37,097 bases of DNA from a virus: the IMG/VR virus record IMGVR_UViG_3300045988_111150. One strand, 5' to 3'. The position numbers and the translations under genes were made by a program. Positions 1 to 37,097 of this stretch are shown here, piece by piece; position 1 is the first letter of the stretch; each line of letters starts with the position of its first letter. A model generated the notes under the pieces. It worked only from the letters and a program-made list of their open reading frames with translations, did not search any database and was not told the origin of the DNA.

Positions 1-1
1 G

Positions 2-1342
2 TATGCGGATAAGGTAGGCACAGGGGCGAACAGCTACGCCGATACAGTGGGAACAAATGCGAAAAACTACGCGGACACAAAGGCGAATAAGGCTTTGACA
101 GATGCAAAAGCCGACACGGACGAAAAGCTTAAGAAATATGTAACACAGGTTAGCATGAATACGGCTATAGATCAGTCGGCAGAATCAGTAAAAACATATG
201 CAAAAAAAGCAGTAAACGAACTGAAACATAACTATGTAGAAAATGGAACTTTTGAAAGCGGAAACCTGGACGGGTGGTACTTAAGTGATAGCAATAATAT
301 TAAGGCTGCAAACGTTGAGTATTTAGGAAATGTAGCGAAAATTACAAGAGGAACGTCTAATATCTATATGCGCCAAAGTTGGAAGCTGAAAGCGGGAACG
401 TATACGTTGAGATTTAAGGCGGCAGCAGATTTAAGAAGCATAAGCAAAGCGAGAGTAAGAGTATCATTAGACGGAACAAGTGTATATACAGGAAAAGGGG
501 CACTTGACGACGAAAAGTTTTATGAGTACGAAACGGAGATAACTATAAGCTCAGCGGGGACAAAGTACATTTATGTGTATAACTATGTGGATAACACTAC
601 GGTTTATATCAAAGATATAGAAGTACTGGGAAAATACGAAGATCACGCAGAAGCGCAATTTACAGTAGCAAATGACGCTATCGAAGCAGAGGTAAAAAGA
701 GCAGAAGGTATAGAAGACGAACTTAGAAGTGCTATACAAGTAAATGCAAATAAAATAACGAGTAAAGTAGAAAAAGGGGATATGGGAAGCTATATAACCC
801 AATACTACAATAATGTACTGATTGCATTTAATAAGAGTTCTAAGTATGTGCAAATTTCAGCCGGACAGATCGCTATTTACAATGGAGAAGTAACAGCAAA
901 AGGAAAACGAGCAGTATTTGACCAAAATGGAAATTCATTTTATAGGGATAATTATTTTGTAGGACGAATAGGTACGAATGAATGGAAAGACAATAGCACG
1001 CATAAAGGGCTTTCGTTCGACTTGGAATATCAAGGAAAATATATGGCGTGGGCACAAAAAGAAAGTAGCGGCGCGACAAGCTACGATACAATTTTATGCT
1101 ATTCGAGAGCAAATAGTATCTACACAGAAAAAGGCTTACATCTTGGCTGTAATATGTACGCGCATGGCTGGAATTTGCATAACGCCGATCTAAGAAACAC
1201 GTCGTACGACGGCTATAGCAGTTGGACGGGGGAAATTCCGATAATAACAAAGATACAGGCGAATAGTGATGGTACTATTACGTGGTGGAGTTCATCAATA
1301 ACTGTAAGAAATGGCGGCATAACAAGCGCCCCGAGAAGTTAG
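2..1342 (+). CDS. C-terminal ~436 aa of a ~1101-aa tail-tip / tail-associated fibre protein; the N-terminal part is 35103..37097, so the gene is split by contig linearisation
   Basis: Bases 1-31 equal 37067-37097. The frame opened at ATG 35103 completes a codon at 37097 and continues in frame from base 32 to TAG 1340-1342. The ORF-track entry 47..1342 is the same frame. Contains a NGTFESGNLDGWY...YIKDIEVLG segment resembling a CBM4/9-type jelly-roll carbohydrate-binding module. Confidence 0.75.
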   Translation, partial: YADKVGTGANSYADTVGTNAKNYADTKANKALTDAKADTDEKLKKYVTQVSMNTAIDQSAESVKTYAKKAVNELKHNYVENGTFESGNLDGWYLSDSNNIKAANVEYLGNVAKITRGTSNIYMRQSWKLKAGTYTLRFKAAADLRSISKARVRVSLDGTSVYTGKGALDDEKFYEYETEITISSAGTKYIYVYNYVDNTTVYIKDIEVLGKYEDHAEAQFTVANDAIEAEVKRAEGIEDELRSAIQVNANKITSKVEKGDMGSYITQYYNNVLIAFNKSSKYVQISAGQIAIYNGEVTAKGKRAVFDQNGNSFYRDNYFVGRIGTNEWKDNSTHKGLSFDLEYQGKYMAWAQKESSGATSYDTILCYSRANSIYTEKGLHLGCNMYAHGWNLHNADLRNTSYDGYSSWTGEIPIITKIQANSDGTITWWSSSITVRNGGITSAPRS

Positions 1343-1350
1343 GAGAAAAT

Positions 1351-1494
1351 ATGGAAGAAGATAGATACTTAAAGGTTAATGAAGCGGAAAAGCCGAAAGA
1401 AGAAGAAAGCCCGGTAATAGAAAAAACCACGGTAAGACTTTTCGATACAGAAGCGGGCGAAATGAAAGTGGAAGAGGAAAAAGAAGTAGTATGA
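1351..1494 (+). CDS. small acidic hypothetical protein (47 aa)
   Basis: ATG 1351 is preceded by AGGAG at 1341-1345. The track ORF 1282..1494 starts inside the upstream gene, so the internal start is preferred. No recognisable motif. Confidence 0.4.
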   Translation: MEEDRYLKVNEAEKPKEEESPVIEKTTVRLFDTEAGEMKVEEEKEVV

Positions 1495-1826
1495 GCAAAG
1501 AAGAAGTAAAGGTAGAAAAACACACAGAAACAAAAGAAGAAGCCATTAAGAACATGAGAAAAATAGTAGAGGTTGAGGAAGAAAACCACGTAGAGACAAA
1601 AGAGGAAGCAGTTAAGAGAGTAGCCGAGCCGCTTAGCGTTACTATTGAAAAAGCAAAAAAAGATATCAATACAGCGATTATTATGGCGGAAAGAAATTAC
1701 GGCTTACATTCAAGTATTACGGTGCTGATTCTTGAAAGCGTCTTAGCAAATGTACGCGCGGGAAATGCTACAGTAGCAGCTATGGAATTTGAACAATACA
1801 AAGGGGAACTGTTAAAGAATGAATAA
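1491..1826 (+). CDS. hypothetical protein in the tail fibre module (Glu/Lys-rich N-terminus)
   Basis: 111-aa ORF. Its ATGA start overlaps the upstream stop, and its own stop overlaps the start of the fibre gene, suggesting translational coupling. Confidence 0.5.
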   Translation: MSKEEVKVEKHTETKEEAIKNMRKIVEVEEENHVETKEEAVKRVAEPLSVTIEKAKKDINTAIIMAERNYGLHSSITVLILESVLANVRAGNATVAAMEFEQYKGELLKNE

Positions 1827-4053
1827 ACAGATCACACGACTTACGTTAGATGTAGGCTTAAGAGATTCCTATAAAGTTGTATTCGCAAAGATGGGCGATA
1901 CAGAACGCCGGGTAATTGCGGAAATTAAAGACAACGGAGAGGACTATAGCCTTGCTGGGGTAAATACTGTAGAAGTTCGCTGTAGAAAGGCGGACGGAAA
2001 ACAGGTTACTAAAAACGCTACGAAAGATAATAATACAATCGTAATTGACATAAGTGGGCAAATGACAACTTGCAAGGGTACAGCTATTGTAGACGTAGTG
2101 CTGTACGGAACTGACGGCGGCGTATTAAGTACAGCTAAATTCTATTTGAATGTAGACGACGGGGCGGTAAGTGAAGATGATATTAAAAGTAGCAATGAAT
2201 ACAAAAGCCTTACAGATGCATTAAGAACGGTGGGACTTGCAAAGGAAGTAGCGAATACTGCATTAAATACAGCTAATGAAGCAGTTAAAACAGCAGAATC
2301 AGCTATGAAACAGATACCGGGTTATACTTCCAGGGCAGAGACAGCGGCGAGCAAAGCGGAAGAAAATAAAACGGCAGCAGCAAATTCAGCGAGCGCGGCA
2401 GCAGATTCTAAGGCAGCCGCCGGAAAGTCCGCAACAGCGGCGGCAAATTCAGCAAGCGCAGCGTCGGAAAGTAAAACAGCAGCAGCAAATTCAGCAAGCG
2501 CGGCATCAGAAAGCAAAACAGCAGCGGCAAATTCAGCAAAAGCAGCAGAAGCGGCGAAGGTGAAGGCAGAAGACGTAGTAAAAGGGATTGCAGATACAAA
2601 AGCGGAAGCAATCGCGCAAATAGAAGCTGCCGGAGTAGAAGCTACACAAAATATTAAGGGATACACGAAGGAAGAAACAAACGCACTCTTAAGAGCTGCC
2701 GGGATTCATACCCAGGTAGGCGCGCCGATTTACGGGGTAAAAAGGGTGTGGAATACAGCAAATGTAAGTGACACCTGGGAACGTACAGACGCAAGTGTAG
2801 GCATGGAAGCAAACCCGACCATAGGGACAAAAGTAGGGAAAGACGACTTTTCTTATGTAATGCCGTGGGCGGGGATTGTATCTAAATGCTGCGACCTGGA
2901 TACAGGGGAAACAATAGCGTATATCGGAGAACCGGGGTACGACCCAACGAAGTACATGGTACTTACAGAGTATCCGGGATATTATCTCAAACGCTGGCGA
3001 GACGATACATACGAATATGTACAGATTTCCGCCGGAGCATTTGACGGAGCGGTATATATAGAGCCGTGGGAGTGGGGACGCTACCCGTCTTCACTTATGG
3101 GAAGTAAGCACGTATCCATGAGCGGAAAGCACCCGGATTGCAGAATAAATAGAGCTACGGTACGTGCACGATCAAAAGCAGCCGGAGAAGGATACTACAG
3201 CATGGATAGTACAAGCTACTGGGCGTATAGTATGCTGGTTCTTGTGAAATACGCGAGTCTTAATACTCAAGAAAAAGTATGCAAGGGCTATTACTATTTG
3301 AGATACACAGACCAGGACAAGGCTTTAGTAGCGGAACAGAGTACAAACCGTATTGTTATCGCACTTGCGACAGCAGCCAACGAATACCTGGTAGGAAATG
3401 CTGTGGAAATCGGTACAAGCCTGGGCGGAGCACAGGTAGCGAAGCAGAGACTAATTACAAGAGTGGAAGACTACAGCAACGGAAGCGTAACAGGGAAAGC
3501 AATCTATTTTGACGGCGACCCGGTAAATATTGCAGTAGGTAATATTATTAGTCATTGCGCTAATATATCGGGAACAACCGATAGCCTGGGAATGAGGGAC
3601 GGCTGCTTAGTGAATGACGGTAAGCACGCTATGTTGCTTTTAGGGCATGAGCATAACGGGCAGTATGCTTTTGTGGATAATGTGAACCGATACCAGGACA
3701 AATTATATGTATGCTACGACAACACAGCGACGAAAGATAACGTAGGAGATACAGACCCGAATTATAAGGCGTTAAGCTTCGCATTTCCTACAACGTCCGG
3801 CTGGCAGCTTTTGGAAGGATTCGACCCGGAACACCCGTTAGAAATGTGGTGTGAAAAGCTGGGCGGTTCTTCGGTTGGCAAAGGAAACGGGGCGTATTTG
3901 TGGAGTAATAACAATGCCGCCTGGTACGTCTTGTGTGTCTTCGGTAACGCGATCAACGGAGCTGGCGCGGGCTTGCCTTACGTGTACGCGAACAGCGGCA
4001 GCGGTAACGCGGACTGGGACATCGGCGGGGTGCTTCTTAAGAAGCGCCAGTAA
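1819..4053 (+). CDS. receptor-binding tail fibre protein and DGR target: BppU-like N-terminal domain, Ala-rich repeat stalk, C-terminal C-type-lectin-like variable domain
   Basis: 744-aa ORF. The N-terminus (ITRLTLDVG...VVLYG...FYLNVDDG) resembles the phage baseplate upper protein N-terminal domain. Residues ~175-250 are KTAAANSASAASES-type repeats. The last ~45 aa (AAWYVLCVFGNAINGAGAGLPYVYANSGSGNADWDIGGVLLKKRQ) are encoded by the VR. Confidence 0.85.
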   Translation: MNKQITRLTLDVGLRDSYKVVFAKMGDTERRVIAEIKDNGEDYSLAGVNTVEVRCRKADGKQVTKNATKDNNTIVIDISGQMTTCKGTAIVDVVLYGTDGGVLSTAKFYLNVDDGAVSEDDIKSSNEYKSLTDALRTVGLAKEVANTALNTANEAVKTAESAMKQIPGYTSRAETAASKAEENKTAAANSASAAADSKAAAGKSATAAANSASAASESKTAAANSASAASESKTAAANSAKAAEAAKVKAEDVVKGIADTKAEAIAQIEAAGVEATQNIKGYTKEETNALLRAAGIHTQVGAPIYGVKRVWNTANVSDTWERTDASVGMEANPTIGTKVGKDDFSYVMPWAGIVSKCCDLDTGETIAYIGEPGYDPTKYMVLTEYPGYYLKRWRDDTYEYVQISAGAFDGAVYIEPWEWGRYPSSLMGSKHVSMSGKHPDCRINRATVRARSKAAGEGYYSMDSTSYWAYSMLVLVKYASLNTQEKVCKGYYYLRYTDQDKALVAEQSTNRIVIALATAANEYLVGNAVEIGTSLGGAQVAKQRLITRVEDYSNGSVTGKAIYFDGDPVNIAVGNIISHCANISGTTDSLGMRDGCLVNDGKHAMLLLGHEHNGQYAFVDNVNRYQDKLYVCYDNTATKDNVGDTDPNYKALSFAFPTTSGWQLLEGFDPEHPLEMWCEKLGGSSVGKGNGAYLWSNNNAAWYVLCVFGNAINGAGAGLPYVYANSGSGNADWDIGGVLLKKRQ
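2368..2562 (+). repeat. imperfect in-frame tandem repeat, 42-nt (14-aa) unit KTAAANSASAA(S/D)ES, about 4.5 copies
   Basis: Read directly: aaaacagcagcagcaaattcagcaagcgcggcatcagaaagc recurs with small changes. One unit carries an extra 21-nt insertion. Confidence 0.7.
3916..4040 (+). repeat. DGR variable repeat (VR), in frame at the 3' end of the fibre gene
   Basis: 125 nt, identical to TR 4235-4359 except at VR positions 3935, 3953, 3964, 3965, 3985, 3995, 4012 and 4018. All eight are A in TR (6 A>G, 2 A>T) and all fall on codon position 1 or 2. Confidence 0.92.
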
Positions 4054-4068
4054 GACCGGGGGTGTAAC

Positions 4069-4085
4069 GGGGGCGGGCAGCCCCC
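4069..4085 (+). promoter_or_regulatory. GC hairpin downstream of VR (candidate DGR target-recognition hairpin/cruciform)
   Basis: GGGGGC (4069-4074), loop GGGCA, GCCCCC (4080-4085), 28 nt past the end of the VR. There is no counterpart after the TR. Confidence 0.5.
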
Positions 4086-4131
4086 TAATACCTAAAGATT
4101 TCCAGGAAAATGGAAGGAAAGGGGGAAAGTA

Positions 4132-4159
4132 TTGAATTTGCAAAATGAAATGATATACT
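4132..4159 (+). promoter_or_regulatory. candidate sigma70-type promoter for the TR-RT transcript
   Basis: TTGAAT (4132-4137), 16-nt spacer, TGaTATACT extended -10 (4151-4159), about 75 nt upstream of the TR. Confidence 0.4.
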
Positions 4160-4234
4160 ACCCAAAAGAAACGGCGGGAAGGAGATAGAACATGAAAGGA
4201 TAGAGAAAATACATAAAAGGGATTTAGTGTGTAA

Positions 4235-4359
4235 GCCGCCTGGTACGTCTTGTATGTCTTCGGTAACGCGAACAACGGAGCTAACGCGGGCTTGCCTTAC
4301 GTGAACGCGAACAACGGCAGCGGTAACGCGAACTGGAACATCGGCGGGGTGCTTCTTAA
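4235..4359 (+). repeat. DGR template repeat (TR), non-coding
   Basis: Invariant copy of the VR. My hand count gives 28 adenines and ten AAC triplets in register with the VR reading frame (4265, 4271, 4274, 4283, 4304, 4310, 4313, 4325, 4331, 4337). No ORF covers it. Confidence 0.92.
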
Positions 4360-4561
4360 TGCTTATAATGGAAAATATGAATTATTGCACACTATCTAAA
4401 CACGGCGCAAGCTGTGACCTTACCAGAGTAACCGACACGGCGAAGGACTGGTAAAAATAAGCGACTGGCAAGGAACTATTAGGGGAAACCCGGAAGCCGC
4501 TATTTACAGGGCGGTACGTCTTTGGACGTATTCCGAATAAGCATTTAAGAAAGGGTAGTAT
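4360..4561 (+). ncRNA. candidate DGR RNA spacer region between TR and RT
   Basis: 202 nt without an ORF between the TR end and the RT start. Contains a small hairpin TACGTC-TTTG-GACGTA (4515-4530) and a short TR-5'-like fragment. The role is inferred from the Bordetella phage BPP-1 TR-spacer RNA. Confidence 0.35.
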
Positions 4562-5833
4562 ATGGATAAGCCAGTAAATAAGAAATCAAAGTTAAAGAAA
4601 CAAGAGATACTACCTAAAAGAGTTGGTGGAATCTACGAAAAAATCTACGAATATGAAAACATTAAAACGGCGATTAAGGCAGTATGCAGTAGCCCGAACG
4701 CCACGAAGTCAAAGAAAAATGAAAAAGCAAATGCAAAACAACAGAAAGAAAAGTATTTAGGGGATATCGACAAATACACGAAAATGATACAGGCACTTTT
4801 GATAGAAGGCAGATATAAGCCGCGTAAGTTGAGAAGGAAAGAAATATACGACGGTGTGCGGCATAAAAAGCGAATGATCGCTAAGCCCTGTATGGTTGAT
4901 AAGATTGTACAACGGGCAGTATTGCAGATCATTGAGCCTATTCTGACAAGAAGGATGTATATGTATTCGTGCGCAAGTATAAAGGGAAAAGGCGGGACGT
5001 ATTGCAAAAGGAAGATTGAAAGAGCGATAGCCAGGAAGAACAGGAAAGGAAAGACGTATAAGAATGTAAAGCATACAAAGTACTGGGAAGCCTTGGATAT
5101 TAAGAAGTGCTACGACAATATTTTACATTGCTTTTTGAAGTTCCGGCTTATCAAAATGTTTAAAGACAAAAGGTTACTTGAATTACTGTTTATGTGTATA
5201 GATATTTACTGGGTAAAAGAGACAGCAGCCGGGAAAAGAGGAATACCAATAGGTACGCCGTTCGGTCACTGGTTCGCTAATATCATGCTGACACCAGTAG
5301 ACTTTGTAATAAAACATATTTTCAAGATAAAATACTATTTTAGGTACATGGACGATATGTTATTATTTAGTAGTAATAAAAAGAAGCTACGGCAGTATGT
5401 AGCCTGTATCCGTGATGCGCTATCACGAATAGGCTTACACATAAAGAGTAAATTACAAGTGCACGCGACAAATGATAAAGGGAAACTGGGAAACAGACCA
5501 ATAGACTTTATAGGCTATAGATTCTACCGGGACTGTACTACCTTACGTTCCAGTATATGCTTAAGAATAACACGAAGAATACGGAAGGTACGAAAGAAGC
5601 AGATACTTAACGGACACGATGCGAGAAGTATTATAAGCTATTATGGCTGGATAAAAAATACAGACTCTTACGGACTGAAAGTAAAGTATTTTAAGGATAC
5701 CGTAAAAAGCGCAAAGGAGAAGATAAGCAATGGAAGCGGTAAGAATCAGAGAAGGCGTAGAGACAGAAGAGGAAGTACTGACAGGTGCGGCTATAGTCGA
5801 GAGACAGGCGGGGCGTGTGCGTGTACAGCTTAA
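4562..5833 (+). CDS. DGR-type reverse transcriptase
   Basis: 423 aa. Motifs read by eye: GIYEKIYEYENIKTAIKAV; RMIAKPCMVDKIVQRAVLQIIEPIL; YSCASIKGKGGTY; ALDIKKCYDNILH; GIPIGTPFGHWFANIML; YFRYMDDMLLF (YMDD catalytic box); IDFIGYRF. Order and spacing match DGR RTs. The last ~35 aa overlap the next gene in another frame. Confidence 0.9.
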   Translation: MDKPVNKKSKLKKQEILPKRVGGIYEKIYEYENIKTAIKAVCSSPNATKSKKNEKANAKQQKEKYLGDIDKYTKMIQALLIEGRYKPRKLRRKEIYDGVRHKKRMIAKPCMVDKIVQRAVLQIIEPILTRRMYMYSCASIKGKGGTYCKRKIERAIARKNRKGKTYKNVKHTKYWEALDIKKCYDNILHCFLKFRLIKMFKDKRLLELLFMCIDIYWVKETAAGKRGIPIGTPFGHWFANIMLTPVDFVIKHIFKIKYYFRYMDDMLLFSSNKKKLRQYVACIRDALSRIGLHIKSKLQVHATNDKGKLGNRPIDFIGYRFYRDCTTLRSSICLRITRRIRKVRKKQILNGHDARSIISYYGWIKNTDSYGLKVKYFKDTVKSAKEKISNGSGKNQRRRRDRRGSTDRCGYSRETGGACACTA

Positions 5834-6113
5834 GACGGATGTAGAGACGGTAGAAGAAACGGAAGAGAAACCGAAACACTACCGTTTTACATTGATTGAG
5901 TTTTGCACCCGTGAAACTGCAAAACTGGAAGCGCGCATTAACGGAAGCCTGGCTAAATGGATTGAAGAAGCCCGGAGAATTGCAGCGGAGAAAGCAGGAA
6001 AGAAAACAGCAGAAGAAAAGTACGACGATCTCAAAGAGACAACCGACGGACTGGTAGAGACAACCGACGAGCTTGTAGAAACTATGGCGGATATCTTAGG
6101 GGGTGCTATTTAA
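5730..6113 (+). CDS. acidic hypothetical protein (127 aa)
   Basis: AAGGAG at 5714-5719 lies upstream of ATG 5730. The ORF overlaps the RT 3' end by 104 nt. Glu/Asp-rich, with repeated TTDGLVETTDELVET. Confidence 0.5.
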   Translation: MEAVRIREGVETEEEVLTGAAIVERQAGRVRVQLKTDVETVEETEEKPKHYRFTLIEFCTRETAKLEARINGSLAKWIEEARRIAAEKAGKKTAEEKYDDLKETTDGLVETTDELVETMADILGGAI

Positions 6114-6259
6114 TGCTGACAGGTGCAAAACTTAAAATTATTGTACGCGGTGTAAAAATAAAGGTACAGCGTGGCGAAGACCTGGAAGAGATTTTAGAGA
6201 GCTACGAAAACCTTACAGAAGAAGAAAAACAGCAGATAAGGGATAAAATAAATGAATAA
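6113..6259 (+). CDS. small hypothetical protein (48 aa; possibly XkdX-like, uncertain)
   Basis: Hand-translated MLTGAKLKIIVRGVKIKVQRGEDLEEILESYENLTEEEKQQIRDKINE. The ATG overlaps the upstream TAA (TAATG). Below the ORF-track size cutoff. Confidence 0.35.
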   Translation: MLTGAKLKIIVRGVKIKVQRGEDLEEILESYENLTEEEKQQIRDKINE

Positions 6260-6443
6260 TTATCTTTTACAAATGATTGAAGTACAAGCCAGCGTAATTA
6301 CAGATTTGACAGAAGTAAATAAAAGGCTTCTGTTAGAATTGGAACAATACAGAGCGATAGAGGAAGAAGACAACATTATACTAACGATGATACAGGACAT
6401 AGAAGCGGGGAAGGAAGACTTAATAGAAATGTCTTCTGTATAG
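6252..6443 (+). CDS. hypothetical coiled-coil protein (63 aa)
   Basis: ORF overlapping the stop of the preceding small ORF. No motif recognised. Confidence 0.4.
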   Translation: MNNYLLQMIEVQASVITDLTEVNKRLLLELEQYRAIEEEDNIILTMIQDIEAGKEDLIEMSSV

Positions 6444-6456
6444 GAAGGTTAGTATT

Positions 6457-6708
6457 TTGGGTAATGAATTTTGGATAGGGCTGTTGATACAGCTTGTAGT
6501 CTATGGCGTATCTATCGGTACAATATACGGAATTATGCGCACTAGATTAGATTATATTGAAAAGAAATTAGATAAACACAACAACGTAGCGGAAAGAGTG
6601 TACAAATTAGAAGCGGATTCTAAAGTAGCATTTGAAAAAATAGCAGTAGAAAATAACCGTATAAAAGACCTGGAAGGCTGGCAGAAGCATGAACAGGAAA
6701 AAGAATAA
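6457..6708 (+). CDS. membrane-anchored coiled-coil protein of the lysis cassette
   Basis: N-terminal TM helix (FWIGLLIQLVVYGVSIGTIYGI), then a coiled coil. TTG start as given by the track. Sits just upstream of the holin-like and lysin genes. Confidence 0.45.
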   Translation: MGNEFWIGLLIQLVVYGVSIGTIYGIMRTRLDYIEKKLDKHNNVAERVYKLEADSKVAFEKIAVENNRIKDLEGWQKHEQEKE

Positions 6709-7051
6709 GCGAGAATTTAAGAAAAAGGTTGTAATGTGGACGGGCATACTATTTGTATGCGCTTGCTTAGTGGCTTTAGTGTTCGCTTGGAACGAAAAGC
6801 CTACCGATGTGTTTATCTATATCATTCCGACGGCTGGCGGCGTATTTGCTGCCGCTGTGGTATGGTATCTTAAAGCGGTACAGCTTGAAAATGGTATTAA
6901 AATACAGCTTGGAATGATAAAAAAGCTTATTGAACTGGGAGAAGAAAACCAGGCAGAGGAAACAAAAGAAAGAGTTATACAAAAGATGAAAGATAAAACA
7001 GATACGATCATAGACGAAGCGTTAGAACCGACAGAAATACAGAATTTTTAG
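6689..7051 (+). CDS. two-TM membrane protein, holin candidate
   Basis: Basic N-terminus, two hydrophobic helices (WTGILFVCACLVALVFAW; VFIYIIPTAGGVFAAAVVWYL) and a charged C-terminus. Confidence 0.45.
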   Translation: MNRKKNKREFKKKVVMWTGILFVCACLVALVFAWNEKPTDVFIYIIPTAGGVFAAAVVWYLKAVQLENGIKIQLGMIKKLIELGEENQAEETKERVIQKMKDKTDTIIDEALEPTEIQNF

Positions 7052-7063
7052 AGGTGCGAAACT

Positions 7064-7480
7064 ATGGAAACTGTAAAAATGATTCTTGAAAACTGGGTAT
7101 ACTTTTTTATTCTTCTTATCCTGGGACTGCTTACCGTGTATGCAATCCTTAGATTTATGAAGCTGACACCAAAGCAGCAGCTTGAAAAAGTAAAAGTAGC
7201 GCTGCTTTACATGGTAACAGAAGCAGAAAAAGAATTGAAAAGCAAAACGGGACGTATTAAGCGTTCTATGGTATGGGAATGGCTGGTAGAAAGATTCCCG
7301 ATCGTAACACTGTTTATCACGGAAGAACAGTACGACAAATTATTAGACCAGGCGTTAGCAGAATTTAGAAAAATGCTGGAAAATAATTCTAGTTTATATG
7401 ATTACGTTTACAATACAGTAACAGTTACGGAAGAAGACACGGAAGACGATATTATGAGAAAGATTGTAACGGGAGCGTGA
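7064..7480 (+). CDS. single-TM holin-like protein (resembles the LL-H holin family)
   Basis: N-terminal TM (WVYFFILLILGLLTVYAILRF), then a helical soluble domain (ALLYMVTEAEKELKSKTG). Immediately precedes the endolysin. Confidence 0.5.
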   Translation: METVKMILENWVYFFILLILGLLTVYAILRFMKLTPKQQLEKVKVALLYMVTEAEKELKSKTGRIKRSMVWEWLVERFPIVTLFITEEQYDKLLDQALAEFRKMLENNSSLYDYVYNTVTVTEEDTEDDIMRKIVTGA

Positions 7481-7484
7481 TTGT

Positions 7485-8267
7485 ATGAAAATTTTACTTA
7501 TCAGTGGACACGGGGACGGCGACCCGGGCGCAAGCTCAAAATTTGGAGTAGAAGCGACAGAAACCGTGGTAATGGTACAGAAGATTAAGGAAACACTGGA
7601 AAATTATGCACAGGTTGATTTATACCCGACAAACAGGAACGCTTTTAAAGACCTGGGTAATGGTTGCTGCCAGGTAAATTTTGGAAATTATGACTATGTA
7701 CTGGAAGCACATTTTAATTCTTGCGTAAACGACCTTGCCGGGGATGGAAAGACTACAGGTACGGAAATCTATGTAACAACAGCGGAAAGAACCGTAGGAG
7801 TAGAAACAAAGATTGTAGAGAAAATCGCAGCGCTGGGACTTAAGAACAGGGGAGTAAAAAGGGAAAACTGGCGCGTGATCGCAAGAGCGAAAGCAAGCGG
7901 TACGTCTTCGGCGTTGCTGGAAGTATGTTTTATTGACGACAAAGACGATATGCAGATTTATACAGCGAAGAAAGACAAGATCGCGGCAGCAATAGCTACA
8001 GCAATCGCGGAACAGTTCGGACTTAAGAAAAACGGGAACAATGGAAACCAGGGAAATAAAGGTATTACAGTAGGAAGCACTGTAACGATTAAAGACGGTG
8101 CGGTATATGGCGGCTTATCATCGGCACGCGGTAAGGCAGTACCGACAACACAGCGCGGCGGGAAGAGACATACAGTAGATAAAATCCAGGCAAATAACGG
8201 AGTACAGGAAGCAAGACTTAAAGAAATTAAAAGCTGGGTAGCTGTATCGAGCTTACAGGTAGTGTAG
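7485..8267 (+). CDS. endolysin: N-acetylmuramoyl-L-alanine amidase (Amidase_3 type) with a C-terminal SH3-like wall-binding domain
   Basis: KILLISGHGDGDPGA, LEAHFNS and ALLEVCFIDD motifs typical of CwlA/Amidase_3. A GNNGNQGNKG linker precedes an ~65-aa beta-rich C-terminal domain. Confidence 0.85.
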   Translation: MKILLISGHGDGDPGASSKFGVEATETVVMVQKIKETLENYAQVDLYPTNRNAFKDLGNGCCQVNFGNYDYVLEAHFNSCVNDLAGDGKTTGTEIYVTTAERTVGVETKIVEKIAALGLKNRGVKRENWRVIARAKASGTSSALLEVCFIDDKDDMQIYTAKKDKIAAAIATAIAEQFGLKKNGNNGNQGNKGITVGSTVTIKDGAVYGGLSSARGKAVPTTQRGGKRHTVDKIQANNGVQEARLKEIKSWVAVSSLQVV

Positions 8268-8281
8268 AGAGGATAAGTAAC

Positions 8282-8998
8282 ATGAACGCAGAACAGAAGA
8301 ATTTTATTGAAATAGTGGGCGCTATCGCGTCCACTGATATGAAGAACAGCGGAGTAGCGGCGAGCTTGACAATCGCCCAGGCAATTTTAGAAAGTGCATG
8401 GGGAAAATCAGAACTGACAAAAACGGGCAATGCACTTTTCGGAATTAAGGCTACGAGCAACTGGAAGGGAAAGACATTAAAAAGAAAAACTACAGAATAC
8501 GAAGACGGAAAGAAAGTACAGGTAGAAGCAGAGTTTAGAGCTTACGCAACCTGGGAAGAATCCGTAAAAGATCATAGCGCATTTTTGAAGAAGTATAAGA
8601 GATATGCGAAAGTAATCGGGGAAACAGATTATAAAGAAGCTTGTAAAGCGGTAGCTGCTGCTGGATACGCAACAGACCCGACTTACGCAAAGAATCTTAT
8701 TGAACTTATCGAAACATACGAATTATACAACTACGATACAAAGAACACAGAAACCCACAACCTGGAAGCGGAAGAAAAGAAATACTACAGAGTCCAGGCG
8801 GGAGCGTTCAGAAAAAAAGAAGGCGCTGAGCTTATGGCTGAGAAGATAAGAAAGACCGGGCATAAAGACGTATTTGTAAGAATGATTAACGGACTTTACA
8901 AAGTCCAGGCGGGAGCTTATACAGATCGCAAAAACGCAGAAAAGACAGAGAAAAAATTAAAAGCTGCCGGAATTAGTTGCTTTATCGTATGCGCATGA
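8282..8998 (+). CDS. second lysin: glucosaminidase (FlgJ/LytD-type, PF01832-like) with a C-terminal SPOR domain
   Basis: SLTIAQAILESAWGKSELTKTGNALFGIKA is the glucosaminidase signature. The C-terminal YYRVQAGAFRKKEGAE...LYKVQAGAYTDRKNAEKTEKKLKAAGISCFIV has the SPOR repeat pattern. Confidence 0.85.
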   Translation: MNAEQKNFIEIVGAIASTDMKNSGVAASLTIAQAILESAWGKSELTKTGNALFGIKATSNWKGKTLKRKTTEYEDGKKVQVEAEFRAYATWEESVKDHSAFLKKYKRYAKVIGETDYKEACKAVAAAGYATDPTYAKNLIELIETYELYNYDTKNTETHNLEAEEKKYYRVQAGAFRKKEGAELMAEKIRKTGHKDVFVRMINGLYKVQAGAYTDRKNAEKTEKKLKAAGISCFIVCA

Positions 8999-9131
8999 TG
9001 TAGTATTAAGGAAACTGGAAAGAAAGTAGCGGTAACTGCCGCGTAACTTACAAATACATCAAAAAAGCCGAAAAATAGGCGTTCGGAGTTATCTAAACGA
9101 TAATTACAAAGAGACAACGAAAAAGATACAA

Positions 9132-9168
9132 ACCCAGGAAATGCTTATATTTCCTGGGTTTTCTTTAT
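9132..9168 (+). terminator. Rho-independent terminator after the lysis cassette (probably bidirectional, also facing int)
   Basis: ACCCAGGAAAT (9132-9142), loop GCTTAT, ATTTCCTGGGT (9149-9159), followed by TTTCTTTAT. Confidence 0.75.
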
Positions 9169-9214
9169 GCCCGCTGATTTGTGGAACACCACAAAAAAGC
9201 ATAAATTTTTTACG

Positions 9215-9246
9215 GTAACTAACACGTAACTAACAGGTAACTAACA
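9215..9246. repeat. three direct GTAACTAACA repeats at 11-nt spacing, abutting the int stop codon (candidate attP / recombinase arm sites)
   Basis: Copies at 9215-9224, 9226-9235 and 9237-9246, read directly. Confidence 0.6.
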
Positions 9247-10299
9247 CTATATCTTGTTGATTGCGTCTATTAGTTCCTCTATTTCAAAGTGAGTATATAC
9301 TATTTCGGTTACGCCTTGCCCTTTATGTCCGATTATCTTTTTTATGACCTTATCCGATACACCAGCTACGGTTAATAAGCTTACGCAAGTATGCCGGGTA
9401 TCATGCGGACGGTGCGACATTCCGACGGCATCAAGTAGCGGCTTCCAGTAAGAATCGTAATAATTACGATATTTGAAGTGCGCGCCTTCTGGTGTACTTA
9501 AAAGGTACTCACAGGAATTAAGGTTATACCAATATTCAAAGAACGGGTAAACCTTTTCTGCTATCGGTACTGTACGGATTCCGGCAGCAGTCTTAGCGGC
9601 GACAATATTAAAATGACGTTCTTCTAAATTTACATCTTCTTTTTTTAAGTCTAATAGTTCACTTATGCGGCAGCCGGAATAGATCAGCATAAGTATAACC
9701 GTATAATACGGGTTACTTTCTTTAGCGTCCCATATCCGGGAAACTTCAGACTTACTGAACGGTTCACGGTTTAGCGCGTTCGGATTTCCAGCATTTTTAA
9801 TATTTAGATATTCGACCATATTTCTTTCTTTCGGTATTATTTCATGTATTACAGCGTATTTGTACATAAGCCCCAGCATAATTTTTAATTTCTTAAGTGT
9901 AGGGGTATTCTTCCCGGATTCATCAACAACCATTTGAAGATGATCTAATTTAACATCTACGAAGCGCATTGAAGCGATTTTATCGCAGAGTTTCCAGGAA
10001 GCCTTATAACCTTTTACGTTAGATTCGCTAACTGTCGGGTAATGTTCGTCACTCCAACGTTCGTATACATCAGAAAAAGTAACTTTAGCGGCGTTCACAT
10101 CGTAAGGGTTGGCGTTAAATTCTGCCAGGGCGGTAAGCGCTTCTTTCCTGGTAGGATAATAGCCGACTGTTATATATAGCTGTTTTGCCTTCCCGGTTTT
10201 CGGGTCGATATCCCAGCCTTTTGTTTTCTTTGCTACATAGGGGTTACGGCGGTTGCCGGAGAGCTTGTAAACACTTCCGAAGCCGTTAGGTAATTTCAT
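9247..10299 (-). CDS. int: tyrosine site-specific integrase
   Basis: 350 aa. N-terminal arm-binding-like LPNGFGSVYKLSGNRRNPYVAKK. Catalytic-domain motifs CRISELLDL (Arg), HDTRHT (His-x-x-Arg), GHKG...VYTHF (His/Tyr). Confidence 0.9.
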   Translation of the reverse strand: MKLPNGFGSVYKLSGNRRNPYVAKKTKGWDIDPKTGKAKQLYITVGYYPTRKEALTALAEFNANPYDVNAAKVTFSDVYERWSDEHYPTVSESNVKGYKASWKLCDKIASMRFVDVKLDHLQMVVDESGKNTPTLKKLKIMLGLMYKYAVIHEIIPKERNMVEYLNIKNAGNPNALNREPFSKSEVSRIWDAKESNPYYTVILMLIYSGCRISELLDLKKEDVNLEERHFNIVAAKTAAGIRTVPIAEKVYPFFEYWYNLNSCEYLLSTPEGAHFKYRNYYDSYWKPLLDAVGMSHRPHDTRHTCVSLLTVAGVSDKVIKKIIGHKGQGVTEIVYTHFEIEELIDAINKI

Positions 10300-10328
10300 A
10301 TAATCACACCTTCCTTAAAAAAGGGTAT

Positions 10329-10362
10329 AAAAAATAAGCCCTTTTTAAAAATATGGGCTTAT
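10329..10362 (-). terminator. hairpin with a T-tract on the minus strand, between the SHOCT-like gene and int
   Basis: ATAAGCCC (10334-10341) pairs with GGGCTTAT (10355-10362). The A5 run at 10329-10333 becomes a downstream U-tract on the minus-strand RNA. Confidence 0.4.
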
Positions 10363-10420
10363 GATATAATTATATGTGCGTTGGTTATATCTGTAAGCCC
10401 TTGTTTATAGGTATCGCGTA

Positions 10421-10453
10421 GCCGTTTCGGGTGGCAGCCCGGGACGGCTTTTT
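10421..10453 (+). terminator. strong hairpin plus T5 reading on the + strand, in a region with no annotated + strand gene (possible sRNA terminator or bidirectional terminator)
   Basis: GCCGTTTCGGG (10421-10431), loop TGGCAG, CCCGGGACGGC (10438-10448), then TTTTT (10449-10453). The stem is 11 bp including two G-U pairs. Confidence 0.45.
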
Positions 10454-10461
10454 AAATTATC

Positions 10462-11226
10462 TTAAAGGTTCAATAATTCAGATTTCTTTTTATTAAATTC
10501 TTCTTCGGTTATAGCGCCACAATCTAATAGCTGCTTATACTTTAATATTTCATCGGCAGCAGACCCGGAAGAAGCCGGGGCGCTTGATTCTGCTGTAATA
10601 GAATCGAGCAAAGCAAGTATTTTATTCGCGCAATCCGCCATAGTGTTATACAGGAAACTTCCCTTTTTGGTATCGGCAGAAATAAGAGAAATTTCTGTAT
10701 AGGTATCGTATGTATGATTAAGGGTAATTCTGATATACATTTTCTTAATCATTTCTTTTTGTGATTTCTTCCCGGTAGTTCCGCCGATTACAGCACCAAC
10801 ACCACCGAACACAGCACCACCGACCAGGGCGCGCCCGATGCTTACACCGCCTTTCGTATATGTTTCGCCGTCTACGACAAGTTCATAATCTACAATGTCG
10901 TCAAAGGAATATACAATAGGCGTTTTGTTATATATAGATACTGCCGGAGCTGGAACGTGGAAAAGTCTTTTATTCTTATCTACGAAGAACAGCTTACCTA
11001 CCGTATCTGTAGCCTGGAAGTTTTTATATAATCCCTGGTTTTCTTTTATGTATTCTATATGCATTTTAATTTCTGATACATTCTTATTCTTTATATTGCT
11101 TACAAAGTTCGGGCTACAAAGACTAAGACAAGAAGAACAAACCGAACCTTCGGCAGTTTTAGCTTTTGTCAATGCATTAACTTTACCGCCGCAAACAATA
11201 CAGCTTTCTTTACTAAATAATCCCAT
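10462..11226 (-). CDS. zinc-ribbon (DUF4428-like) / glycine-zipper / SHOCT-domain protein; lysogeny-module accessory gene
   Basis: N-terminal CxxC...CxxC (CIVCGGK...CSSCLSLC). Central GRALVGGAVFGGVGAVIGGTTG glycine zipper. C-terminal ADEILKYKQLLDCGAITEEEFNKKKSELL matches the SHOCT pattern. Confidence 0.6.
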   Translation of the reverse strand: MGLFSKESCIVCGGKVNALTKAKTAEGSVCSSCLSLCSPNFVSNIKNKNVSEIKMHIEYIKENQGLYKNFQATDTVGKLFFVDKNKRLFHVPAPAVSIYNKTPIVYSFDDIVDYELVVDGETYTKGGVSIGRALVGGAVFGGVGAVIGGTTGKKSQKEMIKKMYIRITLNHTYDTYTEISLISADTKKGSFLYNTMADCANKILALLDSITAESSAPASSGSAADEILKYKQLLDCGAITEEEFNKKKSELLNL

Positions 11227-11295
11227 AAATAAGTTCCTTTCAAAAGCAATACTAACATTATCCTTATCCTATCGCGCAGAAAGGAAGGTAGGATA

Positions 11296-11496
11296 ATGTT
11301 AAAAGTAAATTTGTGGGAAGTGCGTACAGCCAAAGGCTTAAAGCTGGAAGCTGTAGCCGTAATGACTGGTGTAAGCAAGTCCACGCTAAATAATATTGAA
11401 AATGGTAAAACTTCGCCAACACTGGCAAACCTGGAAAAAATAGCCAAAGGCTTAGGATGCCGTATAAGCGATCTGTACGATTCAGAATATAAGTAG
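11296..11496 (+). CDS. XRE-family helix-turn-helix regulator (66 aa, Cro-like size)
   Basis: LKLEAVAVMTGVSKSTLNNIENGKTSPTLANLEKIAKGL is a canonical HTH_3/XRE motif. Confidence 0.8.
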   Translation: MLKVNLWEVRTAKGLKLEAVAVMTGVSKSTLNNIENGKTSPTLANLEKIAKGLGCRISDLYDSEYK

Positions 11497-11630
11497 TATA
11501 TCATAACACAGCTTTTTACCTGGTATTCTTGTAAATATTTCCACAATCCTGGAAATGTTTTTAAAATCCGGGACGAGCAGAAAAAATAGGAATATAATGG
11601 ATATTGTCAAAGGAAGGGGGCTTAACTATA

Positions 11631-11723
11631 ATGCGTGAGAAGCTACACAACCTTATAGACACTATCCAGGAAGAAAAACTATTAAGAAAGATATATTTTT
11701 ATATCCTGGGCTTGAAGGGGTAG
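11631..11723 (+). CDS. micro-ORF 1 (30 aa) MREKLHNLIDTIQEEKLLRKIYFYILGLKG, paralogue of 12253..12372
   Basis: Hand-translated. GGAAGGGGG RBS at 11612-11620, about 10 nt upstream of the ATG. Shares LHxxID...RKxYFYILGL with micro-ORF 2. Confidence 0.45.
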   Translation: MREKLHNLIDTIQEEKLLRKIYFYILGLKG

Positions 11724-11739
11724 ACGTTAATAGCGTCTA
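11721..11739. terminator. short hairpin between the convergent micro-ORF 1 and the CI-like gene
   Basis: TAGACG (11721-11726), loop TTAATAG, CGTCTA (11734-11739). Confidence 0.3.
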
Positions 11740-11743
11740 TCCC

Positions 11744-12103
11744 TTATTTCATTTCCGAAATGATTTTCTTAAGTACGTCCCATTCGTCTTCTGACAATTT
11801 ACAAAGCGTCTTAATTAAGTTCTTCTTAAATTCATCAGCACCGCCGGAGATACGACCTACATATAAGTCCAGCTCTTCATCTTCGGACATAGGATTAAAC
11901 ATTTCCCCGTTACCAGTCCTTAACCAGCTCTCATTTACATTAAATTCCCTACATATTGAAAAAATAACAGCTTCGGACGGGTTGCGAAGCCCTAATTCAT
12001 AATTGCCGATTGTGTTACCTTTTACGCCGACGCGTTTACCGAACTCTTCTTGACTTAGGTTTATATCCGGGTGTTTACGGACGGCTTTTATACGTTCTTT
12101 CAT
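11744..12103 (-). CDS. CI-like repressor (XRE HTH N-terminal domain plus a C-terminal helical domain)
   Basis: LSQEEFGKRVGVKGNTIGNYELGLRNPSEAVIFSICREFNV is an HTH_3 motif. It is divergent from a strong rightward promoter with operator repeats. Confidence 0.8.
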   Translation of the reverse strand: MKERIKAVRKHPDINLSQEEFGKRVGVKGNTIGNYELGLRNPSEAVIFSICREFNVNESWLRTGNGEMFNPMSEDEELDLYVGRISGGADEFKKNLIKTLCKLSEDEWDVLKKIISEMK

Positions 12104-12153
12104 TTATTAGCCCCCTTTCTTTAATATTTAACACTACAATAACATTAAAATCC

Positions 12154-12227
12154 CACATAGTCAATAAAAAACAAAAAGAAAGTGTTGACAATGAAGACTA
12201 TGTGGGGTATTATAATCACATAGTCAA
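12154..12227. promoter_or_regulatory. genetic-switch region: three operator-like sites and divergent promoters
   Basis: CACATAGTCAA at 12154-12164 and 12217-12227, with the inverted copy GACTATGTG at 12196-12204. Rightward promoter: TTGACA (12185-12190), 17 nt, TATTAT (12208-12213). Leftward candidate: TTGACT (complement of 12160-12165), 17 nt, TATTGT. Confidence 0.65.
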
Positions 12228-12252
12228 GGACAAAAGATGAAAGGAGCAAGAA

Positions 12253-12372
12253 ATGAAACAAGATAGAATAAAAAGAGCACTACATAGTTTCATTGACAGA
12301 ATGGACTATAAACTGCAAAGGAAAGCATATTTCTATATTTTAGGACTGATGGGGGGACATGAAAATGAGTGA
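12253..12372 (+). CDS. micro-ORF 2 (39 aa) MKQDRIKRALHSFIDRMDYKLQRKAYFYILGLMGGHENE; first ORF downstream of the rightward early promoter
   Basis: Hand-translated. AAGGAG at 12241-12246, 6 nt upstream of the ATG. Its 3' end overlaps the start of 12359..12817. Confidence 0.5.
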   Translation: MKQDRIKRALHSFIDRMDYKLQRKAYFYILGLMGGHENE

Positions 12373-12817
12373 AGAACAATTTAAAATCTGGAAACAAGTA
12401 GAAGCAAAAGGCTTAGAAAAACTTGAGAAAGTAGAAAAAGCATTAGCATCAACGGAAAAGGAAGGCTTTGAAGAAGCACATAAAGATTATTGCGACTTTA
12501 TAGAAAAGCTGGCAGAAACTACAGGACTGACAACCGGGGAACTGGACAAACATTTTACTAAGCTGTGGGCGGAGAAGAAACCGAAGAACTTTTATTTTAC
12601 TTTTGGGAGTTCCGAAGAGTTCCCATATACAAGAGGACAATACTTAATTGTAAAAGCACAGGACATTAGAGAAGCCGCCAAAAAGTACAAGAAAAAGTAC
12701 CCGAGTCGTTACAATGAAAATATTTTAAATTGCGCTGATTATTACAGCCAAAAAGCATGGGATGAAAGAGTAAAAGAATACTACAAAGGAGTAGAACCAG
12801 TAGAAGTAATAGAGTAA
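12359..12817 (+). CDS. hypothetical early protein (152 aa)
   Basis: ORF with FYFTFGSSEEFPY...LNCADYYSQKAW. No function recognised. Confidence 0.55.
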   Translation: MKMSEEQFKIWKQVEAKGLEKLEKVEKALASTEKEGFEEAHKDYCDFIEKLAETTGLTTGELDKHFTKLWAEKKPKNFYFTFGSSEEFPYTRGQYLIVKAQDIREAAKKYKKKYPSRYNENILNCADYYSQKAWDERVKEYYKGVEPVEVIE

Positions 12818-12847
12818 AACACCAGGGCGGCAGCAGTCGCCCAATCA

Positions 12848-12921
12848 GTGCCGTTAGCTCAGTTGGTAAGAGCACCCGGCTCATAACCGGGCGGGCGTGG
12901 GTTCGAGTCCCACACGGCACA
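12848..12921 (+). tRNA. tRNA with anticodon CAT (elongator Met or, if lysidine-modified, Ile2)
   Basis: Hand-folded cloverleaf. Acceptor GTGCCGT/ACGGCAC; D arm GCTC-AGTTGGTAA-GAGC; anticodon arm CCCGG-CTCATAA-CCGGG; variable CGGGC; T arm GTGGG-TTCGAGT-CCCAC; discriminator A. CCA is not encoded. The G1-C72 pair argues against an initiator. Confidence 0.9.
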
Positions 12922-13164
12922 TTAGTAGCAAGGACGGCAACCTTGCAGCAGCGATAGCAAGCAGACAGCTTAAGCTGCATACTGTGATAAAAATAGCAGC
13001 GGGTACACCAGCTAAAGAGTGTACAGATGTATAACAAGTTTTTCTACAGCTTTTTTAATGGGAAAAAGCGACTACACAGTAAATAAAGCCGGAACGGAGA
13101 AGTACAAAAATGAAAAAGAATCATTCACGCGCGCCACCTGGTAGGGAAAAAACCTAAACCCGTA

Positions 13165-13470
13165 ATGCAGCCTACCAAGGTAGCCAGTCCCAAGCCTGGA
13201 AGAAATGCAGAGGGCGGAAAATACATAGAAAGGCGGGATAGATTGAGGGAAAACAACATAAAACCAGCGGAAGCAGCGGAGATATTGGGCGTTTCGCCGC
13301 AATTTATCCGGGTTGCTATGCAAATGGGGCAACTTCCGATAGGAATAGCCATAAAGCTTCCTGGTTCAAGTGAGTACACATATCAGATCAGTGACAACTT
13401 ATTACAGCAGCGGACTTCTAAGAACGTAGCGGAAGAGATTAAAAGAATCAGAAGCACGAACCAAAGATAA
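13165..13470 (+). CDS. small DNA-binding protein with an excisionase/MerR-like HTH (start uncertain)
   Basis: IKPAEAAEILGVSPQFIRVAMQMGQLPIG is a typical Xis/HTH_17-like motif. The N-terminal ~25 aa of the track ORF may not be translated. Confidence 0.55.
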   Translation: MQPTKVASPKPGRNAEGGKYIERRDRLRENNIKPAEAAEILGVSPQFIRVAMQMGQLPIGIAIKLPGSSEYTYQISDNLLQQRTSKNVAEEIKRIRSTNQR

Positions 13471-13550
13471 AAAGACTGTGGCAGCAGTCGTAAAGCCCTT
13501 GTTTATAGGTAAAATCGCGAAAAAGTAACAAAGAAAAGGAGAACGAAGCA

Positions 13551-13811
13551 GTGAAAAAATGGGTTGTAGAGATTGAGAAGGAAAACGGAAGAAGAGAAAC
13601 CAGGTTAGTACCAGCAAGAAACAAATGCACAGCAATTAGCAACTGCAAACACGAAAACGAAGAAATTATATCATGCGTCCCATACACCGGGCAGAACGTA
13701 AAAGTAAGCAGACAGCGAGACGAAGAAGAAAACAGATACGGCGGCTACACTTTCGGTTACGGGTTCGGATATGGAACGGGAAAGGAGCGAAAGTATGGCA
13801 GCAGCTATTAG
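13551..13811 (+). CDS. hypothetical protein (86 aa, GTG start)
   Basis: ORF preceded by AAAGGAGAA. Gly/Tyr-rich C-terminus. Confidence 0.4.
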   Translation: MKKWVVEIEKENGRRETRLVPARNKCTAISNCKHENEEIISCVPYTGQNVKVSRQRDEEENRYGGYTFGYGFGYGTGKERKYGSSY

Positions 13812-13959
13812 TATGGATAAGAAGAAGGCAAGAGCAGACGAAGCCTTAGAGCTTGTAGGACAGCTTGATACTTCGATGCAGAAAGCCGTCTATATCGCTA
13901 CTAAAATGTTCCTGGCGGCAAAGGAAACGCCGGAAGAGAAAGGGAAACAGAAAAAATGA
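13795..13959 (+). CDS. hypothetical protein (54 aa)
   Basis: The internal ATG at 13795 is preceded by AAAGGAGCG. The track start 13771 lies deeper inside the upstream ORF. Confidence 0.4.
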   Translation: MAAAISMDKKKARADEALELVGQLDTSMQKAVYIATKMFLAAKETPEEKGKQKK

Positions 13960-14267
13960 TACTTAAAAGAGTCGGCAGCATAAAAAATAAGAAAAACAAG
14001 AAGTGTCTACAATGTGGGCGCTTAATGGTCGGGCTTAAGGACAATGAAGTACATAAGTGCGGAGCTTGTGGACAAAAACATTATGTAGACATTTACGGTA
14101 CAACGCTGGTACTTACAGCAGCAGAACGAAAAGACTTAAGACACCGAACAGAACCAAAAAGCCAGGACGACCCGGAAGTAGTACAGAAGAAGAAAGACCA
14201 GGACGAATTTAAAAAGCGCCTGGCTGAATTTAGAAGTAAGTGGGGAAGGTACAACAACGAGTGTTAG
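13956..14267 (+). CDS. zinc-ribbon protein (103 aa)
   Basis: CLQCG...(17 aa)...CGACG four-Cys arrangement. ATGA overlap with the upstream gene. Confidence 0.5.
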   Translation: MILKRVGSIKNKKNKKCLQCGRLMVGLKDNEVHKCGACGQKHYVDIYGTTLVLTAAERKDLRHRTEPKSQDDPEVVQKKKDQDEFKKRLAEFRSKWGRYNNEC

Positions 14268-14707
14268 GACTGAAAATATTTTTATACATAATGGTTGTAT
14301 TGATGTTGTTAGGAATCATCGGAGCAAGCACTAAATGTAGTAAGAGAATCGCGGGAATGATCGCAGTAGTTTGTATTGCGTTACTTGCCACGATTGTTGC
14401 AAAAGAGAACCAGCCGGAAGTAACAGCAGTAGCGCCGGAAACCGGGAAGATACAGACAGAACAAGACACCTGGGGAACAATTACGGTAACAGACGATACA
14501 GGCGTAACGCGAGAGTATCAAGGCTGTATACATATTTCCGGCACTTACCCATATGAAACAACCGAGTATATGGGGTTGTGCGTGAGTATGGATAGCGCGA
14601 TTGTAACGGGCGAGTGGTCGCCAGGAATGTATAAACTTTACTACGAAAGTGAAGGTAGGTACTGGGAAGCAAAGAACGACGAGAAGGAGAATAAAACCGA
14701 TGAATAA
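14240..14707 (+). CDS. membrane protein with two N-terminal TM helices and an extracytoplasmic domain
   Basis: IFLYIMVVLMLLGIIGA and IAGMIAVVCIALLATIVA are hydrophobic helices. No catalytic motif recognised. Confidence 0.5.
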   Translation: MGKVQQRVLGLKIFLYIMVVLMLLGIIGASTKCSKRIAGMIAVVCIALLATIVAKENQPEVTAVAPETGKIQTEQDTWGTITVTDDTGVTREYQGCIHISGTYPYETTEYMGLCVSMDSAIVTGEWSPGMYKLYYESEGRYWEAKNDEKENKTDE

Positions 14708-15356
14708 CTATATAACACTGTACGGAGAACCGTTAGAGTATCCGCACCAGGTAAGCGTAGATAAGCAAGGAACAGCGTACTACGGCTTTAGCATTGCAAC
14801 AGAAAGGGTAAGTGGAATTAAGGATATTACCCAGGTGATTGTAGAAGAAGGTACGCCAGCTTTTGAAAGCCTGGTAGCAATCGACAAAAACAAAGATATT
14901 TTACAAATCAAACTTAAGGTTACTGGAAGAATCAGAACACGCAACTTAGAAGGAAAAGAGCATAGCAAGCTGCATATTTCGGTACGCGCCCAGGAGATCA
15001 CAGACGAAGAGTACACAGGAGATACAAACGGCGTAATTATGACCGGGTATGTGTGCAAAATTGGAGATATGCGGACAACGCCGCGAGGAATCCATATAAC
15101 AGATATGGTTTTAGCGTGCTGGCGAGAAGATGAAAGCGGCGTAAGCGATTATATCCCGGCGATCACATGGAACGGAACAGCAGCAAGAGCAGCAGAGAAT
15201 CTTAAAGTAGGGGACTGTATCGAGGTACAGGGACGTTTACAAAGTAGAGAGTACACAAAAGAGCTGGAACATGAAAAAACAGAAGTAAGAACGTGCTACG
15301 AGTTGAGTATTGAAAAATACGAAATGGTAGCAGAAGACTTAACGAAAGAAGCGTAA
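14700..15356 (+). CDS. OB-fold, SSB-like DNA-binding protein (putative)
   Basis: The internal start MNNYITLYG is preferred. The C-terminal ITWNGTAARAAENLKVGDCIEVQGRLQSREY resembles the SSB OB-fold signature. An N-terminal segment (KVTGRIRTRNLEGKEHSKLHISV) looks like a second OB-like unit. Confidence 0.45.
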   Translation: MNNYITLYGEPLEYPHQVSVDKQGTAYYGFSIATERVSGIKDITQVIVEEGTPAFESLVAIDKNKDILQIKLKVTGRIRTRNLEGKEHSKLHISVRAQEITDEEYTGDTNGVIMTGYVCKIGDMRTTPRGIHITDMVLACWREDESGVSDYIPAITWNGTAARAAENLKVGDCIEVQGRLQSREYTKELEHEKTEVRTCYELSIEKYEMVAEDLTKEA

Positions 15357-15392
15357 GCACATACACCCGAAAACGAAGATAGACAAAAAAGA

Positions 15393-15430
15393 AAAGCCGC
15401 TAGGTTATCGGGAAATAACTTAGCGGCTTT
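15393..15430 (+). promoter_or_regulatory. long hairpin in the intergenic region upstream of the Rep-like gene (terminator or candidate origin)
   Basis: AAAGCCGCTAGGTTAT (15393-15408), loop CGGGAA, ATAACTTAGCGGCTTT (15415-15430): 16 bp with one mismatch. A second, imperfect hairpin lies at 15491-15528. Confidence 0.5.
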
Positions 15431-15575
15431 GCCGTACAAAGCTGTACTTAAACTCACAAAGATAGTATAGCAAATATCCGGCAAAAAAGCAACTGGAAAC
15501 CCAGCAAATACAAGGGGTTTAACCAGTTTTCAAGCTTGATAAAAGTATTAACTTTAGGAACAGGAGCAAGGATAT

Positions 15576-16367
15576 ATGCCATACATCATAGAGGTAGTAC
15601 AAGCGGGTAAGACTATAGAGGTAATGAAGTACTATAGCAGTAGGTACGGTAAGAAGGGAATAAAGAGGGGAAAGAGACAGAACCTTACAAAAGAAGAACA
15701 GATAAAAGTGAATAAGAGGGCAGCAGAGAAAAAGTTAAGAAGGCTGATAAATGAGAACTTCCAGGAAGGAGATACACACCTGGTACTAGATTACAGAAAG
15801 GAGAGAAGACCAGCCGGAAGAAAGCAGATGCGAGCAGATGCAGACGACTTTTTAAAAGAAATGAGAAAGCTGTACAAGCGTCATGGTATCCCGTTCAAAT
15901 ACATTCATGTAATGGAGATCGGGAAGAAAGGGGCGTTACATCATCACTTAGTTATCAATACACCAGAAGAGATAAGCCAGCAAGCTATAGTTAGATGCTG
16001 GAAGGGAAGAGGAAGAACGCACCATAACCCGCTAGATGATACAGGACAGTACGCAAAACTAGCGGCATATCTGATTAAGCAGAGTGACGGAATGTTAAGA
16101 GACCCGGAAGCATTACAAGGGAAACGCTGGAACAGTTCAAGGAACTTAAGGAAACCGAAGGTACTAAGAAAAGAACCGATAAAAGATAAAGGTTGGTATA
16201 ACCGTATCGCAAGGCTTCCGAAGAAGTTAGAACAGCAATACATACTGGACGGCGACAGCGTACAGGAAGGAATACACGAAAAGACAGGTTATACGTTCTT
16301 TACCTACACATTTGTAAAAATTAACCAAACCTGGAAGGAGACAGAATTAGAATGGGAAAAACTTTAG
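15576..16367 (+). CDS. HUH-superfamily rolling-circle replication initiator-like protein
   Basis: Motif order THLVLDY (motif I-like), ALHHHLVIN (HUH-like), QYAKLAAYLIKQ (catalytic Tyr motif III-like). Basic N-terminus. Confidence 0.55.
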   Translation: MPYIIEVVQAGKTIEVMKYYSSRYGKKGIKRGKRQNLTKEEQIKVNKRAAEKKLRRLINENFQEGDTHLVLDYRKERRPAGRKQMRADADDFLKEMRKLYKRHGIPFKYIHVMEIGKKGALHHHLVINTPEEISQQAIVRCWKGRGRTHHNPLDDTGQYAKLAAYLIKQSDGMLRDPEALQGKRWNSSRNLRKPKVLRKEPIKDKGWYNRIARLPKKLEQQYILDGDSVQEGIHEKTGYTFFTYTFVKINQTWKETELEWEKL

Positions 16368-16660
16368 GAATCGACAGAGACTTAGCAAGAAAAATTAAGA
16401 GAATGAGCCGTAAGGAATTAGACGGGTACTTAACGAGAGTAACGGACAAAAGTTACAACAATGGTTACGAACAGGGCTTAGCGGAAGGTATCGCGCTGAC
16501 TGGACAAGGCTTAGCAGCGGTACTTAAGGAAGAGACAGATAAAAAGAATATCACAGAAGAAAAGGCGGGCGAGATCAAAAAGGCAGTAGGTACATATATT
16601 GCGAAAGTGCCGGAAAAGGCAAGCGAGAAGGAACAGAGAGAAGGGGAAAAAGATGATTAA
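16352..16660 (+). CDS. hypothetical protein (102 aa)
   Basis: ORF overlapping the Rep 3' end by 16 nt. No motif recognised. Confidence 0.45.
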   Translation: MGKTLGIDRDLARKIKRMSRKELDGYLTRVTDKSYNNGYEQGLAEGIALTGQGLAAVLKEETDKKNITEEKAGEIKKAVGTYIAKVPEKASEKEQREGEKDD

Positions 16661-16910
16661 AGCGATCTATCTTACCGGGCTTGTAGTAGCTGCTGCATTT
16701 ACGTTACTGTGGCTGCTTATAGATGATATGAGAAGAGAGATAAGAGAGGTAGAGGAAGGGTACTACAGAGAAAAGCTAGAAGGAAAAGATAAAGCAGCGC
16801 TTATATTTGCGGAAATCGGAACATCACTAACCGTAGGGGTTATGTGGTGGCTTGCGATCATAATTATTATAGGCGTAGCGATAATGATAATCACAGGAGA
16901 AGAAATATAA
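16653..16910 (+). CDS. small membrane protein (two TM helices)
   Basis: The internal ATG 16653 overlaps the upstream stop. LTGLVVAAAFTLLWLLI and VGVMWWLAIIIIIGVAIMII are hydrophobic helices. Confidence 0.5.
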   Translation: MIKAIYLTGLVVAAAFTLLWLLIDDMRREIREVEEGYYREKLEGKDKAALIFAEIGTSLTVGVMWWLAIIIIIGVAIMIITGEEI

Positions 16911-16912
16911 GC

Positions 16913-17458
16913 ATGAATATGACGGAATCAGAAGACCAGGCACAGCGAAACGTATTCGACTGGGCGAGGTGGCAAAAAGGGAAATACCCACAGCTTAAGG
17001 CTATGTACCATGCAGCAAACGAAGGAAAACGAAGCGTAAGAGCTGGAGCAGAACTTAAGCGCCAGGGAATGAAGCCAGGCGTAAGCGATATCTGTTTACC
17101 GTATGCTTCGGGAAAATACAACAACCTATATGTAGAGCTGAAAGTAGGGAATAACAAAGCATCGGATAATCAGCTTAAGTTTATAGATACAATAAACGGA
17201 ATTGGTGGAAAAGCAGTTATAGCATACGGAAGTGAAGCTGCTATAAGCGTAATAACTGCATACCTGGAAGGGGCGATAGATAGCTTAGAGATAGCAAGCG
17301 ATACATACCCGCCGGAAAAAGCAAAGATTACAGAGCGGGCGAACAAGAAGAGATTTACAGGTTTTTGCGGCGCAGATTGCAGAGAATGTAATAACAAAGG
17401 CTGCTACGGAAGAAAAGTGGACGATATGTTAAGCCCGGGACTGCTACCAGCAACGTAA
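16913..17458 (+). CDS. VRR-NUC domain nuclease with a Cys-rich C-terminal tail
   Basis: The pattern EDQAQRNVFDW...HAANEGKRS...GMKPGVSDICLP...LYVELKVG...SDNQLKFIDTINGIGGKAVIAYG matches the VRR-NUC (PD-D/ExK) layout. C-terminal CGADCRECNNKGC. Confidence 0.65.
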   Translation: MNMTESEDQAQRNVFDWARWQKGKYPQLKAMYHAANEGKRSVRAGAELKRQGMKPGVSDICLPYASGKYNNLYVELKVGNNKASDNQLKFIDTINGIGGKAVIAYGSEAAISVITAYLEGAIDSLEIASDTYPPEKAKITERANKKRFTGFCGADCRECNNKGCYGRKVDDMLSPGLLPAT

Positions 17459-17501
17459 AAAACAGTACAAAAGATAAAAGCTTGTAACTGCTTATGGTTA
17501 T

Positions 17502-17921
17502 ATGGCGAAGCAAGGAAATAATATGTCACACACGAAACACGGAAACAAAGCACCAGCGGCGGAGCGGGAAGCTGCCGCCGCAGAAAGGGAAGGTTTACAA
17601 ATGAAGGCGATTGAATGGTTAAGAGGAAAATTACATATTGAGCCGGACGAAAGAAAGATAGGCAAGAAATATTATGAAAAATGCGATAAGGGTACAGCTA
17701 CAGAACTGGAAGCGTCTTACTCTACATACATGATATTGAAAGACAGGGGATATGAGCCGGACGATATTTTAATATTACTGGAAGAAGATAACGGGAAGTT
17801 TACCGGGAAGAAGCTTACAGTACAGGTATACAGCGCAGAAAGAGAAATAGAAGGCTTGTTAGATGGCTACTGTGTCTTAATGGTCGAAAATATGGGCTTA
17901 GCAGCGTGGAAAGTGAAATAA
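17502..17921 (+). CDS. hypothetical protein (139 aa)
   Basis: ORF only. The start may be the downstream ATG (MSHTKHG). Confidence 0.4.
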   Translation: MAKQGNNMSHTKHGNKAPAAEREAAAAEREGLQMKAIEWLRGKLHIEPDERKIGKKYYEKCDKGTATELEASYSTYMILKDRGYEPDDILILLEEDNGKFTGKKLTVQVYSAEREIEGLLDGYCVLMVENMGLAAWKVK

Positions 17922-17941
17922 AAGAAAGTGAGGTAGAACGA

Positions 17942-18706
17942 ATGAGAACAGTAGCAGTAGTAAATTTAAAGGGCGGAGTTGGAAAGAGTACAACAGCTAT
18001 TAACATGGCTTTGATTATGAGCCAGGCACACGGAAAAAACGTATTGCTGATAGATAACGATTTCCAGGCAGCAGTTACTAAATTCTTCGGAAACCACAGT
18101 TACGATAAGCCGAGTATGGAAGATGTACTTAGAAATCCGATGCTATCAGCAGAAGAGGTAATTATACCGAGTGGGCGCTGGGGCTTAGATATTATTCCGG
18201 CAAATATGAACATGATCGCGGCAGCAGACGACCTTATAACGGATAAAGACAGCGACCAGATAGGGCGGATAAGAAACATCTTAGACCAGGTGGAAGAAGA
18301 ATACGACTACTGTATTATTGATTGCCACCCGAGCGTAGGGATAGAAGTACTTAACGCACTGGCAGCAGCAGAAGACATTATTATACCGATTAAGGCAGAC
18401 AAGAACGCTTTAGACGGAATGGAAGAGCTAGACGATATTATACAGGAAATCAGACCGTATAACGAAAAGCTGGAAAGCGTGCGCTGCCTGGTAACGATGT
18501 ATACGAAAGATATCGACGTAATAAAAGGCGAGGAAGTCTTAAGAAATAGCAAATACGACGTATTTACTACACATATCAGACATAGCAAGAAAGTAACAGC
18601 CTGGACGTATGAGAACGGGCAGAGCTTGTTAGAGACTACACCGAGAAGCGCGGCGACAAGAGATTATAAGAACCTGGTATTAGAGTACATGGGAAAGAGG
18701 ATATAA
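17942..18706 (+). CDS. parA: ParA/Soj-family partition ATPase
   Basis: MRTVAVVNLKGGVGKSTTAINMA contains the deviant Walker A, and YDYCIIDCHPS is Walker B-like. The internal start is preferred over track start 17906. Confidence 0.85.
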   Translation: MRTVAVVNLKGGVGKSTTAINMALIMSQAHGKNVLLIDNDFQAAVTKFFGNHSYDKPSMEDVLRNPMLSAEEVIIPSGRWGLDIIPANMNMIAAADDLITDKDSDQIGRIRNILDQVEEEYDYCIIDCHPSVGIEVLNALAAAEDIIIPIKADKNALDGMEELDDIIQEIRPYNEKLESVRCLVTMYTKDIDVIKGEEVLRNSKYDVFTTHIRHSKKVTAWTYENGQSLLETTPRSAATRDYKNLVLEYMGKRI

Positions 18707-18708
18707 AG

Positions 18709-18876
18709 ATGTTAAAAGTAGGAGATACAATAAAATGCGCAGATAAAGACGACTTAGTAGAGACGCATAATATATTACAGCGACAAGGGTATGATACAGA
18801 TTTCCTATACGAGAAGGACGGAAAAAAAGGCTTGTGGCTGGAAATAAAGAAGGTAAAAGATGTAGAAAGGGGCTAA
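18709..18876 (+). CDS. small hypothetical protein (55 aa)
   Basis: Hand-translated MLKVGDTIKCADKDDLVETHNILQRQGYDTDFLYEKDGKKGLWLEIKKVKDVERG. It fills the gap between parA and the next ORF. Confidence 0.4.
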   Translation: MLKVGDTIKCADKDDLVETHNILQRQGYDTDFLYEKDGKKGLWLEIKKVKDVERG

Positions 18877-18879
18877 TGC

Positions 18880-19215
18880 ATGGGAATATACAGGGAAGTA
18901 AATACGATAGTAACGTGTGATATGTGCAAAGAAAATATAACAGGTTGGAGTAGCACAGGAACAGGAGTAAGCAAAGCCTGGGCGACACACTACGCAAGGA
19001 TAGAAGGCGCGACGGTTGGAAAGAAAGGCGTAATGTGCAAAGAGTGCCGTATAGCAGAAAGACAAAGAAAATGCGGATTGATTAAGAAGGTAGGACACCC
19101 AGGAAAAGACGAAGACGAAAAATGTTTAGGCTTTGATATTATGGAAAATTGCAAAAGATGTATAGCTTATACGGGCTTTGATTGGGAGAAAGAAGCTAGA
19201 AAGTTTAAATTTTAG
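18880..19215 (+). CDS. Cys-rich (zinc-binding?) hypothetical protein
   Basis: CDMC...CKEC plus further Cys pairs (CLGF...CKRC). Confidence 0.45.
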   Translation: MGIYREVNTIVTCDMCKENITGWSSTGTGVSKAWATHYARIEGATVGKKGVMCKECRIAERQRKCGLIKKVGHPGKDEDEKCLGFDIMENCKRCIAYTGFDWEKEARKFKF

Positions 19216-19239
19216 GTACGGAAGAAAGGAGATAGAACA

Positions 19240-20478
19240 ATGGGAAAGATTGGCATAGGCGACAGACTTAACGCAAACAGCAAGAAAAATATTATTTTCG
19301 CAAAGGACTATAGAAAGGTACGCTTAGACCCGCGTACGCTGATTCCGTCAGAGCATAACAAATACAGCCAGGACAATATAGAAGAGCTGGCGGATAATAT
19401 GCTTTTAGTTGGACAGCTACAGGAAATCATAGTAGGGCGCGTAGATGGACAGGACAGAATTATAGTAGGACATAGACGTACAGCGGCAGCAGTCCTTAAT
19501 ATCGAACGCGGTCATGATGAATTTAAGCTTGTGGACTGCAAGATAAAGGAAATGAGCGAAAGCTTATTTATGCTGACACTTCATAGTGCAAATATCTTTA
19601 ATAGACAGCTTAGCGACTGGGAATTAACAAACGGCGTAGCTGAGTTTAAAAAGTACCTGGAACAAGCCAAGGAAGCCGGAGAGTTGGTTATAGAGGGAAA
19701 AATGAGAGACTATATAGCAAGTGCTACCGGGAAGTCTACAGGTAAAATAAATCAGATCAACAGCATTAACAATAATTTGTGCGAGGAAGGCAAGGAAGCA
19801 TTTAAGGACGGAAAAATAAACTTTTCTACAGCGTATGAAACTTCCAGGCTGCCGGAAGAAAAACAGCATGAAGTTATTGAAAATGGAGAGCTGTTAAGTA
19901 AAGACGTTCGGGAAATGGTAAAAGAAGAACGAGAGAAGAAAGAAGCAGAAAAGAAGCCGGGCGACGATTACGAGCCAGCACACCCGGAAAGCATTACAAG
20001 CTTATGCTATTCTTGCCTATACTACAGTGAGTGCAACGTAAAAACGGGAACTTGCAAAAAATGCGATAAGTACACGAATAAGGCAGAAGCGGAGAAGACA
20101 GAAGAACAAAGGTATGAGGAAGAACAGGTAGCAATAGACCGGGATACAAAAGCGAAGCTACGGCAGCAGTCAGACGATAAGAAAATGGAGACATTACCGA
20201 GCGAAGCGACGACAGCAGAACCGAAGACACATATTATACGGCTTGCGGCTATGAATTATGACGATGTTGTAAGCGGAAAGAAAAGTTTTGAAATCTGTAA
20301 AGATGCCGGATACAAGGAAGGCGACATTATAGAGTATATGGAGTTTAAAGACGGGCGCAACACGGGAAGAACATTTAAGGCGGAAATAGCTTATGTAGTG
20401 AATGAGCATAGAGGACTAACAGAAGGCTTTTGTATTATAGGCGTAAAGGTGTCAGAATCTGACACGGGGAAGGAATAA
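19240..20478 (+). CDS. ParB-like nuclease-domain protein fused to a Cys cluster and a C-terminal DUF3850/ASCH-like (PUA-fold) domain
   Basis: N-terminus: LIPSEHNKY...VGQLQEIIVGR...IIVGHRRTAAA (ParB/Srx box). Middle: CYSCLYYSECN...CKKC. C-terminus: HIIRLAAMNYDDVVSGKKSFEICKDAGYKEGDIIEYMEF...GRTFKAEIAYV...GFCIIGV resembles DUF3850. Confidence 0.7.
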   Translation: MGKIGIGDRLNANSKKNIIFAKDYRKVRLDPRTLIPSEHNKYSQDNIEELADNMLLVGQLQEIIVGRVDGQDRIIVGHRRTAAAVLNIERGHDEFKLVDCKIKEMSESLFMLTLHSANIFNRQLSDWELTNGVAEFKKYLEQAKEAGELVIEGKMRDYIASATGKSTGKINQINSINNNLCEEGKEAFKDGKINFSTAYETSRLPEEKQHEVIENGELLSKDVREMVKEEREKKEAEKKPGDDYEPAHPESITSLCYSCLYYSECNVKTGTCKKCDKYTNKAEAEKTEEQRYEEEQVAIDRDTKAKLRQQSDDKKMETLPSEATTAEPKTHIIRLAAMNYDDVVSGKKSFEICKDAGYKEGDIIEYMEFKDGRNTGRTFKAEIAYVVNEHRGLTEGFCIIGVKVSESDTGKE

Positions 20479-20484
20479 GAGAAC

Positions 20485-20712
20485 ATGGAAACAAGAAAAA
20501 TAACGCTAAGAGATTTATTAACAGTAACAGGAGAGAAGGAAAACATAGCACTTTATAAAGCTTGTGATGAAGGAAAGAGATTCATTGTAAATATTGAATG
20601 TGAAAGCGCAAAGAAATATCTGAGCAAAGATATACTTGATGATGAAGTAGAGATAGTAGAAGGCGTTTGTAGCAAGGGTGTAAAAATAATAATGAAAAGG
20701 GAAGGCTTATGA
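20485..20712 (+). CDS. hypothetical protein (75 aa)
   Basis: ORF only. Confidence 0.4.
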   Translation: METRKITLRDLLTVTGEKENIALYKACDEGKRFIVNIECESAKKYLSKDILDDEVEIVEGVCSKGVKIIMKREGL

Positions 20713-20987
20713 TTAGAAAAGGGCAAAGAATAAAAGTAATATGCAGTGAAGCCAGGCTTAAGGAAGTAGGCGTAAGACAGAAACATATTAAGCATATCCT
20801 GGGAAAGATAGGAACGGTAAAGGAAATACGGAAGCTGCCGAACACGGAAGATATGTACGCTTACTTTGTACATTTCCGTTACGTGAATTTAAAAGCAGCA
20901 CCAGGGAATAAGAAACCTTACTACGCAATGTTAGACGATATGATAAAGCCTATCAACCTGGAAGTGATAGGAGAGAAAAAGGAATGA
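20709..20987 (+). CDS. hypothetical protein (92 aa)
   Basis: ORF with ATGA overlap to its neighbours. Confidence 0.4.
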   Translation: MIRKGQRIKVICSEARLKEVGVRQKHIKHILGKIGTVKEIRKLPNTEDMYAYFVHFRYVNLKAAPGNKKPYYAMLDDMIKPINLEVIGEKKE

Positions 20988-21379
20988 TAAAAAAGATTAC
21001 AAGTTTGAAAGACATAAGATTACAGGACATTCTGAATACAGAAAGGTTAAATAGAACTATACAGAATATACAGGACAGCTTAAAGAAGAGGGGCGAGAAG
21101 CTTATGAAGGAAGCAATAATAGCAGGACTTAAGGTACAAACACGGTTAGGAAGTAAAGAAGCAAAGAAAGAATTAAAACGGTACAACATAAGAGACAGAG
21201 AAAAGCAGATCATACGAGCCAGGCGGCAGCAGCAGTTGTTACGTGAGAACCAGGACAGGAGTAATAACTGGAAGAGAATACATGGACTGCCAGCCACAAG
21301 AAAAAACGGTAGCAAAACTAAGCAAAGTATAGCGGGAACACGGCAAAAAGGAATTGAAACAAAGAAAACTTTATGGTAA
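20984..21379 (+). CDS. basic hypothetical protein (131 aa)
   Basis: Lys/Arg-rich ORF, the last gene before a terminator. Confidence 0.4.
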   Translation: MIKKITSLKDIRLQDILNTERLNRTIQNIQDSLKKRGEKLMKEAIIAGLKVQTRLGSKEAKKELKRYNIRDREKQIIRARRQQQLLRENQDRSNNWKRIHGLPATRKNGSKTKQSIAGTRQKGIETKKTLW

Positions 21380-21407
21380 TCTATAAGTACAAACGCAAGA
21401 AGAATTA

Positions 21408-21450
21408 GGTAAAGGAAAGCACCCTTTGCCTGGTTCTTCTTTTTTTGTTT
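21408..21450 (+). terminator. Rho-independent terminator closing the early/middle operon
   Basis: GGTAAAGG, loop AAAGCAC, CCTTTGCC, followed by the T-rich TGGTTCTTCTTTTTTTGTTTG. Confidence 0.6.
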
Positions 21451-21512
21451 GTGTGAACCCTCCCAAGTGCCGCATGAAATCCAGGGCGGCACTATGAAAG
21501 AAGAAAGAGAAT

Positions 21513-21977
21513 ATGCTAAAGAAGTTATGTAGTTACCCGGGCTGCCACAAGGTAGTAGATGCTGGGACTAAGTACTGTGATAGACACAGGAACACGGATA
21601 AAGAGAAGTACAGAGAATATAAGCGTAAGCGCATGGAGAACGAAGAGGAAGCCCGGCGGCAGCAGTTTTATAATAGCAAGCCCTGGGAAGGATTCAGAAC
21701 GAGCCAGGCAGCGGCGCAGTTTGGTATAGATATATTTGAATACTATACCACAGGAAAGATTATAGAAGCAGAACAGTACCACCACATAGAAGAGATAGTA
21801 GAAGCATGGCATAGAAGACTTGATAGAGACAATGTAATAGGGTTGAGCGAAGCGAACCATAGACGCATACATAAAGAATATGATCGCGGCTACATGGCAA
21901 AAAAGAAGATGCAGCGAACGCTTTACGATATGCTACAGCGCTTCCGGCGTGAGTTCGGAGACAGTGGGGGGATATAA
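21513..21977 (+). CDS. HNH endonuclease (packaging-associated)
   Basis: N-terminal CxxxGC...C..H zinc knuckle, then YHHIEEI...N...LSEANHRRIH (H-N-H). Located directly upstream of terS/terL. Confidence 0.8.
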   Translation: MLKKLCSYPGCHKVVDAGTKYCDRHRNTDKEKYREYKRKRMENEEEARRQQFYNSKPWEGFRTSQAAAQFGIDIFEYYTTGKIIEAEQYHHIEEIVEAWHRRLDRDNVIGLSEANHRRIHKEYDRGYMAKKKMQRTLYDMLQRFRREFGDSGGI

Positions 21978-22072
21978 AAAGTTTTTAAAGCCTTTTTAAA
22001 GTCCCGAGTTCAATCTGTTGTGAAAAAAAACGCCGATTTTTTATATAGGGGGGTGTCTGAGAAGGTGGCAGT

Positions 22073-22486
22073 ATGGCAAATGAGGAAAAAAAGACGGAAA
22101 AAAACAAGCCAAAGCCTTGCCCGAAGTGGTTAAGTGACGCGGCGAAAAAAGAGTGGCGAAGGATAGCGAAAATCTTCGCAGAAGAAGAAAAAGAATTTAC
22201 AGACAAAGACCTTAAAGCCCTAGAAGCATATTGCACGAACTATGCAAAGTGGCAGAAATGCGAACAGATCATAGATGAAAAAGGGTACAGTATGGAAGTG
22301 GGCGATAACGGATACGAGCAACAAAGACCAGAGGTAAGTATAGCAAACAAAGCACAGACAGAAATGAGAGCCTGGGCGAAAGAATTAGGATTAACACCAG
22401 CAGCGCGACAAAGAATGAAAGCAGAGAGCGCACAAGGCGAAAGCGGCATAGACGCAGAGCTGGACGGAATGATAGCACATGATTAA
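22073..22486 (+). CDS. terS: terminase small subunit (P27 family-like)
   Basis: PKWLSDAAKKEWRRI...LEAYCTNYAKWQKCE...NGYEQQRPEVSIANKAQTEMRAWAKELGLTPAARQRM matches the P27-family pattern. Confidence 0.8.
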   Translation: MANEEKKTEKNKPKPCPKWLSDAAKKEWRRIAKIFAEEEKEFTDKDLKALEAYCTNYAKWQKCEQIIDEKGYSMEVGDNGYEQQRPEVSIANKAQTEMRAWAKELGLTPAARQRMKAESAQGESGIDAELDGMIAHD

Positions 22487-24098
22487 CAAGGAATTGCTTT
22501 TAGCTGCCTGGTTGGAGAAGTTACAAAAGAAGTGGGATACGGAAGAATACTACTACGATGTAGAGGAAGCAAAGAAAGTATTTAAGTTCGTGTCGAAGTT
22601 GACTAATGACAGAGGAGCAAGCCGAAACTTTGACTTATTAGAATTTCAGTTTGAAATAGTAACAGAAATACTATGTGTGAAGCGAAGGGAAGACGGTAAG
22701 CGAAAACATAGAGAAGCACATATAAATATACCGCGTAAAAATGGTAAATCATTTCTAGCGGCGATTATAGTAGTGTACCTATTTTTCTGCCAGCGGCATA
22801 TCTTCGGCGCGCTTTTTATTTTGACGGCAAATACAACCAAACAGGCGGGCGAGCTGTACGGAACGGTAGAGCATTTCATAAAAGCAAATAAGACACTACG
22901 CCGCTACTGCAAGATTACAAGCAGTACGAAAACCATTATACGAAAAGATAACGGTAATAAGCTTATGGTGCTGTCGTCGGACGCGGACAACGCCGACAGT
23001 TTTAATGATTATGTAGCCGTCCTGGACGAGATACACCAGGCAAAAAACGACGAAATGTATGGAAAGTTAAGAACGGGGCAAGGAGCATGGGACGAGCCGC
23101 TAATAATGACAATTACAACGGCTTCCAGCGGAGAAGACCCGGCAAACCCGGAAATGCAGCTTTACACTATGGCGAAGAAAATAGAAGCCGGGGAAGTGAA
23201 CGACCCGAGCTTTTACTACAGGATTTACGAAGCTGATAAGGATTGTAATGTAGAGGACGAAACACAATGGTATAAATCAAACCCGGCGTTAGGAGTATTT
23301 AGGAAACTGGAAGACCTGGCGAACTTTGCAAAGCGTATAAGACTTATGCCTTTACAGGAAAATATGTTTAGGCGTATGTTTTTGAACCAGCACGTAGCGT
23401 TAGACCATGAAAAAGGTGCTATAAATATGGATTTGTGGGACTTGTGCACGAAAAAGGTAGACACGAAAGACCTAGAAGGCTGGAAGTGCTGGGGTGGCTT
23501 GGATTTATCAAGTAAAAATGATATTACGGGCTTTGTCCTGGTATTTTATGAAGAGACAACCGGGCGATTTATCGTAGTACCGTACCTGTATACGCCGAAA
23601 GAAACGGTAGCATACAGGCAGCATAAGGACAATAACCCTTATGAATACTGGATAAAAAAAGGCGATTTGATAGCTTTAGACGGAAAATATGTAAATTTTG
23701 AACGCTTCTTAGACCATGCGGTAGAACTGGACGAAAAATACAGGATAGAACAGATAGGTTTCGACCAGTGGGGAAGTACAACAATCATAAACAGATTAGA
23801 AGACCGCTGGGACGTTATCCCGATAGGACAGGGAACTAAGACCATGACACAGGTTATTAACGATTTTGAGAACCTATTAGTAGACGAAAGGCTGATTATT
23901 GCAGAAAATGAGTGCTTCCGATTCATGGCGAAGAACTGTATAGCAGTTTACGACGAAATGTTAGGAGTTAAGTACAGCAAGAAGAAAAGTAAATTTAAAA
24001 TCGACGGTGTAATAGCTATGCTTATGGGCTTGCTATTATGCATCGAAGAAAATGGTATTGAACACTATAACCCGGTGGAATACCTGGACGCGATGTAA
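22479..24098 (+). CDS. terL: terminase large subunit
   Basis: Walker A-like IPRKNGKS and Walker B VAVLDEIH. C-terminal nuclease half with GLDLS...D. Confidence 0.9.
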   Translation: MINKELLLAAWLEKLQKKWDTEEYYYDVEEAKKVFKFVSKLTNDRGASRNFDLLEFQFEIVTEILCVKRREDGKRKHREAHINIPRKNGKSFLAAIIVVYLFFCQRHIFGALFILTANTTKQAGELYGTVEHFIKANKTLRRYCKITSSTKTIIRKDNGNKLMVLSSDADNADSFNDYVAVLDEIHQAKNDEMYGKLRTGQGAWDEPLIMTITTASSGEDPANPEMQLYTMAKKIEAGEVNDPSFYYRIYEADKDCNVEDETQWYKSNPALGVFRKLEDLANFAKRIRLMPLQENMFRRMFLNQHVALDHEKGAINMDLWDLCTKKVDTKDLEGWKCWGGLDLSSKNDITGFVLVFYEETTGRFIVVPYLYTPKETVAYRQHKDNNPYEYWIKKGDLIALDGKYVNFERFLDHAVELDEKYRIEQIGFDQWGSTTIINRLEDRWDVIPIGQGTKTMTQVINDFENLLVDERLIIAENECFRFMAKNCIAVYDEMLGVKYSKKKSKFKIDGVIAMLMGLLLCIEENGIEHYNPVEYLDAM

Positions 24099-24110
24099 GA
24101 AGGAAAAAAT

Positions 24111-24290
24111 ATGCTTAAGAAGTTAAAAAACATAAAGAAAAAAATAGTGATCGCAGACGGGCTATTATTGGCAGCTATGGCGGTAGTGTTTGGGACGACA
24201 TACGACATAAACCCGCATATCGGTATGTATGTTTTAGCTGCTGAGCTGGCAGCAGTCGCGATTATGATAGTAAGGAGTGGTAAAAGTTAA
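24111..24290 (+). CDS. small membrane protein (59 aa) between terL and portal
   Basis: Hand-translated MLKKLKNIKKKIVIADGLLLAAMAVVFGTTYDINPHIGMYVLAAELAAVAIMIVRSGKS. Its stop overlaps the portal ATG (TAATG). Confidence 0.4.
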   Translation: MLKKLKNIKKKIVIADGLLLAAMAVVFGTTYDINPHIGMYVLAAELAAVAIMIVRSGKS

Positions 24291-25522
24291 TGTTTTTGGA
24301 TTTTTTGGAAAAAAGAAGCGAAGAAGTAGACGATACGCCGCGACTTACGGACGAAGAAAAGCTTTTTTTAAAGGTTTTCGGGATAGAAGAAGACCAACCA
24401 GCGGCGGCAATGAAGGAAGCAACCTACTTTACCTGTATAAAAAAGCTGTCGGAAGCAGTGGCGAAAACGCCGCTATATCTTACCAAGGACACGGAAACAG
24501 GCGAAAGAAGGGCAAAAGAACATCCGTTATATGAACTTTTGAGCTTAAGACCAAACCCGTATATGACGGCGGTAGACTTTTGGAAGGCAATAGAAGCCAC
24601 CAGGCAGCACGAAGGCATAGCCGGAGCGGTAAAAGTGTACGGAAGAAAAGGGAAAATAGAAGCTTTGTACCCTTGCACGATAGAAGGAATCACTATAGAC
24701 GATGCGGGTGTACTCAGATCAACCAAAAAGCATAAAGTTTTAGTTGATTTCAAAGTACCAGGTACGGGAATGAACGAAAGCGCCTTTTATGAGGATTTGC
24801 TGATATTCAAAGGCTTTACTATGGACGGAATCAACACGGAAGCAGTAAGGACTATCGTAAAAAGCACGATAGACGTACAGATTAAAGCACAGAATTACCT
24901 TAATACGTTATTTGATAACGGGTTGACTAACAAAATGGTAATACAGCTTACAAGTGACATAAGAGACGAAAAAGAGCTTAAGAAGATACAGGAAAAGTTT
25001 GGAAAGCTTTACAGTAAAGGGAAACGTATCTTTACAGTACCAGCGGGATTTAATGTACAGCCCGTTAATTTATCGCTGGCAGACGCGCAATACGAACAGA
25101 TCAGAAGAATGTCTATTAGTCAGATCGCGGCGCTATTCGGTATAAAAATGTATCAGCTTAATGACTTGAAAGACACAAATAATAATTCGCTAGAACAGCA
25201 GCAGTTAAGTTTTTTAGTAGATACATTGCTTATCTTGTATGAGTCAATCGAACAGGAAGTTACGTGGAGCTGTTTAACAAAAGAGGAAAGAACACAAGGG
25301 TATAAAGCGAAGCATAACACAAATGTAATATTACGTTCTTCGCCGGAAACACAGCAAAAAATACTATGCGCTTATGTGGCTGGTGGAATTATGAAACCGA
25401 ACGAAGCGAGGTTAGAACTTGGACGTGAAACCACAGAGGACGGCGACGACCTTATAGTAAATGCGGGTGTGCTTAAGCTTAAAGATTTGGGAAAGGAGAT
25501 AAAGGGTAATGCCGAAGAATGA
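24290..25522 (+). CDS. portal protein (HK97 family-like)
   Basis: 410 aa, positioned after terL. Typical portal-length ORF with conserved-looking central core (FDNGL...PAGF...YEQIRR). Confidence 0.85.
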   Translation: MFLDFLEKRSEEVDDTPRLTDEEKLFLKVFGIEEDQPAAAMKEATYFTCIKKLSEAVAKTPLYLTKDTETGERRAKEHPLYELLSLRPNPYMTAVDFWKAIEATRQHEGIAGAVKVYGRKGKIEALYPCTIEGITIDDAGVLRSTKKHKVLVDFKVPGTGMNESAFYEDLLIFKGFTMDGINTEAVRTIVKSTIDVQIKAQNYLNTLFDNGLTNKMVIQLTSDIRDEKELKKIQEKFGKLYSKGKRIFTVPAGFNVQPVNLSLADAQYEQIRRMSISQIAALFGIKMYQLNDLKDTNNNSLEQQQLSFLVDTLLILYESIEQEVTWSCLTKEERTQGYKAKHNTNVILRSSPETQQKILCAYVAGGIMKPNEARLELGRETTEDGDDLIVNAGVLKLKDLGKEIKGNAEE

Positions 25523-26195
25523 AACACACAACAGGGAAGAAACAGTAGGAATACAGGAAAAAAGAAATTATGTAGCAGCCCAGGAAATACAGCTTGAAGT
25601 AAGAGCAGCGGCAGAAGGCGGAGAAAGCCGGACGATTGGCGGATATGCAGTTAAGTATAATACGCCTGTAGTTATTACTGATCGCTGGGGCGACAAATAT
25701 TTAGAGGAAATCGCCGCCGGGTGCTTCGATGAAAGTTTAAGCAGATGCAAAGAGAGCGGCAGCGAGATAAAAGCCTTATGGAATCACGACACAAGCCGCC
25801 CGCTTGGAAATACGAAAACGGACACACTAAGATTTAACACGGGGGACACTACCGGGCTGAATTACGATATTGATTTACCTAACAATACATGGGGAAACGA
25901 TGTACGGGAAAGTGTGCAGCGTGGAGATGTAGACGGTAGCAGCTTCGGTTTTATCTGCCAGGAAGATAAATGGAGCAAGGTACAACATGAAGGCGAAGAA
26001 ATGTACAAAAGAAGCATTATAAAAGCGGAGCTGCTAGAAGTAAGCCCGTGTACGTTCCCAGCTTATGACAGTTCACAAATTAACTGTAGAAGTTTTGAAC
26101 GTATGAAAGCAGATGCAAAAGAAGAGCAAAGGCTGGAAGAGCTGAGAAAAGAAGCGAGACTACTAGAAATCGCAGATAAAAACAATAAGGAGTAA
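25509..26195 (+). CDS. prohead maturation protease (HK97 / S78 family-like)
   Basis: IGGYAVKYNTPVVI...ALWNHD...PLG...DGSSFGF pattern. Lies between portal and capsid. Confidence 0.8.
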   Translation: MPKNETHNREETVGIQEKRNYVAAQEIQLEVRAAAEGGESRTIGGYAVKYNTPVVITDRWGDKYLEEIAAGCFDESLSRCKESGSEIKALWNHDTSRPLGNTKTDTLRFNTGDTTGLNYDIDLPNNTWGNDVRESVQRGDVDGSSFGFICQEDKWSKVQHEGEEMYKRSIIKAELLEVSPCTFPAYDSSQINCRSFERMKADAKEEQRLEELRKEARLLEIADKNNKE

Positions 26196-26199
26196 CAAA

Positions 26200-27303
26200 A
26201 TGACAGTACAGGAATTAAGAGAAGCGATTACACAGAAAACAGAGGAAATTAACGGATACCTGGAAAGCAGAGACGCGGACAAGGCAGAGGAAGCGTTAGC
26301 AGAAAAAAGAAAATTGCAGAAATTACTTGCAGTAAGAGAAGCAGAAGACGACGAAGAGCGGGAAGACCTGGGAAGACAGAGAAAACAGAAAGAAAGTAGA
26401 ACCACAGGAGCAGTAAGCGAGTTGAGAGCTGCCGTTAAATTTGCTTTGCATGGAAAAGCGGCATTAACAGACGAAGAAAGAGCAGCGGTAAACATTGACG
26501 GAAACGCCGCTATTCTGCCGGAACAGTTTGTAAATGATATCCAGGTATTAAGAGCTGGATTCCCGAGCCTTAAAAACCATTGCCATATCATTAAAGCAAC
26601 TTCTAATCATGGTAAAATGCCATTTGCAAAAATTGGCGGTAAAAAGCTGAAAAAGTATAAATCTGGAACGAAGCTTACGGGAGAAGCAGCAAATACAGAG
26701 GACATTCAGTACAACATTGAAAACTACGGCGCACTTGTACCAATCGCAAACGATTTACAGGAAGACGAAGCCGTTAATATCGTACAGGAAGTTATTAAGC
26801 CGGACTTCGCGGAAGCTGGGGTTAATACTGAAAATGATGAAATTATGCAGATCGTAGAAGGAAGTGCGGTAGACAAGTCTACAGGTGCGAAAGATTGGAG
26901 AGATGTAAAGAAAATCATTGACGGAGTATTACCGACGCTTCGAGGAAGAGTAGTAGTAATTACAAATCTTTCCGGCAGCGTGTACTTGAAGTCCCAGGAA
27001 GACAAGAACGGAAGAAACTTAGACCTGGTTAAAGAGGTAAATGGTAAGGAATACTTCCAGGGCAAAGAACTTATTACGCTGAGTGATGAAGACATTACAG
27101 CAAGCGCTACAGGAAAAATGATTTTTTATGTAGTAAACCTGTATGCGCTGGTTAAATTCTTCGAGAGAAAAGGCTATACAGTATCTACAGACAAATCTGT
27201 ATTCTTTGAGTCTGACGAACTGGCATTAAAAGTACAGGAACGCTTTGACTGCGAGAAATTGGACGAAAGAGCAGATTTTAAAGTAGAATTTACACCAGCG
27301 TAG
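26200..27303 (+). CDS. major capsid protein (HK97 fold) with an N-terminal coiled-coil delta domain
   Basis: 367 aa. Position, charged coiled-coil N-terminus and capsid-like C-terminal region. Confidence 0.85.
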   Translation: MTVQELREAITQKTEEINGYLESRDADKAEEALAEKRKLQKLLAVREAEDDEEREDLGRQRKQKESRTTGAVSELRAAVKFALHGKAALTDEERAAVNIDGNAAILPEQFVNDIQVLRAGFPSLKNHCHIIKATSNHGKMPFAKIGGKKLKKYKSGTKLTGEAANTEDIQYNIENYGALVPIANDLQEDEAVNIVQEVIKPDFAEAGVNTENDEIMQIVEGSAVDKSTGAKDWRDVKKIIDGVLPTLRGRVVVITNLSGSVYLKSQEDKNGRNLDLVKEVNGKEYFQGKELITLSDEDITASATGKMIFYVVNLYALVKFFERKGYTVSTDKSVFFESDELALKVQERFDCEKLDERADFKVEFTPA

Positions 27304-27313
27304 GCGGTAGATC

Positions 27314-27619
27314 ATGGCGATCACATTACAGGAAGCGAAAGAATATTTACGTGTAGGATATGACGACGATAACGACTATATCACAGAGCTTATAGAAATA
27401 TCAGAAGCTTATATAGACGGTTGCGTAGGTACTGCATACCGGGAAAAGAATAAGTATAGCTGCGAGGAAGAATATAAGAGAGGGTGCAGACTTGCTACCC
27501 TCTTACAAAAGAAAATAATAAGCGATATGTATGATATCAGAGGGACTACCGTAAGTAATAATACAAAACAGGATAACATTACAAAAACTATACTAGATAA
27601 GCTGGCGAACGTGGGGTAG
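27314..27619 (+). CDS. head-tail connector (gp6-like)
   Basis: ITLQEAKEYLRVGYDDDNDYITELIEISEAYI is the typical gp6-like N-terminus. Confidence 0.7.
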   Translation: MAITLQEAKEYLRVGYDDDNDYITELIEISEAYIDGCVGTAYREKNKYSCEEEYKRGCRLATLLQKKIISDMYDIRGTTVSNNTKQDNITKTILDKLANVG

Positions 27620-27623
27620 TGAT

Positions 27624-27929
27624 ATGTATGTAATGATACAGAAACGAGAAAAGACTGTAGAGAAGGGGCGACCAGTAGAAAAGTGGAATGATTACTTAAA
27701 ATGCTGGTGCGAAGTGAAAAGCTTATACGGGAAAGAACTGTATACAGCACTGGAAGCAAAGCTAGAAAATGTAATGAACTTTGAAACGCGATATTGTAAA
27801 GCCCTGGAAGCATTGAATACGAAAGAATACCGGGTAGTATGGGGCGAACGCATATTTAAGCTTATCAATGCAGATTACGGCAAGTACGACCGTAAAAAAG
27901 TAGTGCTTAAAGGACAAGAAGTAGTATGA
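27624..27929 (+). CDS. head closure protein
   Basis: Size, position and WCEVKSLYGKELY pattern. Confidence 0.6.
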   Translation: MYVMIQKREKTVEKGRPVEKWNDYLKCWCEVKSLYGKELYTALEAKLENVMNFETRYCKALEALNTKEYRVVWGERIFKLINADYGKYDRKKVVLKGQEVV

Positions 27930-28381
27930 GTTTCAATATCACTATGAATTTTTTAGGACTGGACGAAGTGCAGAAAGAAATAGAAAGACTCAGTACGGAG
28001 TCAGAACTAAAAGCCCTAAATAAAAAGATTGTAAAGAAAGCCGGAAAAGTTGGCTTAGAAGAATCAGAAGGGCAGATAAGAAAGAAAGCATACAGCAAAA
28101 ACCCTATGAAATCCGGGCGACGCGGCAGCAGAACAGGGCAGCACGCGGCGGATAATGTGCCGGAAAAGGGAACAACACAAAGCGGGAACTATGGAGAAGT
28201 TATAGGCTGGGAAAAAAGTGATACTTCGCCATTCTTCTACATGAAGTTCCATGAATGGGGTACAACGATGCATAAGCCTAAAAAATTCATGCTGGAAGCG
28301 GCGCGCCCGACGTATCAAGCGCTAAAGAGTATAGCAGAAGAAGAATACGAGAAAGTTTTAAAGGAAAAGTTAGAGGGATAA
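27926..28381 (+). CDS. HK97 gp10-like neck/tail-completion protein
   Basis: FYMKFHEWGTTMHKPKKFMLEA resembles the HK97 gp10 family motif. Confidence 0.6.
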   Translation: MSFNITMNFLGLDEVQKEIERLSTESELKALNKKIVKKAGKVGLEESEGQIRKKAYSKNPMKSGRRGSRTGQHAADNVPEKGTTQSGNYGEVIGWEKSDTSPFFYMKFHEWGTTMHKPKKFMLEAARPTYQALKSIAEEEYEKVLKEKLEG

Positions 28382-28382
28382 T

Positions 28383-28799
28383 ATGGCACTTCTAAGCAAA
28401 AAAGAAAAACAGCAGCTTAAGCAGATTATAGCGGATTATCCGAATAACGAAGACCTGGATTTAACAGCATATATAGCAGAAGTAATAGGTATAACAGGAA
28501 AGCACGTAGAAGAAGGCTGGTACAACCAAGATATAAACGATACACACATTACTTTTTACTATATAACGGATACAGACGCAAACCATAGCGACGATAAGAA
28601 CGAAGCAGAAGAATACTATATACAGGTAGATATATGGAGTGAAGAAGATTGTTTTCTTTTGAAACGGAAAATAAAGAAATTACTTAAGAAGGCGGGCTTT
28701 ACATATTTTGCGGGGAATGATGATTATGAACAGGATACGAAAATATACCATAAAGCAGCAAGATTTTATTTTTTAATAAATACCGAAGGAGAAGATTAA
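28383..28799 (+). CDS. putative tail terminator/completion protein
   Basis: Position immediately before the major tail protein. No motif recognised. Confidence 0.4.
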   Translation: MALLSKKEKQQLKQIIADYPNNEDLDLTAYIAEVIGITGKHVEEGWYNQDINDTHITFYYITDTDANHSDDKNEAEEYYIQVDIWSEEDCFLLKRKIKKLLKKAGFTYFAGNDDYEQDTKIYHKAARFYFLINTEGED

Positions 28800-28803
28800 A
28801 GTA

Positions 28804-29448
28804 ATGAAAGTCCAGGAAAATAAGCAGACAATCGAGAGAAGCAGAGTAGTAGGCTTAAAAGATATTTGCGTAGCAGCAGTTACCACAAACGACGCTACAA
28901 CATATGCAGCGGAAACACCTACCAGGCTGGCGAAAGCAATCACAGCAACTATTAAAGAGACGTTCGAGGTAGAGTACTTATACAGTGACGACGAAGTAGA
29001 GGATACTACAGAGACATTTGTAAAAGCAGAGATCGAGTTGGAAGTAAACAGACTGACACCGGGAGATTATGCGCTGTTATTCGATTCTCTGTATAAAGGC
29101 GGCTACCTGGTAAAATCAGAGAGCGACAGAGCGAAAGAAGTAGCTTTAGGATTCAGAGCGAAGCAGAACAACGGGAAGTACGAATTTGTATGGTACTATT
29201 GCGGAAAAGCAGAGCACCCGGAAGAGTCTTACGAGACGATCAAGGACAAGAAGACGGCGCAGACACAGAAAATTACTTTTACATTCTATGCGAGAAAGAA
29301 AGAAGATACAGTAGATGGAAAAGCAAAGCGCTTCTATGCACTTAAAGTAGATGAGTCGCAGTTATTAGAAGAACATACAAACGCTAAAAAAGCTATTGCG
29401 GAATGGTTCGGAGCGGTACAGGAATACAAAGCAGATGTAGCAGCGTAA
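28804..29448 (+). CDS. major tail protein
   Basis: 214 aa, positioned upstream of the chaperone pair and tape measure, and followed by an attenuator-like hairpin (GCGGTGTC 29464-29471 / GACACCGC 29479-29486). Confidence 0.65.
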   Translation: MKVQENKQTIERSRVVGLKDICVAAVTTNDATTYAAETPTRLAKAITATIKETFEVEYLYSDDEVEDTTETFVKAEIELEVNRLTPGDYALLFDSLYKGGYLVKSESDRAKEVALGFRAKQNNGKYEFVWYYCGKAEHPEESYETIKDKKTAQTQKITFTFYARKKEDTVDGKAKRFYALKVDESQLLEEHTNAKKAIAEWFGAVQEYKADVAA

Positions 29449-29500
29449 AAAGAGAAAAAAGGGGCGGTGTCAGAATATGACACCGCTAAAAGGTATAAAA

Positions 29501-30121
29501 ATGAGAATTACAATTAACGAAAAAGAATATGAAAGCGGAAAAATTACAAGAGAAAAATACAGATCATTTTGTGAAACGTTCGATAGCTTTTTGAAGAAAG
29601 ATGCTAATTCTATGGTTTTCACAGATGAAGACTTAGACAAAATGATTGAATCTATCGTAGTGGTATACGGAAATCAGTTTACATTTGATGAAGCCAGCGA
29701 CGCGCTGGACGAAATCCCGGATATTCTGCTTAATTTCTCACTTATCAATGCGGAAATTCTGAACAAGAGCAATTTACAGGCGGAAAAGACAGCAAAGACC
29801 GGGAAGGCAAATATTATTACAATCGGCGGCAAAGAATACGATTGTGGAAAGATTGGAAGAAAGAAATACAAAGCTTTCCGCGAGGTATACGAAAGATTAA
29901 CACGCCCGGAGAAACAGACATATACAGATACGGAGCTGGATGAAATGATTAACACTATCGTACTGGTATATGATAATCAATTCACTTTTGAAGAAGCGAA
30001 TGAAACTTTAGAAGATGTTTCGGAGATTATTTTTAACTTCGGATTGATCAACGCAAATATCCTTAAAAAGTTTAAGGACGAAGCAGCGGGCGCAAAAAAA
30101 AATTTAAGCTCACAGGTGTAA
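29501..30121 (+). CDS. tail assembly chaperone (gpG analogue), internally duplicated
   Basis: ATG 29501 is preferred because ATG 29477 sits inside the hairpin loop. The two halves align: ITINEKEYESGKITREKYRSF...VVVYGNQFTFDEASDAL...LLNFSLINAEILNK versus ITIGGKEYDCGKIGRKKYKAF...VLVYDNQFTFEEANETL...IFNFGLINANILKK. Confidence 0.7.
   Translation: MRITINEKEYESGKITREKYRSFCETFDSFLKKDANSMVFTDEDLDKMIESIVVVYGNQFTFDEASDALDEIPDILLNFSLINAEILNKSNLQAEKTAKTGKANIITIGGKEYDCGKIGRKKYKAFREVYERLTRPEKQTYTDTELDEMINTIVLVYDNQFTFEEANETLEDVSEIIFNFGLINANILKKFKDEAAGAKKNLSSQV
30094..30102 (+). promoter_or_regulatory. slippery A9 run for programmed -1 ribosomal frameshifting (A AAA AAA)
   Basis: The zero frame reads GCA AAA AAA AAT. 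The -1 frame is open from 30076 through 30645, so a slip here fuses the chaperone to the downstream ORF. Confidence 0.7.
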
Positions 30122-30645
30122 TAGATTATTACCTGGAATGTGAGGAAGGAGATAAAAGGCTATACAGAATAACGACATACGCTTACAGAAGATTTATAAA
30201 GCTTATGGAAAAAATTAGCCGTACAGATGATGAAGACGACTTATTAGAGCTGTACGCTGCCGTGATACAGGTAGTATTTAACGACAGGGTAGAGAATGAA
30301 GAAATAGAACGGCTGGACGTAACAGACATTATAGACACGTTTGGAGCGATAGTAGAAATCATAGATATTTCTGTAAATGAAAAAATAAGGTATCTAGGCA
30401 AAATGCTGGGCGGAACGCTGGAAGAAGACCAGGGTAGTGCGTTCGATGAATACGACCAGGAAAACGGATACATTGAAGAAACGACACAGGAAGATATATG
30501 GAGATCATACGGGGATAACCTAGACGCTATCCTACAGATATGTATAAAAAGTATGCGGAACAGCTATAAGGAGTGCTTAGAATCAGATTTAAGCGACTTA
30601 TTGGACTACGTTGTATTTCAAGTCGAATATGACCGGGAAAAGTAG
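30094..30645 (+). CDS. gpT-like extension of the tail assembly chaperone, expressed as a G-T fusion by -1 frameshift
   Basis: The frame containing track ORF 30205..30645 has no stop back to 30076 and overlaps the last 46 nt of the chaperone ORF. No convincing independent RBS precedes ATG 30205. Confidence 0.65.
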   Translation, partial: KKKFKLTGVIDYYLECEEGDKRLYRITTYAYRRFIKLMEKISRTDDEDDLLELYAAVIQVVFNDRVENEEIERLDVTDIIDTFGAIVEIIDISVNEKIRYLGKMLGGTLEEDQGSAFDEYDQENGYIEETTQEDIWRSYGDNLDAILQICIKSMRNSYKECLESDLSDLLDYVVFQVEYDREK

Positions 30646-30663
30646 ACATAAGGAGCGTAATAA

Positions 30664-33600
30664 ATGGCTGGTGCAAGTCTCAGAGTAGGGGCGAATACAA
30701 GCGAGTTTACCAGTCAAATGAAATCAATGCTTACGCAAATGAAGCTTGTTACCAGTGAATACAAGGTAGAAGCAGCACAGGCGAAAGCATTAGGAAATCA
30801 AACAGATTTACTTAAGGCGAAAAAGACGGAGCTTACAAGTAAGATTAAGCTGCAAACGGACGCGATCAAGCTACAGGAAACCAACTTAACAGCCCAGAAG
30901 CAGAAGCTTACAGAACTGATCGAGAAGGAAGACAAAGCAAAGCAGAAGGTAGCAGAACTTACAAAAGCCCACGAAGATAGCGTTAAGGCGACTGGAAAAG
31001 ACAGCGAGGAAAGCCAAAAACTAAATGCACAGCTAGAAGAAGCAAAAGAAGCACACGCAAAGGCTACAAATGCTGTAAAGAAACAGGAAGACGCGATAGC
31101 GAAGAATACGGTTAAACTGAATGAATCGAAAGCGGCGCTTACTGAACAGAATACAGCATTAAAAAACACAGAAGAAGAATTAACGAACGCCGGAAAAAAA
31201 TGGACTGTTTTCGGACAGGAAATACAGACGGCGGGAAGTAACATGGACGAAGCCGGGAACAAAACTTTGAGCCTGGGCGACGTTATTAAAGCTAATCTTA
31301 TTTCTTCCGCGATCATAAGCGGAGTAAAAGAACTTGCCAATGGTATAAAGGAACTTGCAAAAGGCGCGATAAGTGTAGGAATGGACTTCGAGAGCGGTAT
31401 GAGCCAGGTAGCGGCTACTATGGGTATGACTACCCAGGAAATAGCCGGGGGAAGCGAAGCTTATACAAAACTGGAAAATGCAGCAAAAGAAGCCGGAAAT
31501 ACAACACAGTTTAGCGCGACACAGGCAGCAGAAGCCCTTAACTATATGGCACTTGCCGGATACGATGCAGACAAAGCGGTAGAGACATTACCAACAGTTC
31601 TAAACCTGGCAGCAGCCGGGGGAATGGACTTAGCGACAGCTTCCGATATGGTAACGGACAGCATGAGCGCACTAGGGGACAAAGCCGGAACTACAGAAAG
31701 TTTTGTAGATAAAATGGCGAAGACCTCACAAAAGAGCAATACCAGTGTGCAGCAGTTGGGCGAAGCGCTGCTTACTGTAGGCGGAACGGCTAAGAGCTTA
31801 ACGGGCGGAGTTACCGAAGCGAATACCGTATTAGGAATATTCGCGGATAGTGGAACAAAGGGAGCGGAAGGCGGAACAGCGTTACGAAACGTTATCTTAA
31901 GCCTTACAGCACCGACAGATACAGCAAAGAAGAAAATGCAAGAATTAGGGCTTGAAGTCTTCGATGCAAACGGGAATATGCGACCGTTAAATGAGACTTT
32001 CCAAGACCTTAACGGAATCCTGGGGGATATGACCCAGGGAGAACAGACAGAAGTTTTAAATACAATCTTTAATAAAGTAGACCTTAAGAGCGTAAACGCG
32101 CTACTTGCGAACAGCGGCGAGCGGTTCAATGAGTTGAGCGGTTATATAGAAAATTCTACGGGAGCTGCCGAAAATATGGCGGCGACAATGAATGATAACT
32201 TACAGGGCAAAATTACAATATTAAAGAGTGGGCTTGAAGGACTAGGAATAGCTGCTTATGAAAAGTTCGAGACACCGTTAAAAAATGCAGTAACAAATAT
32301 TACGAACGTAATAGGAGATTTGCAAACAGATTTAACGAGCGGAGAACTAAGCGGCGCACTTGATAAGATTGCTACAGGGTTCGGAAACCTGGTAGAAAAA
32401 GCTAGTGAAATTATTGTAGCAGTATTGCCGAAAATATTAGAAGGGCTGGGCTGGATAGCAGATCATGGAGACACGATAGCAAGTATATTAGCGGCAATAG
32501 GTGCGGGATTTGCAGTATTTAAGGTAGCGTCGATAATTAACGGCGTAGTAACGGCTATACAGGGACTTACGGCAGCGGAAGTAGCTTTAAATACAATACA
32601 GAAGCTTGTAAATGTAACAATGGCTGCTAATCCGATGATGTTAATTATTACGTTGGTTGCTACACTGGTAGCGGCTATAGTCGGATTTGTAGCGACAAAT
32701 GAAAATGCGAGAACAGCGGTAGTAAATGCCTGGAACGTTGTAAAAGATACAATAGGAAAAGTAGTAGGAGAAATTGCAAAATTCTTTACAGAAACAATAC
32801 CGAACGCACTTAGTAAGGTTGTAGATTTTGTAAAAGATAACTGGCAAGATATCCTGTTATTATTGGCGAATCCATTCGCGGGAGCAGTTAAGTTACTGTA
32901 TGAGCATTGCGAAAGCTTCCGAAACATTGTAGATAATATAGCTTCATTTTTCCAGGAATTACCGGGGAAAATTTGGGACGCAATCCTGGGCGCGGTTGAG
33001 AAGATAGCAACCTGGGGCGAAAATGTAAAGACAGCGGCGACACAGGCGGCAAGTAACGCTATAACAAGCGTTATTACATTCTTCCAGGAATTACCGGGCA
33101 AGATTTGGGACGCAATCCTGGGCGCGGTTACGATTGTAACGACCTGGGGCGAAAACATGAAAACGGCAGTTGTACAGGCTGCTACAGAATTTGTAACAAA
33201 TGCAGTAACATTTTTCCAGGAATTACCGTATAAAATCGGCTATGTAATCGGTCAAGCAATCGGAAATGTAGTACAGTTCGGTATTGACCTGGTAACATGG
33301 GCGACTACAGAAATACCGAATTTTATTAACACGGTAATAACATTCCTGGTAGAGCTTCCAGGTAAGATTTGGAACGCGATAGTAAGCGCGATCACGAACG
33401 TACAGAACTGGGGACAGCAGATATACACGGAAGCAACAACGTATATACAAAATACGATAACTTCCGTAGTGGGATTCCTGGTAGAGCTTCCAGGTAAGAT
33501 TTGGAACGCGATAGTAAGTGCGATCACGAACGTACAGAACTGGGGACAACAGGTATACACACAAGCAACTAATTATATACAGAATACTATAACGACGGTC

Positions 33601-34392
33601 GTAAACTTTTTATCCCAGCTTCCAGGTAAGATTTGGAACGCAATAGTAAGCGCGATTACAAATATGGCGAACTGGGGGCAGCAGATGTTAAGCCAGGCGA
33701 GCGCGGCAGCATCGAATATTTTAAGTAATGTATATTCGACACTTTCACAGATGCCGGGCAGAGTTTGGAACGCAATACAGGGCGCTATACAATCTGTAGC
33801 AAACTGGGGAAGCGGACTACTGCAACAGGGTAGAAACGCGGCAAGTCAGTTAGTAAGTGCTGTGATTAACGGTGTAGCTTCGCTACCGTCGCAAATGGCG
33901 AGCGTAGGATACAATATCGTAACTGGCGTATGGAATGGAATATGTAACGCCGCTGGCTGGTTCAGACGACAAGTACAGAGCTTCTTTAGCGGAATCGTAG
34001 ACGGTGTAAAAAATGCGCTTGGTATTCATTCGCCGTCGAGGGTATTCCAGGACGAAATAGGTAAGTACATGGCACAAGGAGCGGGCGTAGGTTTCACAAA
34101 CGAACTTGGAAATGTCGAAGAAGACATAAATAAGAGCCTGGGAACACTTACAAAGAACGTAGCAAAGATTACACCGATAACAGAAGTTAAGCAGAGTGCG
34201 AAAGTAGTAGCACTGAACAATAGAGTAGATACTACACAATTTACGGACAATTCAGAGAAGACCGTAATAGTAGAAATTACGAATATTACAGAGCTTGACG
34301 GAAAAGAGATAGCACGAAAGACAACGAAGCGAGTAGTTAAGAACGTAACGAAAGAACAGAAAAATAAGCAGAAAGCGAAAGGGGCGGCATAA
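30664..34392 (+). CDS. tape measure protein
   Basis: 1242 aa. N-terminal coiled coil, central TMP core (GMTTQE...AEALNYMALAGY...), hydrophobic segment, and C-terminal tandem repeats. Confidence 0.9.
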   Translation: MAGASLRVGANTSEFTSQMKSMLTQMKLVTSEYKVEAAQAKALGNQTDLLKAKKTELTSKIKLQTDAIKLQETNLTAQKQKLTELIEKEDKAKQKVAELTKAHEDSVKATGKDSEESQKLNAQLEEAKEAHAKATNAVKKQEDAIAKNTVKLNESKAALTEQNTALKNTEEELTNAGKKWTVFGQEIQTAGSNMDEAGNKTLSLGDVIKANLISSAIISGVKELANGIKELAKGAISVGMDFESGMSQVAATMGMTTQEIAGGSEAYTKLENAAKEAGNTTQFSATQAAEALNYMALAGYDADKAVETLPTVLNLAAAGGMDLATASDMVTDSMSALGDKAGTTESFVDKMAKTSQKSNTSVQQLGEALLTVGGTAKSLTGGVTEANTVLGIFADSGTKGAEGGTALRNVILSLTAPTDTAKKKMQELGLEVFDANGNMRPLNETFQDLNGILGDMTQGEQTEVLNTIFNKVDLKSVNALLANSGERFNELSGYIENSTGAAENMAATMNDNLQGKITILKSGLEGLGIAAYEKFETPLKNAVTNITNVIGDLQTDLTSGELSGALDKIATGFGNLVEKASEIIVAVLPKILEGLGWIADHGDTIASILAAIGAGFAVFKVASIINGVVTAIQGLTAAEVALNTIQKLVNVTMAANPMMLIITLVATLVAAIVGFVATNENARTAVVNAWNVVKDTIGKVVGEIAKFFTETIPNALSKVVDFVKDNWQDILLLLANPFAGAVKLLYEHCESFRNIVDNIASFFQELPGKIWDAILGAVEKIATWGENVKTAATQAASNAITSVITFFQELPGKIWDAILGAVTIVTTWGENMKTAVVQAATEFVTNAVTFFQELPYKIGYVIGQAIGNVVQFGIDLVTWATTEIPNFINTVITFLVELPGKIWNAIVSAITNVQNWGQQIYTEATTYIQNTITSVVGFLVELPGKIWNAIVSAITNVQNWGQQVYTQATNYIQNTITTVVNFLSQLPGKIWNAIVSAITNMANWGQQMLSQASAAASNILSNVYSTLSQMPGRVWNAIQGAIQSVANWGSGLLQQGRNAASQLVSAVINGVASLPSQMASVGYNIVTGVWNGICNAAGWFRRQVQSFFSGIVDGVKNALGIHSPSRVFQDEIGKYMAQGAGVGFTNELGNVEEDINKSLGTLTKNVAKITPITEVKQSAKVVALNNRVDTTQFTDNSEKTVIVEITNITELDGKEIARKTTKRVVKNVTKEQKNKQKAKGAA
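32947..33900 (+). repeat. about 7 in-frame tandem repeats of 129-132 nt (43-44 aa; consensus F(F/L)xELPGKIW(D/N)AIxxAI...NWGQQ) within the tape measure gene
   Basis: Read directly. Copies starting at 33343 and 33475 are nearly identical at nucleotide level. Copies at 32950 and 33082 form a second near-identical pair. Confidence 0.8.
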
Positions 34393-35102
34393 TGAACGGA
34401 GTATATTATACAATATACAACAATATTAGGGACAGAGACGCGGGCGTTAAGCCCGTGAGCCGCCCTAATATCCCTACGGCAGAGCAAGAATACGATGAGA
34501 TAAAAGTACCGGGAAGAGACGGAAATTTATACAGAAAAAAAGGAACGCTAAAAGATATTGATATCGAGATCACTTATAACTTTCTGTCGGAATGCCCGGA
34601 AGACTGGGCGGAAGACTATAGAAGCATAAAGCGGCGATTCCTTAAGGAAAGTACAGGCATGCTTATGTTTTCGGACGACCCAGGCTATTATTACAAAGTG
34701 AAGAAGATTGATATAGGAACAAACGAGCGCCTAGCTAAGCGTATCGGAAAATTCCAGGTAACATTTACTTGCGAAGGATATATGTACCTAACAGAAGGGG
34801 CAGAAACCAGGAATTTAAGCAACACACTGTATAATGCTTTTGAAGAGTGCAAACCAGTGTACGAGATCACAGGAGACGGCGTATGCACACTTACTGTAAA
34901 TGGTACAAAAATTACGGCAAATATCGGCGGGAAGCTGGTAATAGATACTGGGCTGAAACTTTGCTACACGGCGTTAAAGGAAACGGCAAACAGAAGGCTT
35001 ACAGGGTATTATGAAGACCTGTATTTAAAAGAAGGGGAAAATACATTTAGTGTAAGCCCTGGATTTTCAGTTAAGATAAAACCTAACTGGCGGTGCAGAT
35101 AA
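34392..35102 (+). CDS. distal tail protein (Dit, siphovirus tail component)
   Basis: Position after the TMP. KVPGRDGNLY motif typical of the Sipho_tail family. Confidence 0.7.
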   Translation: MNGVYYTIYNNIRDRDAGVKPVSRPNIPTAEQEYDEIKVPGRDGNLYRKKGTLKDIDIEITYNFLSECPEDWAEDYRSIKRRFLKESTGMLMFSDDPGYYYKVKKIDIGTNERLAKRIGKFQVTFTCEGYMYLTEGAETRNLSNTLYNAFEECKPVYEITGDGVCTLTVNGTKITANIGGKLVIDTGLKLCYTALKETANRRLTGYYEDLYLKEGENTFSVSPGFSVKIKPNWRCR

Positions 35103-37097
35103 ATGATAGAGGTATACGTTAAAGGTAATGAGGACTACGAAAGCAATGGAGATATGACCTTAACGCCGACTACGTGCGAAGTAGAACTTACTGTAGAAGG
35201 AATAGCAGAGCTTACCTTAGAACATCCTATAGACGACCTGGGGCGCTGGGAATACCTGGTAAACGATAATGTGATAGCAGCACCTACGCCATACTCAAAG
35301 AAGCAGCTTTTTAGAATCTATGATTATACAAAGACTGAGACAGAAGTAACGGCTTATGCAAGACATATTTTCTATGATTCTGCCGGGGAAATGCTGGTAG
35401 ATGTAAGACCGACGGACAAGACAGGGCAAGAAGCGTTAGATATAATCTTAAGCGGCACTAAGTATAAAGCGAAGACAAATATTAAAACGCGATCCACAGC
35501 CTACTATATCCGTAAAAACATCATGGAAGCAATCGGCGGGGACAATGAAAACAGCTTTATAAATCGCTGGGGCGGCGAAAGAATGTATGATAATTTTACT
35601 GTTATCATAAATGACCGACTGGGCGGGGACTATGGAGCGTGCGCAGAGTTTGGGCGGAATATGACAGGGATAGAAGCGGACATAAGTATAGACGATGTAG
35701 TAACGCGAATTATCCCGGTATCATACAACGGGCACACCCTGGAAGGGGAAGAACCGTGGATAGATAGCCCGCTCATTGAAAGCTATGCAAATCCCAGGGC
35801 AGCAGTTATTAAATTTGAAGATGTTAAGTTGCTGGAAGATTGCCAGGAAGGGGAAGAAGGATTTAGTACGCTGGAACTTTTAAGGGAAGAACTTAAAAGA
35901 CGGTGCACGAAAGAGTATGAAAACGGGCTTGATAAACCGAAAGTAAATTATAAAGTAGACCTGGTAGAAGTTGCGAATACGGAAGACTATAAAGACTACA
36001 AGAAATTAACAACAATAGGAATAGGCGACGACGTATTAACAAAGGACAGAAAGCTTAAGATAAATGTAACGGCAAGATGTATAAGGCTTGTGTACGACTG
36101 CATAGAGGAAGAAAACGCAGAAGTTGAGCTAGGGAACTTTATAGAAAATTATTTCGACAAGACAACCAGCGCGGCAGATATTATACAGAAAGTAACCAGG
36201 GAAGACGGGACACTTAAGGCGGAAGAAGTATACGGTAAAATCGACGCTGTAAAGGCACAATTAAAAGCCCAGCGCGACATATCGCAACCTTCAGAAGTAA
36301 GGGCGGTAATATTTGAAGACCTGGTAGAAGGAAGCCCAACTTACGGGGCTATGTCTATCGGTACAATGGGCTTCTGTATTGCATCAGAACGTACAGCAGA
36401 CGGGAAAGACTGGGATTGGAAGACCTTTGGAACTGGTAGCGGCTTTTACGCTGATTATATATGCGTCGGGCAGCTTGACGGAGCGCTTATAAAAGCAGAT
36501 AGCATACAAGCGGAATCTATCAGCATCAACTATAAAAAGTCGGTGGAAACCCATATAAGCGAAGCGGTAAACACTGTAGAGAGAAACTATAAAAATGATA
36601 TCGACGGGCTTAAAAGCGATTTCAAGAAAACCTACACTACTTTTCAGTATGTAGACGAAACAGCGGGAAACCTGGCAAATGAAGCAGAAAGCAACGCGAA
36701 CAGCTATACGGAAGAAAAACTTAAGAAATATGTTACTACGGTCGAAATGGGGACATCAATAAACCAGACAGCAGAAGAGATTAAGACCGAAGCGAGCAAG
36801 AAGTATACAACGTATAAGTATGTAGATGATTCCGCCGGAGCAGCAGAAACAAACGCAAAAGGGTATGCGGATACTGTAGGAGCGGGAGCAAAGAGTTATA
36901 CAGACGAAAAGCTTAAGAAATATGTTACTACTACAGAAATGAATACGGCGATAAGTCAGACAGCGGAACAGATCAAGACCGAAGCGAGCAAAACTTATAC
37001 CAGTTTTCAGTATGTAGATGAAACGGCGGGAAACCTGGCAAGCGAAGCAGAAACAAACGCAAAAGGGTATGCGGATAAGGTAGGCACAGGGGCGAAC
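35103..37097 (+). CDS. N-terminal 665 aa of the tail-tip (Tal / prophage-tail endopeptidase-like) protein; continues at 32..1342
   Basis: Hand translation from ATG 35103 shows no stop to the window end. N-terminus MIEVYVKGNEDYESNGDMTLTP...LFRIYD...NRWGGE resembles the Prophage_tail N-terminal domain. The C-terminal part has repeated KKYVTT-EM-T-I-QTAE-IKTEASK units. Confidence 0.75.
   Translation, partial: MIEVYVKGNEDYESNGDMTLTPTTCEVELTVEGIAELTLEHPIDDLGRWEYLVNDNVIAAPTPYSKKQLFRIYDYTKTETEVTAYARHIFYDSAGEMLVDVRPTDKTGQEALDIILSGTKYKAKTNIKTRSTAYYIRKNIMEAIGGDNENSFINRWGGERMYDNFTVIINDRLGGDYGACAEFGRNMTGIEADISIDDVVTRIIPVSYNGHTLEGEEPWIDSPLIESYANPRAAVIKFEDVKLLEDCQEGEEGFSTLELLREELKRRCTKEYENGLDKPKVNYKVDLVEVANTEDYKDYKKLTTIGIGDDVLTKDRKLKINVTARCIRLVYDCIEEENAEVELGNFIENYFDKTTSAADIIQKVTREDGTLKAEEVYGKIDAVKAQLKAQRDISQPSEVRAVIFEDLVEGSPTYGAMSIGTMGFCIASERTADGKDWDWKTFGTGSGFYADYICVGQLDGALIKADSIQAESISINYKKSVETHISEAVNTVERNYKNDIDGLKSDFKKTYTTFQYVDETAGNLANEAESNANSYTEEKLKKYVTTVEMGTSINQTAEEIKTEASKKYTTYKYVDDSAGAAETNAKGYADTVGAGAKSYTDEKLKKYVTTTEMNTAISQTAEQIKTEASKTYTSFQYVDETAGNLASEAETNAKGYADKVGTGAN

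Follow-up and report, generated by a model that had tools for sequence, protein, structure and literature searches.

The question raised by this locus is whether a repeat pair beside a reverse transcriptase (RT) gene forms a genuine diversity-generating retroelement (DGR), and whether this element is complete and functional. The window, i.e., the whole stretch of 37,097 nucleotides that was analysed, represents a temperate siphovirus-like phage of 37 kb that resides as a prophage in Lachnospiraceae of the human gut. No nucleotide match to it was found in the INPHARED phage collection or the GTDB representative genomes. There is little doubt that the cassette is a genuine DGR, rewriting about 15 codons at the tail-fibre tip. 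Its core consists of the following features:

1819–4053, + strand: target gene, encoding a 744-aa tail fibre or baseplate protein (Pfam, PHROG, gene order)
3121–4050, + strand: C-terminal ligand-binding domain, FGE-type C-type-lectin-like (residues 435–744, with the VR at its end)
3916–4040, + strand: variable repeat (VR), encoding residues 700–741 (repeat search and alignment)
4235–4359, + strand: template repeat (TR), non-coding and invariant (comparison of related loci)
4562–5833, + strand: DGR reverse transcriptase, 423 aa, pI 10.2 (Pfam, PHROG, profile search)

Only 181 nt of non-coding DNA separate the target stop codon from the TR.

A repeat search returned a single 125-nt direct repeat (94% identity, spacing 319), and the homology between VR and TR breaks off sharply at both ends. 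The earlier note had claimed that the two copies differ at exactly eight positions, each with A in the TR. This was confirmed by a computed, ungapped alignment: the mismatches (VR positions 3935, 3953, 3964, 3965, 3985, 3995, 4012 and 4018) all have A as the TR base, the VR carries G six times and T twice, and no non-A template position differs in the window. For eight random mismatches to fall exclusively on A sites, p is 2.6e-6 (hypergeometric). The same alignment bore out that all eight lie on codon position 1 or 2 of the ORF 1819–4053 and change the TR-encoded residues Y,N,N,N,N,N,N to C,I,G,Y,S,D,D. In its 125 nt, the TR contains 28 adenines, of which thirteen occupy the first, fourteen the second and one the third codon position; a recount agreed with the ten in-frame AAC codons counted before.

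This asymmetry had been taken as a trace of mutagenic retrohoming, and comparison with related phages supported that reading, since VR heterogeneity among them was massive and restricted to A positions. In 17 related loci compared at the DNA level, the TR was essentially constant (identical in the window, L001–L010, L016 and L074; two substitutions away in L011–L015), while 13 distinct VRs were present. TR adenines accounted for 177 of the 182 VR/TR differences (A>G 93, A>T 65, A>C 19) and non-A positions for 5, and 24 of the 28 adenines varied in some locus. Among 115 homologous fibres that are 96–98% identical, the VR peptide, compared over the last 45 aa, was unique in 110, the preceding 105 aa in only 16. 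High entropy in these fibres was confined to codons whose first or second base is A. Residues 703, 706, 710, 712, 713, 716, 721, 723, 725, 726, 730, 732 and 734 were hypervariable, and residues 728 and 735 weakly variable. The ten AAC codons showed every one of the 15 amino acids that AAC can reach and none besides, with about 46% of the adenines of these codons mutated per VR. Relatives with about 40% RT identity share the layout, and their mismatches were A-only as well (13/13 and 6/6).

An alternative is that the locus is no DGR at all: duplication or gene conversion would have produced the repeat, and the RT would stem from a group II intron, a retron or an Abi/DRT system. The strict A-to-N asymmetry, with one copy invariant across >100 alleles, speaks against such an origin of the repeat. 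As for the RT, single-sequence phmmer barely separated Bordetella bRT (E=1.6e-13) from a group II RT (E=8.5e-13), and sub-threshold group II and DRT matches were returned by NCBIfam and PADLOC, neither of which has a DGR model; the NCBIfam matches were, however, all far below the cut-offs. In the profile search, bRT was ahead by 82 bits: the RT-clade profile matched bRT (8ub7) with 199 bits (E=1.3e-57), the best group II intron RT with 117 bits, and retron and Drt RTs with at most 56 bits. Rfam found no intron RNA, retron ncRNA or similar. The ORF itself carries RVT_1 (Pfam, E=2e-19), matches phrog_1423 (E=6e-85) and starts 203 nt past the last TR base, as had been stated. Of the DGR-type motifs attributed to it, YMDD (5345–5356, within FRYMDDMLLF) and the I-G of motif 4 stood, whereas the near-universal SQ dipeptide of the signature IGxxxSQ is replaced by GH (IGTPFGH, 5249–5269). 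The missing SQ motif could be held in favour of another RT class, but sister RTs keep the canonical IGxYTSQWFAN motif. The non-DGR reading is thus effectively refuted, its probability being close to nil.

Several elements flank the repeats of this DGR:

4022–4040, + strand: IMH-like 3′ constant VR segment, TCGGCGGGGTGCTTCTTAA (VR/TR alignment and BPP-1 analogy)
4029–4048, + strand: 8-bp inverted repeat with TTAA loop, spanning the end of VR/TR homology (DNA fold)
4069–4085, + strand: GC hairpin GGGGGC-GGGCA-GCCCCC, 29 nt past the VR (DNA fold)
4132–4159, + strand: predicted sigma-70-like promoter, hexamers TTGAAT and TATACT 16 nt apart and an upstream TG, some 75 nt ahead of the TR
4360–4561, + strand: predicted structured spacer RNA of about 200 nt, from TR to RT (RNAalifold, five lineages)

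The segment 4022–4040 is G/C-rich, with adenines only in its last two bases, both never varying; by analogy with BPP-1 (PMC5758913, PMC3240598), it may act as the IMH. The right arm of the inverted repeat is present only beside the VR and absent beside the TR. The two arms co-vary in L067/L070 (GGTGCT/AGCGCC vs. GGCGTT/AACGCC, read from the alignment), and the element is presumably functional. The hairpin at 4069–4085 has an invariant stem and a variable loop in L011, L067, L070 and L071, and a G5Y-loop5-RC5 hairpin also follows the VR in L018 and L021, whose RTs are only about 40% identical. GC-rich hairpins 4–34 bp after phage VRs were described by Guo et al. 2011 (PMC3240598); the one observed here is a candidate target-recognition hairpin/cruciform and/or fibre-gene terminator. 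Neither promoter hexamer changes across five lineages, in contrast to the variable intergenic DNA around them, and judged from its sequence the promoter probably drives a TR-spacer-RT transcript.

In the spacer, hairpins were predicted at 4401–4416 (GNRA loop), 4496–4515 and 4516–4529, together with a long-range helix in which the TR 3′ end (4353–4363) pairs with 4540–4551, just upstream of the RT ribosome-binding site. RNAalifold on the five lineages yielded 54 pairs with 98% of cells paired, and 7 pairs showed compensatory changes compared to 0–2 in slid controls. For a TR:spacer priming helix, the duplex energy was not distinguishable from that of shuffled sequence. The cryo-EM of bRT (bioRxiv 10.1101/2023.10.23.563531) suggests that the spacer may take part in cis-priming.

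It could still be that diversification of the VR dates back to an ancestor and that the cassette no longer retrohomes in this genome. In some close relatives the RT has been inactivated, by loss of the part after YMDD or by fusion to another gene, yet VR and TR differ at A positions only, so that a diversified VR alone is no proof of current activity. A truncated RT was reported by DiGReF for a DGR of R. gnavus (PMC3521204), and turnover is not demonstrable from a single assembly. The evidence on this cassette, however, makes an inactive relic very improbable. The RT ORF runs to full length, retains its catalytic motifs and is under strong purifying selection (dN/dS 0.078 against an 88%-identical homologue), and the exact RT protein recurs in 224 collection blocks beside different VRs. 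The TR, the promoter, the helices of the spacer and the hairpins flanking the VR are likewise preserved, and the VR has accumulated no non-A mismatch. The element thus looks active, the diversification seen across metagenomes applying at the level of the lineage.

The earlier note had called the DGR complete. This holds for a TR-RT architecture lacking Avd and has to be limited to that sense, because searches for an Avd homologue gave no match in the VR–TR interval, the TR–RT interval or the genome's full set of ORFs. The cassette has the known accessory-free TR-RT layout, "Architecture A". To our knowledge, Avd is essential in the only DGR dissected biochemically. An unrecognised protein cofactor may therefore be needed here as in BPP-1, either a divergent Avd analogue or a host protein; this is possible but rather unlikely. 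If true, the cassette would no longer count as a genuine two-component (RT + RNA) system. bRT requires Avd, which braces the enzyme's N-terminal subdomain (bioRxiv 10.1101/2023.10.23.563531), and Avd genes are poorly conserved (PMC5758913). A candidate for such an analogue lies next to the RT gene:

5817–6113, + strand: conserved 98-aa acidic ORF (ORF98; gene calls), a neighbour rather than a demonstrated DGR component

ORF98 overlaps the RT stop by 17 nt, which can be read as translational coupling, and appears among the gene calls of every close relative; where RT identity between lineages is about 80%, that of ORF98 is 56%. However, its pI is 4.8, while Avd proteins average pI 9.5 (PMC5758913). 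Its single-sequence AF2 model consists of two long helices at low confidence (pTM 0.29) and not of a four-helix bundle, and it has no match in Pfam, NCBIfam, PHROG or PADLOC. No gene is called at this position in L071, and in relatives with about 40% RT identity the position is taken by a tail-assembly-chaperone gene (PF16778), so a role in virion assembly is more likely. Avd-less DGRs constitute 29% of a curated set and include a whole RT lineage without avd, and in genomes carrying them no avd at a remote site was detected by Wu et al. (PMC5758913). A functional DGR with an accessory-free target-TR-RT layout thus remains the best explanation, held with high confidence.

In the target protein, BppU_N (Pfam, residues 23–138, E=2e-6) is accompanied by an Ala-rich repeat/coiled-coil region, and about 310 aa at the C-terminus form a CLec-type domain. 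It matches phrog_5302 'tail protein' (E=1e-25), and its gene follows a Prophage_tail gene and precedes the lysis genes. The C-terminal domain is common to 394 representative clusters. Its family profile matched TaqVP of a Thermus aquaticus prophage (PDB 5VF4; PMC6328139) with E=4.2e-9 in three collinear stretches, one of which aligns the VR with that of TaqVP, and the Mtd VR with E=0.056. The AF2 model of the domain (pLDDT 88.5, pTM 0.85) had 5vf4 as top Foldseek PDB match (E=1.7e-5, prob 1.0, TM 0.43). TaqVP is thus the best solved-structure relative by both profile and fold; the fibre tip is homologous to this C-type-lectin DGR variable protein, and the fold suggested earlier was supported. 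Identity is nevertheless 13%, the TM-score is only about 0.4 because inserts differ, and TaqVP is a single-domain protein, whereas the domain here caps a 744-aa fibre.

With the BPP-1 DGR (mtd-avd-TR-brt), the cassette shares diversification of a tail-fibre tip at the gene's 3′ end, an FGE-type C-type-lectin scaffold with a related VR consensus (...NxNIGxR/G..LL), an AAC-rich TR with adenine-specific mutagenesis, the RT clade with YMDD and conserved equivalents of the determinants Arg74 and Ile181, a G/C-rich 3′ segment with a GC hairpin downstream of the VR, and structured spacer RNA downstream of the TR. It differs in having the 181 nt of non-coding DNA and no avd gene between target and TR, GH instead of SQ in RT motif 4, an RT that exceeds bRT by about 95 aa and carries basic insertions as well as a basic tail at its C-terminus, a spacer of about 200 instead of 140 nt, a 6-bp stem/5-nt loop hairpin instead of an 8-bp stem with GAAA, a BppU-like and coiled-coil N-terminal part instead of the Mtd beta-prism and sandwich, and a Gram-positive gut anaerobe as host.

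By cassette layout rather than by RT placement in the tree of Wu et al., the element resembles Architecture A1 including the avd-less Lineage 3 (Wu et al. 2018, NAR 46:11; PMC5758913): a TR-RT core with the target directly upstream and none of the genes avd, HRDC, MSL or CH1. Architecture A1 makes up 29% of the curated set, with many human-microbiome Firmicutes/Bacteroidetes and prophages (PMC5758913); Lineage 3A, unlike the present element of Lachnospiraceae phages, is restricted to Bacteroides. Tail-protein C-Lec targets are shared with the gut-phage DGR clades of Roux et al. 2021 from gut Firmicutes (pro)phages (PMC8144416) and with prevalent gut Firmicutes phage DGRs (bioRxiv 10.64898/2026.01.26.701711), for which ongoing diversification is evident in metagenomes. 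The RT is only 35–39% identical to any RT among the GenBank phage records of INPHARED, the closest RTs in isolated phages being those of Butyrivibrio phages Arawn/Idris (38.5%) and Lactobacillus phage LBR48 (34.5%). This class of DGR is already well known, and the cassette is a clear example rather than a new kind.

Mechanistically, the promoter would transcribe TR, spacer and RT gene. The basic RT would bind the TR-spacer RNA and reverse-transcribe the TR, copying C, G and U faithfully and placing any nucleotide opposite A; the expected outcome, substitutions of TR adenines to G, T and C, was observed. Priming would probably occur in cis, starting from the spacer once it has paired with the 3′ end of the TR, as in BPP-1 and with limited covariation support. 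The mutagenised cDNA, guided perhaps by the A-free G/C-rich 3′ homology and the VR-only hairpins, whose conservation points to this role, would then replace the VR. Since nearly all TR adenines occupy the first or second position of a codon, mostly within AAC, each event could re-draw up to 15 surface residues of the C-type-lectin-fold tip without creating stop codons, within a combinatorial space of about 15^10 x 4^5, roughly 6e14 proteins. Domain content and the BPP-1 analogy suggest that the tip binds receptors and that its diversification may switch tropism. The likely benefit to the phage would be altered receptor recognition and host range.

In the window, the repeat search found a single long direct repeat: a variable repeat (VR, 3916-4040) at the 3' end of the 744-aa fibre gene (1819-4053, +) and a template repeat (TR, 4235-4359), both 125 nt long, 94% identical, spaced by 319 nt and with a sharp end of homology on both sides. 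Compared base by base, VR and TR differed at eight positions. The TR base was A at 8/8 of these, and the VR base was G six times and T twice. With 28 adenines among 125 positions, the probability that all eight mismatches fall on A is 2.6e-6. All eight lie at codon position 1 or 2 of the fibre ORF, changing Y,N,N,N,N,N,N to C,I,G,Y,S,D,D. In the matching frame of the TR, AAC codons occur ten times, and 27 of the 28 adenines occupy codon positions 1 or 2. The earlier note had described a 125-nt repeat with A-only mismatches, all at codon positions 1 or 2, and ten AAC codons; the computed alignment reproduced this exactly, with no mismatch at a non-A template position.

The same cassette was retrieved from public assemblies, i.e., from ten contigs with an identical reverse transcriptase (RT) (loci L001-L010) and seven with an 88%-identical RT (L011-L017). 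Samples with the identical RT include ERZ28667484, ERZ27313311 and ERZ28666183. One and the same TR was present in L001-L010, L016 and the window; in L011-L015 it carried two substitutions. Thirteen distinct VR sequences were present among the 17 loci. When each VR was compared with its own TR, 177/182 differences were located at TR adenines (A>G 93, A>T 65, A>C 19), and 24/28 TR adenines varied in some locus. Two of the five non-A exceptions (5/182) came from L016. This locus (VR 185-309, TR 506-630) combines an L011-type RT and VR with a window-type TR (C and G), and its VR has T at both sites where the L011-type TR has T. This pattern suggests that L016 may be either a recombinant between lineages or a metagenomic assembly chimera. 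Among more distant relatives with about 40% RT identity (within L018-L022), mismatches were again confined to A (13/13 and 6/6).

A protein search with the C-terminal 450 aa of the fibre returned 844 matches, the top 120 of which were 96-98% identical and nearly all singleton clusters. Of 115 fibres aligning end-to-end, 110 were unique in the last 45 residues, compared to 16 unique in the preceding 105. High entropy was observed only at residues 703, 706, 710, 712, 713, 716, 721, 723, 725, 726, 730, 732 and 734, and weak entropy at 728 and 735; the variable residues coincide exactly with those TR codons that have A in position 1 or 2. The full set of 15 amino acids encoded by NNC, and no other residue, occurred at the ten AAC codons. 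About 46% of the AAC-codon adenines were altered per VR, with an inferred spectrum of 58% G, 33% T and 9% C. The RT is under strong purifying selection (dN/dS of 0.078 against the 88% homologue). Taken together, the heterogeneity of the VR in related phages is restricted to A (177/182 differences; 110/115 unique tips), and the template is invariant. At the level of the lineage rather than within the window genome, this proves that sequences have been rewritten repeatedly, and specifically at adenines, from a constant template; at that level the past mutagenic retrohoming proposed from the sequence is supported. In the protein database, fibres sharing 96-98% identity across the 450-aa query nevertheless form hundreds of singleton "90%-identity" clusters, which are probably due to shaft-length differences and VR variation.

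The fibre begins with a BppU_N domain (baseplate upper protein, Pfam), followed by an Ala-rich repeat region. The shaft (2347-2588) contains degenerate 42-nt (14-aa, Ala/Ser-rich) tandem repeats, and homologous fibres occur in discrete lengths (674, 695, 730, 744, 756 and 779 aa), which suggests that shaft length varies by repeat number on top of DGR (diversity-generating retroelement) variation at the tip. The C-terminal domain of about 310 aa was found in 394 representative clusters. A phmmer search of the tip against PDB gave zero matches, and a profile of six fibre tips reached TaqVP (PDB 5VF4), the Thermus aquaticus prophage DGR variable protein, only with E=0.78. Only a profile built from 26 diverse 50%-identity representatives recovered TaqVP; it matched with E=4.2e-9 over three collinear stretches, the last of which aligned VR on VR, and matched the VR of Mtd, the fibre protein of Bordetella phage BPP-1, with E=0.056. 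TaqVP is a DGR variable protein with an FGE-type C-type-lectin fold (PMC6328139). An AF2 model of the tip from a 66-sequence alignment (pLDDT 88.5, pTM 0.85) had TaqVP as its best PDB neighbour in Foldseek (E=1.7e-5, probability 1.0, TM about 0.43, with differing inserts); next came a phage baseplate protein and Mtd. Since the profile match and the structural neighbour agree, the C-type-lectin fold predicted for the tip is supported.

The RT ORF (4562-5833, +) encodes 423 aa with an RVT_1 domain and carries motif 5 (YxDD) as FRYMDDMLLF at residues 260-269. A single-sequence phmmer search against PDB was ambiguous, with 1.6e-13 for bRT, the RT of BPP-1, and 8.5e-13 for a group II RT. Since it could not distinguish between the two, a profile of 33 members of the RT clade was used (alignment A1). 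This profile matched bRT (8ub7) over its full length with E=1.3e-57 and 199 bits, compared to 1e-32 and 117 bits for the best group II RT and at most 56 bits for retron and Drt RTs. The RT also falls into phrog_1423 "reverse transcriptase" (PHROG, E=6e-85). A group II intron, retron or Abi/DRT origin was rejected, as all NCBIfam scores were below cut-off (group II 93.9 bits vs. 300; Drt3a 61.9 vs. 200; retron 32 vs. 235); NCBIfam and PADLOC, neither of which has a DGR model, returned only sub-threshold group II and DRT family matches. An Rfam search of the window found no intron or retron RNA and one tRNA only. As judged from these profile comparisons, the RT is predicted to belong to the DGR RT clade. 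Among isolated phages, the nearest RTs belong to Butyrivibrio phages Arawn and Idris (38.5%) and to Lactobacillus phage LBR48 (34.5%). Megablast found no nucleotide match to 1819-5833 in the phage collection, and an RT scan of GTDB representative genomes returned relatives at no more than 32% identity and pointed to no host.

Regarding the DGR-type RT motifs claimed earlier, YMDD was present, but the SQ of the motif-4 signature [I/V/L]GxxxSQ was not. The window RT reads IGTPFGHWFAN, keeping I-G and replacing SQ by GH (G235 and H236). The GH variant is shared by its four closest relatives in A1 (P0002-P0005, 75-88% identical), and these five RTs carry several basic insertions. The 28 more distant clade members in the alignment have SQ (23), SH (2), CQ (2) or SA (1), and RT relatives at 30-45% identity show the DGR signature IGxYTSQWFAN. 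SQ was proposed as the basis of adenine mutagenesis (Schillinger et al., PMC3521204), and in the cryo-EM structure of bRT, Gln187, the Q of SQ, touches the base of the incoming dNTP together with R74 and I181 (bioRxiv 10.1101/2023.10.23.563531). Handa et al. showed that bRT Q187P misincorporates at A normally, and that R74 and I181 are modulators (PMC7826257). Equivalents of R74 and I181 are conserved in the RT that reads GH; therefore, this clade provides natural confirmation that SQ is dispensable. The motif-4 signature is a near-universal diagnostic mark and not a functional requirement, and its dispensability in this clade is interesting, not surprising.

Canonical DGRs encode Avd, a basic protein of about 110-130 aa that forms a four-helix bundle, beside TR and RT. 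Here, the order is target, TR, RT, with gaps of 181 nt between the fibre stop codon and the TR and 202 nt between TR and RT. No ORF of at least 50 aa was found in 4054-4561 outside of frames overlapping the repeats. No Avd-family match was obtained among all small ORFs of the genome (Pfam, E<=0.01), among the neighbouring ORFs (NCBIfam, PHROG, PADLOC) or among the relatives, including L018-L022 at about 40% RT identity. In the latter, the order fibre-TR-RT is the same as in the window and is followed by a tail-assembly-chaperone gene. Because Avd was not found in these searches, the element was filed under Architecture A rather than under the canonical BPP-1-type Architecture B (avd-TR-RT). 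In the study by Wu et al., 74% of 372 DGRs had avd and 29% showed the accessory-free Architecture A; the authors described one RT lineage without avd, with remote avd copies absent from such genomes, and defined Architecture A1 as a TR-RT core with an adjacent target and without an avd, HRDC, MSL or CH1 gene (PMC5758913). The element shows exactly this arrangement, and the accessory families were not detected.

One small ORF follows the RT directly:

5817-6113 (+): ORF98, conserved, acidic (pI 4.8), overlapping the RT stop codon by 17 nt

The C-terminus of ORF98 is invariant, TT(D/N)ELVE(T/L)MAD(I/V)LGGAI. No family match was found, and a single-sequence AF2 model showed two long helices with a pTM of 0.29, too low for a fold search. 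Distant relatives carry a PF16778 tail-assembly-chaperone gene in the position of ORF98. BLASTP gave no significant match between ORF98 and the PF16778 proteins of L018 and L021, and the readings of ORF98 as an accessory protein or a tail chaperone were not adopted. A link of ORF98 to the fibre is more likely than a link to the DGR.

The cis elements around VR and TR, which the earlier note had not described, are as follows:

4022-4038 (+): A-free, G/C-rich 3' VR segment resembling an IMH (the 3' constant VR segment)
4029-4048 (+): 8-bp hairpin across the end of homology, at VR only; its left arm, which the TR shares, and its VR-specific right arm co-vary
4069-4085 (+): G5Y/RC5 hairpin, at VR only, kept even in the 40% relatives
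4132-4159 (+): predicted sigma-70-like promoter with extended -10, invariant in five lineages amid varying spacer DNA
4353-4363 / 4540-4551 (+): long-range helix, with two compensatory pairs, between the TR 3' end and spacer bases just upstream of the RT ribosome-binding site
4401-4416 (+): GNRA-capped spacer hairpin of the five-lineage fold
4496-4515 and 4516-4529 (+): adjacent spacer hairpins of the five-lineage fold

In phage DGR targets, a GC-rich hairpin follows the VR by 4-34 bp (PMC3240598), a rule that the predicted VR-flank hairpins match. With a 6-8 bp stem and a loop of 4-5 nt that is not GRNA, they differ from the BPP-1 consensus described there. The 202-nt TR-RT spacer RNA has a conserved fold of 54 pairs over five lineages, with 98% of cells paired. 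Compensatory changes were observed in seven pairs, compared to 0-2 when the partners were slid by 1-3 columns. An alignment of the spacer with the relatives at 40% RT identity contained conserved blocks, and no reliable common structure was found in it. In BPP-1, a duplex between TR 3' end and spacer places the priming adenosine (bioRxiv 10.1101/2023.10.23.563531). By analogy, the helix 4353-4363/4540-4551 could set initiation near 4352, and the lack of variation at A4358 and A4359 would then be accounted for. The priming nucleotide is predicted near A4551/A4552, facing template position 4352. This helix is suggested by covariation only; an energetically special duplex was rejected, as RNAduplex energies were no better than those of shuffled spacers.

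A further reading of the lineage is that it represents a natural minimal two-component DGR, in which the spacer RNA of about 200 nt and RT-intrinsic basic insertions would position the cis-priming duplex in place of Avd, with His replacing the dNTP-contacting Gln of SQ. We consider this a speculative and rather improbable proposal. If A-specific mutagenesis did result from RT and TR-spacer RNA alone, the mechanism would be independent of Avd, and directed evolution would gain a more compact chassis.

The window ends (1-31 and 37067-37097) overlap by 31 nt; thus, the assembly is circular and complete, with about 37,066 bp and a GC content of about 41%. A Prophage_tail (Tal-like) gene of about 1101 aa spans the junction (35103 to 1342), and the 431-aa ORF 47-1342 is only its C-terminal part. 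Terminase, portal, head proteins, Dit/Tal-like proteins and the fibre with its DGR are encoded, followed by a lysis module (holin/XhlA-amidase-glucosaminidase); an HTH repressor, SSB and a Rep protein are also present. The 1242-aa ORF 30664-34392 is probably the tape-measure protein, judged by size and position alone, and the 350-aa reverse-strand ORF 9247-10299 probably the integrase, judged by position alone. The large terminase subunit is most similar to that of Clostridium phage PhiS63 (56%). The early/lysogeny region contains a tRNA-Met (anticodon CAT; 12848-12921, +), the sole Rfam match in the window. The replication-module ORFs (14649-15356, 15576-16367, 16844-17458 and 17906-18706) include, by Pfam, a REP_ORF2-G2P-type rolling-circle-like initiator, SSB and a VRR-NUC nuclease; ORF 17906-18706 is read as a putative ParA-like ATPase from a Walker-type KGGVGKST in its translation. 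This gene mix is unusual for a 37-kb siphovirus-like temperate phage.

In exact look-ups, host proteins flanking related prophages were identical to proteins of Mediterraneibacter (Ruminococcus) gnavus, of genomes labelled Faecalimonas or Coprococcus, and of Blautia; cluster look-ups of P0002 and of the NCBI fibre proteins gave no names. In the right flanks of L001, L003 and L011 (at about 12-13 kb, locus coordinates), prophages whose RTs are identical or nearly so lie beside host genes attributed to different Lachnospiraceae, namely an M. gnavus LysR gene, a gene for an Rrf2 regulator with a Faecalimonas or Coprococcus label, and one for a Blautia HTH protein. The host range could extend across genera, with the reservation that these labels are derived from MAGs. 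Variable cargo 3' of the lysin comprises ToxN toxin, RhuM, Fic and ParAB.

Some relatives are damaged. In L074 (3001-3819), which stands for a cluster of 114 member sequences, the RT is internally deleted right after YMDD, and the VR differs from the TR at 11 positions, 11/11 on A. The DGR of R. gnavus ATCC 29149 was reported with a truncated RT (DiGReF, PMC3521204). In L069 (3001-4764), L072 and L073, the 3' half of the RT is fused to tail-chaperone or capsid-protease regions; these are large-deletion or RT-fusion derivatives and were left out of the comparisons as such. Five fibre homologues (P0161, P0180, P0196, P0233 and P0239) end in ...NIGGVLLNAYNGKYELLHTI; here, the VR runs straight into the sequence 3' of the TR, and the 319-nt interval is gone. 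Either VR/TR recombination deleted the stop codon and the hairpins, or the repeat collapsed during assembly.

Overall, the reading of the element as a DGR was supported: it is a textbook Avd-less DGR in an abundant gut prophage lineage, and it offers nothing beyond what is known for DGRs. Useful details are the motif-4 variant of the RT and the conserved spacer RNA, which qualify the element as a good model for an Avd-independent mechanism. As a well-sampled natural case, it shows clean A-specific diversification without Avd and without SQ, in line with bRT Q187P, and is therefore a convenient candidate for studying Avd-less priming and homing. In practice, the fibre tip is to be handled as hypervariable; it distorts comparisons between strains, the prediction of hosts and clustering at 90% identity. 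Surveys have described DGR clades of gut Firmicutes phages with C-Lec tail-protein targets that are active in metagenomes (PMC8144416; bioRxiv 10.64898/2026.01.26.701711). Ecologically, this is another abundant Lachnospiraceae prophage with a DGR acting on a putative receptor-binding protein, as already described for gut phages in general.
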